From: Candidatus Zhuqueibacterota bacterium
GTDB lineage: Bacteria; Zhuqueibacterota; Zhuqueibacteria; Thermofontimicrobiales; Thermofontimicrobiaceae
Assembly (NCBI GenBank): GCA_049322915.1
Contig: JBMOPW010000001.1
Span: 1 to 64,000 of the forward strand
Reading direction: 5' to 3'
Length of the DNA: 64,000 nucleotides
Positions 1 through 64,000 of the stretch are shown one piece after another. A model generated the notes under the pieces. It did no database searches, was not told the DNA's origin, and worked only from the letters and a program-made list of their open reading frames with translations. A program made the position numbers and the translations under genes. Position 1 is the stretch's first letter. Every line of letters begins with the position of its first letter.

Positions 1-2
1 AT

Positions 3-50
3 AAGGTAGAAGTAAAAAGAAAGGTGAGGATATTACCGGATAGAGAATAA
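3..50 (+). CDS. C-terminal end of a gene cut by the window edge, possibly a GxxExxY-family protein
   Basis: The frame reads KVEVKRKVRILPDRE*. It is followed by a ca-tcctgtt-atcctgtc repeat of the kind often seen next to GxxExxY genes. Only 15 codons are visible. Confidence 0.3.
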   Translation, partial: KVEVKRKVRILPDRE

Positions 51-169
51 TCCGGTAAATCATTATCATCCTGTTATCCTGTCCAAAGTAAACAAATACA
101 ACTTTTGATCCCCTGGGATCAATTACCTAAAATGAAATGTCAAATGAGGGTATAACGCATTATTTTAGT

Positions 170-202
170 ATGGAGGACATCGACTGTGCCGATGCACTCC
201 AT
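170..202. repeat. Imperfect REP-like palindrome
   Basis: ATGGAG-GA-CATCG-N7-CGATG-CA-CTCCAT. Confidence 0.5.
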
Positions 203-272
203 GTTTTTAGAAATTAAATACTACGAATGACCAGTTAATATTTTGACGCCTATATAATTATTGGACATACGC

Positions 273-300
273 GTAGTGGACGGTCGCGACCGTCCACTAC
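273..300. repeat. Perfect 28-bp REP-like palindrome beginning with GTAG
   Basis: gtagtggacggtcg|cgaccgtccactac. Confidence 0.7.
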
Positions 301-487
301 CAATACAAAAAGTATCGAATTTATTGCACATGATTTCAACTGGTCATTCATATTAAATAGCTAAATTTGATTATAAAAATCCATTTTAGAAATCAAAGTG
401 GTATTTTTAAAAATTCATTTTAGAATGACAGGCAGTCATTCAAACACCCGGCAAAATACGGGTGCATCGAACATTGGAGAAAAATTC

Positions 488-1906
488 ATGATAAAGCTCA
501 TCATTGAAAAGGAACTGCGCGACATCATTGGTTCGACCAAGTTTGCGGTGACGTTTGGCGTATGCGCGGTTCTCATTTTACTCACTTTTTATGTGGGAGC
601 GAAAAATCACCAGCTCCATGTGGCGCGCTACGAAGCAGCTCGGGCGGAGAATTTCCGAAAGATGGAAGGGCTGACCGACTGGCTGCGTGTGAATGACCAT
701 CGGATTTTCCTGCCGCCGCAACCATTGGAGTCCCTGGTGACCGGCGTCTCCAACGATATTGGCCGCACCATTGAAATGCGGGGGCGCGGAGAACTCCATG
801 CCGTGGACAGCCGATTCAACGACGATCCCATTTTTGCCGTGTTCCAGTTTCTGGACCTGAATTTTATCTTCACCATTGTGCTCTCGCTGTTCGCCATCCT
901 GTTCGCGTTCGACGCCATCAGCGGGGAGAAAGAGCGCGGCACGCTGCGGCTGTCGTTTTCGCACGGCGTCCCCAGAGACAAGTATATTCTGGCCAAAGTG
1001 GCCGGCTCGTTTCTGGCGCTGAGCATTCCCTTGCTCATTCCCATCCTGTTGGGGGCGATGCTCCTTCCGGCGCTGCATGTTTATTTGACCGGCGAGGAAT
1101 GGATCCGGCTCGGCCTCATCTTTCTGGTCGGGCTGCTGTACTTCGGCGTATTTCTGACCCTGTCGATTTTCGTCTCGGCGCTGAATAGAAAATCATCCAA
1201 TGCCTTTCTCACGCTGCTGGTCATCTGGATCGCTGCTGTCTTCATTATGCCGCGCTGCGCTGTGCTGCTGGCAGGCCGGGCAGTGGAGGTCGCTTCGGTG
1301 GATCAACTGGCGTCTCAAAAGAGCCGCTATCGCGCGCAACTCTGGAAGGAGGATCAGGATCGGTTGGCCAGTTACAAGCCCAAACCGGATGGGGATCCCC
1401 AGGCCATCATGCAGGAATTCAATTCGTTCATGCAGGAGCTGGCGGACGCACGGAATGAAAAGCTTCAGCAGCTCACGAACCGGTTGAATGAGGAGCGCCG
1501 TAACATGCAGGTGCAGCAGGAGCGTCTGGCATTTGGCCTGGCGCGAATTTCGCCCAGCGCGCTGTTCTCCCTGGCCGCGTCGTCGCTGGCCGGCACATCC
1601 ATCGATGTGAAGCAGCATTTCCTGGTGGAAGCGAACGGCTATCAGGGCGCCTATTCGCATTTCATGAAAGAGAAGACCGGATTGAACCTGGGCGGCGATG
1701 TCATCCTGTTTCGGGTGGAAAACGATGGGGATGATGAAAAGGAAAAAGCCATCGATCCCAGGGAATTGCCCGAATTCGCCTATCATAAAACGCCGCTGCC
1801 CGAAGTGTTGAACGCATCCATGCTGGATGTGGGGTTGTTGATCCTGTTCAACATCCTGTTTTTTGCCGGCGCGTTCGTCGCGTTTCTCCGGTATGATGTG
1901 CGTTGA
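488..1906 (+). CDS. ABC-2 type transporter permease with a large extracytoplasmic loop
   Basis: Starts MIKLIIEKELRD; motif DAISGEKERGTLRL..PRDKYILAK; multiple TM helices; ends FLRYDVR; ggaga RBS before ATG 488. Confidence 0.85.
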   Translation: MIKLIIEKELRDIIGSTKFAVTFGVCAVLILLTFYVGAKNHQLHVARYEAARAENFRKMEGLTDWLRVNDHRIFLPPQPLESLVTGVSNDIGRTIEMRGRGELHAVDSRFNDDPIFAVFQFLDLNFIFTIVLSLFAILFAFDAISGEKERGTLRLSFSHGVPRDKYILAKVAGSFLALSIPLLIPILLGAMLLPALHVYLTGEEWIRLGLIFLVGLLYFGVFLTLSIFVSALNRKSSNAFLTLLVIWIAAVFIMPRCAVLLAGRAVEVASVDQLASQKSRYRAQLWKEDQDRLASYKPKPDGDPQAIMQEFNSFMQELADARNEKLQQLTNRLNEERRNMQVQQERLAFGLARISPSALFSLAASSLAGTSIDVKQHFLVEANGYQGAYSHFMKEKTGLNLGGDVILFRVENDGDDEKEKAIDPRELPEFAYHKTPLPEVLNASMLDVGLLILFNILFFAGAFVAFLRYDVR

Positions 1907-2055
1907 CTCAGGAGGAGGAACAGCGTTGGGGTCGTGCGGCGAGCCGATGGTATTCATGGCGAACCATTGGACCCGAATTTGTCCCGGAGCAGGATTGCTG
2001 CCTTAAGCGGCGGATCAGGAATTGAACCGATGATGTATTCATAAAGGATAAAAAC

Positions 2056-3522
2056 ATGTTTGGCGCACTGATTGAAAAAGAATTAAAAGGTATGTTTCTG
2101 GGCCCCAAATTTCTCATGACGTTTGGCGTGTGTTCCCTGCTGATATTGCTCAGTCTCTTTCTGGGGATTCAGGATTACCGCGCAGCCGTGAGCGCATACC
2201 AGGCCGGCAACCAGTTGGTCGACCAGGAAATGCAGGAAAAAACCTCATGGATGTCGCTCAGCACGCGAATTTACCGCGAACCCAATCCCATGCAGATTTT
2301 CATTGCCGGGGTGAATCACGATATTGGCCGCTATGCCGGCATTCACCCCACGGAGCCGATCAAATTGACCAACAGCGTCTACTCGGATGATCCGATTTTC
2401 GCCGTGTTCCGGTTTCTGGATTTCAGCGTGATCGTGCAAATTGTACTTTCATTATTCGCCGTGCTGTTCACCTACGACGCCATTGCCGGGGAGCGGGAAA
2501 ATGGGACGCTCAGCCTGGTTTTCTCCAATGCCGTGCCGCGATTGAAATACATTCTGGCGAAATTTATCGGCTCCTGGCTGGGTATGGTCGTGCCGTTGCT
2601 GCTTCCATTGCTGTTCGGAATGCTCATGATTTTCCTGTTCCGGATTCCGTTCACCCAGCAGCACTGGCTGCAAATTGGCGCCCTGTTTGGGGCGTCGCTG
2701 CTGTACTTCACGTTTTTCATCGCGCTGGGGATTTTCATTTCTTCCCTGACGCGCCGCGCGTCCGTGTCGTTTCTGATTCTGCTGGTGGTCTGGGTGACCT
2801 GCGTTTTCATTCTGCCGCGCATCGGCGTGATGATGGCCGGAAATTTCTATCCGGTGCCGTCAGCGGCGGAGATCGACGGGCAGATTGAAGGGTATTCCAA
2901 AGATCGCTGGGATCGCTATATCCAGGCCATGGAAGAGACGATGAGGAAGCGGAATGCGGAAATGGAAGGCCTGTCGGAATCGGAGCGAGAAGCCTATCGC
3001 GAGGCGCATTTATGGGAATGGATGCAGGAGAGCGATTCGCAGCGCAGTGGAGTTCAGGCCGACATCAATGAATTTTCCCGCAAGCTGAACGAGACGCAGC
3101 GAAATAAGCAGGCGGAGCAGGAGCGGCTGGCTTTTTCCCTGGCGCGAATTTCCCCGGCTGCGGCGTTTCAACTCACGGCCATGAATCTGGCGGAGACGGA
3201 TATCCGGCTCAAATCGCGGTTCGGGCAGTCGCTCGAAACGTATCATGCCAGCTTTGTCGATTATGCCGATCAGAAGCAGAAAGAGGGCGGCATGGGGGGA
3301 GGCATTCAGATTACTTTTGATTCGAATGATGGAATGAGATTTTCTTTCGGTCGCGACAAGGGCAAACTGGATGTGAGCGGACTGCCCCGCTATCAGTCCC
3401 CGGGCCGCTCCGTGATGCAGATTCTTCACCCGGCGCTGATGGATTTCACGCTGCTCGCCGTCTACACCCTGCTGGCGTTGACCGGCAGCTTTATGGCGTT
3501 CATGAAATACGATGTGCGGTGA
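2056..3522 (+). CDS. ABC-2 type transporter permease, paralogue of the upstream gene
   Basis: DAIAGERENGTLSL; shares DDPIFAVF and LARISP with the upstream permease; ends MKYDVR. Confidence 0.85.
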   Translation: MFGALIEKELKGMFLGPKFLMTFGVCSLLILLSLFLGIQDYRAAVSAYQAGNQLVDQEMQEKTSWMSLSTRIYREPNPMQIFIAGVNHDIGRYAGIHPTEPIKLTNSVYSDDPIFAVFRFLDFSVIVQIVLSLFAVLFTYDAIAGERENGTLSLVFSNAVPRLKYILAKFIGSWLGMVVPLLLPLLFGMLMIFLFRIPFTQQHWLQIGALFGASLLYFTFFIALGIFISSLTRRASVSFLILLVVWVTCVFILPRIGVMMAGNFYPVPSAAEIDGQIEGYSKDRWDRYIQAMEETMRKRNAEMEGLSESEREAYREAHLWEWMQESDSQRSGVQADINEFSRKLNETQRNKQAEQERLAFSLARISPAAAFQLTAMNLAETDIRLKSRFGQSLETYHASFVDYADQKQKEGGMGGGIQITFDSNDGMRFSFGRDKGKLDVSGLPRYQSPGRSVMQILHPALMDFTLLAVYTLLALTGSFMAFMKYDVR

Positions 3523-3866
3523 ACCGGAAGAAAAACAATGCCCGCATCCGGAGACCGGCGTGCGGGCATCACACGAAGAGAAAGATAGTTTTTGAAATCC
3601 GTGAATCGGGTCTGACTCATGACCGGCGCGGTGGGAGGAACGGCGCGCCGCTGTTTCTGCTGTGCATGCAACCGGGGTCGACGAAAAAAATGGTGGAGCA
3701 CATTGTCGCCGCAGGATCAATCATCGCTGCCGACCCGGCGGCAGGTGAAATCCCCGGCCGCTTTCGTTCCCTGTTGAACCTCTTTGTATCTCACCGGATT
3801 GAATGGGCATGAGCGGAGTTACAGCCGATCATGTCCACGACTGGCTGCAACTCCTGCATAAATCCT

Positions 3867-4712
3867 TTAAGCCGATGGGCCGGAAGAGTCGTTCTGATCT
3901 TCATCCCAGTAGCTTTTCACGCCATTGTTGTAATCAAACCATTCGATATAGCCGGAGAAGTCGCTGGAATTCCAGTAGATGGTGTTGGTTTTGTTAGCCG
4001 ATGCATCGAAGAATGTCAGCGAATTGTCCACTCCGTTTTCCTCGTACTTCAGCGTATCACCATAATCGGGACTGGCTTGTTTGATGTTCGAGAAAATCAA
4101 ATGCTTGTGAACGCTATCCTGAATGGCCCATTCGATTTTCAGGACTTCCAGATTCGAGGTCGGATTTAAATCGTCGTAGAACAACCACCAGCCTTCTTCA
4201 TTGCCAATAGTGGCGCGACCAGTGTACCAGAGGAAATGGTCTAATTGCGGCACGTGGGTATTGCTGGTGACGTAGACTTCCCAGACGACTTCGGAGTTGG
4301 GAATATCCACCCAGCCAGCCAGATCCACGCCGAACGTATTGAGCCCATGCTGCACGCTATAGGTCCAGTGAAATTTACCATCGCGCTCCAGTTCCGGCTC
4401 TTTGTCCAGACCAACGGCTGAGATGAAAATCGCCGTGGGGACAATGCTCGCCAATACAATGCCGGCATTGATGAACCACACGCGGAATGCAGCCGCGGTG
4501 AAATTATTCTTCGACATGGCGGATTTGGCCAGAGAGTTGCCGGGCGTGTTATCGAAGAACGAGAGCTCCAATTGCATCGATTCAACCGGGGGGAGAGTCG
4601 GCGGCGTCTTCTTTTCCGGCTCCGCCGGGTTTTTATCGCAGCCTGAAATGCTGATTAAAAATATCGATACGACTGCAAGTATCAAATTTTTGTTTCTGAA
4701 AAATGTGGTCAT
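3867..4712 (-). CDS. Lipoprotein of unknown function
   Basis: Signal peptide with lipobox ISG-C, Pro-rich linker, aromatic/beta-rich mature domain; ggagg RBS. Confidence 0.8.
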   Translation of the reverse strand: MTTFFRNKNLILAVVSIFLISISGCDKNPAEPEKKTPPTLPPVESMQLELSFFDNTPGNSLAKSAMSKNNFTAAAFRVWFINAGIVLASIVPTAIFISAVGLDKEPELERDGKFHWTYSVQHGLNTFGVDLAGWVDIPNSEVVWEVYVTSNTHVPQLDHFLWYTGRATIGNEEGWWLFYDDLNPTSNLEVLKIEWAIQDSVHKHLIFSNIKQASPDYGDTLKYEENGVDNSLTFFDASANKTNTIYWNSSDFSGYIEWFDYNNGVKSYWDEDQNDSSGPSA

Positions 4713-4740
4713 GGTGGCCTCCTTGTAATGTTGTCACTTG

Positions 4741-5454
4741 TTAGTTCTGGTTTAATTTTTTAATTGCTGTTTGGGCCTGGTCAACCCAGGGCGCCTGGCA
4801 GTTCTGATTTTTGTGCCGTTGAATGGCTTCATCGTAAGCATCCAGGGCCTGGCCATTTTTGTTCAAAGCCTCAAACGATTTGCCTAAGTAAAAATGGATC
4901 TCTCCACAATCTTCAATATCGGGATATTTCCCTAATATTTTATGGAGTTTCACAATGGTGTTGGGATAAAATTGCTGATCGTACAGTGCTCTGGCCCCGT
5001 TTTTTTCCCAGGCCCATTTGTCCGAATCCGATGCCGGGGAAGCGGCCTCTTCGTTCCGGGTCCTGGCTTCTCCGTGAACCACGCTCACATTCCCGACCTT
5101 CAACTGCGTCTTCTCCTTTCGCGGTTCGATCCGCTCCACTTTTTTGGACATGAGGAAGAGGAACAATTCCTTTTCTGTGATATGGCGGATATCCAGCACA
5201 TCCAGGCTCGAGTTGCTGTACAGCGTGAATGTCTTTCCGTCGTGAGTCAACAGCTCGACCCGTCCGTCCGGGCCGGTGATGATAGTGTCAATTTCCTCCA
5301 GAATCTGTCCCGGCGCGGCCGGCTGCCAGGTCTCTTCAACGCCGGGGCGCACATTGACAGCGCCGGACAATCTGACGATTTTTACCGTGTGTTGCGCCTG
5401 CGCCTGTTGGGCGAGAGTGAACATGATGATCAACCAAATCCTGAATGCTTTCAT
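4741..5454 (-). CDS. Exported FecR-like domain plus TPR protein
   Basis: Signal peptide (AQA); FecR-like VKIVRLSGAVNVR..W.PA..GQ.L...DTIITGPDGRVEL; C-terminal TPR (EIHFYLGKSFEAL...ALDAYDEAI); start reassigned to the ATG after the ggag RBS. Confidence 0.7.
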   Translation of the reverse strand: MKAFRIWLIIMFTLAQQAQAQHTVKIVRLSGAVNVRPGVEETWQPAAPGQILEEIDTIITGPDGRVELLTHDGKTFTLYSNSSLDVLDIRHITEKELFLFLMSKKVERIEPRKEKTQLKVGNVSVVHGEARTRNEEAASPASDSDKWAWEKNGARALYDQQFYPNTIVKLHKILGKYPDIEDCGEIHFYLGKSFEALNKNGQALDAYDEAIQRHKNQNCQAPWVDQAQTAIKKLNQN

Positions 5455-5552
5455 ATTATTTTCTCCCATGGGGCCTGAACACGTTCTGCCCGTTTTGTGA
5501 TGATTGGTAATGCGCTTGCCTTGTGAACAGGGCGAAAGCCTGTCCTTATCGG

Positions 5553-7148
5553 TCATTCGATATCGATGATGCGAACCCAGCCCTGTTCCAGGCCATTTTC
5601 GACCATACCTTCTTTCAGGTAATTGGTCGCGCCGGTCTTCCAGGCCTGTTCGAATCCCTGTTGAATGAGCGTCGTTTCCACCGGAATCCAGACCGTGCTT
5701 TTCCCGCTGGCTCTCTCGCGCACAATGAATCGCTTTTCGTTGCTGCTGATGACATGGGCCTGTGCCGGCTCCATCCCTGAATCGAACATCAGGTACAAAT
5801 GAGCGATGTCCTGCTGCGGATTTTTAACCTCAATGAATGCAGTTTTTATGCCAAGGCTTTCCAGCAGCGATGCGTACAGTACGACCAGATCGTCGCAGTC
5901 GCCGTGGCGCAGGTGCAGCGTCTCTGTCGCATATTGCACGCGATCATCTTTGTAAAACAAAATGTTGGGATCGCTGATGTACCGAATGTCATGCGACTGC
6001 AAGGCATCGAAAATGAGCTGCGCTTTTTGAAAATTACCGGAACCAGCCAGGTTATCGAAGAGGTGGCTCTGGATAGCGGCGCGCGAGAAGTCCAGGATTT
6101 CCGGGTTGTCCGGGGTGACGAAGAGTCCCAATTTATCCATGTCGCCATTCCAAGCGTTCCGGTTGTGAACCATGATGTGCGCGCTGATTTCACGGGTGAG
6201 GGTTCGTCCGGCGCGCGCTTCGATGGAAATGTCCAGAACGGCCGGCTCGCGCTGTTCGGCGTTGAGCAGCGAATTCCCGAAAATGGCCGTGACCGGAATG
6301 TCCTGTGTTTTTCCGCGATCGATGTGGTAGGAGGGACTCTCCTTGACCCGCTCGGAATAGTGTTTGATCGAACTGCGAATTTTGACATCAATGGGATAGC
6401 CGGCGACGTTTTTCACCGAAACCAGGGCCAGCGGGTAGGTGTTGTAAAACTGGTAATACGCCGGATAGATGTCAGTCACCACCAGTTTTATGTCTTTGAT
6501 CTGAAAAATCTCGCGCTTCTGGCCCCACATCACATTGAAGCCGAAGGCAAACTCCAGACCGCTGTAGTCTTTTTCAAATTGAAAATCGACGAAGTGATAT
6601 TTTGTATCGAAGTTAAGCGCGAACCAACTCGCCAGAACCAGGTTAACGCCTCCGCCGGCATAAGCGCCCCATCGCGACGATGACTCGAGCGTCGCTTCCA
6701 GCCCGGTGCTTTCACCTTTGATGCTCGTGGTCCAGTAGGGACCCCCACCGACCGAAAGATAGGGCTGCAGCGCACTGGGGAATCTTGTGGTTAAAAGATC
6801 GTATCGGACGCCGAACAGCAGCGGAACCACGGCGGAAATTTCAGTGCTCTGTGTGCCCCAAATGGTGTGCTCCTCATGGGCGCCACCCACAGCACCGAAA
6901 CTCATTTCCAGAAACCAATTTTCATGCGCGCGCGAGAAAAAGTAAATGCTTGCCCCGGCGCCGCCAATGTCGACAGTAGCTTGCTGGCCGTAGAAAGATG
7001 AGTTGATTGCCGTGGGGTGATTGGTCACATTCCAGAATCCAATCCGCAGACCAATGCCGGACGAACGAACTAACCCCTGAGCTGCCGCCTGGCCAGACAT
7101 CAGGAGAAGGAAAGAGAACATGAACGTTCGGATCGAAATTTTAACCAT
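5553..7148 (-). CDS. Outer-membrane beta-barrel fused to a transglutaminase-like (Cys-His-acid) domain
   Basis: Signal peptide; residues ~25-210 align by eye with the neighbouring 222-aa barrel; C-terminal GDCDDLVVLYASLLESLGI..HLYL..WIPVETT. Confidence 0.75.
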   Translation of the reverse strand: MVKISIRTFMFSFLLLMSGQAAAQGLVRSSGIGLRIGFWNVTNHPTAINSSFYGQQATVDIGGAGASIYFFSRAHENWFLEMSFGAVGGAHEEHTIWGTQSTEISAVVPLLFGVRYDLLTTRFPSALQPYLSVGGGPYWTTSIKGESTGLEATLESSSRWGAYAGGGVNLVLASWFALNFDTKYHFVDFQFEKDYSGLEFAFGFNVMWGQKREIFQIKDIKLVVTDIYPAYYQFYNTYPLALVSVKNVAGYPIDVKIRSSIKHYSERVKESPSYHIDRGKTQDIPVTAIFGNSLLNAEQREPAVLDISIEARAGRTLTREISAHIMVHNRNAWNGDMDKLGLFVTPDNPEILDFSRAAIQSHLFDNLAGSGNFQKAQLIFDALQSHDIRYISDPNILFYKDDRVQYATETLHLRHGDCDDLVVLYASLLESLGIKTAFIEVKNPQQDIAHLYLMFDSGMEPAQAHVISSNEKRFIVRERASGKSTVWIPVETTLIQQGFEQAWKTGATNYLKEGMVENGLEQGWVRIIDIE

Positions 7149-7406
7149 GTTTTATTCCTTGTGGTTCAATGGGTGTATCAAGTGAATATATCGACTCACA
7201 GAGCCTGGTTTCATTGAGTGAATTTACTCTGCATCGACATCGTGAGTCGTGATTTGAATCATTCGCCGTACAAAAAACTGATCCTGGAGTGAAGGCCTGG
7301 TGTTCCGGGCAGTGAGAAGAAGTCGCCTGTCGTGTGTTTCACTGCCTGGAAATCCCATAGCGTTGACGATTGACCGCACTCGAAAATTTCGCGACTGCGG
7401 ATGGGG

Positions 7407-8075
7407 TTACAGTTTGTAATCTCCCCACATCACGCAGAGACCAAATCCCCATTCATAGCCGCTGTACTTGTGATTTTTATTGAAATCGATGAAATGGTAT
7501 TTCATGTCGATATTCATTCCCAGCCAACTGGTGAGCATGAAATTCGCGCCGGCGCCGGCATAGCCGCCGCGATTGAATTCCGTACTCACGGTTACTTCTT
7601 CATGAAATGCAGTCTGTGTGACGTTCACCGTGGAGATCCAATACGGCCCTCCGCCGAGGGAAATGTACGGCCGAAGACCGCTCTGATTTTCCGCAGAGAG
7701 CAGTTCATATCTGAGTCCCAGCAGGATGGGAGTGACGGCAAATACGTCGACATTCTGTTCGCTTTCATAGTAATTGTAATAATCACTGGTTGTCTCTTCA
7801 ACATTCCCGATGGCGCCGAATGACAATTCGAAAAACACGTAATCGTTCACGCGGGAGAACAGGTACAGCCAACCGCCTCCGCTGCCGACGCTCACTGATG
7901 AATTGCCGAAATGATTGGACACCGATACCAGCTCCGGATTGTCCGACATTTTCCAGTATGTCCCCCGAAATCCGATTCCCGTGGATTTTGGTTCGATGGA
8001 CCAGACAAGCGACGCTGATGACAGTAGCATCAGGCCTGCAACAATTGCAACGCATTTCATAAATGATGGTTTCAT
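7407..8075 (-). CDS. Small outer-membrane beta-barrel protein (OmpW/OmpA-TM-like)
   Basis: Signal peptide; amphipathic strands (RPYISLGGGPYW, GGYAGAGANF, NIDMKYHFIDF); ggaggt RBS. Confidence 0.8.
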   Translation of the reverse strand: MKPSFMKCVAIVAGLMLLSSASLVWSIEPKSTGIGFRGTYWKMSDNPELVSVSNHFGNSSVSVGSGGGWLYLFSRVNDYVFFELSFGAIGNVEETTSDYYNYYESEQNVDVFAVTPILLGLRYELLSAENQSGLRPYISLGGGPYWISTVNVTQTAFHEEVTVSTEFNRGGYAGAGANFMLTSWLGMNIDMKYHFIDFNKNHKYSGYEWGFGLCVMWGDYKL

Positions 8076-8132
8076 TTTACACCTCCGATATGGTTAGACT
8101 TCCTGAATCACTTGCTTGCTGCGATGACTACA

Positions 8133-8149
8133 TGCAAAGGGGATGCCAA
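8133..8149 (-). promoter_or_regulatory. Sigma-54 (-24/-12) promoter of the barrel operon
   Basis: Minus strand reads TTGGCATCCCCTTTGCA, i.e. GG-N10-GC with near-consensus TGGCA..TTGCA, about 60 bp upstream of the start at 8075. Confidence 0.8.
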
Positions 8150-8233
8150 TTCCATTTTCGGAAAAGTGTGAGCGATTAATCCCATATTTTGAATGACATA
8201 ATTCATTGAAGAAAGGAAATGGCTGGTATTCCC

Positions 8234-8294
8234 GGAATGCGGAAATTACCTGGAGTGCGGAATTATTCCTCAGTTCAGCGCGCGTCATTTCCGC
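8234..8294. promoter_or_regulatory. Candidate upstream activator sequence (enhancer) for the sigma-54 activator
   Basis: GGARTGCGGAA direct repeat (8234, 8252); near-palindrome TGCGGAAT-T-ATTCCTCA (8256-8272); inverted half-site ATTTCCGC (8287); all about 85-145 bp upstream of the -24 box. Confidence 0.5.
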
Positions 8295-8338
8295 TTTGAT
8301 CCGAAGCCGGAGGGGCGCTCTTTGAAGCTTCTCAAATG

Positions 8339-8697
8339 AACCGCAGCGGTCGCGAAGGGCGCAGAGAAAAGACCAGGTTTGAATTGGCCAGAGTGATTAT
8401 AAATTTTCAATCAAACAATGAAAATCATGTTCACCCCTAGTGCGCTAAAGCGCAAGTGAAACGTCAGACGTGAGAAGTGAGATGTAAAACAATATTCGTT
8501 TGGCATTTCACTTTTCATTATGTGTTAGAAGGGATTCCCGTGTTGTATTAAAACATTTTGCACAAAAATTCAAAAGTTATGTTGTAATACTATAGTCACA
8601 GAAGACCAGAACAACCAGGAAAATACCTGGTCTCATAAGATTGCAAACAGCTTTTTTTCAACACCAAAACGCTGCGTACCTCTGCGACCTCTGCGTT
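8339..8697. repeat. Degenerate inverted CGCAGAG-type repeats flanking an AT-rich segment that holds a heptamer tandem repeat
   Basis: aaccgcagcggtcgcgaagggcgcagag (8339) versus cgctgcgtacctctgcgacctctgcgtt (8670); agtgaaa-cgtcaga-cgtgaga-agtgaga at 8455-8482. Confidence 0.5.
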
Positions 8698-8775
8698 AGA
8701 AAAGATATGGGTAAGGATGAGCCTTTTTCGGACAGACACTACTTTTTGAAACCGGCCGCAGTGCTTTTGGGAGCG

Positions 8776-11376
8776 TCAATGTTGATCCTCGTGAGAAAGG
8801 TGTTCGATCAGTTGCTGCAAATGCGGATGATATTTTTTGGGCAGTCCTTTGAATGAGGAGGACACTTTTTTAGCATTTTCCGGGTCATGCGAATTTGAGA
8901 CAAGGCTCCTGACATTGGCGATGTATTCCTCAATTTTTTCGCGCACGCGGTCGAGCACATCGGTCTTATCGCAGCCAGCGATGGACCGGGCGGCGCTTTC
9001 AGTGTCAAATTGCTGCTGAACCACATGCTCGAAACAGATGCCGCGGAAATATTCGGTGACAGTGCCGCGGTCGCGATTGCCCAGCGCTTTGGCAGTCTGC
9101 GAAATGGCGGATCGCGAAAATTCGAAGCGACGCAGCATGTCCAGTATCTGTGCTTCCAGCGGCTGGAAAAGAGTCTCCGCCGGCATGACCGGTTCGTGCG
9201 TCTGCAATTCATCGCCCAAATCCGTCTCCCGCACGAAATTTCGATTGTCGCTTTTGGCCAGAATGGCAGCCCGGCGAATGATGTTCTCCAGTTCGCGCAC
9301 ATTGCCCGGCCAGCGATGACGTTGCAAAATTTCCATGGCCCGATCGGAAAAAGAGGTCACCTCGGAGTGGCCGTGCTTTCGCAAAAAGTGCGATGCTAAC
9401 AATGGAATATCCTCTGTCCGTTCCCTCAGCGGAGGTATCGATATGGGGAATCCATTGAGGCGGTAATAGAGATCGGATCTGAACCGACCGCTGTTTTTCT
9501 CATCCTGCACATTGCGGTTTGTCGCGGCGATGATGCGCGCGTCGGTTTTGATGGTCTGTTCTCCGCCCAATCGCTCGAATGCGCCTTCCTGCAGGACGCG
9601 GAGCAGCCGGGTCTGAAAGTGAGGCGTGGTCTCGGTAATTTCATCGAGAAAGATGGTGCCGCCCTGAGCCAGTTCGAATCGGCCATGCCGGCGCGTTTGC
9701 GCCCCGGTGAAACTGCCTCGTTCGTGGCCAAATAGCTCGCTCTCCAGCAGCGTCTCCGAGAGAGCGCCGCAATTGATCGCCACGAAAGGCCGATCCGCTC
9801 GCGGGCCGGTCTGGTGAATGGCATGGGCAATGAGTTCCTTGCCGGTGCCGGTCTCGCCCAAAATGAGCACCGGGATATTGTCGGCGCTGACCTTTGCGAC
9901 CAGTTCCAGCACGGCCGCCATTTTGCTCCCGGGCGAATGGACGATGTCGGCGAATTGCAGCGTCTTGTGCTGGCGCTGCGGCAGGATGTACGCCTTCAGA
10001 TCGCGCAGCTCTTTCTCCATCTGGAGGATCGAAGCTTTTTGTTCCGATGCAACGAGCTGGCTCTTTTCGGAGATGGAATATTCCTGCTGAAGCTGATCTT
10101 CCAGTTCTGCAAGCCTGGCCCGGGATTCCGCCAGTTGTGTTTCCCGCGCAGCGACTTCGCGTTCCAGCAACTGTTTCCGGGAATCGGTCTGCAACTGGCG
10201 CGTTTTAATTTCCTGAATGGCGAGGAAGAAGAAGGCTGCAAAATAGGCCACCGTCGGATAGCACAACGGCAGAGCCTGATTGGCTTGCTGAAAAAATATC
10301 ATGGCGAAAATCCAGTACAGCGCCGGAACGAGGAAGGCGCTTGCGATGCGGAGCGCCATGTTCCGGCTGGAACGGGTCAGCAGCGGCAGCAAGCCCAGAA
10401 TGACGATGAGAATCCCGTGAAGCAGCGCGGAATAGTCGCGGATGAAATTCCGGTGAATGATGTTTTCAGCCACTGTGGCGTGAATGAGACTGGCCGGCAG
10501 CAGAGAAGCGAGCGGGGTGGAAATCATCGGGGAGATGCCCGGCGCAGTCACCGCGATGATCACCAGTTTGCCGGTGAAATTCAATGAGTCCGGCGCGGAC
10601 TCATGGGCTTTGAGCAGATCGACAAAACCGTGCGCGGTCACATTGTGCAGATCACCGAAATGGTTGAGCCGCATCTGTCCCCATTTATCCACCGGGATGG
10701 AGATGGGCTTTCCGGCCTTCGTCGCAAAAACGATGCGGTCGTCTTCGAATGTCGCAGCGGCCGGGCCGTTGAAATAGAGCCTCGCCAATTCCGCGCCGAA
10801 CGACAGCAGGACGCTGTCCGACAGAGTGGCCGTCAGCGGCACAGTACGGCTGAATACCTCAGCGCTGAAATTGCTGAATCCCAGTCCGGCAGCCGACCGG
10901 GCGATTTCCCGCAGCGGGGCGGTCGGCCCGATCCCGTGCGTGGAAGGCGTGGATCCGCGCTCGCGCGGCTTCTCCAGTTCGGAGAATTTTATCGGCAGAC
11001 AGACATTGCCGGCGGTAGCCAACATGTCGGCCAGATTGCTTTCGAACTCCGGGTGGCGTTTATCCATTGTGTCGAACAGAACATCGATGCCAATGGTGTG
11101 CGCGCCGGCAGCACAGAGGATGTGGGTCATGTAGCCGTAGTAGTCCCGCGTCAAAGGCCAGCCCAATGCGTTGATATCTTCGTCGCCCACGAAAACGAAA
11201 ATGATGTCATCAGCCAGGCGCCTGTCGCCTCGCATCCTGAATTGAACATCGATGAAAGCGTTGGAGATGGCGTCATTCCACGGGAAGGGCAGCGCGGAAA
11301 GCAGGAGCAGCGCGCAGAGAATCACCAGCAGGCCAATCAAAATAGGATGTTGCATGTAAGAAAAATGGGTCATCAT
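8776..11376 (-). CDS. Membrane-bound CHASE2-like sensor fused to a sigma-54-dependent activator (bEBP)
   Basis: N-terminal TM; CHASE2-like segment (IIFVFVGDEDINALGWPLTR, IGIDVLF, GKLVII, IHATVAENI); three TMs; coiled coil; AAA+ (GETGTGKE, ESELFGHERGSFTGA, LDEI, RSDLYYRL, WPGNVRELEN); HTH-like end; no receiver domain. Confidence 0.9.
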   Translation of the reverse strand: MMTHFSYMQHPILIGLLVILCALLLLSALPFPWNDAISNAFIDVQFRMRGDRRLADDIIFVFVGDEDINALGWPLTRDYYGYMTHILCAAGAHTIGIDVLFDTMDKRHPEFESNLADMLATAGNVCLPIKFSELEKPRERGSTPSTHGIGPTAPLREIARSAAGLGFSNFSAEVFSRTVPLTATLSDSVLLSFGAELARLYFNGPAAATFEDDRIVFATKAGKPISIPVDKWGQMRLNHFGDLHNVTAHGFVDLLKAHESAPDSLNFTGKLVIIAVTAPGISPMISTPLASLLPASLIHATVAENIIHRNFIRDYSALLHGILIVILGLLPLLTRSSRNMALRIASAFLVPALYWIFAMIFFQQANQALPLCYPTVAYFAAFFFLAIQEIKTRQLQTDSRKQLLEREVAARETQLAESRARLAELEDQLQQEYSISEKSQLVASEQKASILQMEKELRDLKAYILPQRQHKTLQFADIVHSPGSKMAAVLELVAKVSADNIPVLILGETGTGKELIAHAIHQTGPRADRPFVAINCGALSETLLESELFGHERGSFTGAQTRRHGRFELAQGGTIFLDEITETTPHFQTRLLRVLQEGAFERLGGEQTIKTDARIIAATNRNVQDEKNSGRFRSDLYYRLNGFPISIPPLRERTEDIPLLASHFLRKHGHSEVTSFSDRAMEILQRHRWPGNVRELENIIRRAAILAKSDNRNFVRETDLGDELQTHEPVMPAETLFQPLEAQILDMLRRFEFSRSAISQTAKALGNRDRGTVTEYFRGICFEHVVQQQFDTESAARSIAGCDKTDVLDRVREKIEEYIANVRSLVSNSHDPENAKKVSSSFKGLPKKYHPHLQQLIEHLSHEDQH

Positions 11377-11779
11377 GGTTTAACGATTGGTTTTAAACAA
11401 CCGATTATGGTTCGAATCAAGTTCGCCAACTCGCCTGAAATTGAACGTGGAAGCGCTGATTGAATGAGCCTCCGGAAATCAACTGAATGTAAAAGATTTC
11501 GTGCAAAATGTCAATGAAAAAATTGAAGTTCCATGGGTCATCCTGCTTTGTTGGCCACGAAACCCATTTCATCGTTCAGAGACCGCCGGGTGACGCCGGG
11601 TGAAAATGGTCAGAAAATCTTATTGTAAAATGATATTAAATTTCATATATTAAAGCCGAACGCAATGAGTGGACTCGTGCGAAAGGATCGTCGCCATGAC
11701 CGGCTCGATTCTTTCAGTGAACATGCAAGGTACGGAACGAACATAGACTTAGCCGGTTATTTTTTATCAGGAGGGAAAA

Positions 11780-12241
11780 ATGGCGCTTTACCTGGTTCAG
11801 CATGGACGTTCTCTTCCCAAAGAGGTGGACGCTGAGCAAGGACTTTCTTCAGAAGGAATTTTCGAAGTGGAGCAGATTGCCAATCAGGCAATGAAACATC
11901 GCATTCGGGTGAGTTGCATCAAGCATAGCGGTAAAAAACGCGCGCAGCAAACCGCTGAAAAACTGGCGGCCGCTTTGAATCCCGCGCAGGGGATCAGGAA
12001 AATTGGCGGCTTAAAGCCGAACGATGATGTTGAACCTGTCGCCAAAGATCTGAATTACAAAGACAATGTCATGCTGGTCGGGCACCTGCCATTCATGGAA
12101 AAACTGGTGTCTTACCTTATCGTCGCAAATGCCGATAAACCGGTGGTGAAATTCGCTCATGCCTGCATCATTTGTCTCGATAAAGACCCTCTCGGTCAGG
12201 ACTGGTTCATCAAGTGGACGCTGTTTCCGAAAATTTCCTGA
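11780..12241 (+). CDS. sixA: Phosphohistidine phosphatase SixA
   Basis: LYLVQHG, HSGKKRAQQTA, MLVGHLP; TTGTAA-N17-TATATT promoter at 11623-11651. Confidence 0.85.
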   Translation: MALYLVQHGRSLPKEVDAEQGLSSEGIFEVEQIANQAMKHRIRVSCIKHSGKKRAQQTAEKLAAALNPAQGIRKIGGLKPNDDVEPVAKDLNYKDNVMLVGHLPFMEKLVSYLIVANADKPVVKFAHACIICLDKDPLGQDWFIKWTLFPKIS

Positions 12242-12405
12242 TGAACGCAGAGCCGGTCGCTGTCATCGGACAGGCATTAAATCGGATTTGAACGCTGAAT
12301 TGGCGTACTTCACCTGAAACGGATCGCCGGCGCATTGGATGCAGATGCTGTCATTTCGCTGACGCGCCGACAGCGAATAATGAGACCTAACGCGCACAAC
12401 ATGGT

Positions 12406-12735
12406 ATGATCATGAACCGCCTGGATGGAATTCACAAACGTTTTTTCAACATCGGTATTGCCCTGATTCTTGCGAGCTATCCTGTCTGGGCGATTTCATT
12501 GATCCTGGGCGGATTCGCCATCAGCCACAGTTCCCGGAATTTATACATTGCAGCCGGGATTTTCTATGTCTCGAACTGGCTGCTCTTTGGGATTGGTCTT
12601 TTTCTCGCCGGGATGGAAGGTTACCGCTACTCGAAAAAGCTTATCCGAAAATATACGAGATTTTTTTCCATCAGAAAATTGCGCCGTCGCCGCGCCGCTG
12701 CGGAAGGGCAGAGACGAATGCCGGACAAGCGATAG
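12406..12735 (+). CDS. Small two-TM membrane protein
   Basis: Two hydrophobic helices and a basic tail. Confidence 0.55.
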   Translation: MIMNRLDGIHKRFFNIGIALILASYPVWAISLILGGFAISHSSRNLYIAAGIFYVSNWLLFGIGLFLAGMEGYRYSKKLIRKYTRFFSIRKLRRRRAAAEGQRRMPDKR

Positions 12736-12816
12736 CCGTCCGCGACTCGGCGCCGGAGGGCGCAGACAATCCTATTGATTTCCTGAATCACGACTGTAAT
12801 TTGAAAGGCGAACTCA

Positions 12817-13572
12817 ATGACTCAATCATCCGGAATCAACCTTGTCCATGTCAACGCTGAAAACGTGGATCAGACCGGTTTTTTCTGCTACATGAGCAAG
12901 CGCAAATCCGAGGGCTACGCGCGAAAGCTCAACTGGCTGAAAGCCCGGTTTGAAGAAGGGCTGCGCATCAAAATGCTGGAATTACCGCAGCGGGGTTTCA
13001 TCGAATACATTCCCGGAGAATTTGCCTGGCGCGCGGTGCACGCCGAGAATTATATGGTCATTCACTGCCTCTGGGTCGTGGGCCAATCGCGGGGACAGGG
13101 ACTGGCCAGCTATCTGGTCGATGCGTGCATCCGGGACGCGCGCGAATGCGGAAAAAGCGGCGTGGCCATGGTGACCAGCGAGCGCGTGTGGCTCATGGGG
13201 AGGAAGCTTTTGGACAAGCTCGGCTTTCAGTCCGTTGCCGAATATCCGCCGTTCAATTTGATGGTGAAGAAATTTGACGATGCGCCTTTGCCAACATTCT
13301 GCGGTGATTGGCAGGAGAAGGCCGGCCGCTTTGGCGAGGGCTTCATGGTGATCCGCTCCGACCAGTGTCCCTATGTGCCGGACGCGACCGATGCCATTTC
13401 CAAATTCGCCAGTGAGCGACGCAGCGCCTGCAACGTGATCGAATTGCGCACCAGCGACGATGTCCGCAATGTAGCACCTTCGCCGTACGGCGTGTTCAGC
13501 ATTGTCCACGATGGAAAGCTGCTGGCCTATCATTACCTGCTGCCCAAAGACCTGGAGAAATTATTCCCTTAA
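12817..13572 (+). CDS. GNAT-family acetyltransferase with YoaP-like C-terminal domain
   Basis: GFIEYIPGE.AWR, IHCLWV..RGQG, SDQCPY, PSPYGVFS. Confidence 0.8.
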   Translation: MTQSSGINLVHVNAENVDQTGFFCYMSKRKSEGYARKLNWLKARFEEGLRIKMLELPQRGFIEYIPGEFAWRAVHAENYMVIHCLWVVGQSRGQGLASYLVDACIRDARECGKSGVAMVTSERVWLMGRKLLDKLGFQSVAEYPPFNLMVKKFDDAPLPTFCGDWQEKAGRFGEGFMVIRSDQCPYVPDATDAISKFASERRSACNVIELRTSDDVRNVAPSPYGVFSIVHDGKLLAYHYLLPKDLEKLFP

Positions 13573-13774
13573 ATTTTTAGGTTTTTTGGGTATGGCCGGG
13601 CCGACTCTAATAAACCTAAAAAGGCTTTGATACGTTGGTTATGATTTCTTTTCCACAGCATTAATGACGTGGCAATTCATTGAAAAAGATAAAATATAGA
13701 TAATCTGATTACCGGGCTTCAGCCTCTTTTTAGAGTAGCTGATCTCGCGTCTCGCATCTGTCGTCTTTCGTCTC
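13573..13774. repeat. REP/MITE-like element remnant plus heptamer tandem repeat
   Basis: ccacagcattaatgacgtggcaattc..gggcttcagcc is homologous to the element at 41.6 kb; tctcgcg-tctcgca-tctgtcg-tctttcg at 13743-13770. Confidence 0.55.
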
Positions 13775-13825
13775 AGCTTCGCCCCGTTCTTGATTGGACT
13801 CATGGATAAAAAAAGGGATAACTCA

Positions 13826-15037
13826 ATGGAGATGGAGAAATTTTATAATAGAAGTGTATTTTATCTGAAAAAACTCTGCGAAGACATTGAGGACAGGAGC
13901 GTTGGCAGTGCAGGCAACCGGCAGGCGACAATTTTCTTTGAAAAAGAAATGACCGGATTTGGTTGGAGCTGTGAAACCTCTGAATTGAATGTGGTTGACT
14001 GGGAGGAAGGCGGGGCAACGCTGCAAGCCGAAGATACACGTTTTAAGGTGTTGGTGAGCCCGTACTCTCCTGGCTGTGATGTCCGGGAGGAATTGATTGG
14101 CATATCAAGTATTGAAGAATTGGGACAGGCCGAAATAGGCGGGAAGGTCGTTCTTTTATATGGCGAGATTGCGAAAGAACAGTTAATGCCGAAAAATTTT
14201 GTGTTCTATAATCCTGAAGAACATCAGAGAGTCATTGCCCTGCTTGAAGAAAAAAGGCCTGTCGCTATTATTTCTGCGACTGGAAGAAACTCTGCTCTGG
14301 CAGGGGGGGCATATCCGTTTCCGTTAATTGAAGACGGAGATTTTGATATTCCTTCAGTGTATATGACAGAAGAGGAAGGTGAACGACTTTTGTCCCATGC
14401 AGGAAAATCGGTCCGGCTGAAATCTCATTCGAAGCGTATCCCGGCCAGAGCTTATAATGTTATTGCTCGAAAAGGAAAAAATGCAACCGGGCGGATTGTC
14501 ATCACTGCCCATATTGATGCCAAAAAAGGAACACCGGGCGCCATTGACAATGCAACGGGTGTAATAGTTTTACTGCTAATCGCTGAAATGCTCAGAGATT
14601 ATGACGGAGAAAGAATGCTTGAAATCGTCGCACTGAACGGTGAAGATTATTTTGCTGTGCCCGGTCAGATGGACTATATTCGAAAAAATCAGAATAGATT
14701 CAATGAAATCCTTTTGAATATCAACATAGACGGCGCGGGTTACAAAGAGGGTAAATCCACTTTTTCACTTTTTGGCTTGCCTCCGGAAATGGAAGAAAAT
14801 GTGAAACGCATATTGGCGGAAAATGATGGAATTACAGACGGTATTCCGTGGCCGCAAGGAGACCACAGCATCTTCATTCAGCAGGGCTGCCCTGCCATTG
14901 CGGTATCGTCGAAATGGCTAATCGATCATATGGACAGCCAGACTATTACCCATACACCCAAAGATAATCCCGGGATAGTCGATTGTCGCAAACTGGTCGG
15001 GATCGCCGAGGCATTGAATCAGTTACTTTGTAAGTAA
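13826..15037 (+). CDS. M28-family (PA-domain) aminopeptidase
   Basis: TAHIDA, PGAIDNATG, NGEDY, NIDG, GDH, HT.KD zinc-peptidase motifs; start uncertain (13802 or 13826); visibly AT-richer than its neighbours. Confidence 0.85.
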   Translation: MEMEKFYNRSVFYLKKLCEDIEDRSVGSAGNRQATIFFEKEMTGFGWSCETSELNVVDWEEGGATLQAEDTRFKVLVSPYSPGCDVREELIGISSIEELGQAEIGGKVVLLYGEIAKEQLMPKNFVFYNPEEHQRVIALLEEKRPVAIISATGRNSALAGGAYPFPLIEDGDFDIPSVYMTEEEGERLLSHAGKSVRLKSHSKRIPARAYNVIARKGKNATGRIVITAHIDAKKGTPGAIDNATGVIVLLLIAEMLRDYDGERMLEIVALNGEDYFAVPGQMDYIRKNQNRFNEILLNINIDGAGYKEGKSTFSLFGLPPEMEENVKRILAENDGITDGIPWPQGDHSIFIQQGCPAIAVSSKWLIDHMDSQTITHTPKDNPGIVDCRKLVGIAEALNQLLCK

Positions 15038-15045
15038 GCAAAGAG

Positions 15046-15119
15046 GCATGACAAATCACTGTACTGGTTTCATACGCTGTTGCGCTCCGTAAAAACCAGT
15101 GAGTTCAAACACGATAGGA
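15046..15119 (+). mobile_element. Degenerate integron attC-like recombination site
   Basis: GCATGAC-AAATCACTGTACTGGTTTCATACG..CGTAAAAACCAGTGAGTTCAAAC-ACGATAGG: imperfect palindrome with R''/R' cores each one base off (AAC to GAC, GTT to GAT), 8 bp after the stop codon. Confidence 0.6.
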
Positions 15120-15274
15120 TCGGGACAAAGAAGCATTACCCATATCAGAATGAAAATAGCCCTTTGTTTTGTTGCAGAAGCGGAGATGTCCAATGAAACT
15201 GCGACTCAGTTTGTCCCGCAAACTTAACTGAAAACATCATGCGTAACTCAGAACATTTTAAGGTGGAGATGACC

Positions 15275-17710
15275 ATGCAAGATTTTGAAAAATTAGGTGT
15301 GTTTTATCTGGGTCGCGAATACGATCTTGAAAAAGGCGCGCCCAAAGAAAATTTGCTCCTGTACGAGACCAAAGATCTGGTGACTCACGCGGTGTGCATT
15401 GGCATGACCGGCAGTGGAAAGACCGGCTTGTGCATCGGTCTGCTGGAAGAAGCGGCCATCGATGGCATTCCGGCTATTGTGATTGATCCAAAGGGCGATT
15501 TGCCGAATTTGCTGCTGGCGTTTCCCGGGTTGACCGGCGCGGAATTCCAGCCCTGGGTGAATGAAGACGATGCCAATAAAAAGGGGATCACCGTGGCCGA
15601 ATACGCCGAGCAACAGGCAGCGCTCTGGAAAAAGGGTCTGGCTGAATGGGGTCAGGATGCGACGCGGATTCAACGGTACAAGGATTCGGTGGATATTTGT
15701 ATCTACACGCCGGGCAGCAACGCCGGTTTGCCAGTGTCCATCCTCAAATCGTTCGCCGCGCCGGAGGCGGTCATTGCCGGGGATGGTGATTTGCTGAGTG
15801 AGCAGATCGACACGACGGTCACGAGCCTGCTCAATTTGCTGGGCATCGAGGCTGATCCGCTGCAAAGCCGCGAGCACATTTTGCTTTCGACGATTCTCGA
15901 AACCACATGGCGCGACGGAAAGGATCTGGACCTGGCCGGCCTGATTCAGGCGATTCAAAAACCGTCCTTCTCGCACATCGGCGTGTTCGATCTGGAGTCG
16001 TTTTACCCATCAAAGGATAGATTCGGTCTGGCCATGAAAATCAACAACCTGCTCGCAGCGCCCGGCTTTGGCACGTGGATGGAAGGCCAGCCCCTGGATA
16101 TCGACAATATTTTATACACCGGCGAGGGCAAACCGCGCATCGCCATCTTCTCCATTTCGCATCTCAATGACGCGGAGCGTATGTTCTTTGTGTCGCTCCT
16201 GCTCACCCGGGTCCTGGGCTGGATGCGGGCGCAGTCCGGCACAACCAGTTTGCGCGCGTTGCTGTACATGGATGAAATTTTTGGTTATTTCCCGCCGGTG
16301 GCCAATCCGCCGTCCAAGGCGCCGCTGCTGACTTTGCTGAAACAGGCGCGCGCGTTTGGTTTGGGCGTTGTGCTGGCTACGCAGAATCCGGTGGACCTGG
16401 ATTATAAAGGCCTGTCCAATACCGGGACCTGGTTCATTGGCCGGCTCCAGACGGACCGAGACAAACAGCGCGTGCTGGATGGCCTGGAAGGCGCCGGCGC
16501 CGGTTCGTCTTTCGATCGCCAAAAAATGGAGCAGATACTCGCCGGACTTGGCAAGCGCGTATTTTTGATGAACAATGTGAACGAAGACGCGCCCATCATT
16601 TTTACCACGCGCTGGGCGATGTCCTATCTCCGCGGGCCGCTGACGCGCAATCAAATTAAGTTATTGATGGACAAGGAACAGACTGCTTCGTCAGCCGCGG
16701 TTCAAACCAAAGATCAGCCGGCCCGGACGAAAGAGCACCCGGCGGCTGTGAAAACTGATACGCCGGTGCTGCCGCCGGATATTCCGCAATATTACATCCC
16801 GGCGCAAACGGAGAGTTCGGAGAATGCATCCCTGTTTTATGAGCCAATGCTCATCGGCATGGGATCTATCTACTTCGCCGATGCAAAGACCAATAGCCGT
16901 TCGGAGAAGAAGCTCGCCCATATCACCGCTTTTTCAGAAACGCCTTCCCGAATCGATTGGGATGAGGGACAGGCTGCCGGACTGTCTGAGGATGATCTGC
17001 TCACATCGCCGGAGAAGGAAGGCGCTTCATTCGGTGAATTTCCCAAAGAGGTCAGCAACAAGAAGAGCTACCTTGAGTGGAGCAAAAACTACAACGAGTG
17101 GCTCTATCGCAATCAGCAATTGGAGTTGCTGAAAAGTCCGCAGTTGGCAGTCGTCTCACAGCCGGGCGAATCGGAGCGGGATTTCCGAATTCGGCTGCAG
17201 ATGATCGCCAGGGAGAAGCGCGATGAGTTTGCTGAGCGTCTGCGCCAGAAGTACGCATCAAAGATTACCAGCCTGGAAGAGCGCATTCGCCGCGCGTCGT
17301 ACGCCGTGGAGCGGGAAAAGGAACAGTCCCAGCAGCAAAAATTGCAGACCGCAATCTCCATCGGCACGACATTGCTGGGAGCGTTCATGGGCCGAAAGAC
17401 AGTGAACCGCTCCACGTTAGGAAGGGCCACCACCGCTGCCCGCGGCGCCAGCCGTACCATGAAGGAGGCGAAAGACGTGAACCGCGCGGAAGAAAATTTG
17501 ACTGTGCTTCAGGAACAATTGAATGAGCTTCAGGCGCAATTCGATCAGGAGATTCAGCAGGCCAAAGACAGCATCGACCCCATGACCGAAAATCTGGAGA
17601 CGATGATCGTTCGCCCCAAAAAGACCGACATAGCCGTCGCTTTTGTAGCTCTGGCCTGGGCGCCGTACTGGCAGGATGAAAAAGGCGGCATAAAGCCAGC
17701 CTGGCAATAG
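15275..17710 (+). CDS. HerA/FtsK-superfamily P-loop ATPase (DUF87-like) with C-terminal coiled coils
   Basis: Walker A GMTGSGKT; IDPKGD; Walker B LYMDE; KQARAFG..ATQNP. Confidence 0.85.
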   Translation: MQDFEKLGVFYLGREYDLEKGAPKENLLLYETKDLVTHAVCIGMTGSGKTGLCIGLLEEAAIDGIPAIVIDPKGDLPNLLLAFPGLTGAEFQPWVNEDDANKKGITVAEYAEQQAALWKKGLAEWGQDATRIQRYKDSVDICIYTPGSNAGLPVSILKSFAAPEAVIAGDGDLLSEQIDTTVTSLLNLLGIEADPLQSREHILLSTILETTWRDGKDLDLAGLIQAIQKPSFSHIGVFDLESFYPSKDRFGLAMKINNLLAAPGFGTWMEGQPLDIDNILYTGEGKPRIAIFSISHLNDAERMFFVSLLLTRVLGWMRAQSGTTSLRALLYMDEIFGYFPPVANPPSKAPLLTLLKQARAFGLGVVLATQNPVDLDYKGLSNTGTWFIGRLQTDRDKQRVLDGLEGAGAGSSFDRQKMEQILAGLGKRVFLMNNVNEDAPIIFTTRWAMSYLRGPLTRNQIKLLMDKEQTASSAAVQTKDQPARTKEHPAAVKTDTPVLPPDIPQYYIPAQTESSENASLFYEPMLIGMGSIYFADAKTNSRSEKKLAHITAFSETPSRIDWDEGQAAGLSEDDLLTSPEKEGASFGEFPKEVSNKKSYLEWSKNYNEWLYRNQQLELLKSPQLAVVSQPGESERDFRIRLQMIAREKRDEFAERLRQKYASKITSLEERIRRASYAVEREKEQSQQQKLQTAISIGTTLLGAFMGRKTVNRSTLGRATTAARGASRTMKEAKDVNRAEENLTVLQEQLNELQAQFDQEIQQAKDSIDPMTENLETMIVRPKKTDIAVAFVALAWAPYWQDEKGGIKPAWQ

Positions 17711-17924
17711 AGAGGTGCAACCTGCCGGGAACCCCAGGCATGATTGCATGCGGCGAGGAATTTTCTTTCAATTTCACTTTCACTTTAAAAATAGTGGATT
17801 GGTCTTGTCAAAGCCCACTTTTATTGAGGAGTGCAGTCTGGCCGACTGCCAGCGCTGCACTCCTGATGTCATTCAAATCTGATGATGTGGAGTTACCGGG
17901 ACATTCGACTGCTCGTCCTCGCGT

Positions 17925-18272
17925 CTATTCCGTGGAATTGATGGGTTCTTTTTCCGGGAAATAACGCGCGTAAAGGATGTCAGTGAATACCACTGCTGCC
18001 GGCGCGTGTAACTCGATATTTCGTCTGGCCAGCGTTTTTTCGACCTGCGCCAGCGCGTTTTTCCACTCCGAAATCCCCTGCAATTCAGCGATGCAGTCTT
18101 CGTACTCTTTTTCATTGTTACCAAAAAGACTTTTAATGATTTTTTTCTTCTGCTGATTGGAGATGCATAGCTTTATCGGCGCCAATGGAACCTTTTTCCT
18201 GTCATTGGCGCTGTTCAATCTGATCACCTTGTTGCCGTCGGTGTCATTAAAACGCTTGTGAAGTTCTACCAT
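17925..18272 (-). CDS. Hypothetical protein
   Basis: ORF with gaggg RBS before MVELHK; predicted helical; no recognised motif. Confidence 0.6.
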   Translation of the reverse strand: MVELHKRFNDTDGNKVIRLNSANDRKKVPLAPIKLCISNQQKKKIIKSLFGNNEKEYEDCIAELQGISEWKNALAQVEKTLARRNIELHAPAAVVFTDILYARYFPEKEPINSTE

Positions 18273-18412
18273 TGCTGTACCCTCGTGATGTAGTGAAAGG
18301 TTCAGTGAATTTTTCAAACGCATGCAGCCTCGATACAATTAAAATCACCATCCATTGATTCCCGTGTGTGATGCAAAGGGTGAAACGTCCGGTTGGACTG
18401 CTTATAGCAAAC

Positions 18413-18619
18413 TTAGCCGGACGCTTTGTTCGCGCTGCCTGTTCCAAATTGTCTATTTTTTCTTGAATGATTCGCGGCGGATTTGCCTTTCGCTGATTCT
18501 GTCGCTCCGCCTTTATTTTTTTCAAGATCTGTTTTGGAAAATAGAACAAGAATAAATGCATATAATGTAATGCCCGCAACAGCCGCGACCAGAACGATTA
18601 AAAGAATCGTTGACCACAT
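18413..18619 (-). CDS. Small single-TM protein
   Basis: gaggag RBS; MWSTILLIVLVAAVAGITLYAFILVLF followed by a basic tail. Confidence 0.55.
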   Translation of the reverse strand: MWSTILLIVLVAAVAGITLYAFILVLFSKTDLEKNKGGATESAKGKSAANHSRKNRQFGTGSANKASG

Positions 18620-19112
18620 TGTTTTCTCCTCTTCATTATAAAGTGAATACAATAGTGAGTGGCATCAGAATGAGACGCTGCCGAGCGATCCGATCGCTAC
18701 GACCAGTTCGCGCCTGCGAATGAACCATGCGGCAGAATCCGGGTATTGGTTCAAGGCCAGATGGTTGCGATCCGAATTCCAATGCGCAGGGCAAAGCCCT
18801 TTCCATGCTTCAACAACCAGAGTTGCGACAGGCAACGTGGCGGAATCAGCGGATTGCATTGGGGTCATGAACGCAATGCACGGATTTTCAGCCGGCATAA
18901 TTCAGAAGTTGGGGCTGCTTGCCGCAACGGACATCGCTGAAAAGGCCTTGCCTGCTGCTATTCCTGAAAAGCAACGCAAATTCAGAGCAAATCAAAAGGG
19001 CCGGCATAGCATTGCTGAAATAGCTATTCGCCGCCGACATCGATTCGTAAACTCGGAATCGTCAGGATATGGAGTCGCTCAGAGGGTTTATCCATGTGGA
19101 AAAATGAGGTAT

Positions 19113-19469
19113 TCAGCCTTTGTCGCCATGTTCGCTGCGGGGAAAATTGAAGCACATCCGGGGGAGATTATATTGCAGTAAATTATTAACGTTATAATCT
19201 TTGCAAAGCACATCATTGCTGGTTTTCGTCGTGATCTTCAGCGTCAGTTTGCTGAACGCCAAAGATTTCGCCAGCTTTGTCTCGAGATTCTTGGTGAACT
19301 GGGGGACGGAGAGAAAGTCAGAGGCTTCAGTCCAGATAAGCGTCGCATCCTCATCCCCTGAATTCAGCAGGCCCCTGTCCCAATTGTTCCAGCCATCGAC
19401 CAGGCAGAAACTCGTCGAGAGATAAAGAGCCAGGTTGAGGATCGAAAGAATATGTAGTAATCGCTTCAT
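19113..19469 (-). CDS. Hypothetical exported or membrane protein
   Basis: MKRLLHILSILNLALYLS signal-like N-terminus; divergent from the fur gene. Confidence 0.35.
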   Translation of the reverse strand: MKRLLHILSILNLALYLSTSFCLVDGWNNWDRGLLNSGDEDATLIWTEASDFLSVPQFTKNLETKLAKSLAFSKLTLKITTKTSNDVLCKDYNVNNLLQYNLPRMCFNFPRSEHGDKG

Positions 19470-19606
19470 CAAGAGGGGATACTGTCCTTTCGTTACAATG
19501 ACATTTAACATCGCTGCCCGTTATAAGTTTCAGCATTTTTTACAGTCCGGGCAAGTATTTCAGACTATGTGGCTCCGGACAAAATACGCTGCTCCGGATT
19601 TTTTCC

Positions 19607-19682
19607 TTGACTTTTTTAAAAAGAGTTCTATATTAATCTGTAACAATTACAAAATGTAATTATGCTGATTGTAACAACTAAG
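19607..19682 (+). promoter_or_regulatory. Sigma-70 promoter with candidate Fur/PerR-family operator
   Basis: TTGACT-N16-TATATT, then palindrome TGTAA-CAA-TTACA (19639-19651) and a second TTGTAACAA copy (19669). Confidence 0.6.
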
Positions 19683-19951
19683 TCTGATGCAACTCACTTG
19701 ACAATTGACAGTTAGCCTGAATTTTGAATGTAGCGTACTGATCCGATTGAACCGGGATTTCTCCCCGTCCATTTCGTCCTGCCCGAAATGAAAAGAAATT
19801 TGAGTGACTGAATTGATGAAGAGAGTAAAGTCAATTCATTTTCCAATTCAGCGATGCTACATGTTCCCTCCCTGCCTGTTATTTTGCTTCCCTGTTTGTT
19901 ACCCGATAATTAGTTTGTTTTGTTTCATTACCTGATAGAGGATGATTTGCA

Positions 19952-20407
19952 ATGAACTATGGTCAACTTGCAACGACGACGCACCTGCGAGAATTGCTGG
20001 TTAAAAAAGGAGTGAAACCGTCTTTTCAGAGAGTATACATTTTGCAGTATATCATGAATTCGATAGCGCACCCTTCAGTGGATGAAGTTTATAATGCACT
20101 GTACAATGAAATACCGACATTGTCCAAAACGACGGTGTACAACACGTTGAAAATGTTTGCTGAGAAGGGCCTTGTTTCTGCCCTCACGATTTCTGATACG
20201 GAAATGAGATATGATCATGCCGGAACGCGACATGCTCATTTCATGTGTCTTGTTTGCCACAGGATTTATGATATTCCATTGGAATCAAATTTATTGACCA
20301 TCGAGAAGATAGATGATCATGAGATAGTTCAAACTGAAATTTCGTTCAAAGGTATTTGCAAGTCGTGTCTGAATTCAAAATCCGATGAGCGTTCCATTGA
20401 AACCTAA
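19952..20407 (+). CDS. Fur/PerR-family transcriptional regulator
   Basis: HPSVDEVY, PTLSKTTVYNTL, HAHFMCLVC, GICKSC. Confidence 0.9.
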   Translation: MNYGQLATTTHLRELLVKKGVKPSFQRVYILQYIMNSIAHPSVDEVYNALYNEIPTLSKTTVYNTLKMFAEKGLVSALTISDTEMRYDHAGTRHAHFMCLVCHRIYDIPLESNLLTIEKIDDHEIVQTEISFKGICKSCLNSKSDERSIET

Positions 20408-20590
20408 CGTTTGTCTTTGACGACCTGTTCGAAGCCGAGGACACAGGGAATACGCGAAGAGCTCCTGACGGATCGATATAGCTGAGCGTCTCGTGCTGTG
20501 CAATTCGCCGCCTGAAAAAGGACCATTCGTTTCATTGGACACTTGAAGGATGCAACATTGATACACCTATTTTCTTTCAGGAGGTTTTGT

Positions 20591-21931
20591 ATGGAATGGC
20601 CTATTTTTCAGATGCCATTTATCGGTAATCGTTTGTTGGTAGCAATTGTCGGTGTGATTCATGTATGCATTTCGCACGGAATGGCCGTGGGGGGAAGCTA
20701 TTTTATCGTGTTTCTCCACTACAAGTCTCTCCGTGAAAATGACATGAGACTGAATGAACTGGCCCTCAAGGTGCTACGGGTTTTTTTCATCGTTACAACA
20801 TCATTTGGAGCGCTGACCGGAGTGGGCATTTGGCTCACAACAGCCACCGTCTCGCCCGTGACCATCGGCTCCATGCTGCGCATCTTCTTCTGGGTTTGGT
20901 TCATTGAATGGATCGTCTTTGTCTCCGAGGTTGTGTTGATCATGTTCTATTACCTGGGCTGGCAAAAATATGGTCCAAAGAAAGGCTTCAGAATCGGGAT
21001 CATCTACGTCGTCGTCTCGTGGCTGACCATGATGCTGATCACCGGCATTCTCGGCGCCATGCTGACGCCGGGAAAATGGCTGGCCACCCAATCCGTCTGG
21101 GATGGCTTCTTCAATCCCACCTATCTGCCCCAGTTGATGAGTCGTACTTTTTTAGCGGCAATTTTGTCCGTGAGTTTCGGTCTGCTCATCATGCGGTTCA
21201 TGAAAAGCTACCGGGACATGTGGCCCAAAGTGTGGCGATTCGCCGGCATCAGCCTGATGGTGACCGCTCCCATCTATCTTTACGGCGTGCTCAGCTACTA
21301 TCACGTCCTGCCGCAGCACATTGGCAACCTCATTCCCACCGCACTGATGACGCTGAAATTCTCCGCCTACGCCCATATCAGCAAACTGTACTATCTGGTG
21401 ACGATGCTCATCCTGTTCGTTTTTGGCGCGATTCTCCTGATCCGCAAAAAGGATTATGTCGTCATCTCCATCATCCCGATTATCCTGATGATCGGCGCGG
21501 TAGGCCAGTTTGAACGGGTGCGGGAATTCATCCGCAAGCCGTTCACCATTCACGAGTACCTCTATTCCAACGCCATCCGCGCGGCGGAGCAGCCGTTTCT
21601 CGAAAAAGATGGCATTCTCAAATACGCTGGCTGGGCGGCTCGTTCAGCGAAAGAGACCGACCCAGTTCTGAGAAACGGCGAGATGATTTTCAAAGTGGAA
21701 TGCTCCACCTGCCACACCTATACCGGCGTCAACGGCATCACCAAAAAGACCAACATCCTGCAGAGCCAGGAACTCAACGAAAATTTCCTCAAAACATACA
21801 AACGCTCCCATCCCTACATGCCTCCTTTCACCGGAACCGATGAGGAGCGAGTTGCGCTGGCCGCCTATCTGGATAAAATCGTGAAGCAGGCCCACGGCGT
21901 GAAAACACAACTGACGGAGGTGAAAAACTGA
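20591..21931 (+). CDS. Cytochrome bd-like subunit (CydA homologue, OR-C type) with C-terminal c-type heme
   Basis: Aligns by eye with CydA in this window (IHVCISH, FGALTGVGI, IEWIVFVSE, MLTPG, EFIRKP); no Q-loop; CSTCH..YMPPF. Confidence 0.75.
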   Translation: MEWPIFQMPFIGNRLLVAIVGVIHVCISHGMAVGGSYFIVFLHYKSLRENDMRLNELALKVLRVFFIVTTSFGALTGVGIWLTTATVSPVTIGSMLRIFFWVWFIEWIVFVSEVVLIMFYYLGWQKYGPKKGFRIGIIYVVVSWLTMMLITGILGAMLTPGKWLATQSVWDGFFNPTYLPQLMSRTFLAAILSVSFGLLIMRFMKSYRDMWPKVWRFAGISLMVTAPIYLYGVLSYYHVLPQHIGNLIPTALMTLKFSAYAHISKLYYLVTMLILFVFGAILLIRKKDYVVISIIPIILMIGAVGQFERVREFIRKPFTIHEYLYSNAIRAAEQPFLEKDGILKYAGWAARSAKETDPVLRNGEMIFKVECSTCHTYTGVNGITKKTNILQSQELNENFLKTYKRSHPYMPPFTGTDEERVALAAYLDKIVKQAHGVKTQLTEVKN

Positions 21932-21932
21932 C

Positions 21933-23219
21933 ATGGATATTTTACCCATCGATATTCCGCTCGATCTGCCAGCCGCACTATGGTTTTTGAAATTTGTATT
22001 GATCGCTTTTTTCCTGCTGCACATCCTGTTCATCAATTTTATGATCGGGGGGACAATCTGGACGGTGTTCATGAAAATGCTGGGCCGCGAGGATCCATTC
22101 TGGCACCGAGTGGCAAAGGATATTGGCAATACAGTCACGGTGAACAAGAGTCTCGCGGTCGTGCTTGGAATTGCGCCGCTGCTGACAGTCAGTCTGGTGT
22201 ACACTCAGTTTTTCTATTCGGCCAACAATATCACAGCGCCTTTGTGGTTGTCCATCATCTGGCTGGTGCCGACAGCGTTCATCTCCCTTTACATTTTCAA
22301 ATACACCTGGGATTCCCGACATTACAGCGAGAAATTCAAGTATTTCTGGGGCCTGCTGGCCGTCGCCATTTTCATGTTCGTGCCGCTGATTTTTCTTTCG
22401 AATATTAATTTGATGCTGTACCCGGATCAGTGGAAAAACGTGTACAATTTCTGGCAGGCCATCTGGGTACCCAATGTGCTGCCGCGCTATCTTCATTTCA
22501 TGAATGCCAGTCTGGCCATCACCGGTTTTTTTGCCTATGGCTATTTTCATGTCAAAGGAAGGAACAAGCCGGACGATCTGGCCTATTACAAGCGGGCCAG
22601 TCGGCTGGGCATGAAGTGGGCGCTGTTCGCCACGCTGCTGCAAATGGTGTTCGGCGTTTTGAATTACGCGACTCTGCCCATGATCGCGGATTCGGCGCTG
22701 GTGTTGATTTTGATACTGATCACGGTTGTTATCGCCGGCATCGTGGTGTACCTGTTGTCGCTCAATTTATTCGCTGAAAAAAATATTCGTCCTGCGGTGA
22801 TTCTGACGCTGGCGTTGATCGTGGTGGCTCTCATGGCCACGCAGCGTCATTTCATCCGGGAAAATGCATTGACAGAGCCGAAGAAAATGCTGGCCAATAA
22901 AACGGACATCTACCGAACGCGACTGGCGGCATTCCTGAAAAACTATTCGCCCACCGGGGAAATAAAGGTGACCGGACAGTCCATTTTTCAGGATGTGTGC
23001 ATGTCCTGTCACGCAATTGACCGGAAGGTGGTTGGCCCGCCCATGTCGTACGCGATTGATAAATATAAAAATACTCCGGATGCCATGGTCGCCTTTGTCA
23101 ATAGTCCGAAAAAAGTGAATCCCGACTACCCGGTCATGCCCAAACCGCCGGTCTCGCCGGCTGAAATCGACATGGTGGTAGATTATTTATTAAACCTGGA
23201 GAAGGGAAAAAATGAATAA
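21933..23219 (+). CDS. Cytochrome bd-like partner subunit (CydA'-like) with C-terminal c-type heme
   Basis: LLHILFINFMIGG, LPRYLHF, about 9 TMs; CMSCH..VVGP..VMP class I cytochrome c domain. Confidence 0.7.
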   Translation: MDILPIDIPLDLPAALWFLKFVLIAFFLLHILFINFMIGGTIWTVFMKMLGREDPFWHRVAKDIGNTVTVNKSLAVVLGIAPLLTVSLVYTQFFYSANNITAPLWLSIIWLVPTAFISLYIFKYTWDSRHYSEKFKYFWGLLAVAIFMFVPLIFLSNINLMLYPDQWKNVYNFWQAIWVPNVLPRYLHFMNASLAITGFFAYGYFHVKGRNKPDDLAYYKRASRLGMKWALFATLLQMVFGVLNYATLPMIADSALVLILILITVVIAGIVVYLLSLNLFAEKNIRPAVILTLALIVVALMATQRHFIRENALTEPKKMLANKTDIYRTRLAAFLKNYSPTGEIKVTGQSIFQDVCMSCHAIDRKVVGPPMSYAIDKYKNTPDAMVAFVNSPKKVNPDYPVMPKPPVSPAEIDMVVDYLLNLEKGKNE

Positions 23220-23757
23220 GAAATTGCCCATGATATTGGCTGGTTTAGCGGTGGTGTGGATTGTTGCGGTCGTCGCACTGGTCTATGCCTCCCACCTGAT
23301 CATCCACCGTTTCGGGCCGCTGCCTCAGCAGCCGATTCAATTTTCGCACACCACTCATGTCAACAAATTGAACATGGAGTGCCTGTATTGCCACGCCGCC
23401 GCTGAGAAATCGATTCATGCGACCATTCCGGAAGGCGAGCTCTGTTACTCGTGCCACGAAGACGCCGATATCGACAAGCCCGAAGTGAAAAAAATGCTGG
23501 CCATGTTTGAAGCGCAGAATAAAATCTACTGGGATCGTGTCTACACGGTGAAAGATCACGTGTATTTCAGCCATCGCGTTCATACCATGGTCGCGAAACT
23601 GGAATGCCAGGAATGCCACGGCCCCATCGAGAATATGACAGTGGCGATTCGTTCATCCGGCGGGGCATCGGATCGGGGATTTCTGGAAATGGGCTGGTGC
23701 GTCACCTGCCATAAGAAACGCGGCGCCCCGCGGGAATGCATCACATGCCACAAGTGA
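23212..23757 (+). CDS. actA: Alternative complex III pentaheme cytochrome c subunit
   Basis: N-terminal TM, QPIQFSH, five CxxCH motifs, MGWC; no extra monoheme domain. Confidence 0.85.
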   Translation: MNKKLPMILAGLAVVWIVAVVALVYASHLIIHRFGPLPQQPIQFSHTTHVNKLNMECLYCHAAAEKSIHATIPEGELCYSCHEDADIDKPEVKKMLAMFEAQNKIYWDRVYTVKDHVYFSHRVHTMVAKLECQECHGPIENMTVAIRSSGGASDRGFLEMGWCVTCHKKRGAPRECITCHK

Positions 23758-23916
23758 AAATGGCCGCCGCCGATGGCGTCTCTCCATCCGTTTGATTGCG
23801 GCATTGGGTGGTGCGCGTTGCACGAAATGTAGTTTGTACCTGGACATAGAAAACTGACGAAGCTCTCATCGAATGATTTCGAATGTGAACTGAGTCAGAA
23901 ATGAGGAGAAGTGAAC

Positions 23917-26796
23917 ATGAATTTGGATAGACGAGATTTCATAAAATCATTGGGGTCATTGAGCCTGGTGATGGTGCCGGATCTCAGCCAGGGCCCGTTG
24001 CGGAAATTATTCCCGATGCTGATTCCGGCTGAGGAGATCATCCCGGGCGTGCCGTACTGGTATGTGTCGACCTGCCGCGAGTGCCCGGCTGGCTGCGGCG
24101 TTTTGCTCAAAGTCCGCAATGACAATGTGATCAAAATAGAAGGGAATCCCAACCATCCGGTCAATTGCGGCGGACTCTGTGCCCGCGGACAGGCGGCGCT
24201 TCAGGAATTGTACAGCGCAGAGCGGCTGCAAGCGCCCATGAAAATTCCGGCCTCTGGCCCGCGCGAGCGAACCACGTGGGATGCTGTCATTCCTGAGTTG
24301 AAGGCGAAGATGGGCGCCGGCAAAACCGTCGTGCTCAGCGGCGATCTTTCCGGCAGCCAAAAATCCTTTGTGGAAAAATGGATTGCAGGAATCGCCGGCA
24401 ACGCTGAACTTGTCATGTACGAGCCGTTCCATCGGGCCGGCTATCGCCGGGCGAACGAGATTGTGTTCGGTAAAAATGTGGATTCCAGGTATCATCTCGA
24501 TAAAGCGGATTATGTGTTGTCTTTCGGCGCTGATTTTATGGAAACCTGGCAATCGCCTGTTGCATTGAGCCGCGACTTTTCCGATGCGCGGCGATTCAGA
24601 AATGGCCGGTCGGCAAAACTGGCGTACGTGGGAATCGCCGACAGCATCACCGCCACAAACGCCGATGAAGAGTACAAAATTAATCCGCTGTCCGAGACCG
24701 TGCTGCTGCTGGCGCTGGCCAGTCAGTTGCTGGAGAAAAATTCCAGGCTGAACATGGAAAGCCGGGAGAGGCAACGCTGGCGGTCTCTTCTCGGGAAATA
24801 CACGCCGGAATTGGCCGCGGAATATTCCGGGCTGACGGTTCAGAACGTGGTTCATCTGGCTGAGCAATTGCTGGCGTTCAAAAACAGCGTCCTGCTTTGC
24901 GGCGAATCGCTGGCTGCTCATGAACATGCCACAGCGTCGCTCGTGGCCGCCAATCTGGTCAATTACTTTGCCGGCAATTACGGCGTCACTATTTCGCTGG
25001 GCAGCCCGGACGCGACCGTTGGTTCCATGACTGCGCTGGAGCAGTTGCTGCGCGAGATGGAAGCCGGACAGGTCGCTCACCTCATCATGTACAACACCAA
25101 TCCGGCGTTCACCTATCCGGACAGGGAGCGGTTGGCTGCGGCCTTCAAAAAAGTCGGACTGAAAATCGCCCTGGCCACGACGCCCAACGAGACGACGGAA
25201 TTGGCGGATTACGCACTGCCGGTCTCCCATGCCATTGAAACGTGGGGCATTGAATCCCCGCAGCCCGATGTATTTTCGCTGGTTCAGCCGGGAATGAAAC
25301 CGGTGTTCGATTCAAAGCCCATGGAAGAGGCGCTGATTGCCCTGGCGCCTGTGGCATCGCTGCCGGACTCGCTGGAGAAATTTATCGAAGATGAATGGCA
25401 ATCCATTTTCCGGCTGAAACCGGCGGCATCGTCGTTTCCTGACAACTGGAAAGAATTGCTATTGACCGGGGGAGTCTGGCTAACGAGCGAAGCCGTACCG
25501 CCTGCGCCAGCGCTTTCTTCGCGATTGTCCGGCTATCTGAATGCCCTGGCGATGCCGGAAAAATCGGCTGGTGTTGCGCTGCTTGTCAATTTCAGCCATC
25601 GCTTTTTTGACGGCCGCGGCGCCAATAAACCCTGGCTCTGGGAGGTGCCCAATGCCCTGTCTCACACGGTGTGGGATACTCCGCTCCGAATTCATCCGAA
25701 ACGCGCCGAGCCACTGGCCCTGAAGGAAGGCGACATCGTCGCCATTTCGGCCAATGGCCGCACCATCGAAGCGCCGGTCTTGCTGACGGAGCACGTCCAT
25801 CCGTCTGTCGTTGCCATGGAATTCGGCGCCGGGCATGCGCATTACGGCGCTGCGGCTGTCAAAGAGACCGGCAATCCGTGGCTGCTGCTCTCCGGCGCCG
25901 GGGACGACAATGGCGATGTGATGCTGGTGACCCGGGATATTCAGATGAAAAAGACCGGCAAATGGCGCAAGCTGGTCCGAATTCAGGGCGGCTATGACCA
26001 GGGCGAGCGCAACATCATCCAGCAGATGCATTTAGACCATGCCATTCAACTCGAAAATAGTCACGCGAAGCGGATCGAGCCGCATCATCCGCAGATTTAT
26101 CCAGTGCACGAGCACAAGAAATACGACTGGACCATGGTGGTTGACCTGTCCGCATGCATCGGCTGCGGCGCGTGCGCTGTGGCCTGTTACGCTGAAAATA
26201 ACCTGGCAACGGTCGGCAAAACTCAATGCGACAATGGCCGGGAAATGGCATGGCTGCGCATCGAGCGGTTTGATGTGGACGGCCGTTCGCGGTTCATCCC
26301 GGTGATGTGCCAGCACTGCGAAAATGCGCCGTGCGAAACGGTCTGCCCTGTCTACGCCACAGTGCACAGCGACGAAGGGCTCAATGTGCAGGTGTACAAT
26401 CGCTGCGTGGGCACACGGTATTGCTCGAACAACTGTCCCTACAAAGCGCGACGGTTCAATTTTTTCCATTACACATGGGAGGAACCGGCAAAACGTCAGC
26501 TCAATCCGGACATTTATCATCGGCCCAAAGGCGTCATGGAAAAGTGCACGTTTTGCGTGCATCGGATTCGAAAGGCCAAAGAAGACGCCAAATTGGAGGG
26601 CCGCGTTGTGGCCGATGGTGAGGTGATGCCGGCATGCGCTCAGTCCTGTCCGACGCAGGCGATCACCTTCGGCAATATCAATGATCCTGAAAGCAAAGTC
26701 TCGAAACTGCTGCATGATTTCAGGGGTTATCAACTATTCGAAAATTTGAACACCCAACCCTCGGTCATCTATCTAAAAGGGATTAAACATGAATAA
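23917..26796 (+). CDS. actB: Alternative complex III ActB (molybdopterin-oxidoreductase-like domain fused to Fe-S domain), Tat substrate
   Basis: Tat motif DRRDFIK; EEIIPGVPYWY; KIEGNPNHP; CIGCGAC, CQHCENAPCETVCP, CVGTRYCSNNCPY, MEKCTFC, ACAQSCP. Confidence 0.9.
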   Translation: MNLDRRDFIKSLGSLSLVMVPDLSQGPLRKLFPMLIPAEEIIPGVPYWYVSTCRECPAGCGVLLKVRNDNVIKIEGNPNHPVNCGGLCARGQAALQELYSAERLQAPMKIPASGPRERTTWDAVIPELKAKMGAGKTVVLSGDLSGSQKSFVEKWIAGIAGNAELVMYEPFHRAGYRRANEIVFGKNVDSRYHLDKADYVLSFGADFMETWQSPVALSRDFSDARRFRNGRSAKLAYVGIADSITATNADEEYKINPLSETVLLLALASQLLEKNSRLNMESRERQRWRSLLGKYTPELAAEYSGLTVQNVVHLAEQLLAFKNSVLLCGESLAAHEHATASLVAANLVNYFAGNYGVTISLGSPDATVGSMTALEQLLREMEAGQVAHLIMYNTNPAFTYPDRERLAAAFKKVGLKIALATTPNETTELADYALPVSHAIETWGIESPQPDVFSLVQPGMKPVFDSKPMEEALIALAPVASLPDSLEKFIEDEWQSIFRLKPAASSFPDNWKELLLTGGVWLTSEAVPPAPALSSRLSGYLNALAMPEKSAGVALLVNFSHRFFDGRGANKPWLWEVPNALSHTVWDTPLRIHPKRAEPLALKEGDIVAISANGRTIEAPVLLTEHVHPSVVAMEFGAGHAHYGAAAVKETGNPWLLLSGAGDDNGDVMLVTRDIQMKKTGKWRKLVRIQGGYDQGERNIIQQMHLDHAIQLENSHAKRIEPHHPQIYPVHEHKKYDWTMVVDLSACIGCGACAVACYAENNLATVGKTQCDNGREMAWLRIERFDVDGRSRFIPVMCQHCENAPCETVCPVYATVHSDEGLNVQVYNRCVGTRYCSNNCPYKARRFNFFHYTWEEPAKRQLNPDIYHRPKGVMEKCTFCVHRIRKAKEDAKLEGRVVADGEVMPACAQSCPTQAITFGNINDPESKVSKLLHDFRGYQLFENLNTQPSVIYLKGIKHE

Positions 26797-28132
26797 GGAA
26801 AATTACTTTTCTCCCATGCTCACCGCTGATGATATCAACCGCCGGGTACTCGATCCAATCCGCAAGCCGGGAATCGGTTTCTATTTGCTGATGCTGCTAT
26901 TCCTGAGCTTTGTGGCGTTTGGCGTGACATGTCTGGGGTTGCAGATATTCAAGGGGCTTGGACTTGCCGGGATAAATAACCCGGTCGGCTGGGGCATTTA
27001 TCTGGTGAACTTCGTCTTCTGGGTTGGAATTGCCCATTCCGGAACGCTCATCTCTGCGATACTCTATCTCTTCCGATCTCGTTGGCGAACCAGCGTCAAT
27101 CGGATTGCCGAAGCCATGACCGTATTTGCCGTGATGATGGCCGGCCTTTTCCCGCTGATTCATGTCGGGCGAATCTGGTTTGCCTACTGGCTTTTCCCGT
27201 ATCCCAACGCGCGAACCCTGTGGGTGAATTTCCGCTCACCGTTGAACTGGGACGTATTCGCCGTGTCCACGTACATGACGGTGAGTACGTTGTTTTTCAT
27301 CGTCGGCATGATCCCGGATATGGCCGTATTGCGGGACAGATTCAAAGGGTTGCGCAGCAAAATTTACGGCGTCTTCGCGTTGGGCTGGCGTGGCACGCAC
27401 AAGCAATGGCATCATTATGAGACTGCCTACATATTGTTCGCGGCGCTGGCCACGCCGCTGGTGATTTCAGTTCACAGCATCGTGTCGTGGGATTTCGCCA
27501 TGTCGGTGCTGCCCGGCTGGCATAGCACTATTTTCGCGCCCTATTTCGTCGCCGGGGCCATTTTCTCCGGCTGCGCCATGGTCATCACCATCCTTTTCCC
27601 ATTGCGCAAAGTTTTTCATCTGGAGGAACTCATCACCGAAAAACATTTCACCCGCCTCTCGCAAATGATGCTGCTGACGTCGCTCATCGTCACCTATTCG
27701 TACGCAACGGAGTTTTTCATTGCCTGGTACGGGCATAATATTTTTGAACAGGATTCCTTTTACAACCGCGCGTTCGGATTTTATGGCCCCTATTTCTGGG
27801 CCATGTTGTTCTGCAATTCGATTTTACCCATGTCCATCTTCTTCAAAAAAATCCGGACGAATGTGAAAATCCTGTTCACCATTTCCATTTTCGTGAATAT
27901 CGGCATGTGGCTGGAGCGATTTGTCATTATCATCAGTTCACTTGCCCACGACTTCGATCCCTACTCCTGGGGAAAATACGCGCCGACCTATATCGAATGG
28001 GGCGTGTTCATCGGCAGCGTCGGCGGATTTTTAATCCTGTTTTTCTCCTTTGTGAAATTTGCGCCGGTCGTGGCAATCAGCGAGGTCAAAGGACAAATTC
28101 ACCATGATGTTCATGGAGGTGCGCATGACTGA
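26789..28132 (+). CDS. actC: Alternative complex III quinol-binding NrfD-family subunit
   Basis: NFVFWVGIAHSGTLISAIL, RIAEAMT, HVGR, NFRSPLNWD, SVHSIVSWDFA, GMWLERF. Confidence 0.92.
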   Translation: MNKENYFSPMLTADDINRRVLDPIRKPGIGFYLLMLLFLSFVAFGVTCLGLQIFKGLGLAGINNPVGWGIYLVNFVFWVGIAHSGTLISAILYLFRSRWRTSVNRIAEAMTVFAVMMAGLFPLIHVGRIWFAYWLFPYPNARTLWVNFRSPLNWDVFAVSTYMTVSTLFFIVGMIPDMAVLRDRFKGLRSKIYGVFALGWRGTHKQWHHYETAYILFAALATPLVISVHSIVSWDFAMSVLPGWHSTIFAPYFVAGAIFSGCAMVITILFPLRKVFHLEELITEKHFTRLSQMMLLTSLIVTYSYATEFFIAWYGHNIFEQDSFYNRAFGFYGPYFWAMLFCNSILPMSIFFKKIRTNVKILFTISIFVNIGMWLERFVIIISSLAHDFDPYSWGKYAPTYIEWGVFIGSVGGFLILFFSFVKFAPVVAISEVKGQIHHDVHGGAHD

Positions 28133-28658
28133 GATGAAGAAACGTGTGAAATCAGTGTATTCTGATTATGGTAAATTCATCGCTGCGTTGAAATTGCTGG
28201 CAACGAAATCGGGTCTGGACATGGAAGTGTTTTCGCCCATGCCGCTGCATGATGTGGAAAAAATTCTGCCGCAAAAGCCAAGTCCGGTGCGCTGGTTCAC
28301 TTTTGTGGGTGGCTTGCTTGGGATGAGCATCGGATTCGGTTTCCCGATTTATACAGTGTTGCAGTGGCCGCTCATCACCGGCGGAAAGCCGGTGGTCACG
28401 ATACAGGTTTTCATCATCATCGCTTTTGAATTGCTTATCCTGTTCGGCGCCATCTTCACACTGATCGGATTGCTGATCACTGCCCGGCTGCCCCGCGGCA
28501 AGCTGGCCAATTACGATACGCGATTTTCAGAAAACTCTTTTGGTATGATTATCAGGACGGATCCGGCCAACGTGGCGGAGCTTCGCGATATTCTGAAACA
28601 GGCGGACGATCTGGCCGTCGATGATGTGGAAGTGCTCGCTGTCGGCGCCAATGCCTGA
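28125..28658 (+). CDS. actD: Alternative complex III ActD (DUF3341-like)
   Basis: EVFSPMPLH, WPLITGGKP, IAFELLILFGA, YDTRFSENSFG; ggagg RBS. Confidence 0.85.
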   Translation: MTEMKKRVKSVYSDYGKFIAALKLLATKSGLDMEVFSPMPLHDVEKILPQKPSPVRWFTFVGGLLGMSIGFGFPIYTVLQWPLITGGKPVVTIQVFIIIAFELLILFGAIFTLIGLLITARLPRGKLANYDTRFSENSFGMIIRTDPANVAELRDILKQADDLAVDDVEVLAVGANA

Positions 28659-28782
28659 CAGCGCGGCTGACCCGGGCGCAGAAGCCGATGGACGCCCCAA
28701 AAAGGAGTGGCTCGATGCGAGTCCGATCGGCGTCACCACCGGAAGCGATACTCAAAACCATTTTACAGAGGTAAGCTCATGA
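28651..28782 (+). CDS. 43-aa ORF in the actE position, overlapping both actD and actF
   Basis: MPDSAADPGAEADGRPKKEWLDASPIGVTTGSDTQNHFTEVSS*; starts at the actD stop (ATGCCTGA) and ends in an ATGA overlap with actF; no CxxCH. Confidence 0.3.
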   Translation: MPDSAADPGAEADGRPKKEWLDASPIGVTTGSDTQNHFTEVSS

Positions 28783-29882
28783 GAGACAATAATGCATTGC
28801 TAAAAAATATACGAATCATTGTTGCGGCCTTCATTCTGGCAGGTATCTTTTTTATAGTTCGGGGCGGAGCAGGCGACTATCCCGTCCGAATGTGGCAGAT
28901 TTATCTCGTCAATTTTCTGCTGTGGACCGGCATTGCTCAGGGAGGCGTTGTTTTCTCCGCCATTCTGGAAGTGACCAATGCCCGCTGGGGAAAGCAGATG
29001 CGCCAGGTGGCGGAATCCTTCGTGGTGTTTCTGCCGCTCTCGCTCATCCTGCTGCTGGTTATGCTCCTCGGCGCTGACCATATTTTCCCCTGGATCTCCA
29101 AAGTGCCCATCTCCGAAGAGAAGCGAATTTATCTCAATCTGCCCTTTCTGTTTGGACGCGCCTTCCTTGGCCTGGGGCTGTTGACATTGCTTAGCTTCAC
29201 GTTCATTCGGAAACGGCGCAGCGCGGACATCGGACAGGGGGAGCGCCCCCGAAAATTAGCTGTGGGCTTGCTGATTATCTACGCGATTGTCTATACATAC
29301 ATTTCCTTTGATTTTATCATGTCGTTGGCCCCGCACTGGTACAGCACCATCATGGGAATGCATTTCTTCACCGCCTGTTTTTACACCGGCCTGGCCGTGA
29401 TCACCGTGTCCGCTGTATTCGGCCGATGGTCTCTGTTCCCTAAAGACTTCATGAGCCAGAGCGATTTTCATGATCTGGGCAAATTGCTGTTCGGATTTTC
29501 CATTTTCTGGATGTCGCTGCTGTGGTCGCAATTTCTGGTTATCTGGTACGGCAATATCCCTGAGGAGACAGAATTCCTGCATCTCCGCTTGTACGAGCTC
29601 CCCTGGAAATCATTCACCTGGGCGGTCATTGTGCTTGGATTCATCGTGCCGCTGGTGATTCTGCTCAACAAAAAAGGGAAGACCACACAGTTTGTCATTG
29701 GCGCAGTGGGGCTGCTCATTTTGATCGGCTCCTTTTTTCATGTCTACATACTCATCGTTCCATCATTGAATCCGCACCATCTATATTTTGGGCTGAGCGA
29801 AATATTGATCTCATCAGGCTTTCTTGGATTGTTCATCATCAGCCAGGATATCGGGCTGAAGCGTCTGCCAATTGCCGAGTGA
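28779..29882 (+). CDS. actF: Alternative complex III ActF (ActC paralogue)
   Basis: DFIMSLAPHWYST, FHDLGKLLFGFSIFW..SQFLVIWYGNIPEET; gaggt RBS before ATG 28779. Confidence 0.88.
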   Translation: MRDNNALLKNIRIIVAAFILAGIFFIVRGGAGDYPVRMWQIYLVNFLLWTGIAQGGVVFSAILEVTNARWGKQMRQVAESFVVFLPLSLILLLVMLLGADHIFPWISKVPISEEKRIYLNLPFLFGRAFLGLGLLTLLSFTFIRKRRSADIGQGERPRKLAVGLLIIYAIVYTYISFDFIMSLAPHWYSTIMGMHFFTACFYTGLAVITVSAVFGRWSLFPKDFMSQSDFHDLGKLLFGFSIFWMSLLWSQFLVIWYGNIPEETEFLHLRLYELPWKSFTWAVIVLGFIVPLVILLNKKGKTTQFVIGAVGLLILIGSFFHVYILIVPSLNPHHLYFGLSEILISSGFLGLFIISQDIGLKRLPIAE

Positions 29883-29965
29883 TGCGCCCACCCATTTGGC
29901 TGAAATGAGCCAGGCCGATACATCGATCCGCTACCCACCGAAATGGGCGGCATTCTCAGCGTTAC

Positions 29966-29992
29966 AAAAAGCCCAATCCGGGCTTTTTTTTT
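29966..29992 (+). terminator. Intrinsic terminator after the ACIII operon
   Basis: aaaaagccc-aatcc-gggc followed by a T9 run. Confidence 0.7.
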
Positions 29993-30083
29993 GGCCATAC
30001 GTTTCGTGGTATGTTACCTGGATTCCGGTCGATTGGATCGGGAAAATTCATGGAGCTAAAATGACAACGGTTTAATTTTTCTC

Positions 30084-30138
30084 TTGACAAAGAAGAAAAT
30101 AATTTTATATTTAAAGGGGACAAAAAAGGTCATGTTTA
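30084..30138 (+). promoter_or_regulatory. Sigma-70 promoter with candidate Rrf2 operator
   Basis: TTGACA-N16-TATATT, then imperfect palindrome TAAAggGGAC-N7-GTCatgTTTA. Confidence 0.55.
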
Positions 30139-30174
30139 TCTTTTACTGAGATAGTCCAAATTTAAAGGTACTCC

Positions 30175-30612
30175 ATGCAATTATCCCGGGCAGGGGAATA
30201 TGCGGTGCGTGCGATGCTTCATCTGGCCGCCATGGAAAATAAAGGCGTCAGCCAGATTCCAGCGATTTCCAAAATTTGGGATGTGCCGGAAAGTTTCCTG
30301 CGCAAAATTTTGAATTCCCTGGTTAAAGCGCAACTGGTGATTTCCATGCGGGGGACAGGCGGTGGATTTCTGTTGGCCCGTGCGGCGAGCGATATTACGC
30401 TCCTGGATATTTTTGAAGCCATCGAGGGGAAGGTGTATCTGAACCAGTGCCTCGTCGGGCCGGGGTCATGCAAGAACAGAACCTGGTGCCCGGTTCACGA
30501 CGTCTGGCGCGAGGCGCAAAAATCGTTCACCGATGTGCTGAGCCGGAAGAGCCTGGCGGATATGGTGTCCAATCCTGAATTTAAAAGCCGTTTCGAAAAA
30601 ATGTTGGAATGA
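30175..30612 (+). CDS. Rrf2-family transcriptional regulator with three Cys (probable Fe-S ligands)
   Basis: EYAVRAMLHLA, FLRKILNSL, RGTGGGFLLA, C-x6-C-x5-C. Confidence 0.9.
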   Translation: MQLSRAGEYAVRAMLHLAAMENKGVSQIPAISKIWDVPESFLRKILNSLVKAQLVISMRGTGGGFLLARAASDITLLDIFEAIEGKVYLNQCLVGPGSCKNRTWCPVHDVWREAQKSFTDVLSRKSLADMVSNPEFKSRFEKMLE

Positions 30613-30781
30613 CGACGTGTATCCAATCCTGAATACAATGCGCGAATGAAAGATTCACAAAAAGCAAAGGAGAATTCTTTATGACCTGAGGGAGAGCGAT
30701 TTTTTTCTCTGCTGTTTCACAAACTGTATCAAAACATAGCTACTGAGCTGCACAAACACGGATTACTTTAGGGAGGTAAAA

Positions 30782-32107
30782 ATGGATCCAGTATTTTTGT
30801 CGCGTTTGCAATTTGCTTTTGCCGCTGGCTTTCATTTTCTGTTTCCCCCATTGACAATGGGATTGACATTAATCATATTTATTCTTGAAAGCCTCTATCT
30901 GAAAAAGGGCGAGGAAGTCTATAAAAATGTATCCGATTTTCTCATCAAAATTTTCGCCCTGGTTTTTGTGTTGGGAACCGCCACCGGAATTACGCTTGAA
31001 TTCGCGTTCGGTACCAACTGGTCCAATTATTCGAGAATGGTGGGCGATATCTTTGGCGCGCCTCTGGCTGCTGAAGGTGTGTTCGCCTTTTTCATGGAAT
31101 CTATCTTTTTAGGCATTCTGATTTTCGGTCGCAACAAAGTCTCCAAAAAGATGTACCGTCTGTCGGCCTTTTTAGTGTTCTTCGGCGCGCATCTTTCCGG
31201 GCTGTGGATTATCATCGCCAATTCGTTCATGCAGACGCCGGCCGGGTATGCCATCGAAGGCGGCCGGGCGGTGCTGACTGACTTTTTTGAAGCGGCCATC
31301 AACCATTCGACAATTCAACGCTATACGCACACCATCGTCGGCGGCTGGATTACCGGCTCGCTGCTGGCAGCCGGCATTGGCGCCTGGTATGTACTCAAAA
31401 ATAAACATCTGGATTTAGCAAAAAAATTAGTGCAGGTGTCTCTGGTTGTCTTTATTGTCGCCGGAGTATTGCAATTACTCACCGGCCACCAGCATGGCAT
31501 TCAGGTCGGGAAAACGCAACCGGCGAAATTGGCCGCGTACGAAGGACTCTGGGAAACACAGCAAGGAGCCAGTCTGAGTCTGTTCGGCATCCCGGATGAA
31601 ACAAAGGAGACGACCCATCTCAGCATCGGCATTCCCAAACTGCTGAGCATTTTTGTCTATCTGGACCCCAACGCTGAAATCAAAGGGCTGAAAGATTTTC
31701 CGAAAGATGAACGTCCGCCGGTTCTCATTTCCTTCACGACGTACCATATCATGATAATCCTGGGGACGTTATTCGTGCTCATTGCTGTCATCGCGGCGTT
31801 TCTGCTGTGGAAGGACAAATTATGGGAGACGAAGTGGTTCCTGTATGCGCTGCTGTTCTCCATTCCGCTGCCGCACATTGCCAATCAAACCGGGTGGATG
31901 GCCGCAGAAATTGGTCGCCAGCCCTGGGCAGTTTATGGCGTGCTGAAGACCGCGGACGCGGCGTCCGTCGTTGTTCCGGCCGGACAAATTCTGTTCACGC
32001 TCATCATGTTCATTCTCATCTATGCATTTCTTTTCTGGATCTTCATCAAACTATTGTTGAAAATGGTACGCAAAGGCCCTTCGGAATTAACCGGTTACAG
32101 CTATTAA
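30782..32107 (+). CDS. cydA: Cytochrome bd quinol oxidase subunit I
   Basis: LSRLQFA..FHFLF, EFAFGTNW, Q-loop QPAKLAAYEG, GWMAAEIGRQPW. Confidence 0.95.
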   Translation: MDPVFLSRLQFAFAAGFHFLFPPLTMGLTLIIFILESLYLKKGEEVYKNVSDFLIKIFALVFVLGTATGITLEFAFGTNWSNYSRMVGDIFGAPLAAEGVFAFFMESIFLGILIFGRNKVSKKMYRLSAFLVFFGAHLSGLWIIIANSFMQTPAGYAIEGGRAVLTDFFEAAINHSTIQRYTHTIVGGWITGSLLAAGIGAWYVLKNKHLDLAKKLVQVSLVVFIVAGVLQLLTGHQHGIQVGKTQPAKLAAYEGLWETQQGASLSLFGIPDETKETTHLSIGIPKLLSIFVYLDPNAEIKGLKDFPKDERPPVLISFTTYHIMIILGTLFVLIAVIAAFLLWKDKLWETKWFLYALLFSIPLPHIANQTGWMAAEIGRQPWAVYGVLKTADAASVVVPAGQILFTLIMFILIYAFLFWIFIKLLLKMVRKGPSELTGYSY

Positions 32108-32122
32108 ACAAGGAGGATGAAA

Positions 32123-33121
32123 ATGGATTTATATCTTTTACAGAATATCTGGTATATCCTGGTCGGCGTGTTGCTGATGGGATATGCAATTCTTGACGGA
32201 TTTGACCTGGGGGTTGGTTCGCTGCTGCCGTTCTTGGGCAAGAATGAAAAAGAAAAACGCGCGTTGTTAAATACAGTCGGGCCTTTCTGGGATGGCAATG
32301 AAGTCTGGCTGCTGACCGGCGGTGGCGCACTCTTCGCCTCGTTCCCCCATGCATACGCGACGGTCTTCAGCGGCTTTTACCTGGCCCTGATGCTGGTGCT
32401 GTTCGCATTGATTTTCCGGGCAGTTTCCATGGAGTTTTACGCCCACGATGACGAGCGACGAACATTCTGGCAATGGGCTTTCGTCGTCGGCAGCTTGCTG
32501 CCGTCGCTGCTGTACGGCGTGGCGCTGGGCAATGTCATTCTCGGCGTTCCACTGGATGTGAACAAGGAATTCACCGGGAATTTCTTCACGCTGCTGCGAC
32601 CATTCCCATTGGCCATTGGTCTCCTCGGATTGAACGCGATTCTGTTGCAGGGCAGCACCTACGCCGCATTGAAAACCTCCGGCGATATTCAGGCCAGAGC
32701 GAAAAAACTGGCCAACTCTCTCTGGCTGTCGTTCATCGTGCTGTTCATCCTCGCGTCGGTTCTCGCATTTCTCATGGTGCCTGGCTCAGCCACCCGGATT
32801 TTGGCCTGGCTGGCTACGATCGTCGTTCTTGCTGCATGGGTCATGATTAAATCATCGCTGAGCAAAGGCAAAGAAGTGATGGCGTTTTTGATGTCGTCTC
32901 TCGTGTTTGTCGGACTGTGGGGAATTGTCGGCGCCATTCATTTCCCCAACCTGGTGAAAGCAAGCAACGATGCAGCGCTCAGTCTGACCATTGTCAATGC
33001 TTCATCCACCCAGCTCACGCTGACAGTCATGCTGATCATCGCCTTGCTGGGGATGCCGCTGGTTTTACTGTATACCTATTACATTTTCAAAGTGTTTAAA
33101 GGCAAAGTGGAAGCTGCATAA
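32123..33121 (+). CDS. cydB: Cytochrome bd quinol oxidase subunit II
   Basis: LDGFDLGVG, PFWDGNEVWL..GGALFASFP; aggagg RBS. Confidence 0.95.
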   Translation: MDLYLLQNIWYILVGVLLMGYAILDGFDLGVGSLLPFLGKNEKEKRALLNTVGPFWDGNEVWLLTGGGALFASFPHAYATVFSGFYLALMLVLFALIFRAVSMEFYAHDDERRTFWQWAFVVGSLLPSLLYGVALGNVILGVPLDVNKEFTGNFFTLLRPFPLAIGLLGLNAILLQGSTYAALKTSGDIQARAKKLANSLWLSFIVLFILASVLAFLMVPGSATRILAWLATIVVLAAWVMIKSSLSKGKEVMAFLMSSLVFVGLWGIVGAIHFPNLVKASNDAALSLTIVNASSTQLTLTVMLIIALLGMPLVLLYTYYIFKVFKGKVEAA

Positions 33122-33142
33122 TTCATTCATTCAGAATTTTTC

Positions 33143-33178
33143 AAAGGCTGGAACAACTGCTGTACGTTCCAGCCTTTT
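33143..33178 (+). terminator. Intrinsic terminator after cydB
   Basis: aaaggctggaac..gttccagcctttt. Confidence 0.7.
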
Positions 33179-33282
33179 CTATTTGATTCCCGTTTAAAAT
33201 TAAATCGCGGTCTGGATGAGCCGATTGCACGCGCTCAAGCTAATAAACCGGATTCCTTTGAGAAATGAAAAATAAATTTAAC

Positions 33283-33311
33283 TTGATTTTGTAATTATTT
33301 TAAATTATATT
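33283..33311 (+). promoter_or_regulatory. Sigma-70 promoter with candidate Fur/PerR-family operator in the spacer
   Basis: TTGATT-N17-TATATT; 33288-33306 TTTGTAATTATTTTAAATT is the exact reverse complement of 60803-60821. Confidence 0.7.
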
Positions 33312-33353
33312 TGGTTTAAATTGAATTTGTTATCATATCGTGTGGTGAACAGA

Positions 33354-33773
33354 ATGGAATACTACAAAAATATCCTGATTGAAAAAGGAATCAAACCGAC
33401 ATTCCAGAGAATGAAGATTTTAGAGTTCCTTGATAAAACAGATATCCACGCCACCGTCGATATGATTTATGCCTCGTTGTTCAGAAAAGTGCCGACGCTC
33501 TCCAAAACGACCGTTTACAACACGCTGGATGTTCTCAGAAAACACGGACTGGTCAACGTTTTGACGATCACTGAATCGGAGCTACGGTACGAGTACTTTC
33601 ATGAAATCCACCATCATTTCCTTTGTAGAAATTGCAGGCAGATTATTGATTTGCATGTGAAATGTACCTACGAAGAAATGATGCAGATTGAAGGACATAA
33701 AATAGAAGAGATCCATGGATATTTTAAAGGAGTCTGCAGAGACTGTCTCGGCAAAATGAATAACAGTGAATGA
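33354..33773 (+). CDS. Second Fur/PerR-family regulator
   Basis: GIKPTFQR, PTLSKTTVYNTL, HHHFLCRNC, GVCRDC; clear paralogue of the 19952 gene. Confidence 0.9.
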   Translation: MEYYKNILIEKGIKPTFQRMKILEFLDKTDIHATVDMIYASLFRKVPTLSKTTVYNTLDVLRKHGLVNVLTITESELRYEYFHEIHHHFLCRNCRQIIDLHVKCTYEEMMQIEGHKIEEIHGYFKGVCRDCLGKMNNSE

Positions 33774-33794
33774 TTTATTTTCGAGGAGGTTTGT

Positions 33795-34295
33795 ATGGCT
33801 GAAGCGAAGGTTCTGGATATTTTGAAAGGCGCGATATTGCTGGAGAAAAAGGGGAAGGTGTTCTATGAAAAGACGGCTGCTCAAACAGAAAGCGCCGCTG
33901 TTCGGGAAGTGTTTGAAACGATGGCAAAGGAGGAAGACCATCACGTGGAAATTCTCACCAACCAGTTTGAATCCTACAGGAAGAACGGTCGCCTGGCAGC
34001 GCTGAAATATAATGCCAGTCCCGAACCGGTGAGTAATGCCGTCCTGACGCGACAGATTCGCGACGAGATCCATGCTTCAAGCTACGAAGCTGCGGCGATT
34101 TCAGCGGCGATGGCCATGGAGGATAAAGCGGTCGCCTATTATTCGGGAAGAGCCCATGCGACGGACGATGCCGAAGAAAAGAGGCTATACGAGTGGTTGG
34201 CAATCTGGGAAAAAACACACCTGCAATTCTTGAGTGATATCGATAAAGAACTTCAGCAAAATGTATGGTACGATAATCAATTCTGGCCCATGTAA
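33795..34295 (+). CDS. Ferritin-like di-iron (rubrerythrin-domain) protein
   Basis: Two E..FY/YY..ExxH repeats (EEDH, EKTH); no rubredoxin domain. Confidence 0.85.
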   Translation: MAEAKVLDILKGAILLEKKGKVFYEKTAAQTESAAVREVFETMAKEEDHHVEILTNQFESYRKNGRLAALKYNASPEPVSNAVLTRQIRDEIHASSYEAAAISAAMAMEDKAVAYYSGRAHATDDAEEKRLYEWLAIWEKTHLQFLSDIDKELQQNVWYDNQFWPM

Positions 34296-34470
34296 AATTG
34301 CCCCGAATTTTTGAATCACCGGGAGCATCGCAGCAGCTCGTTGGATTATTGCGGACAGCACAGCGCGATGAAGTGAATGGAGCATGATCCGAAAATTGTA
34401 ACTGCTGAAAGATGATAACTGAATTGTCAAAATAACACCCGTAACTATTTTATCGACAGGAGGAGTAGTA

Positions 34471-34977
34471 ATGAAAAAGATGACAGAGAAATCCCTGCAG
34501 GAAGCGTTTGCTGGCGAATCCATGGCTCACATGAAATATCTCATTTTCAGCGATGTGGCTGAGAAAGAAGGATTCCCCAAGATTGCCAAATTGTTCAAAG
34601 CGATCGCCTATGCGGAACAGGTTCATGCGACAAACCATGCGCGTAACCTGGGATATATCAAATCAACGTCGGAAAATCTGATGACCGGAATTGAAGGTGA
34701 GTCATTCGAAGTGGATGAAATGTACCCGGCCTACGACGCCATTGCAAAATTGCAGGGCGAAAAAGCCGCCGAGAAATCTATTTTCTATGCTGTAGAAGCT
34801 GAGAAAATTCATGCGGAATTCTATAAACAAGCCAGGAAAAAAGTCGAGAGCAAAAAGGACTTTGTCCTGGAATCGGTGTATATTTGCCCGGTCTGCGGCT
34901 TTACCCACATTGACGATGATTTGCCGGAATTCTGCCCGGTCTGCGGCGTGTCCAGTGAAAAATTCAAAAAGTTCTAG
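34471..34977 (+). CDS. rbr: Rubrerythrin
   Basis: AFAGES, EQVHA, EMYP, EKIH, C-terminal CPVCG..CPVCG. Confidence 0.92.
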   Translation: MKKMTEKSLQEAFAGESMAHMKYLIFSDVAEKEGFPKIAKLFKAIAYAEQVHATNHARNLGYIKSTSENLMTGIEGESFEVDEMYPAYDAIAKLQGEKAAEKSIFYAVEAEKIHAEFYKQARKKVESKKDFVLESVYICPVCGFTHIDDDLPEFCPVCGVSSEKFKKF

Positions 34978-34999
34978 GACCGAATAGAATGGAGTCGAC

Positions 35000-35043
35000 A
35001 AAAGGCTGTTTACCGGAATGATTTCCTGAATGGCCTTTTTTTT
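35000..35043 (+). terminator. Probable intrinsic terminator
   Basis: aaaaggctgtt..aatggcc followed by a T8 run. Confidence 0.5.
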
Positions 35044-35468
35044 CATACAGCAGTGTTCTCAGAAATCAATGGCCTCGTTGGAAATTACCGGGGTTGAATC
35101 ATTTTTCATTGGAAATCATCTAAGAATTACATCTAAAAAATGTAGTTACTCAGGCATGTTTTCTTGCCGCAAAGACTCCAAGTCACGAAGTTACACGAAG
35201 ATGTCAATTTCTTAGTCAATTGTTTTAAAACCAAATTTAACTTTTAAGAATTCATTCTTTTAGTTGTTTCTTTTTCTTTGTGCCTTTGAAGCTTCGTGGC
35301 TGAAGAGTTTCAAAATGAATTATGTAACCTGAAAAGAATGGCCATTTCAATTGCGGAGCGGAGTTAGCAAATCGACTGGTGAAAAAAAGCCGGCGGACAG
35401 TATATTTGGCCGGCAGCGCTTCAACCCCGCGCTGGAATGTCTTGATGAAAAGGAAAGGAAAATTGACC

Positions 35469-36077
35469 ATGATTAAAATGTACATAGGTATCGCGATGCT
35501 CATGATGGGCGTTGTATTCACAATGGACGGAATGGCCGGTGAGAAGAGCCAGCCGGAGGAGAACACGAGCATGCATTCAATTTACGATTTTACAGTGAAG
35601 GACATTGATGGCAATGAAGTGAAACTGGATCGCTACAAAGGCAATGTCGTCCTCATTGTCAATGTGGCCAGCAAATGCGGTTTCACATCGCAGTACGAAG
35701 GGCTGCAAGAGATTTACGCGAAGTACAAAGAACTGGGATTTGTGGTGTTGGGCTTTCCGGCCAATAACTTTTTAGGTCAGGAGCCGGGGACCAATGAGGA
35801 GATCAAACAGTTCTGTTCTGCAAAATACAATGTCACGTTTCCCATGTTCTCCAAGATTTCTGTGAAAGGGAAAGATATAGCCCCGTTGTATAAATTTCTG
35901 ACCGAGAAGGAGTCGAACAAGGAATTTGCCGGCGACATCGGTTGGAATTTCAACAAGTTCCTGGTGAACAGGGAGGGCAGAGTTGTCGGGCGTTTCGATT
36001 CCCGCACCCGTCCTGACAGCGAGAAGATGATTCGCGCCATTGAGCAGCATTTGAATGCCGCGTCGGATGCGAAATGA
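35469..36077 (+). CDS. Glutathione peroxidase-family protein with N-terminal signal peptide
   Basis: NVASKCG, LGFPANNFLGQEPG, WNFNKFLV; hydrophobic leader MIKMYIGIAMLMMGVVF. Confidence 0.9.
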   Translation: MIKMYIGIAMLMMGVVFTMDGMAGEKSQPEENTSMHSIYDFTVKDIDGNEVKLDRYKGNVVLIVNVASKCGFTSQYEGLQEIYAKYKELGFVVLGFPANNFLGQEPGTNEEIKQFCSAKYNVTFPMFSKISVKGKDIAPLYKFLTEKESNKEFAGDIGWNFNKFLVNREGRVVGRFDSRTRPDSEKMIRAIEQHLNAASDAK

Positions 36078-36464
36078 TAGCGCCGGGCGGAGTGCGATTT
36101 TTAATGTTTCATGCCGGTCTGATCGGCGTGAATGAAGCCGGTCTGTACCGCCCTTCGTGAGCGTGCCGCGCTGTTCAGCGGCTATTTCAATGATCGTTCA
36201 GGATATTTATCCCGAACGGTGCGACTATCCGGGGACATACGTTCCAAAATATTTACCACGCTGGATACATATCCAGCGCGATCAGGTTCCCGCTAAAAAC
36301 ATGTGACCGAAGGGAATGCCTGTGGTACGGGAATGACAGCATTCTATGAATGCGTTTTTAAAATCTTCAAACCTTATATAAATTTCTGAAATGGTGTACT
36401 TAGCGCTTTTGTGGCTATTGCATCAGCCTGGTGAAAATGAATCCATATTGTCTGGAGGTGTTAC

Positions 36465-36656
36465 GTGATTAAAATGATAGAAGTTGTCGGTATGTCGAAA
36501 CAGAGTTTTTCAGATGCGGCCGGAACGGTGGTCCGAAAACTGGCGGACGATGGCCATAAAATTTACTGGTTCGAGGTCATGGAACAACGCGGCGCCATGC
36601 GCGGCAATGACATCGAATTTCAGGTGAAAGTGAATGTGGCTGTCGAAGATAAATAA
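36465..36656 (+). CDS. Dodecin-family flavin-binding protein
   Basis: IEVVGMS.QSF, WFEV.EQRG, EFQV; ggaggt RBS with GTG start. Confidence 0.8.
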   Translation: MIKMIEVVGMSKQSFSDAAGTVVRKLADDGHKIYWFEVMEQRGAMRGNDIEFQVKVNVAVEDK

Positions 36657-36778
36657 AGTGGCGCAGGGACGAAAGTCACTACACAAATAGCGGAGAGTAT
36701 GGGTGAAGATTCACACCTTCGTTCGCTGATCGTCCCAAACAATCATCAACAATGAATCAAACCAATTCGGAGGAAAAA

Positions 36779-36979
36779 ATGAAAACCAATGTCGGTCAAA
36801 TAGATAGAATCATTCGCATTGTCGTCGGTCTGACAATCATCGCCCTGGGAGTTATCAACCATTCGTGGTGGGGCGCCGTTGGCCTGATTCCCATGATGAC
36901 AGCGGTGACGCGTCGTTGCCCGGCCTATACGCCGCTTGGCATTTCAACGTGTAAAATTGACGAATCAAAAAAGTCGTGA
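36779..36979 (+). CDS. DUF2892 (YgaP-like) membrane protein
   Basis: NVGQIDRIIRIVVG..CPAYTPLGISTC. Confidence 0.85.
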   Translation: MKTNVGQIDRIIRIVVGLTIIALGVINHSWWGAVGLIPMMTAVTRRCPAYTPLGISTCKIDESKKS

Positions 36980-37507
36980 TTTCTCTTTGCCAATAATGAT
37001 GAACCTTCACGAGACCCCGACGGGACAGCAATGGAACGTCGGGGTATTTTTTTTCCTGAGACGGCGGCTCCGATGAGCAGGGAATCGTAGTTCCAGGCGA
37101 AATGGGAAGACAGCCGCAATGCCTTCACTGCCCGGACCACTCATTGAAAAGAAAGCCCTTTTTCACTGGATTTAAAAGCTCTTGCTGCTCATGTCTGAAC
37201 CGAATTGCCTGATGCGTCATTCCGGGATGGCGGTGGAAATCGGACGGCGATCATCAGGATGGCCTGGCTTCTCTTGCCACTGCGACGCAGTTTGGATGCA
37301 ACATCGCTGCACCAAAAAATGAAAAAATGCCTTGACTTTATATCTGCTTTAATTTATATTCATTTCAATTTCGAATGTCTTGCAATTGCAGTCGCACAGC
37401 GATTGGCCTGTTCCGATGCTGTTCCCGGTTACATCAGGAGTTCATTTGAGTAGCGAGTGTTGGATAAAGTTGTTGACAGAGAAACATGCAAAGCGGAGGA
37501 TTTGTTC

Positions 37508-39205
37508 ATGCGCATTTCGGAAGAATTCACACATGATATTGTAATCATCGGCGCCGGGCTGGCCGGATTGAGCGCTGCCCTGGAGGTGAAAGAGTCGGAC
37601 AGTTCCGTGGATGTGGCCGTGGTGACGAAAGTGCACCCGGTGCGCTCGCATTCCGGTGCAGCCCAGGGCGGGATAAACGCGGCGCTGCGGTTCGATGATA
37701 GCTGGCATTCGCACATGTACGATACAGTCAAGGGGTCGTGGTTCCTGGCGGATCAGGATGCGGCGCGGGTTTTGTGCAGCGAGGCTAAGGAATGTATTTC
37801 GCGATTGGACAAATACGGCGCGCTGTTCGACCGGAATGAAGACGGAACGATAGCCCAGCGGGCCTTCGGCGGACAGAGTCGCCTGCGAACCTGCTATGTC
37901 GCGGACAAGACCGGCCATAACCTGCTGCACACGCTGTACGAGCAGGCGTTGAAGCGAGACGTGAACATTTACTGGGAATGGTTTGTCCCGGCATTGCTCA
38001 TCGAAGACGGCGCATTCAGAGGCATCATAGCCATCGATTTAATCACGGGCAATGTCAATCTCATCCGGGCCAAGTCGTTGATCATCGCTACAGGCGGCGC
38101 TGGAAGAATTTACGGCCAGAGCAGCAATGCGCTCATCAACACCGGCGACGGCACTGCATTGGCGTACCGGGCCGGCATTCCGCTCAAAGATATGGAATTT
38201 TTTCAAATTCATCCCACCGGTCTCTTGAACGGGATTCTCATCACCGAGGGCGCGCGTGGTGAGGGTGGTTACCTGCTCAATAGCAACGGCGAGCGCTTCA
38301 TGCAGCGCTATGCCCCGAAATTTATGGAACTTGCTCCGCGCGATTTTGTAGCCCGGTCCATTCATCTGGAAATTCAGGAAGGACGGGGAATTAACAACGA
38401 GTATGTGCATCTGGATTTGCGGCATCTGGGCGAGGAGAAAATTAAGACGCGCCTGCCGCAGATTCGCGAAATTGCCATGGTGTTTGCCGGCGTTGATCCG
38501 GTGCACGAGCCAATTCCCATCCGACCCACGGTGCATTACACCATGGGCGGCATTGATGTGGACGTCAACGCGCGCACGCGCATCCCCGGCGTTTTCGCTG
38601 CCGGCGAGTGCAGTTGCGTGAGCGTGCACGGCGCCAATCGGCTGGGCGGAAATTCACTGCTGGAGACCGTAGTCTTCGGTGTTCGCAGCGGCATTGAGGC
38701 GATGAAATTTGTCAAACAGCACGCGCTGTTAGCCTGCTCAAACGAGTTGATAGCGGACGCGTTGCAGCCGTTGAATGAGCTATTGGCCCGCACCGGCGGC
38801 GAAACCGTAGCAACCATTCGTAACGATATGGAAAAGACCATGATCCGCAGTTTCGGCATTTTCAGAAAAGGCGATCTGATGGAACAGGGTCTCAATGAAA
38901 TAAGGCGACTGAAACAGCGGTACGCCGGGATTATCGTGAAGGATAAAGGGACAATCTACAATCTGAACCTCGTCCGAACGCTGGAATTGGGTTTCATGCT
39001 GGACCTGGCAGAGGCGATTGCCATCGGCGCGATTGCCCGGAAGGAAAGCCGCGGCGCGCACTTCCGCGAGGATTATCCCAAAATGGACAATCAACATTTC
39101 CTCAGGCATACCCTGATTCAGTATGCCGGCGCCGATGTCCCGCAACTGAGTTACAAGGATGTGGTGATTGAAGACATTGAGCCACTGGCGGAAATTCGGT
39201 ATTGA
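37508..39205 (+). CDS. sdhA: Succinate dehydrogenase/fumarate reductase flavoprotein subunit
   Basis: GAGLAG, RSHSGAAQGG (covalent FAD His), QIHPT, EGARGEGG, HYTMGG, HGANRLGGNSL, RKESRGAH; TTGACT-N17-TATATT promoter at 37332. Confidence 0.92.
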   Translation: MRISEEFTHDIVIIGAGLAGLSAALEVKESDSSVDVAVVTKVHPVRSHSGAAQGGINAALRFDDSWHSHMYDTVKGSWFLADQDAARVLCSEAKECISRLDKYGALFDRNEDGTIAQRAFGGQSRLRTCYVADKTGHNLLHTLYEQALKRDVNIYWEWFVPALLIEDGAFRGIIAIDLITGNVNLIRAKSLIIATGGAGRIYGQSSNALINTGDGTALAYRAGIPLKDMEFFQIHPTGLLNGILITEGARGEGGYLLNSNGERFMQRYAPKFMELAPRDFVARSIHLEIQEGRGINNEYVHLDLRHLGEEKIKTRLPQIREIAMVFAGVDPVHEPIPIRPTVHYTMGGIDVDVNARTRIPGVFAAGECSCVSVHGANRLGGNSLLETVVFGVRSGIEAMKFVKQHALLACSNELIADALQPLNELLARTGGETVATIRNDMEKTMIRSFGIFRKGDLMEQGLNEIRRLKQRYAGIIVKDKGTIYNLNLVRTLELGFMLDLAEAIAIGAIARKESRGAHFREDYPKMDNQHFLRHTLIQYAGADVPQLSYKDVVIEDIEPLAEIRY

Positions 39206-39320
39206 GTCGCTCCATCGGCGTCAGAACAGAGCAGCCGTGCGCATCGGCAACGGTTGGCGCGCTGAAATCACCTGAAAAGTGAAAAAATATTCCAAGCGTA
39301 TCAGATTGATTTTTCTTGGA

Positions 39321-39364
39321 GCTGATGGCTGATAGCTGATGGCTGATAGCTGAAAGCTGAAAGC
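39321..39364. repeat. Heptamer tandem repeat (GCTGAWR)x6
   Basis: gctgatg gctgata gctgatg gctgata gctgaaa gctgaaa. Confidence 0.85.
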
Positions 39365-39453
39365 GAATCGCTCAAAGTAGGCTGAATAAAAAATGAATGC
39401 ACGAACATCACCTATGAACACATATTGCGTTGGATTGAAGAAGAGGAGTTCCC

Positions 39454-40164
39454 ATGAAAGTCAAGGTTCGAATTTTCAGATATAATCCGGAAGAAAACCG
39501 GGAAGGCAGATTGGTCGATTACACCGCCGAACTGGAGCCAGGCATGTCGGTGCTGGCGCTACTGCATCAGATTCACGATGAGCAGGACGAAACGCTGGCC
39601 TATCGCTATTCCTGCCGCGGCGCGATTTGCGGCACCTGCGCGCTTCGGATTAATGGCATGGCTCGGCTGGCGTGTAAAACACAGGTGGCGGATTTGTTGA
39701 AGGAGACCGAGACCATCACCCTGGAGCCACTGGCCCATTTCGGCGTGGTCAAAGATCTGGTCGTGGATCGCGTTCCGTTCTGGCAGGCGGTGAAAGCCAC
39801 CATGCCCTGGCTTGTCCGCGAAAAAGAGATGGCTGATGAGCGGCTGACCTACGAATCCCATCTGGATAAAATGTCGCTGGATCAATTGAATCACTCGGCA
39901 GATTGTATCAAATGCACCTGCTGTTATTCGGACTGCCCCAAAGTGGATGAAGCGCCGGAATTCGTTGGGCCGGCGGTGTCCATTCAGGTGTATCGGCAGA
40001 TGTTCGATCCGCGCGACAGAAACACAGAGGCGCGGGCGAAGTTTATCGGCGCTGAAAACGGGGTCTCTGCCTGCGATAAACATGCAGTCTGCGTGAAAGT
40101 TTGTCCCAAGGACTGCCGGCCATTGCGGGCGATTACATTTATTCAAAAACGTATTGGGGCGTGA
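39454..40164 (+). CDS. sdhB: Succinate dehydrogenase/fumarate reductase iron-sulfur subunit
   Basis: SCRGAICGTC..LAC, CIKCTCCYSDCP, CDKHAVCVKVCP. Confidence 0.9.
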   Translation: MKVKVRIFRYNPEENREGRLVDYTAELEPGMSVLALLHQIHDEQDETLAYRYSCRGAICGTCALRINGMARLACKTQVADLLKETETITLEPLAHFGVVKDLVVDRVPFWQAVKATMPWLVREKEMADERLTYESHLDKMSLDQLNHSADCIKCTCCYSDCPKVDEAPEFVGPAVSIQVYRQMFDPRDRNTEARAKFIGAENGVSACDKHAVCVKVCPKDCRPLRAITFIQKRIGA

Positions 40165-40201
40165 AAACAGCTAACGAGGAGACAACCATTGTGAGGAAAT
40201 C

Positions 40202-41365
40202 ATGGGACGGATGATAAATTTCGATCATAATTCTGCAACCCAACCGTTGCCTGAAGTGGTAGAGAGCATGCTGCCATTCCTGCGTGAAAATTTTGGCAAT
40301 CCATCCAGCATGCACAGCGAGGGACAAAAGGCGAAAGCAGCCCTGGAAAATGCCAGGGAACAAGTGGCGGCGCTGATCAATGCATCTCCGGAAGAGATTT
40401 ATTTCACGGCGTCCGGCAGCGAGTCCAACAATTTTGCTATCAAAGGCGTTGCGGTCGGAAATCAGAAAAAGGGGAATCATATCGTCGTGTCAGCGATCGA
40501 GCATTTCTCGGTGCTGCAATCGGCAAAGTCGCTGGAGAAACTGGGATTCGCTGTGACCCTTTTACCTGTGGATGGCGCGGGCATGGTGAATCCCGCGGAT
40601 GTGAAACAGGCGATCACGGACGAAACCATTCTCGTGTCCATCATGCACGCCAATAATGAAGTGGGCACGATTGAGCCCATCGAAGAGATCGGGCAGATTG
40701 TGAAAGAGCGGGGAATTCTCTTTCACAGCGACGCAGTTCAGACGGCCGGATCCATTCTGGTGGATGTCCGCCGGTTGAATGTCGATCTGCTGAGCCTTGC
40801 GGCGCAGAATTTCTATGGCCCGAAAGGCGTTGCAGCGCTTTACATCAAAAAAGGAACGCGCATTAATCCGCTCATCGATGGCGGCATCCAGGAAGGCGGG
40901 CGTCGCGCCGGCACGGAGAACATGATGGGAATTGTGGGCATGGGCGCTGCCGCAGAAATTGCGCTTCAAAGAATGGACGAGCGGATGACCCACGTTCGGT
41001 CCCTGCGCGATGCCATGATTCGCACCATCGAGGAGAAGATTGAGCATGTCTATCTCCACGGGCATCGGGAGAAGCGGCTGCCGAATAATGTCAGTTTTGG
41101 ATTTGAGTACATCGAAGGCGAGTCGATTTTACTCTTCCTCGGAATGGATCAAATCATCGCGTCGAGCGGCTCTGCCTGCGCATCCAAAGCCTTGAAGGCG
41201 TCCCACGTTCTTTTGGCTGTCGGCGTTTCCCATGCCATTGCCAACGGGACGATTCTGTTCACACTGGGAATCGATAATACCCGGGACGACATCGCGCTGT
41301 TGGGCGAAAAATTGCCCGGCGTGGTGAACAGGCTCCGGGAGATGTCGCCGTTGTACAAACGATGA
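40202..41365 (+). CDS. iscS: Cysteine desulfurase (IscS/NifS type)
   Basis: FGNPSS, IEH, HANNEVG, HSDAVQ, FYGPKG, RAGTEN, SSGSAC; the usual PLP-lysine motif HK(F/I)YGPKG reads QNFYGPKG. Confidence 0.9.
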   Translation: MGRMINFDHNSATQPLPEVVESMLPFLRENFGNPSSMHSEGQKAKAALENAREQVAALINASPEEIYFTASGSESNNFAIKGVAVGNQKKGNHIVVSAIEHFSVLQSAKSLEKLGFAVTLLPVDGAGMVNPADVKQAITDETILVSIMHANNEVGTIEPIEEIGQIVKERGILFHSDAVQTAGSILVDVRRLNVDLLSLAAQNFYGPKGVAALYIKKGTRINPLIDGGIQEGGRRAGTENMMGIVGMGAAAEIALQRMDERMTHVRSLRDAMIRTIEEKIEHVYLHGHREKRLPNNVSFGFEYIEGESILLFLGMDQIIASSGSACASKALKASHVLLAVGVSHAIANGTILFTLGIDNTRDDIALLGEKLPGVVNRLREMSPLYKR

Positions 41366-41574
41366 ATTTATGGAATTAATAAAAAAATCCGGATTTCAAA
41401 ATAAATGGATTGAATCTAGCCAGCATTATTCATAGTATTTTTAAAGGAGGCTGGCTAACCTGAATGGTGCTCTTTTTAGAATAAACGTATAAAAGCTGAG
41501 TTTCAAAATAGCTTAGCCTTTAGCTAATTGAAAATCTAAATGTTGACTCAAATTCTGAGCAAGTTCATGAATAA

Positions 41575-41742
41575 TTCAGGCTAAAAAGCCTTATGAGGCT
41601 TTGATATGCTATGTGTGATATTTTTCCCACGTCATAAATGACGTGGCTATTCAATTGAAAAAAATGAAAGTCAGATTACCTGAATAGCCCCGACTTTTAA
41701 GTCAGGGAACAGAATTTACCTTTGATTATTGGGCTTTAGCCC
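41575..41742. repeat. REP/BIME-like composite palindromic element
   Basis: cccacgtcataaatgacgtggctatt (41626), inverted partner aatagccccgacttttaagtcaggg (41683), ggctaaaaagcc and gggctttagccc hairpins; homologous to the 13.6-kb element. Confidence 0.65.
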
Positions 41743-41781
41743 TTTGTAGAGTGGACTTATAAATAGAAGGAAGAAAATCGG

Positions 41782-42210
41782 ATGAATGGCCCATACACAG
41801 AAAAAGTCATGGATCATTTCATGAATCCCCGAAACGTGGGCGAGATTGCGGACGCCGACGGCGTGGGCACTGTGGGCAATCCTGCCTGCGGCGATATCAT
41901 GCAAATGTTCATTAAAGTCAAAGACGACGTCATCGTCGATGCCAAGTTCAAGACATTTGGCTGCGGCGCCGCCATTGCCACCAGCAGCATGGCGACTGAA
42001 CTCATCAAAGGCAGGACCATCAGCGATGCGCTCAAGGTTACCAATGAAAAAGTGACCAAAGAGTTGGGCGGACTGCCCAAGGTGAAACGCCATTGCTCGG
42101 TCCTCGCGGAGCAGGCGTTGCAAAGCGCGCTGGATGATTATTACAAGAAAAAAGGTATCCCTTCTCCGGTCCTGTTGAAAACCGAAGAAGAGATGCACGA
42201 AGAAGAATAA
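41782..42210 (+). CDS. iscU: Fe-S cluster scaffold (IscU/NifU N-terminal type)
   Basis: YTEKVMDHFMNPRNVG, GNPACGD, FKTFGCGAAIA, LPKVKRHCS. Confidence 0.92.
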   Translation: MNGPYTEKVMDHFMNPRNVGEIADADGVGTVGNPACGDIMQMFIKVKDDVIVDAKFKTFGCGAAIATSSMATELIKGRTISDALKVTNEKVTKELGGLPKVKRHCSVLAEQALQSALDDYYKKKGIPSPVLLKTEEEMHEEE

Positions 42211-42337
42211 ATCGAAAAGCGAATGTAGTCCGCGCATAACCGGTCGGCCGTGGGCCTGTCTATTCCGGCTCGGGACGCCCGCGTTAGTTTGGAGTGAAAC
42301 GTCACCGAGGAGTGATGCAGCGTGAAATTCATAGCGA

Positions 42338-42379
42338 GTGGCAGAGAAAAAATGGATGCGTGTCTGCCACTTTTTTTTT
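42338..42379 (+). terminator. Terminator-like hairpin between iscU and tusA
   Basis: gtggcaga..tctgccac followed by a T9 run. Confidence 0.55.
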
Positions 42380-42400
42380 GTCACGTATCAGGGATATTTG

Positions 42401-42634
42401 ATGATGAAACATGATGCAGTTGAAGATTGCCTGGGTCTGTACTGTCCCATGCCAATTATCAAAACAGCGGAGCGCATGAAGACGCTGGCTCCGGGCCAGA
42501 TTCTTCAGGTGATTTCTGATGATTCGGGCATTGTTGAAGATATGCCGAACTGGTGCAAAATGACCGGCCAGGAATATCTGGGAATCGAGCAGCATCACGA
42601 TGAATATCGGGTGTATGTCAGGAAAGTGCGATAA
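42401..42634 (+). CDS. tusA: TusA-family sulfur carrier protein
   Basis: DCLGLYCPMPII, DMPNWC, VYVRK. Confidence 0.85.
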   Translation: MMKHDAVEDCLGLYCPMPIIKTAERMKTLAPGQILQVISDDSGIVEDMPNWCKMTGQEYLGIEQHHDEYRVYVRKVR

Positions 42635-42693
42635 TTCATTTGTCTGAATCGAATCGGCTCCAATGAAGCGCCGACACATCCGGGAAGGGAACA

Positions 42694-44775
<2,082 letters not shown>

Positions 44776-45164
44776 CTGAATGGTGATGAAAATCCCGAAT
44801 GAAACCCTGGTTCCCTGACGTTCCCTCCGGATTTTCTCACAAAGTCATTTCACATAATCTGTTCGAATCAAACCCTATTCTCATTGGCGCTGTAAACGAA
44901 GCTCAAACCATGGGGTCGAAGGCGTGCCCGGCGAACGGTCCGCAGAAGGACAACCGCGCTGAGCATGCGAGGTTTGCAGGGATGGATGTAAAAACATAGG
45001 GAGAGTGCAAGTCAGCTTATTTTTACAATGCGCTATTTGGCGAGTAATTGCATGGAGTCCCGGCCGGCATGCAGATGAAGATATGTGAAAGTATCATGTC
45101 GCGATTCCCAGGACGATGCAATGCATTCCCGGATTGGCGCGAATTGATCTCGAGAGGCAAGCAT

Positions 45165-47537
45165 ATGGACACCACAGAAGAGATAATGAAGCGCCTTCAG
45201 AGTGAAATTACGAAATTGCAGCGACGAGTAGCGGAACAGAAAGCGGTCATTGAAGCGAAAAAGACGATTGAATCGACGCTTCGTGAATCTGAGGAGAAGT
45301 ACCGTTTTATTGTGGAAAACGCCGGCGAGGCGATTATCATTGCACAGGATGGATTGATTAAATTTTACAATCCCAAAGCGCGTGAAATTTTGAACATGGC
45401 GGACGAGACTATCATCGATGTTCCTTTCGGAGATATTATTCACCCGGAGGATCGAAAGATGGTTCTGGGCCGGCACTATCGACGCATCAACGGAGAGGAA
45501 CCACCGTCCGTCTACCCGTTCAGGATTGTGCGAAAAAATGGTGAAGTGACATGGGTAGAAATTAACGTCGAATTAATCGACTGGCAAGGAAAACCGGCTA
45601 CACTCAGTTTCCTCAACACGATTCAGGATCGGATGAAGTGGCAGGAGGCGCTGCAGGAGAGTGAAGAACGGTTCCGGGCGATTTTTGAGACAGCGCGGGA
45701 TTGCATTTTCATCAAAGACAAAAGCCTTCGATACACGCACGTCAATCCGTACATGGCTGAATTGTTCGACATACCAGTCGCTCAAATGATCGGAAGGACA
45801 GATAGCGATCTGTTCAGTCCGGAAATTGTGCAGAATATTCAGGAATGGGATCAGCGGGTGTTGCAAGGAGAGGTGATCGCCTATGAAGATAGCAAACCGG
45901 TGCGGGGCAATGATGTGACATTTGATGTAAAGAAGGTGCCGATATATAACCGAACTCGCGAAATCATCGGCCTGTGCGGCATTGCCCGCAACATCACCGC
46001 CCGAAAACGCGCCGAGCTGGAATTGGCGCATGAGCGCGAAAAGCTGGCTGTCACGTTGCGGAGTCTCGGCGAGGGCGTCATTGCAGCGGATAAAAATTCT
46101 ACGGTGTTGCTGCTGAATAAGGTCGCCGAAACGCTGACAGGATTCACCCAGGAAGAAGCGGTTGGACGGCCGTTGAATGAAGTGTATTTATTGATCGACG
46201 AGCAGACCCGCAGTCGCTACGAAAATTTTGCCGATGAAGTCATGAACAGCGTCGCGCTTGAATTGAATAGCGAAAAAATTCTCATCGATCGGCAGGGCAA
46301 CGAGCGGCTCATTGCCCAGACCGGCGCTCCGCTAAAGGATCAGGAGAGCAAAGTGATCGGATTGGTGGTGGCGTTTCGGGACATCACCCATGAGCGGAAG
46401 ATGGAACTGGAATTGTCCCGCGCGCAGAAACTCGATTCGCTCAGCATACTCGCTGGCGGGATCGCGCACAACTTCAACAATTTTCTCACCGGAATTCTGG
46501 GCAATATCACTTTAGCCATGATGGAATTGACTCCCCAACACAAAGCCTACAAGATCCTGTCGGACTCAGAAAACGCCGCAGTCACAGCCAAATCATTGAC
46601 GCAACAGCTCCTCACATTTTCTGCCGGGGGATATCCCATACGAAGAGTGACACAGATTAAGGACCTGCTGATCACGACTGTGAATTTCTGCCTCACGGGT
46701 TCCAATGTGAAATGCGAATTTGGCATTGCGGACGATTTATGGTGCGCTGAGGTTGACCCGGCGATGATTGATCAGGCTATCACGAATCTGGTCATTAACG
46801 CCGACCAGGCCATGCCTGAAGGTGGTACTTTAACCATTTCGGCGGAGAACACGACCATCCCGGAAGGATTCCGTTTGCCGCTGAAACCGGGGAGGTACGT
46901 CATCATTCGTGTCAGAGACCAGGGCGTGGGAATTCCTGAGAGCCATCTTGCAAAAATTTTCGATCCTTATTTTACGACAAAACAAAAAGGCAGCGGATTG
47001 GGTCTGGCGACCAGCTATTCCATCATTCGCAGCCACGATGGCTATATCGAAGTCGACTCGCACCTGGAAAAAGGGTCAACATTCACTGTTTATCTGCCGG
47101 CGACGACCAGGTCACCCGAAAATAAACGGGATAGGGCGCTGGCCAAACCAGGGAATTCCCAGCGCATTTTGATAATGGACGATGAGGAGATCATCAGAAA
47201 AGTATTGAAGCGGATGCTCATCAATCTGGGCTACACGGTGGATACGTCCAATGAAGGACAAGAAATGATTGATATGTATCGGGAGGCGATGAAAACGGCT
47301 CAGCCATACGAGCTTGTCATTATGGATTTGACAGTGGTCGGCGGCCTGGGCGGCAAGGAAGCCATTAATAAATTATTGACTGTTGATCCGAATGTGAAAG
47401 CCATTGTCTCCAGCGGCTATTCCAATGATGCCATCATGGCCAATTTCAGTCAATACGGCTTTTCATCGGTCATTCCGAAACCCTACAAACCGGAGGAATT
47501 GGGAGAAATCGTGTCTGAAGTGCTGGCTCGGAAATGA
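45165..47537 (+). CDS. Cytoplasmic PAS x3 hybrid histidine kinase (CckA-like)
   Basis: Three PAS/PAC repeats; LAGGIAHNFNN; NLVINADQAM; DQGVG; FTTKQKGSGLGL; C-terminal receiver. Confidence 0.9.
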   Translation: MDTTEEIMKRLQSEITKLQRRVAEQKAVIEAKKTIESTLRESEEKYRFIVENAGEAIIIAQDGLIKFYNPKAREILNMADETIIDVPFGDIIHPEDRKMVLGRHYRRINGEEPPSVYPFRIVRKNGEVTWVEINVELIDWQGKPATLSFLNTIQDRMKWQEALQESEERFRAIFETARDCIFIKDKSLRYTHVNPYMAELFDIPVAQMIGRTDSDLFSPEIVQNIQEWDQRVLQGEVIAYEDSKPVRGNDVTFDVKKVPIYNRTREIIGLCGIARNITARKRAELELAHEREKLAVTLRSLGEGVIAADKNSTVLLLNKVAETLTGFTQEEAVGRPLNEVYLLIDEQTRSRYENFADEVMNSVALELNSEKILIDRQGNERLIAQTGAPLKDQESKVIGLVVAFRDITHERKMELELSRAQKLDSLSILAGGIAHNFNNFLTGILGNITLAMMELTPQHKAYKILSDSENAAVTAKSLTQQLLTFSAGGYPIRRVTQIKDLLITTVNFCLTGSNVKCEFGIADDLWCAEVDPAMIDQAITNLVINADQAMPEGGTLTISAENTTIPEGFRLPLKPGRYVIIRVRDQGVGIPESHLAKIFDPYFTTKQKGSGLGLATSYSIIRSHDGYIEVDSHLEKGSTFTVYLPATTRSPENKRDRALAKPGNSQRILIMDDEEIIRKVLKRMLINLGYTVDTSNEGQEMIDMYREAMKTAQPYELVIMDLTVVGGLGGKEAINKLLTVDPNVKAIVSSGYSNDAIMANFSQYGFSSVIPKPYKPEELGEIVSEVLARK

Positions 47538-47679
47538 TTCGTCGCGAGGCTGAGATGTGAAAAAACCTCTCCCGCGCCTGGCGCGCTGTGTTTCAATTCA
47601 GCCTGTCCCGCTCCAATGAGGTGATGGATCAGGGCCGATGATGTTCAAGTTAGATTTTTTTTTGACAGAAATTTTATGG

Positions 47680-47800
47680 AACACTGATAACGCTGTTGAT
47701 CCGCCAAAAAGATGGCGGACGCGCCGCACGGATCCTGCAAAAGGCGGATGACACGGATTAAGAATCCGTGAAGATCAGCGCCATCCGCGTTCTATTTCTT
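47680..47800. repeat. Composite palindromic intergenic repeat
   Basis: tccgcc..ggcgga hairpins nested with cacggatt-aag-aatccgtg..atccgcgttc. Confidence 0.45.
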
Positions 47801-47901
47801 TTTCTGCTCTGGTTTGTGCGGGTCAACAGTCAGAATTTTAATAACCGGGATGGATTTTTTTTAATTCCCACAGACATATAAAACCGAATACAGAGGAAGC
47901 G

Positions 47902-48249
47902 ATGAAAAAAGTTGCCCTGGTTGCATTCAATGGTGATGCGATGTGTTTTGTCCATGTTTTGTTGAACGCGCTGGATATGGCGGACGCCGGATTCGATGTC
48001 AAAGTTGTGATCGAAGGTTCAGCGACAAAGCTGGTGAAGGAATTGGTGGATCCTGCAAAACCATTTGCCGGACTTTATAAAAAAGTCAAAGACAGGGGAT
48101 TGATCGATTGCGTCTGCAAAGCCTGTTCCGTCAAAATGGACTCGATCCATGCGGCGCAGGAACAAGGCTTGCCGCTGTGCGATGATATCTCCGGTCATCC
48201 GAGTTTGCGCAAATATATGGATCAGGGATTTGAGATCATCACATTTTAG
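47902..48249 (+). CDS. DsrE-like protein
   Basis: GDAMCFVHVLLNA, VVIEGSAT, CVCKACS, GHPS..GFEIITF. Confidence 0.75.
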   Translation: MKKVALVAFNGDAMCFVHVLLNALDMADAGFDVKVVIEGSATKLVKELVDPAKPFAGLYKKVKDRGLIDCVCKACSVKMDSIHAAQEQGLPLCDDISGHPSLRKYMDQGFEIITF

Positions 48250-48323
48250 ACAAACGCTGTGAGTTCGCGGGGATAGCTAAACGCTTGATCAGACGATTGG
48301 GGTGTACCTAAGGAGGCGAATGA

Positions 48324-51300
48324 ATGCCATCACAATTCAATTTGGAAGACGATGAGAGTCCTGGACAATTAACGACGACCATCAGACAATTGCGTCCGGG
48401 GGATCACCTGTGCTCTATATTCGAAACTATCCAGGAGCATCGGTCGATAATCACGACGTTCATTCTGACTGGTTTCGATCGTAATGAACGGGTGGTGTAC
48501 ATTGGCGATGATCATTCTGTTGCGCAAATTGAAGCGTACCTGACGGATGCTCAGGTTAATCTCGCTTCGTACATTGAAGCAGGTCAGTTTATCTTCCTCA
48601 AAGCATCGGATATTTATATTGCCGACGGCACATTCGAACCGGAAAAGATGATTCAATATTTGAAGGACCAGACCGAATACTCGCTGGCGTGTGGATACGA
48701 CGCGCTGCGGGTTTCTGGTGAAATGTCCTGGATGTTGAAGGGAAATTTTGGTACAGATCAGTTGATTCAATACGAAGCCATGTTGCTTGAGTTTTTCCTT
48801 CAACATCGATGCCTGGCCCTGTGCCAATACGATAAGACAAAGTTCAGCGCCGATGTGTTGCTGGATGTCTTGCGCACCCATCCTTTGGCCATTGTCGGCG
48901 ACGATGTCTATAAAAACTTTTATTACCTTCCACCCTGCGAAATTCTCAATCCGGATCGCAACGAAGCCAAACTTAAATACTGGCTTGAAAATTTGAAAAA
49001 ATTCAATCGGACTGAAGAACAACTTCACGAGGTTGACCGCAGGTTTCTAACGCTGATTAAAAACCTGCCAGGCTTTGTCTATCAATGCCTGAATGACCGC
49101 GATTGGACGATGAATTTTATCAGCGAAGGTATTACCAATACGTTGGGTTACACCGTTGACGAAATGAAAAAAATGAGTTATGCCGGCATCATTCATCCAA
49201 ACGATAGTGAGCTGGTCTGGGATGAAATTCAAGAAGCCTTGCACCAGAAACAGCCATTCCGGATTCATTACCGGGCAAGGACGAAAGCCGGGGCCTATCG
49301 CTGGATGCTGGAACAGGGTTGTGGCGTTTTCGACCGCAACGGTGAATTAAAACACCTGGAAGGATTCATTACAGATGTCCACGATGAGCGATTCGCAAAA
49401 GAAGATCGCGATCGGTTTTTTAATCTGACCACCGATTTGATCTGCATGATAACCGCCCGGGGCATTTTCAAATTCGTCAACCAGGAATGGGAAAAGGTGC
49501 TGGGGTATAAACAGATCGAAATGGTTTCCCGGCCGGTTTTGAATTTCATTCATCCCAATGATGTTGCGGAGTACAAACGAATCATCAGACGATTGAAAAA
49601 AAGCGAAAGCACGATTCGATTTGAAAATCGCTATGTACACAAGGATGGCTCCGTTAAACTCATCGAATGGACTGCGACGCCCAGCGTTGAATCGGGATTA
49701 ATTTACTGCATTGGCCGCGATGTCACTGATGACCGCCGCTTGCACACTATGCTTCTTGAGAATGAGCGACGGTTGCGAAACGCTCAAAAAGCCGGTAAAA
49801 TTGGCAGTTGGGAAGTGGATTGCAAAACAGAGACATGGACAGTCTCGGATGAGTTTAGACGAATTCACGGCGTCGAGTCGAATTACTTCTCCATGAAAAA
49901 AATGCGAGCCTTTGTTTTTAAAGACGATGTGCAGTTATTTGAACACGCTTATCGGAGGACAGTGGAAAAGCAGTCGCCCTTTACCTTCGAGCATCGCATA
50001 ATCAAACAGGACACTCGAGAAATCCGCTGGGTGCTGAAGCAGGGCGAATTGGTCTGTGACGAGCGGAATCGACCCATCCAGTTGATTGGAACGACGCAGG
50101 ACATCACCGATCGGAAGCAGATTGAACTCGCACTGCAACGGGAGAAGGAACGCGCTCAGTATTATCTCGATATCGTCGGGGTGATGCTCGTTGTTCTGGA
50201 TCGCAGTGGACAGGTTCGTCTCATCAATAAAAAGGGGTGCGCCATTCTGGGGTATTCCGAAGCGCAGGTCATCGGGAAAAATTGGTTCGATCATTTTTTA
50301 CCTGAATCCAACAGGGATGAGGTGAAGCATGTGTTCACCCAACTGATGGCTGGAAAAATAAAGACGGTTGAATACTTTGAAAACGACGTGATAACCAGCG
50401 ATGGAAATCCCCGATTGATCGCCTGGAAAAATTCAATCCTGTGGGACGAATTGCATCGGCCGACCGGCATACTGAGTTCCGGCGAAGATATAACTGAAAA
50501 GCGGCAGGCGGAACAACAGATACAGTTCAGTAAAAAAATGCTTTCCGACACAGGCAAGATGGCGAAGATAGGAGGATGGGAGCATGATCTCATCACCGGG
50601 AAAGCAGATTGGACGGATACGCTGTATGAAATTGTTGAAATTCAACCGGGCAGCACCCCCCCCGGAGTTCAGGAACACCTCAGTTATTATCCTCCCAAAG
50701 ACCGGGCTATTCTCGAAAGTGAGTATCAACGCGCTATTGAGGAAAAGCGGCCGTTCGATCTTCGGCTTCAGGCATACACGGCCACTGGAAAACTGTTATG
50801 GTGCCATGTGCGCGGCGAACCAGTCATTGAAAACCAAAAATGTGTGAGGTTCCGAGGCGTGCTTCAGGATATTACAGAGCAGATGCGGATCGAGGAAGCG
50901 CTGCGGCAATCTGAAACGCGCTATCGGTACCTGTTCGAGAATGCGTCCATTGCCATCGGCATGTCAGATGCCGACGGCAGGGTGATCGCTGCCAATCAGG
51001 TGATGGAGCAACTCACCGGTTTTTCGTCGGAGGAATTCCAGAAGATAAAACTCATGGACATTTACGTCGTGCCCGAGGATAGGGATCGATTAATCGCCAC
51101 AATACGGAAGGAGGGCAAAGTCAGAAATTTCGAAACGCATCTTCATCGAAAAGATGGAACCCTCTATCTTGCCCGATTGAATGTGGATGTGATCAGGATC
51201 GGCGGGGAAGAAATGCTCCTCACGATCGCGCAGGACATCACAGAGAGCAGACGGATGGAAGAAGCGCTTCGCATGGAGCGGGAGCAGCTTCTCTCGCTGT

Positions 51301-52370
51301 TCGACAGCATTGACGAGATGATTTATGTGTCCGACCCTATGACCTACGAAATGGTCTATGTGAATAAAAAATTGCAGCGCATGCTGAATTCAGACGGAGC
51401 GGGCGAAACCTGTTACAGGCTTCTTCAACGCAAAGAAGCGCCCTGCGAATTCTGCACCAATCATTTTATTCTGTCAAATGACCATCAGCCGTATCAGTGG
51501 GAATATCATAATCCATGGTTGAACAAAGATTTCATGCTGACGGACCGCTTGATTCGCTGGCCAGATGGCCGGGATGTACGATTTGAACTGGCGATCGATA
51601 TTACCGATCGGAAAATTGCTGAGGCCGAAATTCAAAAATTGAACCGGGAATTGGAGCAGCGCGTCAAGGATCGGACTTTTGAACTGGAAGCGGTGAACAA
51701 AGAATTGGAAGCGTTCAGCTATTCGGTCTCTCATGATCTGCGCGCCCCGCTTCGCCACATCAGCGGATTTGTAGACATGTTGCGAAAAAATATGGGCGAG
51801 ACAACCTGTGAGAAGAACTCTCACTATCTGGATGTCATTCGCGAATCCGCCCAGCGGATGGGAAACCTGATCGATGAGCTATTGGCGTTCTCGCGGACGG
51901 GCCGCTCCGAAATTGCCTGGAAAAATTTCGATGCCGATACATTAATTCAGGAAGTGATTCAGGAATTGCAGCCTGAGATTGGCGCGCGAACCATCACCTG
52001 GAAGCTCTTGCCGTTGCCTGAAATTTATGCCGATCCATTGAAACTGCGTCACGTATTTGTGAATCTGATTTCCAATGCCATTAAATTTACACGACAGCAG
52101 CAGAATCCGGTGATTGAGGTGAGCGCGACCAGAGGCGACAGCAAGGAATACGTGTTTGCCGTGCGGGACAATGGGGTTGGTTTTGATATGAAATACGCGA
52201 ATAAACTTTTTGGGGTATTCCAGCGGCTGCATCGGACAGAAGAATTCGAGGGCAATGGCATTGGGCTGGCGAATGTTCGTCGCATAATCCATCGACACGG
52301 CGGTCGGACCTGGGCTGAAGGAAAGTTGAACGAAGGAGCCACTTTTTACTTCACCGTTCCCATGAAGTAG
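48324..52370 (+). CDS. MEDS-domain multi-PAS sensor histidine kinase
   Basis: N-terminal MEDS (PGDHLC, LRVSGEMSW, YEA, LCQYD, VLRTHP); about 7 PAS domains; FSYSVSHDLRAPL; NLISNAIKF; FGVFQRLH; GIGLA. Confidence 0.9.
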   Translation: MPSQFNLEDDESPGQLTTTIRQLRPGDHLCSIFETIQEHRSIITTFILTGFDRNERVVYIGDDHSVAQIEAYLTDAQVNLASYIEAGQFIFLKASDIYIADGTFEPEKMIQYLKDQTEYSLACGYDALRVSGEMSWMLKGNFGTDQLIQYEAMLLEFFLQHRCLALCQYDKTKFSADVLLDVLRTHPLAIVGDDVYKNFYYLPPCEILNPDRNEAKLKYWLENLKKFNRTEEQLHEVDRRFLTLIKNLPGFVYQCLNDRDWTMNFISEGITNTLGYTVDEMKKMSYAGIIHPNDSELVWDEIQEALHQKQPFRIHYRARTKAGAYRWMLEQGCGVFDRNGELKHLEGFITDVHDERFAKEDRDRFFNLTTDLICMITARGIFKFVNQEWEKVLGYKQIEMVSRPVLNFIHPNDVAEYKRIIRRLKKSESTIRFENRYVHKDGSVKLIEWTATPSVESGLIYCIGRDVTDDRRLHTMLLENERRLRNAQKAGKIGSWEVDCKTETWTVSDEFRRIHGVESNYFSMKKMRAFVFKDDVQLFEHAYRRTVEKQSPFTFEHRIIKQDTREIRWVLKQGELVCDERNRPIQLIGTTQDITDRKQIELALQREKERAQYYLDIVGVMLVVLDRSGQVRLINKKGCAILGYSEAQVIGKNWFDHFLPESNRDEVKHVFTQLMAGKIKTVEYFENDVITSDGNPRLIAWKNSILWDELHRPTGILSSGEDITEKRQAEQQIQFSKKMLSDTGKMAKIGGWEHDLITGKADWTDTLYEIVEIQPGSTPPGVQEHLSYYPPKDRAILESEYQRAIEEKRPFDLRLQAYTATGKLLWCHVRGEPVIENQKCVRFRGVLQDITEQMRIEEALRQSETRYRYLFENASIAIGMSDADGRVIAANQVMEQLTGFSSEEFQKIKLMDIYVVPEDRDRLIATIRKEGKVRNFETHLHRKDGTLYLARLNVDVIRIGGEEMLLTIAQDITESRRMEEALRMEREQLLSLFDSIDEMIYVSDPMTYEMVYVNKKLQRMLNSDGAGETCYRLLQRKEAPCEFCTNHFILSNDHQPYQWEYHNPWLNKDFMLTDRLIRWPDGRDVRFELAIDITDRKIAEAEIQKLNRELEQRVKDRTFELEAVNKELEAFSYSVSHDLRAPLRHISGFVDMLRKNMGETTCEKNSHYLDVIRESAQRMGNLIDELLAFSRTGRSEIAWKNFDADTLIQEVIQELQPEIGARTITWKLLPLPEIYADPLKLRHVFVNLISNAIKFTRQQQNPVIEVSATRGDSKEYVFAVRDNGVGFDMKYANKLFGVFQRLHRTEEFEGNGIGLANVRRIIHRHGGRTWAEGKLNEGATFYFTVPMK

Positions 52371-52606
52371 TTCGCGCCGGTATTGATACATGCTGAGATG
52401 CACCCGCTTCTGCCAATAATCGAAGAGGCGGTTATCATTGGAGACTATACGAATCAGAGATTTCAATTTCGATGTAAGAAAATGACACGCAGTAAATGAT
52501 GGTGGAATCCACTGAAAATCAGGGTCTGAATCGGAATGTCGTTTGAACCAACACTCCGACGAAATGTCCTGTGGCGGATAAATCATATCAACAGAAAGGA
52601 TGAATC

Positions 52607-53056
52607 ATGGAGGGATTAAAACGAATTTTGCTGGTTGAAGATGATGTGAACGATGTGGAATTGACGCTCGAATCACTCAGGGAATACAATCTGGCAAATG
52701 AAGTTATTATCGCCCGCGATGGTGAAGAGGCGCTGGAGTATCTCTACAGGAAGAACAGATTCGAGCATGCCCCGGAAGGCCAGCCGGTGGTCATTTTCCT
52801 GGACATTAAAATGCCGCGCGTGAACGGATTGGAGGTGCTGCGAATCATCAAAAACGATCCGGATTTACGCCTGATCCCGGTGGTGATGGTCACCTCGTCC
52901 CAGGAAGAGCCGGATCTGAAAGAGGCGTACGAGATGGGGGCCAATGCGTATGTGGTGAAGCCGGTGGATGTGCAGCAGTTCATGAATGCGATCAAAGAAC
53001 TGGGAGTTTTTTGGGCTGTTTTCAATATGCCTCCTCCCGGCTGCATTAAAGATTAA
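52607..53056 (+). CDS. Single-domain response regulator (Rcp1-like)
   Basis: ILLVEDD, FLDIKMP, VTSS, GANAYVVKP, FW. Confidence 0.92.
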   Translation: MEGLKRILLVEDDVNDVELTLESLREYNLANEVIIARDGEEALEYLYRKNRFEHAPEGQPVVIFLDIKMPRVNGLEVLRIIKNDPDLRLIPVVMVTSSQEEPDLKEAYEMGANAYVVKPVDVQQFMNAIKELGVFWAVFNMPPPGCIKD

Positions 53057-53267
53057 ATCCCTGATATGTTCTTTCAATTCCGTGAGAGGCCCGGCTCAGG
53101 CTGATGCCGCGCATCGGAGAGGATTCGGTGTTGCATCGGACGACTGAGATGGATATGGCGCTTACCTGAAATTGAAAAAAGGTCGCGTCCACTCAGGACA
53201 AATCCGCGACAGGGAACAGTCAACCGATGATTGAAATGGTATTGATTCAGAAAAGGAGACGCACATC

Positions 53268-55196
53268 ATGGGGACTTGCTTGAACATCCTCCATTTAGAG
53301 GACGATCCCATTGATACTGAAATTGTTCAGGAGGCGCTGAAGGCGGAGAATCCCTTTTGCGAGATATTACGAGTGGATACCCGGGACGATTTTGTCGCTG
53401 CACTGGAGGCGCGGACGTTCGACCTGATTCTGGCCGACTACTCGCTGCCCATGTTCGATGGATTGAGTGCATTGTCGTATGTCAAAGAACATTATCCCGA
53501 GATACCATTCATCCTGATCTCCGGGACGCTGGGCGAAGAATTGGCCATAGACAGTCTCAAATTGGGCGCCACCGATTATGTCATCAAACAACGGTTGTCG
53601 CGGCTGGTACCTTCGGTGAAACGCGCACTCAAAGAAGTGGATGACAGGAATGAGCGACGGAGAACAGAGGCTCAATTGGCGCGGCTGGCATCCGTGGTGG
53701 AGCAGGCAAGTGAAAGTATTGTCATCGTTGATTTGAATGGCGATATTGAATATGTCAATCCCAATTTTGAACGCCTCACCGGGTACACTGCCGCAGAAGT
53801 CCTGGGCAAAAACCCAAAAATCCTGAAAAGCGGAGCCCAACCTGAAAGTTACTACCGGGATTTGTGGCAGACCATTTCATCCGGTAAAACCTGGTTCGGT
53901 ATTTTTCAGAACAAACGAAAAGATGGGGTCCTTTTCTTCGAAGACGCCGTCATTTTTCCCATTAAAAATCAACAGGGCGTTATCATCAACTATGCAGCGG
54001 TCAAGCGGGATATCACCAGTGAAAAATTATTGGAAGAACAGCTACTCCAGTCCCAGAAACTGGAGGCCATCGGCCAGTTGGCTGGCGGGATTGCTCATGA
54101 TTTCAACAATATTCTCACGGCAATTATGGGGTACTCTGAGGTGGCATTGATGAACCTCAATTCGAACGACCAGGTTTACTGGGATGTCAAAGCCATTATC
54201 AAGGCCGGGCAAAAAGCGAGCAACCTGACGAGACAATTGCTGACGTTCAGCCGCAAGCAGATCATTCAGCCGAAAATTATCGATATCAACCGGCTCATCA
54301 CCGATCTGGAAAAGCTGCTCTATCGTCTCATCAGCGAAGATATCAAATTGAAGATGGCTCTTTCGGATAAAATAGGCAGAATTCATGCGGACCCCGGCCA
54401 GATCGAGCAGGTTTTAATCAACCTGGTGGTCAATGCCCGGGATGCGGTCAATCACCCGTCGATTGCAGTGACGCGCCGAAATATAACCATCGAAACGCGC
54501 GATGTCATGGTGGACGATGCATCTCTGTTGACTCACACCGACATGGCGCCCGGTCGCTATCTGCTCTTGTCAGTCAGCGACACGGGCATTGGCATGATCG
54601 ATGAGATAAAGCGAAAAATATTTGAGCCCTTTTTCACGACAAAAAAAATCAGCCAGGGTACCGGCCTGGGCCTGTCGACTGTCTATGGCATTGTGAAACA
54701 AAACAATGCCACCATTCTGGTTGACAGCCAGGTCGATCGAGGCAGCACTTTCACGATCTATTGGCCTTGCGCTGAAAGCGCTGAACCACTTTACGACACG
54801 CCTGAAGAAGAAACACCGCTGGTTGGCGGAAATGAGAGGATCCTGTTTGTGGAAGATGACGATCGAGTCCGCGCTTTCTCTGTCAAAGCGCTCAAATCCC
54901 TGGGTTACGAAGTGATCCCGGCTCGTGATGGCGCTGATGCGTTGAGGATAGTCAGACGGAAAAAAATCACATTTGATCTGCTCATCACCGATGTCGTGAT
55001 GCCGGAAATGGGCGGCATTGAATTGGCTGAAAAATTATCCGCAGACAGAGATGGATTTAAAGTGCTGTTCACTTCGGGCTATCTGGACAGAGATTATACC
55101 GATCATGACATTCTCAAAGAGGAAATAAACTTCATTCAAAAGCCTTATAGAATCCACTCGATGGCGAAGAAAATCCGGGAGGTTTTGCTGCGGTAG
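53268..55196 (+). CDS. REC-PAS-histidine kinase-REC hybrid
   Basis: N-terminal receiver (LEDD, ADY), PAS, GGIAHDFNN, NARDA, GTGLGL, C-terminal receiver. Confidence 0.92.
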   Translation: MGTCLNILHLEDDPIDTEIVQEALKAENPFCEILRVDTRDDFVAALEARTFDLILADYSLPMFDGLSALSYVKEHYPEIPFILISGTLGEELAIDSLKLGATDYVIKQRLSRLVPSVKRALKEVDDRNERRRTEAQLARLASVVEQASESIVIVDLNGDIEYVNPNFERLTGYTAAEVLGKNPKILKSGAQPESYYRDLWQTISSGKTWFGIFQNKRKDGVLFFEDAVIFPIKNQQGVIINYAAVKRDITSEKLLEEQLLQSQKLEAIGQLAGGIAHDFNNILTAIMGYSEVALMNLNSNDQVYWDVKAIIKAGQKASNLTRQLLTFSRKQIIQPKIIDINRLITDLEKLLYRLISEDIKLKMALSDKIGRIHADPGQIEQVLINLVVNARDAVNHPSIAVTRRNITIETRDVMVDDASLLTHTDMAPGRYLLLSVSDTGIGMIDEIKRKIFEPFFTTKKISQGTGLGLSTVYGIVKQNNATILVDSQVDRGSTFTIYWPCAESAEPLYDTPEEETPLVGGNERILFVEDDDRVRAFSVKALKSLGYEVIPARDGADALRIVRRKKITFDLLITDVVMPEMGGIELAEKLSADRDGFKVLFTSGYLDRDYTDHDILKEEINFIQKPYRIHSMAKKIREVLLR

Positions 55197-55409
55197 TCAT
55201 CCGTGCCCTCATCAGGCCAGTTGCATTTTCACATTAAAACAATTTAATCTGTGAAATAGATTTTGACTTTTAAAATATTTTTTGATATATTATACCCTAA
55301 AATTTTCCAGACGGCCAGCCGTTCGGTTGGCCAGTGAAATACCAGATAATTATATATCTAAATTTCAATAAGTAACCGTTACGAATTAACAAACTCAGGA
55401 GGTGTTCCA

Positions 55410-55598
55410 ATGAAAGCGAAAATTGATCCCGAATTATGCACAGGTTGTGAGCTTTGTGTCGAGACATGCCCGGAAGTATTTGAAATGGGCGATGATGTTG
55501 CTGTTGTTATTGTCGATGTCGTCCCGGAAGATGCGGAAGATTGCTGCCAGGATGCCGCTAATGACTGCCCCTCAGAGGCGATTGCTATTGAAAACTAA
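55410..55598 (+). CDS. fdx: Single-cluster ferredoxin
   Basis: CTGCELC..CP..CPSEAI, acidic; aggaggt RBS; TTGACT-N17-TATATT promoter at 55263. Confidence 0.9.
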   Translation: MKAKIDPELCTGCELCVETCPEVFEMGDDVAVVIVDVVPEDAEDCCQDAANDCPSEAIAIEN

Positions 55599-55754
55599 GC
55601 GATTGGCGCTTTCAGCGACAATTGATTGAAAAGTCGAAGTGCGCAAAAATACAATTTAAGTTCATGGTTCAAATTTTTTCAAATAAAATTCGTTCTATGC
55701 AATTTATTTTTGCGCACTGCCAACTTGATTGAATAGCATTATAACAGGTAAATT

Positions 55755-56765
55755 ATGGAATTTAAAATAGCTTTTCAAAAGCAGAACGTAATGCGGATGG
55801 TTGTGTATTCATTGCTGCCGGCGGTTTTGGGAAGCGTGTATTTCTTTGGCTGGGTGAGCCTGGCCATTGTTCTCGTCTCGGTCGTCACGTGCGTGTTGAC
55901 TGAATGGCTGTTCGTTCGGGGAAAAAATGGCAAGGTGACCGAAGCTGTTTTTGTTACGGCTGTCCTCTACGCGCTGACGTTGCCGCCGACACTGCCGTTT
56001 TACATGGTCATTATTGGCGCTATTTTTGGAATAACCTTTGGCAAGATGGCGTTCGGCGGTTTTGGAAATAATCCCTTTAACCCGGCTCTGGTGGGTCGCG
56101 GATTTGTGTATATCACATTCCCGATTCAAATGACCAATGTTTGGCTGCCCGCAGCAAATTTTTCTGATTTCCCCGGCGGTTTTGTCGCGTGGAAATTTTC
56201 CGCTCTCTCCGATGGCCTCAGTGCAATCACATCTGCAACCCCATTGAGCGCATTTCGCGCCGGCGCAACCACTCTTCCTGACTACTGGCAGTTGCTTCTC
56301 GGAAATATAAACGGCACTTTTCAAAATCTGGGGGAAACCACGCGCATCGGCGGCGGCTCGATTGGAGAAACGTCGGCTGTTCTGTTGATGATTGGCGGTC
56401 TGTATCTTGTTTTTAAAAAAATTGCCAACTGGAAATTGGTGGTGAGTTTTTTCGGCACATTCATCATATTCCAGTCGCTGCTTCATGTTTTGGCCCCGGC
56501 CAAAGTGCCCCATCCTTTATTCGGACTATTCGCCGGCGGCGTTGTGTTAGCCGGCTTTTTTATGGTGACAGACCCGGTCTCTGCCTCGCGCACTGAAATT
56601 GGCCGGTGGATTTACGGCGCGATGATTGCCATTCTAACGATTATCATTCGGGCATTCTCGCTGTTTGCCGGGGGCGTGATGTTTGCCATCCTCCTTGCCA
56701 ATATGTTCGGCCCGTTGATCGATTACGGCATAACCAGCTATCAACAAAGGAGCAAAACCAAATGA
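55755..56765 (+). CDS. NqrB/RnfD-family membrane subunit
   Basis: GKMAFGGFGNNPFNPALVGR, FMN site ITSATPL, GSIGETS, FFMVTDPVS, ILLAN; 336 aa. Confidence 0.88.
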   Translation: MEFKIAFQKQNVMRMVVYSLLPAVLGSVYFFGWVSLAIVLVSVVTCVLTEWLFVRGKNGKVTEAVFVTAVLYALTLPPTLPFYMVIIGAIFGITFGKMAFGGFGNNPFNPALVGRGFVYITFPIQMTNVWLPAANFSDFPGGFVAWKFSALSDGLSAITSATPLSAFRAGATTLPDYWQLLLGNINGTFQNLGETTRIGGGSIGETSAVLLMIGGLYLVFKKIANWKLVVSFFGTFIIFQSLLHVLAPAKVPHPLFGLFAGGVVLAGFFMVTDPVSASRTEIGRWIYGAMIAILTIIIRAFSLFAGGVMFAILLANMFGPLIDYGITSYQQRSKTK

Positions 56766-57529
56766 AGAAAAGTCTGAGTACAATTGGTTTTATGGTCCTG
56801 ATCACGGTTTTATTCATTTCAGCCCTGGCGTCCATTAACGAGTTAACAAAAGAACAGATCGATCGAAATTTACAGATTGAAAAATATAAATCTATGCTGT
56901 ACGCCTTCAATATTTTTCCGAAGGGAATTAACGAAAGCCAGTTTTCGCTGACGAGCACAACGGATGATATTCCCTGGGAAACGGCCCAAATTCGTGAAAA
57001 TTATGAAACACAAATAATCAGTAAAAAAATTCCCATGGAAAAGGGCGACCCGGAATTATTGAAAAATAGCTTCCTCGCTTTGACTGATTCCGTGGAAGTA
57101 TTCATTCGCCTGAATGAGGAAAACCAGCCGACGGCCTACGGGTTCCCCATGAGGGGAAAAGGATTGTGGGGCACAATTACCGCTTTCGGCGTGATTTCAG
57201 CGGACCTGACAAAAATGGTTGGTATCGATTTCACAGAGCAAGTCGAAACGCCCGGCCTCGGCGCCCGGATTCTCGAAATAGAGTTCAAGCAATTCTTTCG
57301 CAATCTGGATCTGAGCAGACTCCAAAATTCATCGGCGGCCCGACCGGCCATCATCATGGTTCGCAAAAAAGAAATTACCAACATGGATGAATCGACCAAC
57401 AGCCTCCAGGCAATCACAGGCGCAACTTTAACGTGCAGCGGTGTTCTTAATATGATAAATACCGATTTGAAGTTTTACGTGAATCTGCTTCGAATGAACG
57501 AGCAGTACTTGAAAAATAGGGACAGTTAG
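56762..57529 (+). CDS. nqrC: NqrC/RnfG-family FMN-binding subunit
   Basis: N-terminal TM, GKGLWG, ETPGLG, AITGATLT; ATGA overlap with the upstream gene. Confidence 0.85.
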   Translation: MKKSLSTIGFMVLITVLFISALASINELTKEQIDRNLQIEKYKSMLYAFNIFPKGINESQFSLTSTTDDIPWETAQIRENYETQIISKKIPMEKGDPELLKNSFLALTDSVEVFIRLNEENQPTAYGFPMRGKGLWGTITAFGVISADLTKMVGIDFTEQVETPGLGARILEIEFKQFFRNLDLSRLQNSSAARPAIIMVRKKEITNMDESTNSLQAITGATLTCSGVLNMINTDLKFYVNLLRMNEQYLKNRDS

Positions 57530-57605
57530 CAGGCTGTTGTGAAATCGAATCATTTAGCATTTCACCATTTTAAGGATTTCATAGCGTTCAACGCATGAGG
57601 TTTTC

Positions 57606-58250
57606 ATGGCAAAGATTAAAGCGATTGATATTATAAAAGAGGATCTGTGGAAAAATAATCCGGTAACCGTGCAAATCCTCGGGATTTGTTCTACTCTGGC
57701 CGTGACCAATATTTTCCTGAACACGTTGATCATGGGGCTGGGATTGACATTTGTCACTGCCTTTTCTTCGCTGACAGTTTCGGTGATTCGAAATATCATT
57801 CCGGCGCGAGTGCGAATGATGGTACAAACGCTCATCATCGCCAGTTTTGTGGTGATCGTCGATATCATCTTAAAAGCGTATGTGCCGAATATCAGCAAAG
57901 CGCTGGGGCCGTACGTCGGTTTGATCATCACCAATTGCATTATCATGGGTCGGCTCGAGGCTTTCGCTTCATCGAACAAGCCATCGATGGCTTTTCTGGA
58001 CGGAATTATGTCCGGCATTGGTTATACGTACGTTCTGTTGATCATTGCATTTTTCAGGGAACTGCTGGGCTTCGGAACCGTTCTTGGCTTTGAGGTGATG
58101 AATCCGTTGATGACTGCTATTGGCCAGACCGATGGCTGGACTCAATGGGCATTTATGATTATGGCGCCGGGCGGATTTTTTATGCTGGCCATTTTTATCT
58201 GGATCAGTAAAAATCTCACAAGTTTGAAGGTGTCGCATTCACAAAAATAG
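57606..58250 (+). CDS. nqrD: NqrD/RnfE-family subunit
   Basis: NNPVTVQILGICSTLAVT, VGLIITNCIIMGR.EAFA, RELLG. Confidence 0.88.
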   Translation: MAKIKAIDIIKEDLWKNNPVTVQILGICSTLAVTNIFLNTLIMGLGLTFVTAFSSLTVSVIRNIIPARVRMMVQTLIIASFVVIVDIILKAYVPNISKALGPYVGLIITNCIIMGRLEAFASSNKPSMAFLDGIMSGIGYTYVLLIIAFFRELLGFGTVLGFEVMNPLMTAIGQTDGWTQWAFMIMAPGGFFMLAIFIWISKNLTSLKVSHSQK

Positions 58251-58262
58251 GAGTTCATTTAA

Positions 58263-58853
58263 ATGGAAGGCTTATCCCCCTGGGTAATATTTTTTGCATC
58301 CATTTTCACCGGCAATATTTTGCTGGTATATTTTCTCGGCATGTGCTCGTTTCTATCCGTGTCCAGTCAGGTGAAAACATCGATGGGACTGGGACTTGCC
58401 GTAACCTTTGTACTGACAATCACCTCCGCATTGAATTATGTGGTGTTCAATTATATTTTAGTGCCAATGGGCATTGACTATTTGCGCTATATTGCATTTA
58501 TCGTCGTCATTGCAGCTGTCGTGCAGTTGCTGGAAATGATTATTGAGCGATTCTCCGAAGCGTTGTATTTGAACCTCGGCATCTTCCTGCCTTTGATCAC
58601 GGTGAACTGCGCCATCCTCGGCGTGTCGTTATTTATGGTCATTCGAAATTACACATTCATCCAGAGCGTCATGTTCGGCGCCGGAAGCGGTATCGGATGG
58701 ATGCTGGCAATTCTGGCCATGGCAGGCATTCGCCAGCGCATCAATATGCAGCGCATTCCGGTCGCTTTGAGAGGGCCCGGCATTGCGTTGATTATTTCCG
58801 GAATAATGGCCATGGCATTCATTGGTTTTTCAGGCATGGTTCAAATACAGTAA
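58263..58853 (+). CDS. nqrE: NqrE/RnfA-family subunit
   Basis: FLGMCSFL.VS, VIAAVVQLLEM, LGIFLPLITVNCAILG, G.MAMAF.GFSG. Confidence 0.88.
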   Translation: MEGLSPWVIFFASIFTGNILLVYFLGMCSFLSVSSQVKTSMGLGLAVTFVLTITSALNYVVFNYILVPMGIDYLRYIAFIVVIAAVVQLLEMIIERFSEALYLNLGIFLPLITVNCAILGVSLFMVIRNYTFIQSVMFGAGSGIGWMLAILAMAGIRQRINMQRIPVALRGPGIALIISGIMAMAFIGFSGMVQIQ

Positions 58854-58927
58854 GTACCAACGCTGTCTTCCTAAATTTCAGGTTCAACCGGAAAATGCAG
58901 AAATTGAATAGGTATTAAGGCAATAAT

Positions 58928-60037
58928 ATGGTTGCAAAAATTATTATCGCCACGGCCGCAATGGCCGGAATTAGCGGCATTCTTTCCATTCTGCTGGTGA
59001 TTGCAGAGCGGTTTCTGGGGAATTATGGTGAATGCAAAATTCTCATCAACAATGAAAAAGAACTGACGGTCAACGGCGGCGCTTCGATTCTGGCGTCGCT
59101 GAATCAGCAGAAAATTTTTCTGCCCTCGGCGTGCGGCGGACGGGGCACGTGCGCGTACTGCAAATGCAAGGTTTTCGAAGGTGTGGGACCGCTGCTGCCT
59201 ACGGAAGAACCATTGCTCACCAAGCAGGAAATCGACTCTCATGTGCGGCTGGCGTGCCAGGTGAAAGTGAAGCAGGACATAAAAATTGAAATACCTGAAG
59301 AATTGTTCAACATTAAAGAATTCGATGTTGACGTGGAGTCCATTAAAAATTTAACGTATGATATAAAATTGCTTCGATTGAAGCTGGTGGAACCGAAGGA
59401 GATAAATTTCATTCCTGGGCAATATGTGCTGTTGATTTCGAAACCATATCCCGGTGTGAAAGAATCGGTTTCGCGTGCATATTCCATTGCCTCACCCAAT
59501 TATGAAAAAAACCATCTCGATTTAATGGTGAGATTGGTGCCGGAAGGTATTTGCACCACATGGGTTCACCAGCATCTGCAGGAAAATGAGCGAATTAAAA
59601 TTGTCGGGCCTATGGGCGATTTTCAATTGCACAAGGGCGACGGCGAAATAATTATGATCGCCGGTGGTTCCGGTATGGCGCCTATGGTTTCGCTCTTGGC
59701 CGAAATCGCTGAAAAGAAAATCGATAGAAAAGTCACCTATTTTTTTGGATCCGTTGCAAAAAGAGATTTGTTTTACCTCGAAGAAATGGCTGCTTTTGAA
59801 AAACAGATCAGCAATTTTAAATTCGTTCCGGCCCTGTCTCAACCGGCAGAAGGCGATGAGTGGGAGGGCGAAACAGGGCTGATTACAATTCCGCTTTCAC
59901 AGTATATCAAAGACAATGACAATTCCAAAAGCCAGGCTTACTTGTGCGGCTCACCCGGAATGATAAACGCCTGCACAGTTATTTTGAAGAAATACAATTT
60001 TACAACCGACCGTATTTATTTCGATCCGTTCGCCTGA
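58928..60037 (+). CDS. nqrF: NqrF-like NADH-oxidising subunit (TM anchor, 2Fe-2S, FAD, NAD domains)
   Basis: SACGGRGTCAYC..RLACQ, RAYSIAS, GPMGDF, AGGSGMAP, YLCGSP, FDPF. Confidence 0.88.
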   Translation: MVAKIIIATAAMAGISGILSILLVIAERFLGNYGECKILINNEKELTVNGGASILASLNQQKIFLPSACGGRGTCAYCKCKVFEGVGPLLPTEEPLLTKQEIDSHVRLACQVKVKQDIKIEIPEELFNIKEFDVDVESIKNLTYDIKLLRLKLVEPKEINFIPGQYVLLISKPYPGVKESVSRAYSIASPNYEKNHLDLMVRLVPEGICTTWVHQHLQENERIKIVGPMGDFQLHKGDGEIIMIAGGSGMAPMVSLLAEIAEKKIDRKVTYFFGSVAKRDLFYLEEMAAFEKQISNFKFVPALSQPAEGDEWEGETGLITIPLSQYIKDNDNSKSQAYLCGSPGMINACTVILKKYNFTTDRIYFDPFA

Positions 60038-60064
60038 GATTTTAAGACGCAGAGGAGCTTCGCA

Positions 60065-60520
60065 ATGAAACCCACGCCTCATGAAAATAAAATTATTACA
60101 AATTTTCTGCCAGGGAAAATTTCCATGGATGGCTTTTTAGGAACCGATACCAGGCATGTGCACGATATTATTGCCGACGACAACCTGATACTGGAACGAT
60201 TGGGAGTTACGCATGAACAAATCGCTGATCGACTTCAGTTTTTCATCAATGAAGGGAAAAAAGCTATTGAGGGCGAAGCCTCGGTTAATCATTATCGTGT
60301 GAAAACGATTTGGAGCAGGGGAATGCTGGCATGCCCGTTCGGGGAACCGCGACTGCATCATAAAATTGTAACGACGGTGATCAATACAAAATTGGGTCAG
60401 GAAATCGTTTACTCGCAACTTAATGTGCACATGATCCGGGATCATGGATTTTTTGAAGGAAAAGGAGCGAAATTCAGAGTTGAACCGGAACGTGTTGTTC
60501 GTGTTCTGGAATTAAAATAA
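60065..60520 (+). CDS. Hypothetical protein at the end of the nqr-like operon
   Basis: gaggag RBS, 27 bp after nqrF; motifs GFLGTD, RGMLACPF, HMIRDHGFFEG. Confidence 0.75.
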   Translation: MKPTPHENKIITNFLPGKISMDGFLGTDTRHVHDIIADDNLILERLGVTHEQIADRLQFFINEGKKAIEGEASVNHYRVKTIWSRGMLACPFGEPRLHHKIVTTVINTKLGQEIVYSQLNVHMIRDHGFFEGKGAKFRVEPERVVRVLELK

Positions 60521-60767
60521 TTGCTGCAATCGACTCGCTTGTATTTTTATTTCTATCCCCAATTAGAACGCGTTTCAGATTGAAAAGTCGAAATACGCCT
60601 GGCTGTTCAACAGGTGTTCCTAACCGATAATAACAATTGCCATGCCTCTTCCCTTCAGAGATACCTGTCATTAATCAACGGTAATACTGACAATTTATTT
60701 CAGCGTGAAAACAAGAGGCGATTTTCAAGTGGCAACCCTGATGACTGTAAAAAATACAAAAAAAACC

Positions 60768-60821
60768 TTGATTCTAAATCTAATTTAAATTATATTTGTT
60801 TCAATTTAAAATAATTACAAA
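60768..60821 (+). promoter_or_regulatory. Sigma-70 promoter with candidate Fur/PerR-family operator upstream of ftn-dfx-tpx
   Basis: TTGATT-N17-TATATT followed by AATTTAAAATAATTACAAA, the inverted copy of the 33288 site. Confidence 0.7.
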
Positions 60822-60961
60822 TAAACTACTGTCTCCCTGATTGCACCGAGCCTTGAAAAGGCGGAAGGGTAAACAGTTGTTCATACATCAATTGGTATTT
60901 GAAAATTCATCAGTTGAAAATTTTCAAATGAAAAATTCACCTATAACAGAAAGAGGCTATT

Positions 60962-61480
60962 ATGATTTCCAATAAAATGACCGAGCAGATAAACGAACAG
61001 ATTAAGAATGAGTTATTCTCCGGCCATCTGTATTTATCGATGGCAGCCTATTGCGCTTCCAAGGATATGGACGGCTTTGCCAATTTCTTTGTCGTGCAGG
61101 AACAGGAAGAACGATTCCATGCGATGAAATTCTTCCACTACCTCGTCGAGCAAAACCAGGATGTTAAAATTTTCGGGTTGGATCAACCGCAGACGGAATT
61201 TAAATCGCTGGAAATAGTCATCGAGGAAGCCTGGAAGCATGAGCAAAAAGTGACAGCCATGATCAACAAATTGATGAAGTTAGCCGTGGAAGAGAATGAT
61301 TATGCCACTCAGAATTTGTTGAAATGGTATATCGATGAGCAGGTGGAAGAAGAGGCGACCATGCTGGGGCTTCTCAAAAAAATCAGATTAGTCGGCGAGA
61401 AGGGGCATGGCATTTTCATGATCGACCGCGATCTGGCGCAGCGAACCTACACTCCGCCAGCCGCTGCCGAGGAAGAATGA
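60962..61480 (+). CDS. ftn: Non-heme ferritin
   Basis: NEQIKNE..YLSMA, QEERFHAMK, HEQKVT, WYIDEQVEEE. Confidence 0.92.
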   Translation: MISNKMTEQINEQIKNELFSGHLYLSMAAYCASKDMDGFANFFVVQEQEERFHAMKFFHYLVEQNQDVKIFGLDQPQTEFKSLEIVIEEAWKHEQKVTAMINKLMKLAVEENDYATQNLLKWYIDEQVEEEATMLGLLKKIRLVGEKGHGIFMIDRDLAQRTYTPPAAAEEE

Positions 61481-61585
61481 TCAACTCATTTTACATGTAT
61501 CTTTCGACGGATCGAATAAGACCATTTTCATTTATTCAATTTTGAAATTTTCACATCGCTGTTTAACTGTGACAGGAGGTTAATC

Positions 61586-61960
61586 ATGACTCAATTAAAT
61601 CAGGTGTACAAGTGCAGTGTTTGCGGGAACATCGTCGAAGTCGTCCATACCGGCGCAGGCGAATTGGTCTGCTGTGGTCAGCCGATGAAGTTGCTCAAAG
61701 AGAACACAACTGAAGCGTCCACGGAAAAACACATTCCGGTGATTGAAAAATCAGGTTCGAAAGTAACGGTGACCATCGGCAGCGTGGAGCATCCCATGGA
61801 AGAGAAACATTACATCGAATGGATTGAAGTGCTGGCGGATGGTAAAGTGTACAGAAAGTACCTGAAGCCCGGCGACAAACCTCAGGCTGAATTTGAGATC
61901 ACCGCGAATAAGATCGAAGCTCGCGAGTACTGCAATTTGCATGGATTATGGAAAGCTTAA
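61586..61960 (+). CDS. dfx: Desulfoferrodoxin (superoxide reductase)
   Basis: [39 protein letters not shown]. Confidence 0.95.
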
Positions 61961-62008
61961 TCGCTGATTGGAAGCGTTCAAATTTCATTGGAAAATAAAG
62001 GAATCATT

Positions 62009-62536
62009 ATGGATAAATACAATGAACGTAAAGGATTGTATGCGCTGAAAGGCAATCCGCTCACGTTGCTGGGGCCGGCGCTCAAAGTCGGCGATAAGGC
62101 ACCGGCGTTTCAGGTCGTCGATAATGGACTCAAGCCGGTGAATCTGAGCGATTTTGCCGGGAAGGTGATCGTGCTGAGCGTCACTCCCTCGGTTGATACA
62201 ACGGTCTGCGATCTCCAGGCCAAGCGTTTCAACAAAATGGCGACAGAGGTTTCAGGCGATGTCGCGATTCTGAACATCAGTCTGGACATCCCATATGCCT
62301 TATCGCGCTGGTGCGCGGCCACCGGCTCGGATCAGATCAAAACGTTGAGCGATTATCAGGAGCGCGAGTTCAGTCTGAAGTATGGCCTGCTGGTCAAGGA
62401 ATTGAAATTATTGGCCCGCTCCGTCTGGTTGCTGGACAAAGAGGGGATTATTCGGTACATCGAAATCGTCCCTGAAATGGCGCAGGAACCAAATTATGAA
62501 AAAGCTCTGCACCATTTAACACAATTAGTTTCATAG
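62009..62536 (+). CDS. tpx: Thiol peroxidase (atypical 2-Cys peroxiredoxin)
   Basis: PSVDTTVC, ISLDIPYA.SRWC, LLARSV, EPNY. Confidence 0.9.
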   Translation: MDKYNERKGLYALKGNPLTLLGPALKVGDKAPAFQVVDNGLKPVNLSDFAGKVIVLSVTPSVDTTVCDLQAKRFNKMATEVSGDVAILNISLDIPYALSRWCAATGSDQIKTLSDYQEREFSLKYGLLVKELKLLARSVWLLDKEGIIRYIEIVPEMAQEPNYEKALHHLTQLVS

Positions 62537-62553
62537 ACTAAGTACCACAAGAC

Positions 62554-62597
62554 AATTCCAACACCTGGCCTTCAAAAAAGCAGGTGTTGGAATTTTT
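62554..62597 (+). terminator. Intrinsic terminator after tpx
   Basis: aattccaacacctg..caggtgttggaatt-ttt, 14-bp stem. Confidence 0.75.
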
Positions 62598-62706
62598 ATG
62601 TTCATCCGGAGAGAACTGGATATTCGGGATTGCAATCGGCAGGGGCACGGTCAAGTTTCTACCGAAACAATTCTTGGGCGATTCACCTACTTTTTCAGGA
62701 GATCCA

Positions 62707-64000
62707 ATGAAAAACTTTTTATTCTTTCTCACCTTACTGTTGGTGTGCGTTTCAGTGGTATTCGCACAGGATTTACCTGGCGGCGATGAAGCGCTTGGCA
62801 CCAAAAAGTACGATCAATATGAAAAACCGGAGGCGTGTAAAAGCTGTCATCCGGATATTTATCAGCAGTGGACCCAGGCTATGATGTCACAGGCGTACAC
62901 GCACCATTGGGATGAAATCGAATACTTCGATCTGGCGGTCGCGCACAGCAACGTCGATCCCAAAATCAAACCCGTCTCCGATGGCTGCAATGGCTGCCAT
63001 ACTCCGCTGGCCTTTCTGGCCGGCGATGTTCCGCCGCCCCGTCCCGCTGAGAATTCGCGCGCCAATGAAAGCGTGAGCTGCGATGTGTGCCATACGATTA
63101 ACTCTTTCAAAGGCGATACCCCATTCAACTTCAGTTTCGTTTCGCAGCCGGGCCGTAAAAAATGGGGCAACAAGCCGGGATTGGTTTCGCCCCATCACGA
63201 TACTGAAGAGAGCGATTTCATGAAGCAGGCCGAGTTCTGCGGTAATTGTCACAATGAAAAAGACCCGTACGGCATCTGGGTGAAATCGACTCACCTGGAA
63301 TGGAAAGATGGTCCCTATTCCAAAGAGGGCGTTCCCTGTCATCGCTGCCACATGCCGCAGGCCTGGGGCAAAAATGCAACCATGGCCAACGAGGCAATGG
63401 TGTCCCAGCATCTCTTCCACGGCGCGCATGATCCCGGTAAACTTGCCGGCGCGATTGAATTGCGCATGCATCCGGAAGAGCGGGACGTTCAATATGACGA
63501 CGTGGTTGTGCTCAAAGTTCAGCTATTCAACGCGAAAGCCGGACACAAAATTCCCACTGGCTCGGTTGAAGATCGCATCCTCTGGCTACATGTAACCGCC
63601 ACCGATGCCAACGGAAAAACGTACCATCTCCTGGTGGATAAGAAAGGCTTTGATGGAGAGGAATACACGATTGCCGCGGATGTCCTTGCTTATCAGGATA
63701 TGGGAATCCCCAAAGGCATCGCGGACTTCGCCGGCGTGCAACGCGATGGTGTGCCTGTGGGCGACCGTATTTTCCGCATGCCCTATTTCGATCCCCAGGG
63801 AAGAATGACCATCATGCAATGGAATACAGCTTCGCTCGGCGTGGATTACCGGATTGGGCCGCGAGAAACAAAAATTGAAACGTTTTCATGGACGCTGCCT
63901 GCGGATATTCCGCCAGGAAAAGTGACATTTAAAGCAGTACTCAATTATCAAAAACTGGTCAAACCCGTGGCTGATTACCTCAATGTTCCTGCCGATGAGA
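62707..64000 (+). CDS. Exported multiheme cytochrome c (c554-like), truncated by the window end; absent from the supplied ORF track
   Basis: aggaga RBS; MKNFLFFLTLLLVCVSVVFA signal peptide; CKSCH, CNGCH, CDVCH, CGNCH, CHRCH; KAGHKIPTG; frame appears open to 64000. Confidence 0.88.
   Translation, partial: MKNFLFFLTLLLVCVSVVFAQDLPGGDEALGTKKYDQYEKPEACKSCHPDIYQQWTQAMMSQAYTHHWDEIEYFDLAVAHSNVDPKIKPVSDGCNGCHTPLAFLAGDVPPPRPAENSRANESVSCDVCHTINSFKGDTPFNFSFVSQPGRKKWGNKPGLVSPHHDTEESDFMKQAEFCGNCHNEKDPYGIWVKSTHLEWKDGPYSKEGVPCHRCHMPQAWGKNATMANEAMVSQHLFHGAHDPGKLAGAIELRMHPEERDVQYDDVVVLKVQLFNAKAGHKIPTGSVEDRILWLHVTATDANGKTYHLLVDKKGFDGEEYTIAADVLAYQDMGIPKGIADFAGVQRDGVPVGDRIFRMPYFDPQGRMTIMQWNTASLGVDYRIGPRETKIETFSWTLPADIPPGKVTFKAVLNYQKLVKPVADYLNVPADE

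Follow-up and report, generated by a model that had tools for sequence, protein, structure and literature searches.

How could a sigma-54 activator that is built into the inner membrane learn of events at the cell surface, and which genes would it then switch on? This question is raised by a locus in a 64,000-nt stretch of DNA from a Candidatus Zhuqueibacterota bacterium (hereafter the window), where we find the same five ORFs, all on the minus strand, as a first-pass annotation did (Table 1). That annotation described a relay in which an outer-membrane barrel, a FecR-TPR adaptor and a CHASE2 receptor fused to a sigma-54 ATPase may induce its own components, by analogy with FecARI. Most likely, a module that travels in several little-studied bacterial groups relays a cell-surface signal to genes for surface proteins, including its own. 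As judged by comparative sequence analysis, the conserved core is three genes, encoding the activator, the barrel-Ig-transglutaminase-like protein and the 237-aa adaptor.

Table 1. Positions of genes, domains and regulatory sites in the window
Feature	Position	Strand	Role	Basis
Activator, 866 aa	8776..11376	(-)	core	Pfam, hydropathy and motifs in 130 homologues
CHASE2 domain, residues 21-329	10390..11316	(-)		Pfam, complex model
AAA+ core, residues 484-645 (Sigma54_activat, 225 bits)	9442..9927	(-)		Pfam, homologue motifs
C-terminal domain, residues 721-866	8779..9216	(-)	presumed enhancer-binding part	conservation
Enhancer palindrome TGAGGAATAATTCCGCA, one mismatch to TGCGGAA-N3-TTCCGCA	8256..8272	(-)		conservation, matrix
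Third half-site TTCCGCA, 18 bp past the second half-site	8238..8244	(-)		conservation
Sigma-54 -24/-12 promoter TGGCATCCCCTTTGCA (GG 8147-8146, GC 8135-8134)	8133..8148	(-)		matrix
Small outer-membrane barrel, 222 aa	7407..8075	(-)	target	Pfam OMP_b-brl, 33.1 bits
Barrel-Ig-transglutaminase-like protein, 531 aa	5553..7148	(-)	core	Pfam, structure model (pLDDT 87.9), fold matches, homologues
Periplasmic adaptor, 237 aa	4741..5454	(-)	core	homologues, fold matches, complex model
Lipoprotein, 281 aa	3867..4712	(-)	passenger	unnamed Atlas clusters

The membrane-bound activator and its enhancer

The proposed fusion is real. Its N-terminal domain matches CHASE2 at 115.6 bits (cut-off 26.3), and the Pfam matches of the protein at E ≤ 0.1 include no kinase, cyclase or receiver family. 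The parts are arranged as TM1 (about 11-29), periplasmic CHASE2, TM2-4 (about 312-387), a coiled-coil linker, the sigma-54 AAA+ core and a family-specific C-terminal domain. Among 130 homologues, one hydrophobic helix precedes CHASE2 and three follow it in 82, and one precedes and two follow in 41. A phmmer search of the PDB with the CHASE2 domain returned no relative at E ≤ 1. The AAA+ core carries Walker A (GETGTGKE), a GSFTGA loop, Walker B, an arginine finger and sensor II, and the protein also matches PF25601 (80 bits). These motifs are intact across the homologues. The loop reads GSFTGA, the type of the window protein, in 112 of the 130 and GAFTGA in 14; the GSFTGA variant is also recorded for DVU3220, which has a regulon. 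The genome carrying the window has rpoN.

The linker measures 85 from one conserved residue to another in 95 of the 130 proteins, and its length differs mostly by 3, 4 or 7. It thus keeps its helical register, which suits a mechanical relay. In the C-terminal domain, an HTH-like segment (756-779) is conserved, no Pfam HTH matches above cut-off, and an Atlas search named no family, its lead being a weak HTH_8 hit below the bar (score 0.85). All 59 distant full-length proteins that share this tail also have CHASE2 and Sigma54_activat, and no cyclase domain was found in the receptor.

The conserved enhancer consists of YGCGGRA-N3-TYCCGCR and a further half-site, located 100-126 bp upstream of the -24/-12 box and helically phased with it; in the window the promoter is 124 bp from the enhancer start. 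The GG-N10-GC promoter of the first-pass annotation is present, and the enhancer sites of the window lie at 8272-8238. Within the window alone neither element beats chance, with one match each against 0.6 expected and the same count reached in 45 and 42 of 100 shuffled windows. Their significance comes from conservation in other genomes. When the 6.25-Mb genome is scored with a matrix built from 29 sites of other genomes, the window pair comes out at the top of 50 candidates. The pattern occurs in 55 of 167 genomes, 53 of which have the system (reversed-pattern control, 0), and its spacings group at 100-105, 111-116 and 122-126 bp (R = 0.84 at 10.5 bp, n = 30), the phasing that DNA looping would call for. 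Related genomes are not independent, so the phasing statistic overstates, as do the counts of gene co-occurrence given below, and the 30 spacings are those, out of 42 palindromes, that came with both a box and a target gene. The pattern precedes the barrel/adaptor operon in 20 of 20 fetched operons located away from the activator gene, so the enhancer remains with the target operon. As first proposed, a sigma-54 promoter with its own enhancer thus stands before the genes of the upstream components. On the strength of these sequence comparisons, it is very probable that the activator resides in the inner membrane with its sigma-54 ATPase intact and that a conserved enhancer and promoter precede the operon.

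Other sites were set aside. A match in the genome of the window, before a hydrogenase/dehydrogenase-like operon (C34:240679), has a lower score and an off-phase spacing of 99 and was not accepted as a second target; two genomes without the system, G072 and G073, have pattern matches that the matrix rejects. Of the 30 spacers, 14 contain an IHF-like consensus at one mismatch, counted without a control. In the window, a terminator scan gave matches at chance level only, a sigma-70 scan was uninformative, and RNA searches listed no match.

The operon products and a predicted adaptor-CHASE2 contact

By inspection, the N termini of all four downstream products look signal-peptide-like or lipoprotein-like, in line with the proposed export signals. 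The small barrel gene is usually first in the operon, and its product shares 39% identity with the barrel encoded by the gene that follows. The 531-aa product of the latter joins an OmpA/OmpW-like 8-stranded barrel (24-211), an Ig-like domain (213-328) and a transglutaminase-like domain (334-531). The transglutaminase assignment was upheld by PF01841 (23.1 bits; cut-off 23) and by a fold match to 3KD4 (Z 11.2, rmsd 3.1, 136 residues). C418, H450 and E491 are invariant in 114 of 114 homologues, all of which have the GDCDDL motif; the putative third triad residue is Glu491, in WxPxETT, where Asp is usual. The protein has a transglutaminase-like fold with catalytic Cys and His, and its enzyme activity is putative. 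An antiphage ProA model matches residues 273-511 at 42.8 against a cut-off of 1500 and reflects the shared domain only.

The start codon of the adaptor gene is most likely ATG 5454 rather than 5556, which makes the protein identical to database protein P0241. It comprises a FecR/retention-module-like beta subdomain (24-85), a conserved helix (94-109), a flexible linker with conserved VSVVHG at 123-128 (consensus GNVSVVHG) and TPR helices (143-236). The TPR half of its earlier description as a FecR-TPR protein stands. The FecR half does not: Pfam FecR matches none of 123 adaptors at E ≤ 0.01 (window adaptor, E = 0.076). FecR-like resemblance is confined to the first 65 residues, with a LipL45 model matching 34 of the 123. 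As to the retention-module fold, NF033682 matches 63 of the 123 at E ≤ 0.01 (window adaptor 21, below the cut-off of 50). The best Foldseek match is 5IX9 (E = 0.002, TM by target 0.74; Z 9.2, rmsd 3.0, 75 residues), and the fold matches listed include no FecR structure. A PDB sequence search gave TPR-type matches only.

A complex model places the conserved adaptor helix on CHASE2 with a score of 0.84 (best control, 0.00). In a benchmark, 116 of 157 pairs with solved structures attain this mark, against 2 of 215 mismatched ones; the score was computed from our own alignments, so this calibration is rough, and it is silent on affinity and sign. The runs share at least 90% of contacts, with partner pLDDT of at least 83. 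The predicted groove includes D78, Y79, Y82, H85, E110 and L255 of CHASE2. Of the interface residues, D78, Y79, Y82 and E110 of CHASE2 and F98, L99 and K105 of the adaptor are each at least 90% conserved, and interface columns overall are modestly more conserved than the rest (0.61 versus 0.49; 0.62 versus 0.53). The adaptor contributes segments on either side of its flexible linker (94-122 and 198-204). The model agrees with the annotation that adaptor and CHASE2 touch and moves the contact from the FecR-like subdomain to the helix that follows it. We consider it likely that the adaptor docks helix 94-109 into the conserved CHASE2 groove, as predicted.

All three core genes are found in 66 of 167 genomes of the phylum, none in 95 and a subset in 6; one of the latter (G034, 95% complete) has the activator only. 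Activator and barrel genes lie within 8 kb of each other in only 29 of the 66. Co-conservation, expected of five genes, holds for these three and fails for the lipoprotein, which is present in 58 of 167 genomes and adjoins the module in 3. Its gene begins 28 bp after the adaptor gene, and it is probably co-transcribed here as a passenger, not as a conserved part; Pfam and NCBIfam searches gave no match, and an Atlas search named no family. Related loci are found in Calditrichia-like and Ignavibacteria-like DNA. Among 35 Ignavibacteria-like loci with 6 kb downstream, protease and adaptor genes are nearby in 17, a barrel gene only in 8 and neither in 10. The enhancer matrix does not fit these loci, which have other repeats, and their HTH segments do not sort clearly with repeat type. 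The catalytic His was not picked up in 23 Ignavibacteria-like proteins by a search with one pattern.

A proposed relay and its alternatives

The best explanation, and a reasonably probable one, is a three-part, self-inducing trans-envelope relay with sigma-54 output. The conserved enhancer and -24/-12 promoter would drive an operon of barrel proteins, adaptor and variable surface proteins, and the adaptor helix would sit in the CHASE2 groove. We infer, with slightly better than an even chance, that CHASE2, acting by way of the membrane helices and coiled coil, keeps the ATPase inactive until adaptor docking lifts the block; the ATPase would then assemble on the three-half-site enhancer while in the membrane, and a DNA loop would open the promoter. 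The targets are surface or envelope proteins, Toastrack lipoproteins being frequent among them. Because all are envelope proteins, the favored cue is a surface-bound macromolecule or outer-membrane damage.

Docking could also have the opposite sign. CpxP and ZraP hold their sensors off as periplasmic inhibitors. It is rather unlikely that the adaptor likewise clamps CHASE2 off and is destroyed by the protease domain of the barrel protein under envelope stress, in which case its induction would be negative feedback. The adaptor gene does sit in the induced operon, a cut in the flexible linker would split the binding surface, and Toastrack proteins are tied to envelope-stress systems in the available text of PMC11237479. 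However, the same text argues that Toastrack proteins are intracellular, whereas those here look like lipoproteins. Moreover, in one studied CHASE2 relay, as described in the portions available, the NsrA barrel and a CHASE2 cyclase are both required for signaling (PMC7529298; PMC13001267) and CyaD1 without CHASE2 is constitutive (PMC5498481). Loss of CHASE2 turns that output on and the outer-membrane partner is needed, which fits an activating ligand.

For the activating relay, the weakest step is the input. The outer-membrane barrel would receive the cue, and its periplasmic cysteine-protease-like domain would hold or process the adaptor, with the VSVVHG linker as candidate cut site, until a surface cue frees it. 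That the barrel protein controls the adaptor through catalysis of any kind is a tentative idea, somewhat short of an even chance. It is improbable that this protein is instead an effector that cross-links or trims envelope proteins, with activator and adaptor sufficing and the adaptor sensing a periplasmic cue. One genome (G064, 99% complete) keeps adjoining activator and adaptor genes and has no barrel-protease match, and co-regulation by itself yields co-occurrence. Nevertheless, no more than 5 kb separates the barrel-protease gene from the adaptor gene in 67 of 67 genomes, even where the barrel type differs, whereas other target genes come and go freely. In 15 of 20 loci of a sister barrel-transglutaminase-TPR family, a CHASE2 protein with a different output follows, which ties the enzyme domain to CHASE2 and not to one regulon. 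Finally, it is very improbable that the activator works only as a soluble ATPase-HTH fragment freed by intramembrane or juxtamembrane proteolysis: ring assembly on looped DNA under a four-helix tether may be sterically demanding and certain membrane regulators undergo cleavage (PMC11484849, available text), but the neighbors include no conserved protease for the activator, and the register of the linker fits a mechanical relay.

The self-inducing relay could be extended to a general scheme that we regard as doubtful. In this new class of trans-envelope signaling, a cysteine protease anchored in the outer membrane and switched by way of its barrel would process a periplasmic messenger whose helix is the CHASE2 ligand, driving a membrane sigma-54 ATPase without second messenger or phosphorylation. 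Barrel-protease and CHASE2 together would form a general input to which different outputs (sigma-54 ATPase, CHAT caspase-like protease) can be coupled, and protein helices would be what CHASE2 domains sense in general. The ligand of CHASE2 domains is described as unknown in the text available from PMC5192318, and the available accounts of the rhizobial system do not state how its barrel communicates with CHASE2. In the window system, the partner is small and soluble, and its confidently predicted interface points to residues for mutagenesis. A membrane-spanning activator also raises the question of how a tethered ATPase can form its ring on looped DNA. Enhancer and promoter included, the whole set takes up 7.5 kb and can be reconstructed in a laboratory E. 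coli strain; an orthogonal activator-enhancer pair that responds to a periplasmic protein could also serve as a tool. The system further delimits a regulon of surface proteins, present in about 40% of the genomes of an uncultured phylum.

Comparison with known systems

The literature searched contained no description of the window system; its scope excluded subscription journals and bioRxiv supplements, whose domain-architecture tables could list the fusion. In FecA-FecR-FecI signaling, a relay runs from the outer to the inner membrane and induces its own outer-membrane component. The window system would share both properties, but the analogy goes little further: its barrel is 8-stranded, and its core has only a FecR-like subdomain and no TonB-dependent transducer, membrane-anchored anti-sigma factor or ECF output. 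TonB-dependent receptor and ECF genes are occasional neighbors only.

LapG is transglutaminase-like. The LapG/LapA/LapD system of Pseudomonas, as described in the available part of the report (bioRxiv 10.1101/198937), likewise sets a periplasmic protease beside a protein with an N-terminal retention-module fold (5IX9) followed by a flexible linker. In contrast, the window system has no dialanine motif, giant adhesin, type 1 secretion or LapD, its protease domain is attached to a barrel, and its output is transcription. In the Lap system a large RTX adhesin carries the cleavage motif [T/A/P]AA[G/V], which has no counterpart in the 237-aa window adaptor with its GNVSVVHG linker.

NtrC, NorR, PspF and ZraR resemble the activator in AAA+ core, GAFTGA-type loop and an upstream enhancer in helical phase with a -24/-12 promoter, and NorR also in its three binding sites (PMC2831303, in part). 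One-component enhancer-binding proteins are described as sensing through GAF or PAS domains (PMC4641369, available text), whereas the window activator spans the membrane, has a periplasmic input and ends in a family-specific domain. Like ToxR/CadC-type regulators (PMC10269533), it is a single protein that would sense the outside and bind DNA from the membrane, but it must work as an ATP-hydrolyzing oligomer on looped DNA; a term search of that paper's main text and supplements, as available, found neither CHASE2 nor Sigma54_activat.

Genes for secreted FecR-like or TPR proteins also lie beside CHASE2 receptors in the Burkholderia BiofilmReg operon and with PA4035-type LysM-FecR proteins and CHASE2 kinases (PMC5192318), and in MtxA with a CHASE2 cyclase (PMC4439547). 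The outputs there are kinases or cyclases, and the available text of both papers describes no barrel-protease and no adaptor-CHASE2 contact.

The NsrA-CyaK pathway is a closer model than FecARI. NsrA itself contains FecR-like and TPR parts. In Sinorhizobium meliloti, NsrA-CyaK/CyaD1/CyaD2-Clr combines an outer-membrane beta-barrel with inner-membrane CHASE2 receptors to carry an outside signal to transcription (PMC7529298; PMC13001267), and its targets include FecR-like and TPR proteins (PMC5498481), according to the portions available. The window system differs in that its barrel is small and bears a transglutaminase-like domain, its adaptor is a separate soluble protein, and its output passes through a fused sigma-54 ATPase rather than a cyclase, cAMP and a Crp-type factor.

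Gene content of the locus and co-occurrence of three genes

An ORF check placed all five genes on the minus strand (see table), as the first-pass annotation had them. Its reading of the 866-aa protein as a CHASE2 sensor joined to a sigma-54 activator also holds: CHASE2 (residues 21-329), Sigma54_activat (484-645) and an AAA lid were found, and no kinase, cyclase or receiver is among the families listed for this protein. Hydropathy places one membrane helix N-terminal and three C-terminal to CHASE2, and the register of the coiled coil is conserved among homologues. By every sequence test except a family-level HTH match, the activator is a sigma-54 enhancer-binding protein. Its named homologues are labeled KSB1 or Calditrichota. 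The genome is 96% complete, carries rpoN and encodes four CHASE2 proteins. Its sigma-54 network is unusually rich (40 strong Sigma54_activat matches among 43 listed).

Coordinates of the features discussed (window positions unless a contig is named; G000, the window's genome)
Feature	Position	Strand	Remark
ABC-2 permease genes	398-3522	+	two in tandem, with DUF3526; convergent to operon
Lipoprotein, 281 aa	3867..4712	-	
TPR protein (adaptor), 237 aa	4741..5454	-	start at 5454 probable, giving 237 aa
531-aa barrel with transglutaminase-like domain (barrel-protease)	5553..7148	-	downstream of activator gene
222-aa barrel	7407..8075	-	downstream of activator gene
-24/-12 box	8148-8133		sigma-54 promoter
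Additional AT-rich bases in activator-to-first-target gap	8320-8775		∼450 bases; whole gap 700 bp
Activator, 866 aa	8776..11376	-	
Sister module locus (L321)	G000:C35:141000-160000		
Locus with a further CHASE2 protein, 736 aa	G000:C26:52281-58916		CHASE2 protein after FecR-like protein and 844-aa probable outer-membrane protein

The 167 genomes of the phylum were searched with the activator C-terminal domain, the Ig-transglutaminase part and the adaptor. Genomes with weak matches only were removed (4 of 75, 8 of 76 and 1 of 70, respectively), leaving 71 with the activator, 68 with the barrel-protease, for which three short, high-identity fragments were retained, and 69 with the adaptor. All three occur together in 66 genomes, none in 95 and a subset in 6; these genomes are kin and thus non-independent, so P values are given no weight. 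Within families of the phylum, presence of the module is patchy. The barrel-protease gene lies within 5 kb of the adaptor gene in 67 of 67 cases. The activator gene is within 8 kb of the barrel-protease gene in 29 of 66, further away on the same contig in 5 and on another contig in 32, the last partly due to fragmented assemblies.

Co-conservation of all five genes, on which the first-pass annotation had staked its reading, is not supported by this survey. The lipoprotein, to which neither domain-family nor cluster searches assigned a family, is present in 58 of the 167 genomes, many of which lack the system, and adjoins the module in only 3; it is therefore a passenger. Elsewhere its slot is occupied by Toastrack lipoproteins, TonB-dependent receptors with DUF4249 partners, or other barrels. 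The ABC-2 permease pair is not among the conserved neighbors seen at examined module loci. At three loci (L046, L138 and L225) the barrel-protease gene is seemingly broken or split. Because the genome holding L046 (G135) also gave no match in the adaptor search, decay of the module there is suggested.

A shared enhancer-promoter element

The sigma-54 promoter proposed upstream of the first target gene was located. The shared upstream element consists of a palindrome, YGCGGRA-N3-TYCCGCR, followed by a TGGCA-N6-TTG box, with a third half-site ∼18 bp after the second in most upstream regions. The spacer between palindrome and box is AT-rich (68% versus 52%). Of 42 palindromes with at most two mismatches, the 30 with a box and target gene in range show spacings clustered at 100-104, 111-115 and 123-126 bp (R = 0.84 at 10.5 bp); for a second set (n = 35), on which the search pattern put some constraint, R was 0.80. 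Scored with a matrix from which the window had been left out, the window's palindrome and box come first in its genome. The window's own site is one base short of the strict composite pattern. In the window, ∼450 additional AT-rich bases precede the enhancer within a gap that spans only 218 bp in a same-genus genome.

The strict pattern occurs in 55 of 167 genomes: 52 have the activator, one has the other two parts and two lack the system. The reversed pattern gave zero matches in the 167 genomes. Where operons are separated from the activator, the element is upstream of all 20 fetched, and therefore it marks targets rather than the regulator gene. Most of fifteen further sites lie upstream of barrels, TonB-dependent receptors, Toastrack lipoproteins, an S41 peptidase or an FG-GAP/FlgD protein; for one, no clear target is present within the short contig.

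Predicted adaptor contact and proposed mechanism

In the model of the 531-aa protein (pLDDT 87.9), an OmpA/OmpW-like barrel is followed by an Ig domain and then by a transglutaminase-like domain, whose C418, H450 and E491 do not vary across 114 sequences. Analogy with OmpA would place the enzyme part on the periplasmic side. In the adaptor model (pLDDT 88.4), a beta subdomain of 65 residues is followed by a helix (94-107), a low-confidence linker containing the conserved VSVVHG, and TPR helices. Structurally, the subdomain best matches adhesin retention domain 5IX9, and its profile picks up FecR-like proteins in the window's genome. Of the proposed FecR-TPR architecture, the TPR helices stand. 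No adaptor family member scanned matches Pfam FecR, so the term FecR-like is limited to the subdomain.

In one complex prediction, CHASE2 (31-311) with the adaptor (22-237) scored 0.84, versus 0.00 for the best of three controls. Of solved pairs, 116 of 157 attain the score mark, as do 2 of 215 mismatched pairs; these counts apply only approximately because the alignments were our own. Prediction runs share at least 90% of contacts, with partner pLDDT at least 83. This supports, but does not demonstrate, binding of the adaptor to CHASE2. The predicted interface involves adaptor helix 94-109 and residues 115-122 and 198-204, and CHASE2 residues around 78-85, 107-121 and 243-259; core contact residues are highly conserved. 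The beta subdomain and VVHG motif are outside this interface, and may be available to a further partner, for instance the enzyme domain of the barrel protein.

The adaptor most probably acts as a messenger between the barrel-anchored enzyme and CHASE2. The enzyme would control the adaptor, whose docking on CHASE2 would lift restraint on the ATPase via the membrane helices and coiled coil. The ATPase would then open the sigma-54 promoter, raising production of the barrel, the adaptor and surface proteins. For an activating sign, the argument is by analogy with Sinorhizobium meliloti, where a cyclase without CHASE2 is constitutive (PMC5498481) and signaling requires the barrel NsrA (PMC13001267; PMC7529298). 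The opposite sign, with the adaptor as an inhibitor of CHASE2 that the barrel's protease domain destroys, is unlikely.

In a sister family, Ig, GDCDDL transglutaminase-like and TPR parts accompany a larger barrel that looks PorV/FadL-like by eye. Its gene is followed by a CHASE2 protein gene at 15 of 20 loci fetched (L321-L340). Four of these CHASE2 proteins have a sigma-54 ATPase as output; of the 7 others that were scanned, 6 have a CHAT protease. This placement ahead of CHASE2 proteins with varied outputs ties the enzyme domain to CHASE2 signaling. That the enzyme-bearing barrel protein is purely an effector, with signaling by activator and adaptor, seems quite improbable. Activity of the activator only after proteolytic release from the membrane, where its helices would place it, is more improbable still. 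In the window's genome, the sister module's sigma-54 CHASE2 protein (979 aa) adjoins CHAT-TPR and propeller-FlgD proteins.

Distribution and relation to known systems

The gene order recurs in records with Calditrichia or Calditrichaceae in their titles; it was seen at 29 of 78 loci examined, a count not de-duplicated against the phylum search and possibly overlapping it. A search of 1.84 billion representatives with the activator C-terminal domain yielded 223 clusters; named members belong to Ignavibacteria, Melioribacteraceae and Bacteroidota, and all 59 distant full-length proteins scanned carry CHASE2 and Sigma54_activat. Among 80 Ignavibacteria-like metagenome loci, 35 have 6 kb downstream: 17 hold barrel-Ig-transglutaminase and adaptor genes, 8 a barrel gene only and 10 neither. 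First target genes there have a TGGCA[CT] box upstream in 37 of 39 cases, versus 51 of 467 for other genes. Other repeats (CAGGCA, CATGCA or TGTACA-like units) lie ahead of the box at these loci (L229-L308), ∼21 bp apart by eye and frequently with an inverted copy.

Some genomes carry a divergent second module copy (L129, L130, L093) made up of an activator, a 603-aa exported protein without assignment, a 615-669-aa transglutaminase-like protein and a 214-aa adaptor. Activators of ∼930 aa at L094-L097 share the C-terminal domain, have a dCache-like sensor and adjoin TonB-dependent receptors; they are a second type of membrane-bound sigma-54 activator.

No description of this system was found in the literature searched, and we rate the module as a previously undescribed variant of CHASE2 trans-envelope signaling. 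A bolder reading, in which a protease-processed periplasmic messenger is the CHASE2 ligand in a new signaling class with swappable outputs, is less likely than not. The module differs on defining features from LapG/LapA and from FecARI, and the analogy drawn earlier with the latter is dropped. Burkholderia and magnetotactic loci, as described (PMC5192318; PMC4439547), have in common with the module the theme of an adaptor beside CHASE2, but the module stands outside them on defining features. Of the known systems compared, NsrA-CyaK also differs on defining features, but is closest to the module in its way of working.

Follow-up and report, generated by a model that had tools for sequence, protein, structure and literature searches.

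What do two cytochrome-c-bearing membrane proteins do when their genes stand directly before those of an alternative complex III (ACIII) that has no ActE? The question arose in a 64,000-nucleotide stretch of DNA (the window) from Candidatus Zhuqueibacterota, in a genome that is 96% complete. Seven genes, a-b-actA-actB-actC-actD-actF, occupy positions 20591-29882 on the plus strand. An initial annotation had proposed a copper-free chain running from quinol through ACIII and cytochrome c to a bd-like oxidase. The bd fold and OR-C features of a and b, the conserved gene order and the failure to find ActE, COX2 or bc1 in the genome partly support this chain, which we refined by treating a and b as non-equivalent. 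We estimate a probability of about 0.6 that the cluster encodes a quinol:O2 line, composed of an ActE-less ACIII and an OR-C-type heterodimer, for low-O2 respiration or scavenging.

The cluster and its flanks

19607-19652, plus strand: sigma-70-like promoter (TTGACT-16-TATATT) with a downstream palindrome, from a promoter scan
19952-20407, plus strand: Fur-family regulator, PerR-like (Pfam FUR, E 4e-23), 183 bp 5' of a
20591-21931, plus strand: subunit a (OR-C1a type), 446 aa, one CxxCH at C371
21933-23219, plus strand: subunit b (OR-C1b type), 428 aa, one CxxCH at C356
23212-23757, plus strand: ActA, 181 aa, five CxxCH; best PDB matches are ACIII ActA (E 1.8e-26)
23917-26796, plus strand: ActB, B1 and B2 fused, RRDFIK Tat-like start; best PDB matches are ActB (E 1.8e-129)
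26789-28132, plus strand: ActC, the quinol-site subunit (E 4.6e-141 to 6F0K_C)
28125-28658, plus strand: ActD (Pfam ActD, E 3.2e-38)
28779-29882, plus strand: ActF, NrfD-like second membrane subunit (Pfam NrfD, E 6e-9), a homologue of ActC
29966-29992, plus strand: likely intrinsic terminator (A5-GCCC-loop-GGGC-U9 hairpin), closing the cluster before rrf2-cydAB

The open reading frames of a, b and actA were found where the initial annotation had placed them, with a 1-bp gap between a and b and an 8-bp overlap that takes in the b stop codon and the actA start, followed by actBCD-F. Gaps of 159 bp between actA and actB and of 120 bp between actD and actF leave room for separate transcription. 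The hairpin at 29966-29992 folds at -12.9 kcal/mol (z -3.16), with equally good folding in 0/200 shuffles; it was not among the outputs of a consensus terminator scan.

Upstream, the palindrome TGTAA-n3-TTACA (19638-19652) is kept 5' of the same gene in G124, a genome of the same genus. It is possibly a Fur/PerR-type operator, but we treat it as a lead and rejected it as a proven operator, because the motif, whose consensus was built from the same three sites, has 33 matches genome-wide against 34 and 23 in shuffles. PerR is the best NCBIfam model for the Fur-family regulator (99 bits, cut-off 180), and among the labelled loci the gene holds the same position 5' of a only in G124; it may or may not be co-transcribed with a.

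Around the cluster lie cydAB (a canonical CydAB, in the window at 30782-33121), two PerR-like regulators, two rubrerythrin-family genes, a glutathione peroxidase and an Rrf2 regulator. We counted the cydAB, PerR-like, rubrerythrin-family and glutathione peroxidase neighbours towards a low-O2 reading; this setting suggests low-O2 use, in respiration or scavenging, by a mostly anaerobic cell.

Subunits a and b in the bd superfamily

Both proteins had been called homologues of CydA, which was borne out by profile and predicted fold and not by pairwise BLAST. BLASTP of a and b against the in-window CydA gave no significant match (best E 1.6 and 0.019, respectively), because a pairwise method is too insensitive at such distance. 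Pfam returned cytochrome c domains only, with no CydA or CydB match, and both Pfam and NCBIfam label the two as plain cytochromes c. By profile, a matched the CydA of G. thermodenitrificans (5DOQ) with E 2.8e-11. In Foldseek searches with predicted models (pLDDT 89.7 for a and 90.1 for b), the ten best matches of each were bd subunit I; structural alignment of the b model to bd subunit I gave Z 24-26 and rmsd 3.1-3.5 A over ~300 residues, while Foldseek is the sole structural support for the fold of a. A search of the ESM Atlas returned only the a/b family itself. Profile-profile comparison of a with b (E 9.7e-24) identified them as adjacent paralogues. A hydropathy scan gave seven hydrophobic segments, and the predicted models have an eight-helix-type membrane domain. 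All six motifs quoted in the initial annotation occur in the proteins named, but the three that match CydA are found only in a and none in b.

As had been claimed, the quinol-binding Q-loop is absent from both subunits: opposite the QPAKLAAYEG region of CydA both profiles show gaps or short, unrelated segments, and the motif is absent from b. Each protein also ends in a monoheme cytochrome c, with one CxxCH and an invariant distal Met (His/Met heme c). From the topology of CydA, the heme c domains presumably lie on the periplasmic side. By these features and by the description in the preprint that defined the family (Murali, Gennis, Hemp, bioRxiv 10.1101/2021.01.16.426971), a and b fit OR-C1a and OR-C1b. 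With the eight-heme OR-C copy of the genome, a type listed under OR-C1a in the preprint text, subunit a shares 31% identity. Two other assignments were rejected: canonical CydAB (qOR), since the pair is without Q-loop and CydB and a is without the helix-5 His; and OR-N, which has 10-14 helices by the definition in the preprint text, since a and b are of the eight-helix type and bear heme c.

Only a keeps the residues of the O2 site and proton channel. Its putative site and channel residues H24, E106, E113, E312 and R315 are invariant in 78/78 homologues. H24 aligns with the helix-1 His of 5DOQ (E. coli His19 equivalent), and E106 and E113, with six residues between them, align with 5DOQ E101/E108 (the E99/E107 proton-channel pair). 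The His/Met heme c of a is formed by C371, C374, H375 and M410. In place of the helix-5 His of CydA, a has R185/T186, so the b558-type His is missing from it. That His is present in b, where the candidate heme-b ligands are H30 (the helix-1 His, 91/91 homologues), H188, M301 and H306. Subunit b has neither channel glutamates nor any conserved Glu in helix 3, and its C-terminus is a helical stalk with a c551-like heme c domain (C356, C359, H360, M402).

The literature searched yielded neither the purification or assay of an OR-C enzyme nor its electron donor, so homology is the basis for taking O2 as the substrate; a quinol-oxidising CydAA' of the bd superfamily has been shown to reduce O2, according to the preprint text (bioRxiv 2021.01.16.426971). 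The same line might instead serve another acceptor (NO, peroxide or another oxidant), which would make the cluster a detoxifying sink. Subunit a does depart from CydA in an extra invariant His (H29), in S/T at position 83 with no equivalent of CydA E74, and in an R309-x-R311 motif; peroxide-defence genes surround the cluster, an Rrf2 regulator adjoins it, and two CydAB in the genome already serve O2. However, neither the proton-channel glutamates nor the O2-site heme ligands vary among homologues of a, the genome has a dedicated qNOR, and the a/b family occurs in many aerobic genera (by record titles, e.g. Flavobacterium, Methylobacter, Xanthobacter). We regard an acceptor other than O2 as quite improbable.

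The ACIII genes and the missing ActE

Apart from ActE, the ACIII set is complete by its features: a pentaheme ActA, ActB, ActC with equivalents of His139, Asp169 and Asp253, ActD and ActF. H125, D155, D235 and S227 of ActC align with H139, D169, D253 and S245 of R. marinus, whose roles are taken from the portion consulted of PMC5928083. ActA has a single N-terminal helix and a cytochrome c of five hemes, and it carries no additional monoheme domain. All six frames of 28100-30200 are free of CxxCH. Both results agree with the initial annotation of a pentaheme-only ActA and no actE in the cluster. Neither tblastn with two ActE sequences nor an 11-sequence profile, which finds ActE in the control genome G059, located an ActE in the genome. 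COX2 and bc1 cytochrome b were likewise not found there; the sole COX1-family gene reads as a qNOR, and no heme-copper O2 reductase was found. Neither an ActE nor a heme-copper oxidase partner encoded elsewhere, either of which, if it copurified, had been named as grounds for abandoning the chain, was found in the genome. Its other electron sinks are a second, eight-heme OR-C pair, two CydAB, the qNOR and many multiheme cytochromes. Markers of both known menaquinone ring pathways were looked for and neither was found, which we counted against our best explanation.

The monoheme lipoprotein ActE is a usual and not a universal subunit of ACIII. Since it is dispensable in F. johnsoniae (PMC8552683, text consulted), an ACIII that lacks it may need no substitute. 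Its distribution nevertheless points to one. The arrangement a-b-actA is found in 17 genomes and in one metagenome contig; where the actD-actF junction of these carriers is visible, it contains no actE (15/15). The a subunits linked to ACIII group together in a single clade (16 rows, FastTree support 100), and the ACIII-linked b subunits do likewise (8 rows, support 95/91). In a co-occurrence count of the kind that the initial annotation had proposed as a check, b and actE were mutually exclusive. We hand-picked 34 other act loci in which actA, actD and actF can all be seen: b precedes actA and actE is lacking in 17, actE is present without b in 16, one has neither and none has both; these are not 34 independent cases, because the loci were hand-picked and the ActE-bearing rows come mostly from one clade (16/18 in the ActC tree). 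Partial matches to the ActE profile lie away from the cluster in G168, G169 and G171 (E 1e-12 to 3e-15).

Sister ActE-less operons beside caa3 genes keep b before actA and have no a. In these b-only operons heme c is kept in 10/10, H188 lost in 10/10 and H306 lost in 9/10, whereas b paired with a keeps H188 in 17/17 and H306 in 16/17. Since b is kept in ActE-less caa3 operons after the loss of its heme-b ligands, it is likely, judging from gene co-occurrence, that b substitutes for ActE through its heme c. The initial annotation had let both heme c domains replace the exit hemes of ACIII; replacement stands for the heme c of b, the likely substitute, but the two subunits are not equivalent, a being the one with the O2 site. 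The b-only and ACIII-paired b subunits may be sisters, a split that has support 80/68. The base of the ActC tree does not resolve the two ActE-less groups, so we claim no order of events. The copper-free character of the chain held here and in 15/17 carriers, in which no heme-copper O2 reductase was found, but not in G137, with sco-coxI right after actF, or in G176, with a cbb3-like module elsewhere.

Alternatively, the pair and ACIII could be co-regulated neighbours that use soluble periplasmic cytochromes, with b serving a purely structural role beside a, and ACIII managing without ActE. Most OR-C pairs stand alone: at 72/80 loci, some with short flanks, act genes do not follow the pair, so other donors can serve it; ActE-less ACIII clusters with no substitute are described for Sphaerobacter and Geobacter M21 (PMC8552683, text consulted), and the 159-bp gap precedes actB here. 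It accords poorly with the overlap of the b stop codon and the actA start, with the retention of b before actA even without a and with decayed heme-b ligands, and with the finding of no plausible soluble monoheme carrier in the cluster. We consider this explanation unlikely.

ActB raises one more possibility. Its N-terminal Fe-S motif of FS0 type (C53-x2-C56-x3-C60-x27-C88; Pfam Molybdop_Fe4S4, E 1.2e-14) has cysteines that are absent in the four solved ActB (6LOD, 8K9E, 6F0K, 6BTM). Flow could be reversed or branched as in Qrc, with a periplasmic donor feeding this Fe-S site and ACIII reducing quinone or splitting electrons between quinone and a/b; electron exchange between the [4Fe-4S] wire and an external carrier has been suggested (Sousa 2018, text consulted), and the best NCBIfam names are QrcA/B/C. 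All four Qrc models, however, fall far under their cut-offs (89.6/180, 219.5/440, 222.2/400, 32.9/570), and ActC, ActD and ActF are of the ACIII type. Qrc (QrcABCD) itself was rejected on these scores and on the presence of ActD and ActF. ActE-bearing ACIIIs (L137-L139, L141-L146) carry FS0 too, so the motif is not specific to this cluster and was rejected as a marker of the architecture. We hold reversed or branched flow to be very improbable.

The proposed electron route and known systems

In the quinol:O2 line that we favour, quinol would be oxidised at ActC, where the residues are conserved and the activity is that expected from homologues. Electrons would then pass through the [3Fe-4S] centre of ActB and the five hemes of ActA, a path established for ACIII. 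Gene co-occurrence suggests that their exit from ActA would be the stalked heme c of b, in place of ActE. They would move on to the heme site of a through its own heme c, through b-type hemes bound by b or through both, as the conserved ligands suggest. There a would reduce O2 to water, drawing cytoplasmic protons via E106/E113, which are present in the protein.

A larger proposal is tentative, and we lean against it. ACIII and OR-C would form an obligate supercomplex, a fourth ACIII wiring, in which the duplicated bd subunit b is a fixed exit cytochrome and a copper-free O2 reductase fed by cytochrome c is coupled directly to quinol oxidation, perhaps with proton pumping. The b-only caa3 operons, probably including that of the Pelobacter 'ActE', would descend from this form, having exchanged the catalytic subunit while retaining the adapter, and the extra Fe-S centre of ActB would be a second electron port.

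The OR-C family received its name in 2021 on the basis of sequence (Murali, preprint text). The cluster gives it a testable candidate donor, ACIII, and a self-contained seven-gene test system, while paired b and b-only forms provide a natural comparison that points to the subunit and residues to test. If our reading is right, a bd-fold enzyme acts as a copper-free cytochrome c oxidase and follows a complex III that may pump protons, which bears on energy conservation by anaerobes at trace O2. Surveys that count only CydAB and heme-copper oxidases would then miss an O2 sink, because Pfam and NCBIfam call a and b plain cytochromes c. It would also re-identify the odd Pelobacter 'ActE' described in 2012.

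As described in the text of the OR-C preprint, which proposes cytochrome c as donor, OR-C1a/OR-C1b are, like a and b, adjacent paralogues of about eight helices with no quinol site and a C-terminal heme c, and have both channel glutamates in a and none in b. Unlike OR-C in that text, both subunits here carry one heme c and belong to an ACIII-linked clade; the text gives no ACIII context, which the operon figure and supplements may show. We found no description of OR-C beside an ActE-less ACIII in the literature searched, which for Murali was the preprint text, and the a-b-act arrangement is not described in the portions consulted of PMC8076601, PMC3534657, PMC5317091, PMC10839748, PMC10732223 and PMC13189123.

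The text consulted of PMC3543383 describes in the Act complex of Pelobacter carbinolicus an eight-helix monoheme 'ActE', Pcar_2549, encoded directly before actA(5 hemes)-B-C-D-F, the order of b-actA here and in the b-only operons. In that paper the protein is interpreted as a channel lined by cysteines, not as a bd fold, and no a subunit is described; compared by description and position alone, Pcar_2549 appears homologous to b. For OR-N5, delivery of electrons from ACIII to a bd-like oxidase has been published before, a precedent that the initial annotation did not mention: Nitrospirales actABCDE adjoin an OR-N5 CydAA' that was read as a terminal oxidase module and is uncharacterised (PMC12342949, text consulted). 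In Ca. Manganitrophus, TO_3 has ACIII genes beside two bd-like subunits without a quinol site (bioRxiv 10.1101/2021.11.15.468770, text consulted). From these accounts, the Nitrospirales clusters keep ActE, are without ActF, split ActB and have OR-N5 downstream, whereas the present cluster is without ActE, keeps ActF, has ActB fused and has the heme-c-bearing OR-C upstream; the OR-C combination with an ActE-less ACIII was not found in print.

The ACIII of R. marinus (6F0K), F. johnsoniae (6BTM), R. castenholzii (6LOD) and C. aurantiacus (8K9E) share with this one a pentaheme ActA, ActB, the quinol-site residues of ActC, ActD and ActF. Unlike those four, it has no ActE, no sixth ActA heme and an extra Fe-S motif in ActB, and its partner has the bd fold where theirs is a heme-copper enzyme. 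The pair resembles canonical CydAB in its subunit-I fold and, for a, in the residues of the O2 site and channel; it differs in being without Q-loop and CydB, in its added heme c domains and in carrying the b558-type His in b rather than in a.

The a-b-act cluster and the identity of its products

Two adjoining genes for cytochrome bd subunit I-like proteins, a and b, each with a C-terminal heme c, stand directly ahead of the genes for alternative complex III (ACIII) in the window:

19952-20407, + strand, perR-like gene
20591-21931, + strand, a (one CxxCH)
21933-23219, + strand, b (one CxxCH)
23212-23757, + strand, actA (five CxxCH)
23917-26796, + strand, actB
26789-28132, + strand, actC
28125-28658, + strand, actD
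28779-29882, + strand, actF
29966-29992, terminator-like hairpin 3' of actF; rrf2-cydA-cydB come next

The junctions measured +1 bp (a/b), -8 bp (b/actA), +159 bp (actA/actB), -8 bp (actB/actC), -8 bp (actC/actD) and +120 bp (actD/actF), in agreement with the 1-bp gap and subsequent 8-bp overlap with actA reported in the initial annotation. Its description of ActA as pentaheme and of actE, encoding the usual monoheme exit cytochrome, as missing also held, with no CxxCH found in any frame across the actD-actF region. The genome is 6.25 Mb in size (completeness 96.3%), and close protein matches carry the label candidate division KSB1. A TGTAA-n3-TTACA-like palindrome lies upstream of both PerR-like genes and the ferritin gene (window 19638, 33289 and 60806); the first two copies are kept in a genome of the same genus (G124), and the motif showed no genome-wide enrichment here.

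BLASTP of a and b against the neighbouring CydA returned nothing significant, so the earlier motif-based claim of homology to CydA called for a test. A profile built from 78 homologues of a gave G. thermodenitrificans CydA as the top solved-structure match (E 2.8e-11) and so supported it. The predicted models (pLDDT 89.7 for a and 90.1 for b) each returned bd subunit I as their ten best Foldseek matches, which places both proteins within the bd fold. The b model aligned with bd subunit I over ~300 residues (Z 24-26), its C-terminal domain resembled cytochrome c551 in structural comparison, and a and b are paralogues (E 9.7e-24).

In a, residues H24, H29, E106, E113, E312, R315 and P317 and the heme c ligands were invariant (78/78 rows); a has no Q-loop and no heme b558 His in helix 5. 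E312/R315 are the counterpart of the CydA EIGRQP motif, whose Glu we take to be a heme ligand (E. coli E445). In b, the channel glutamates are missing; the candidate heme ligands are H30 (91/91), H188 at the b558-His position (89/91), and M301 and H306 (both 91/91). In the numbering of the Murali preprint (bioRxiv 10.1101/2021.01.16.426971), H24 of a corresponds to His19 and E106/E113 to the channel pair E99/E107. Judged by sequence, a and b appear to match the OR-C1a and OR-C1b types of the bd superfamily as that preprint describes them.

ActA, ActB and ActC had ACIII subunits as their top solved-structure matches, and H125, D155 and D235 of ActC correspond to His139, Asp169 and Asp253 of the quinol site in R. 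marinus. Qrc models scored far below cut-off. By contrast with the four solved ActB proteins, which have none, ActB here carries an intact N-terminal C-x2-C-x3-C-x27-C motif (C53-C88, window 24073-24180) of the FS0 [4Fe-4S] type. This motif was present in every ActE-less ActB with a visible start and at nine ActE-bearing loci, and was missing from eight others; it marks a number of ACIII lineages, ActE-bearing and ActE-less alike.

Conservation of gene order and the proposed substitute for ActE

A scan of GTDB genomes for a gave at least 599 stretches, at least 583 of them confirmed. Among the best 80 loci examined, the a-b-actA order occurred in eight, precisely the ones that share 50% identity or more with a. 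The remaining 72 had no same-strand downstream actA, some flanks being short; act-like genes lay on the opposite strand in five of them. Head-to-head or tail-to-tail arrangements of a stand-alone OR-C pair and opposite-strand act or act-like genes occur in unrelated phyla (L063, L080, L060, L018 and L037), a hint that OR-C and ACIII are more widely associated.

Of 167 genomes from the phylum of the window, 41 had an a-type gene and seven had the ACIII link, in identical order. In the phylum-level group around G168, b occurred in 9/11 genomes, all nine with a-b-actA; the group around G167 contributed 1/5 genomes. With duplicates removed, 17 genomes and a metagenome contig (L149) carry the layout, which is spread over separate contigs in G119 and G134; b is broken into two ORFs in G176. 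At all 15 visible actD-actF junctions actE was missing. ACIII-linked a and ACIII-linked b each formed one clade in trees, as did, weakly (93/77), ActC of these loci. The a-b-act feature is real and conserved. In L044 (7322-8875) and L169 (5058-6935), b has two or three tandem heme c domains ahead of actA, which resembles a lengthened wire.

A second ActE-less layout in the phylum has b and no a: sco-coxI-III-IV-coxII(heme c)-ctaB-b-actA-B-C-D-F. Lone b-type membrane cytochromes lie between caa3 genes and actA at L131-L133, L135, L136 and L152-L158. Ten genomes had a full-length b-only protein, eight between ctaB and actA and two at a contig edge. Heme c was kept in 10/10, H188 lost in 10/10 and H306 lost in 9/10; paired b kept H188 in 17/17 and H306 in 16/17. 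Genes inserted into act operons at L134:15903-17880 and L135:10151-14365 are, by our own reading, presumably nucleotidyltransferase/HEPN-like pairs and a restriction-enzyme-like gene accompanied by a methyltransferase gene.

Among 34 loci with visible actA, actD and actF, hand-picked from 75 genomes with ActD, 17 had b without actE (13 paired, four b-only), 16 had actE without b, one had neither and none had both; these amount to a few independent contrasts because the loci were hand-picked and most ActE-bearing rows belong to one clade. Together with the b-only operons, this pattern points to b rather than a as the ActE substitute. On this pattern, the earlier idea that the oxidase heme c domains replace the ACIII exit hemes would probably hold for b rather than for a. 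Co-regulation of ACIII and a/b without wiring appears unlikely.

Electron sinks and partner genes

ActE was found neither by tblastn (two ActE queries) nor by an 11-sequence profile in this genome; in a control genome (G059), the profile gave two strong matches, one outside its 11 sequences. Searches for COX2 and a bc1-type cytochrome b found neither. The sole COX1-family gene (747 aa) has motifs that read as those of a quinol NO reductase (qNOR). In a COX1 search of all 17 carriers (completeness 77-96% where stated; G167-G178 have no stated value), 15 gave no heme-copper O2 reductase: seven had only qNOR-type or qNOR-sized genes (two called by reading the sequence, five by length and score) and eight had nothing above cut-off. 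The exceptions are G137, which holds both layouts and has sco-coxI immediately 3' of actF, and G176, with a cbb3-like module by a second act set (L173:1052-6998). That locus has a scrambled actD-actF-actA followed by cbb3-like CcoN/CcoO and an ActE-like monoheme protein. Partial ActE-profile matches occur elsewhere in G168, G169 and G171.

Cytochrome c maturation genes were found. Further sinks are a second OR-C pair (contig C20), another cydAB (C14) and numerous multiheme cytochromes. Given the invariant heme and channel residues of a, we regard an acceptor other than O2 as quite unlikely. The C20 pair (6748-10508, - strand, b then a) has an 886-aa a with eight CxxCH and a b without heme c; eight-heme and two-heme OR-C forms recur across the phylum.

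The window also holds rrf2-cydAB, a PerR-like gene, two rubrerythrin-family genes and glutathione peroxidase (30175-36077), ferritin, desulfoferrodoxin and peroxiredoxin (60962-62536), and nqr genes; the protective genes and nqr would be typical of an anaerobe that encounters O2. Searches for MqnA/MqnD and MenD found none, and two MenA-like prenyltransferases (C16:226320-227234 and C1:87330-88400) and several quinone-dependent enzymes were present; possible reasons are scavenging of the naphthoquinone ring by the cell and ring genes left unassembled. SdhA/FrdA-like flavoprotein and Fe-S gene pairs lie at window 37457-40164, with no membrane anchor gene recognised beside it, and at C34:139334-141882. 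C34:142551-150927 is a cluster in which a seven-heme cytochrome accompanies a Tat molybdopterin-family subunit, NrfD and Fe-S proteins; it also encodes small heterodisulfide-reductase-like proteins and a transporter. A multiheme cytochrome at window 62542-64000 had a weak hit, 51.6 bits for a cut-off of 250, to the ExtKL (seleno)protein model.

Proposed route and comparison with known systems

Electron flow from quinol through ACIII, b and a to O2 is the most likely reading. ActC would be the site of quinol oxidation; electrons would pass from ActB along the ActA heme wire to the heme c of b, and then to the heme site of a, which would reduce O2 with protons drawn from the cytoplasm. Reverse or branched flow through these components seems very unlikely.

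Both the components and the broad concept are known from earlier work. The paper that describes OR-C suggests cytochrome c as its donor (bioRxiv 10.1101/2021.01.16.426971). In Nitrospirales, ACIII directly adjoins a bd-like pair of another subfamily, OR-N5, with ActE present and ActF missing (PMC12342949), whereas the cluster here has ActF and lacks ActE. For Ca. Manganitrophus, ACIII beside a bd-like pair is described as TO_3 (bioRxiv 10.1101/2021.11.15.468770). ACIII clusters without ActE are known, and ActE of F. johnsoniae is dispensable (PMC8552683). The monoheme, eight-helix 'ActE' ahead of actA-B-C-D-F in P. carbinolicus (PMC3543383) is, compared by description, probably a b-only protein. 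In the literature searched, no description of an ActE-less ACIII cluster with an OR-C pair at its head came up; Murali Figure 1 or supplements and Refojo 2013 might hold one. Through this particular OR-C/ACIII pairing, the separate roles proposed for a and b, and the connection to b-only operons, an oxidase family that is so far uncharacterised becomes open to direct tests.

Follow-up and report, generated by a model that had tools for sequence, protein, structure and literature searches.

Which molecule accepts the electrons of an nqrBCDEF-type complex that is encoded without nqrA? The five-gene arrangement is already known. It has been published for Pseudothermotoga thermarum, P. lettingae and Clostridium ultunense (loci Tlet_0865-0869, Theth_1137-1141 and CUESP_0375-0379), and in the available portions of these accounts the acceptor has been openly stated to be unknown since 2014 (PMC4148951, PMC5924567); those of PMC6256511 and PMC9558581 hold bare mentions of such genes. 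The same question is raised by a locus on contig JBMOPW010000001.1 of Candidatus Zhuqueibacterota bacterium, which lies in the window studied here (the whole stretch of DNA that was analysed, 64,000 nucleotides). Comparison of its genes with those of related operons suggests that the acceptor is not at an NQR-type quinone site and is probably not a low-potential ferredoxin, and that a rubredoxin-linked oxygen-defence chain is the most likely destination.

The gene set given in a preliminary description of the locus, a ferredoxin (fdx) followed by B, C, D, E, F and a 151-aa protein (here X), was recovered from the open reading frames and their domain matches (Table 1), as was the absence of nqrA, rnfB and rnfC from the open reading frames of the cluster. 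Both FMN-attachment motifs are intact as described, TSAT at residues 159-162 of B and TGAT at residues 219-222 of C, the latter being the sole FMN_bind protein found in the genome, and the two cysteines of D are presumably the intramembrane Fe-S ligands. With all core cofactor motifs present, B-C-D-E-F-X is by its sequence an intact six-gene operon; a second promoter-like match, by consensus only, is located between fdx and B at 55626-55655.

Table 1. Genes of the locus and its downstream context, all called as open reading frames on the + strand of the window.
Gene	Position	Strand	Product	Features
fdx	55410-55598	+	62 aa	single-cluster [4Fe-4S] ferredoxin; Pfam Fer4_13/Fer4_15
B (NqrB/RnfD family)	55755-56765	+	336 aa	FMN site TSAT
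C (NqrC/RnfG family)	56762-57529	+	255 aa	FMN site TGAT
D (NqrD-like)	57606-58250	+	214 aa	Cys28/Cys111
E (NqrE-like)	58263-58853	+	196 aa	Cys28/Cys116
F	58928-60037	+	369 aa	membrane anchor, Fer2 [2Fe-2S], FAD_binding_6, NAD_binding_1
X	60065-60520	+	151 aa, soluble	sixth gene, 28 bp after F
ferritin, desulfoferrodoxin (superoxide reductase), thiol peroxidase	60962-62536	+		context, outside complex

The redox partner on the B side had been called unexplained, and a search of the genome for nqrA, rnfC and apbE had been proposed. In the genome, which is 96% complete, profile searches detected no nqrA (the sole TIGR01936 match, 24 bits against a cut-off of 321, is the RnfC encoded on C10) and no rnfB match over the cut-off, leaving B without a cognate NqrA, while apbE is present. 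The C10 gene is the only true rnfC and sits inside a decayed rnfC-D-A remnant; its product has lost the FMN/NAD motif GxGGxxFP and kept two [4Fe-4S] motifs. A complete Rnf on C10 was considered and rejected, G, E and B being missing. An RnfC-like gene on C16 lies in a microcompartment locus and is one that we take to be PduS-like.

The preliminary description had used the term Nqr/Rnf hybrid, which does not fit the trees. The operons of this type form a separate clade (support 100/100 in the B+D+E tree and 100/97 in the F tree) that is placed on the Nqr stem and divided from Rnf by a long branch (100/100), and by these phylogenies they stand as a third lineage within the Rnf/Nqr family, neither a hybrid nor a truncation. 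With Na+-NQR (NqrABCDEF, Vibrio cholerae; PDB 7XK3, 8A1T) the operon shares the gene order B-C-D-E-F, an NqrF-type input, two covalent-FMN motifs, the D/E cysteines and the tree stem, but it differs in having no NqrA, a shorter B, an F that lacks two inserts of canonical NqrF, and the added gene X. With Rnf (RnfCDGEAB; PDB 7ZC6, 8AHX, 9ERI) it has in common the membrane core and an RnfD-sized B that passes the rnfD model (257 bits, cut-off 207) and fails that of nqrB (190 vs 350); unlike this ferredoxin:NAD+ oxidoreductase, it has neither RnfC nor RnfB, and its input subunit F is closest to the nqrF family, yet below the cut-off (266 vs 295 bits). Sister operons (A*) retain an Fe-S-bearing RnfC/NqrA intermediate. 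The tree puts the X-type clade and the A* operons on the route that leads from Rnf to NQR, where an RnfC that had lost its cofactor sites was predicted earlier (PMC4014512). Since a single clade of X-type and canonical Nqr operons was not rejected by the AU test (p=0.072), the quinone site may either never have been gained or have been lost.

That B lacks the long N-terminal extension of NqrB, as noted from the start, was confirmed by alignment: residue 25 corresponds to residue 124 of V. cholerae NqrB, so that some 100 residues are absent. In NqrB the N-terminal amphipathic helices form the quinone pocket (PMC12174285) and Gly140-Gly141 lies at the quinone site (PMC4014512). At the latter position the window B has Cys46-Val47, and the second glycine (Gly141) is present in none of 43 clade members as compared with 11 of 13 NqrB. 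Without these helices and without Gly141, B has no NQR-type quinone site. Residues equivalent to the acidic E144, E274, D346 and D397 of NqrB are kept (E50 in 43/43, E205 in 42/43, D273 in 40/43 and D323 in 43/43).

Across three phylum samples, X comes after F at 68 of the 73 loci; three operons of the clade type (L151, L249 and L250) lack both X and an A-like gene. In four genomes (G022, G023, G024 and G474), whose assemblies are all fragmented or incomplete (87-96% in those with a stated value), an F without its membrane anchor is directly followed by X and the membrane core has been lost; in G023 and G024, D/E-type genes are missing altogether. These anchor-less F are nested inside the clade and have at least two separate origins. 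Because X stays with F after the core is lost, it is predicted to be a partner of F and not of B. Of the suggestion that the 151-aa protein is a new subunit or a maturation factor, its belonging to the system thus stands, and a role as stand-in on the B side is unlikely; the idea that X replaces NqrA/RnfC on B, which came from their mutual exclusion, was dropped after the anchor-less modules had been seen.

The Cys/His motifs ascribed to X were overstated as regards cysteine: there is one (C90), replaced by Ser in 9 of 42 operon-linked homologues, and no Fe-S motif, whereas His122 is invariant and His127 is kept in 38/42. The idea that X carries electrons on an Fe-S cluster or a metal was rejected, since its one cysteine is replaceable. 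The protein has no hydrophobic helix (maximal 19-residue hydropathy 0.59 vs 2.34 for the anchor of F), and the window X gave no Pfam or NCBIfam match. Its structure model is confident (pLDDT 94), and searches with it returned no solved-fold match (Foldseek best E 0.2, VIA-align best Z 2.6), by which a new fold is not shown. It is possibly a remote relative of DUF7919 (PF25535): this domain was not matched by the window X at E<=0.05, 2 of 22 relatives gave weak matches under the cut-off (E 0.01 and 0.03), and it is annotated on 13% of the members of one Atlas cluster. Natural fusions join X to rubredoxin (P0160, P0161), to a rubrerythrin-type domain (P0106) and to a nitroreductase (P0171).

The window is part of a larger oxygen-defence island, with a rubredoxin gene 11 kb beyond X. 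Of the 55 operons, 30 have oxygen, peroxide or iron genes no more than 3 kb away, as compared with 0/59 controls (0/39 rnf, 0/13 nqr and 0/7 A*), counts in which the queries were drawn from neighbours of the same operons and related operons are not independent. A rubredoxin gene lies within 3 kb, beside X, in 11 of the 55 operons, from two phyla. The 25 operons without a nearby defence gene, the 44 without an adjacent rubredoxin and the three without X count against an output to rubredoxin, as does another enzyme of this genome, a soluble reductase encoded at C1:81786 and called NirB-like solely after its N-terminal motif, which could reduce rubredoxin without a pump.

With neither an RnfC/NqrA cap nor a quinone pocket on B, the acceptor would be a soluble carrier. 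Running forward like NQR, the complex would oxidise NADH at F, move the electrons from FAD via [2Fe-2S], the D/E cluster and the FMN on C to FMN and riboflavin on B, and pump Na+ or H+ out in the process; the riboflavin face of B would then reduce a one-electron carrier of a potential well above that of NADH (NAD, -320 mV). Rubredoxin (about -70 to +20 mV, with reported values of -66 and +16 mV) would fit best and could pass electrons on to superoxide reductase, rubrerythrin or flavodiiron proteins, thereby coupling oxygen and peroxide removal to ion pumping. X would be a cofactor-poor accessory on F that braces it in NqrA's stead and/or recruits the carrier. We consider an NADH oxidase of this kind, which would pump ions and serve oxygen defence by way of rubredoxin-type carriers, plausible though somewhat short of an even chance. 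The fuller proposal is offered tentatively, as a possibility on the doubtful side: the complex would be an NADH:rubredoxin oxidoreductase that pumps ions without using quinones, and would add a third class, by function, to the Rnf/Nqr family. It would allow strict anaerobes in many phyla to conserve energy as they clear oxygen, superoxide and peroxide. Its sixth subunit is the one without a solved-fold match, and its descent would go back to a stage that preceded the present form of NQR.

Electrons might instead leave at F. F and X would then be an NADH:rubredoxin (or NADH:di-iron protein) reductase module and the membrane core a side branch, for example one that carries electrons to the outer face via the FMN of C or feeds F by ion-driven reverse flow. 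The anchor-less modules, their nesting with repeated origin, and the fusions of X to rubredoxin and to a rubrerythrin-type domain agree with this; the link to rubredoxin runs via X, which goes with F, and an exit at F accommodates it equally well. We nevertheless find this exit rather unlikely, as the full operon is far commoner than the anchor-less pair, known from just those four assemblies, and the acidic residues of B are kept, as expected if riboflavin still receives electrons.

Another reading, which we consider unlikely, makes the complex an NADH:menaquinone oxidoreductase (or one for another lipophilic carrier) whose quinone site is of another kind; it would supply cytochrome bd, by which oxygen is scavenged, and X would help to mature or repair the cofactors carried by F. 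Genes cydAB are present in the island of the window and beside two other operons, and UbiA-family (prenyltransferase) genes occur in 21 of 21 tested carriers of the window's own phylum, both of which also count against rubredoxin as acceptor; moreover, X is dispensable in three operons. Against this, 12 of the 29 spirochaete carriers have no such gene, B is without the quinone helices and Gly141, and X, with one cysteine, no membrane helix and no Pfam match, is unlike the small, membrane-bound maturation factor NqrM.

The preliminary description had suggested that the adjacent ferredoxin could be the partner of B in an ion-coupled NADH:ferredoxin enzyme, and RnfD normally does hand electrons to a ferredoxin-like domain of RnfC. 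No more than 6 of the 55 operons, which belong to two unrelated groups, have a ferredoxin gene within 2 kb upstream, and the 62-aa type occurs in only four close relatives; judged by this distribution, fdx is a lineage-specific, optional neighbour and not a constant part, and the lack of a conserved linkage, which had been named as grounds for refutation, leaves the idea largely unsupported. The promoter-like match also separates fdx from B. Single-cluster ferredoxins have potentials of -385, -404 and -280 mV, and with a four-cysteine ferredoxin near -400 mV flow from F to B would be uphill in both redox and pumping terms, while the reverse direction would waste the gradient. Only a higher-potential form such as [3Fe-4S], near -130 mV, would be a workable acceptor, and the ferredoxin route appears improbable.

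Least of all do we expect an RnfC encoded elsewhere, here that of C10, to cap B: RnfC over the cut-off is found elsewhere in 37 of 46 carrier genomes, and the C10 RnfC and RnfD retain 67% and 75% identity to those of a congener (neighbouring genes, 70-88%), but 9/46 carriers have none over the cut-off, the C10 gene adjoins its own RnfD, and an intact RnfC would close an NADH-to-NAD+ loop with no driving force.

Among described systems, the published nqrBCDEF loci share the five genes and their order with the window (compared by gene content and order alone), while the sixth gene, the oxygen-defence link and the tree go unmentioned in the available portions of those accounts. The NQR/RNF-like systems of Meheust et al. 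2021 (PMC8238504) likewise consist of partial Nqr/Rnf parts without NqrA/RnfC; there one protein fuses an NqrB/RnfD domain to an NAD-binding domain as a single path across the membrane, whereas the operon in the window encodes the whole core. The proposed output chain resembles known chains in which a soluble NAD(P)H:rubredoxin oxidoreductase supplies flavodiiron proteins and other defence enzymes of that kind; in the available part of PMC6033852 the known reductases are soluble NirB-family flavoproteins, and no ion pumping is described. A literature search that covered few subscription journals and no supplements found no studies that deal with the acceptor or with the sixth gene. The present analysis names the sixth protein and, by prediction, ties it to F. 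The same operon is present in a cultured host, Ilyobacter polytropus DSM 2926 (ILYOP_RS10220-RS10195), which makes the question of the acceptor directly testable. If rubredoxin-type carriers are indeed the acceptors, fermenters would tie the detoxification of oxygen to ion pumping with no quinones involved.

Re-reading of the window confirmed the coordinates of all seven open reading frames of the cluster, and in profile searches they matched a single-cluster ferredoxin (fdx), NqrB/RnfD (B), an FMN-binding NqrC/RnfG protein (C), two Rnf-Nqr membrane proteins (D and E) and a Fer2-FAD-NAD protein with nqrF as top family (F), while no family matched the 151-aa protein encoded 28 bp after F, here referred to as X. 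B passed the rnfD cut-off (257 vs 207 bits) and failed that of nqrB (190 vs 350 bits); aligned with V. cholerae NqrB it lacks approximately 100 N-terminal residues, i.e. the NqrB extension is absent as first proposed. Both FMN motifs (TSAT, TGAT) are preserved, as is the full set of four cysteines in D and E, and the "Cys/His motifs" ascribed to X in the preliminary description were an overstatement, its cysteine count being one. An inverted repeat found by eye between fdx and B (gtgcgcaaaaa ... tttttgcgcac), which overlaps a promoter-like match, represents a possible regulator site or RNA hairpin.

Locations of features discussed in the text (C1, C10 and C16 are contigs of the studied genome, G000; L and G numbers denote loci and genomes)
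Feature	Location	Strand
fdx	window 55410-55598	+
B	window 55755-56765	+
C	window 56762-57529	+
D	window 57606-58250	+
E	window 58263-58853	+
F	window 58928-60037	+
X	window 60065-60520	+
Promoter-like match	window 55626-55655	
Inverted repeat	window 55639-55719	
Oxygen-defence island (C1 ~30 to 75 kb)	window 30175-41365 and 60962-64000, onward to C1 ~75 kb	
PAS kinase and response-regulator block	window 48324-55196	
Rubredoxin of the island	C1 71.3 kb	
NirB-like soluble reductase	C1:81786	
Decaying rnf remnant	L029:8242-11521 (C10)	
Microcompartment locus	L030:3077-13273 (C16)	
A* operons	L141-L147, L251-L254, L256, L257 (G033-G036, G072, G190, G221, G228, G340, G382, G417, G448)	
Second A* type	L145:11904-17126 (G221), L147:5002-12829 (G190)	
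Two-gene soluble modules, anchor-less F and X	L065, L078, L054, L208 (G022, G023, G024, G474)	

Across three phylum samples X adjoins F at 68 of 73 loci. A search seeded with B gave 16 related loci, with X after F in all 12 that reach that far, and a search of the own phylum seeded with X detected it in 28 of 133 genomes (beside F in 24). X is present in 29/201 Spirochaetota genomes (beside F at 29/30 loci) and in 15/251 genomes of the Desulfobacterota group (15/15). The 29 spirochaetes are exactly those with a B of at least 280 bits, a threshold set after the scores were seen; in the own phylum X occurs in 21 of the 22 genomes with high-scoring B, the exception being a short contig end. Ilyobacter polytropus DSM 2926 has the identical six-gene set and Cloacimonas acidaminovorans has X, and three operons (L151, L249 and L250) lack both X and any A-like gene. 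The predicted fold of X is confident (pLDDT 94), its model matched no PDB structure and any link to DUF7919 is faint at most. The domain is also present in unrelated settings, sometimes repeated (1,929 clusters); since two to four repeats occur in large unrelated proteins (P0091, P0134, P0176, P0219 and P0232) it is used outside the complex too. Invariant residues of the domain (Asp, Arg, Lys and His) could serve in ligand binding or catalysis.

The operon had been read as an Nqr/Rnf hybrid, which the phylogeny does not bear out: in an IQ-TREE analysis of B+D+E (51 of 77 operons, near-duplicates omitted, rooted on Rnf) 25 operons of the order B-C-D-E-F-X (X-type) form a separate clade together with L151 (support 100/100), and the F tree agrees. 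This clade lies beside canonical Nqr plus one group of A* operons (100/98), the other A* group falls outside both (93/76, weak), and a joint X-type and Nqr clade was not rejected (p=0.072). A*, an RnfC/NqrA homologue with two [4Fe-4S] motifs and no FMN/NAD motif, heads A*-B-C-D-E-F in 14 operons of 12 genomes, and X is absent from all eight that extend past a full F. Their B has the quinone glycines and is extended by 50 residues at its N-terminus, and the operons include an NqrF-type subunit. RnfC was predicted to turn into NqrA via loss of its NAD, FMN and Fe-S sites (PMC4014512), and the A* operons look like these Rnf-to-NQR intermediates, one group being sister to canonical Nqr. In a second A* type F is cut to its anchor and [2Fe-2S] domain (149 aa), and NuoE/NuoF-like genes after the short F suggest another input module.

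The operon is situated within an oxygen-defence island encoding Rrf2- and Fur-family regulators, cydAB, rubrerythrins, glutathione peroxidase, ferritin, superoxide reductase, thiol peroxidase (Tpx) and rubredoxin. Further island genes are SdhAB-like, IscS-like and SOD-like (some island labels are from sequence appearance), and the PAS kinase block interrupts the island. Within 3 kb, 30 of 55 operons have neighbours linked to oxygen, peroxide or iron storage (62 such genes in 312 kb), and none of the rnf (0/39; 204 kb), nqr (0/13; 53 kb) or A* (0/7; 30 kb) controls does. The queries were taken from test-set neighbours, and related operons are not independent observations; the counts exclude duplicate contigs. 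That the defence genes differ between lineages argues against a single inherited block. Rubredoxin genes within 3 kb adjoin X in 11/55 operons. We tentatively favour a reading in which NADH would be oxidised in the forward direction with ion pumping, electrons would be passed out to a rubredoxin-type carrier that belongs to the oxygen-defence chain, and X would act as an accessory of F. Counting against it, the soluble NirB-like enzyme of G000 could itself supply rubredoxin with electrons.

X is linked to F. In four genomes an anchor-less F directly precedes X and upstream core genes are absent; D/E-type genes occur nowhere in G023 and G024, and as one pair only in G022 and G474. In the F tree anchor-less F is nested within the clade, with supported branches forcing at least two origins. 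A nitroreductase gene lies directly upstream of the module in G023 and G024. Among 23 X proteins scanned for fusions, picked mainly for extra length, X is fused to rubredoxin (two), a rubrerythrin-type domain (one) and nitroreductase (one); the long P0200 and P0229, possibly chimeras, contain thioredoxin-like or aldo-keto reductase segments. That electrons instead exit at F via X is rather unlikely.

Somewhat less probable is a quinone acceptor working with cytochrome bd. The NQR quinone site consists of two N-terminal NqrB helices that RnfD is without (PMC12174285), with the glycines named (PMC4014512), and this site is absent from the operon; the second glycine is found in 0/43 clade members vs 11/13 NqrB and 6/8 A* proteins. 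UbiA-family prenyltransferase was present in all 21 own-phylum carriers tested and absent in 12/29 spirochaete carriers. Most of these genomes are metagenome assemblies, and a completeness filter of 90% was applied. Whether the quinone site was never present or was lost, the X-type operon is, as judged from the trees, a lineage of its own on the Nqr stem.

The ferredoxin, proposed at the outset as partner on the B side, is an improbable acceptor: one lies within 2 kb upstream in just 6/55 operons; the four that match the window's type belong to close relatives, and a different type accounts for the two in spirochaetes. In L132 and L133 (G328 and G333) the genes directly before B encode a 2[4Fe-4S] ferredoxin and hemerythrin (one or two copies). 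Tabulated potentials are -385, -404 and -280 mV for single-cluster ferredoxins, -130 mV for a [3Fe-4S] ferredoxin, and -66 and +16 mV for rubredoxins (PMC12019745), with NAD at -320 mV (PMC7414866). Because the core pumps in the F-to-B direction (PMC12174285), transfer from NADH to a -400 mV ferredoxin, if the window's has such a potential, would be uphill on two counts; run backwards, it would squander the gradient.

An RnfC acting in trans as cap is very improbable: 37 of 46 carrier genomes have RnfC above cut-off elsewhere but nine do not, and an intact RnfC would make a loop without driving force. One genome (G136) has canonical nqr, rnf and X-type operons. In G000 (96% complete) nqrA was not found, rnfB gave no match above cut-off and apbE is on contig C34. 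The cluster indeed has no rnfC, although a single true rnfC is present on C10 in an rnfC-rnfD-rnfA remnant from which rnfG and rnfE are gone. This RnfC (67% identity to the congener, G101) lacks GxGGxxFP and keeps both [4Fe-4S] motifs, which parallels A*, and the RnfA (50%) misses its cysteines; the congener has C-D-G-E-A intact. With this remnant, and one FMN_bind protein beside three Rnf-Nqr membrane proteins, the window's core is the sole complete one found in G000. A microcompartment locus on C16 encodes a PduS-like RnfC homologue, aldehyde dehydrogenase, aldolase and acetate kinase (labels from sequence appearance).

The five-gene nqrBCDEF without nqrA is known: published reports state the other participant to be unknown (PMC4148951), leave the acceptor open for C. 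ultunense and P. lettingae (PMC5924567) or mention it in passing (PMC6256511, PMC9558581). A fused Nqr/Rnf-like system (PMC8238504) differs from the window's operon. The literature searched yielded no paper on X, its tie to F or the defence link. On the input side the operon would work like NQR, and it is a member of neither NQR nor Rnf.
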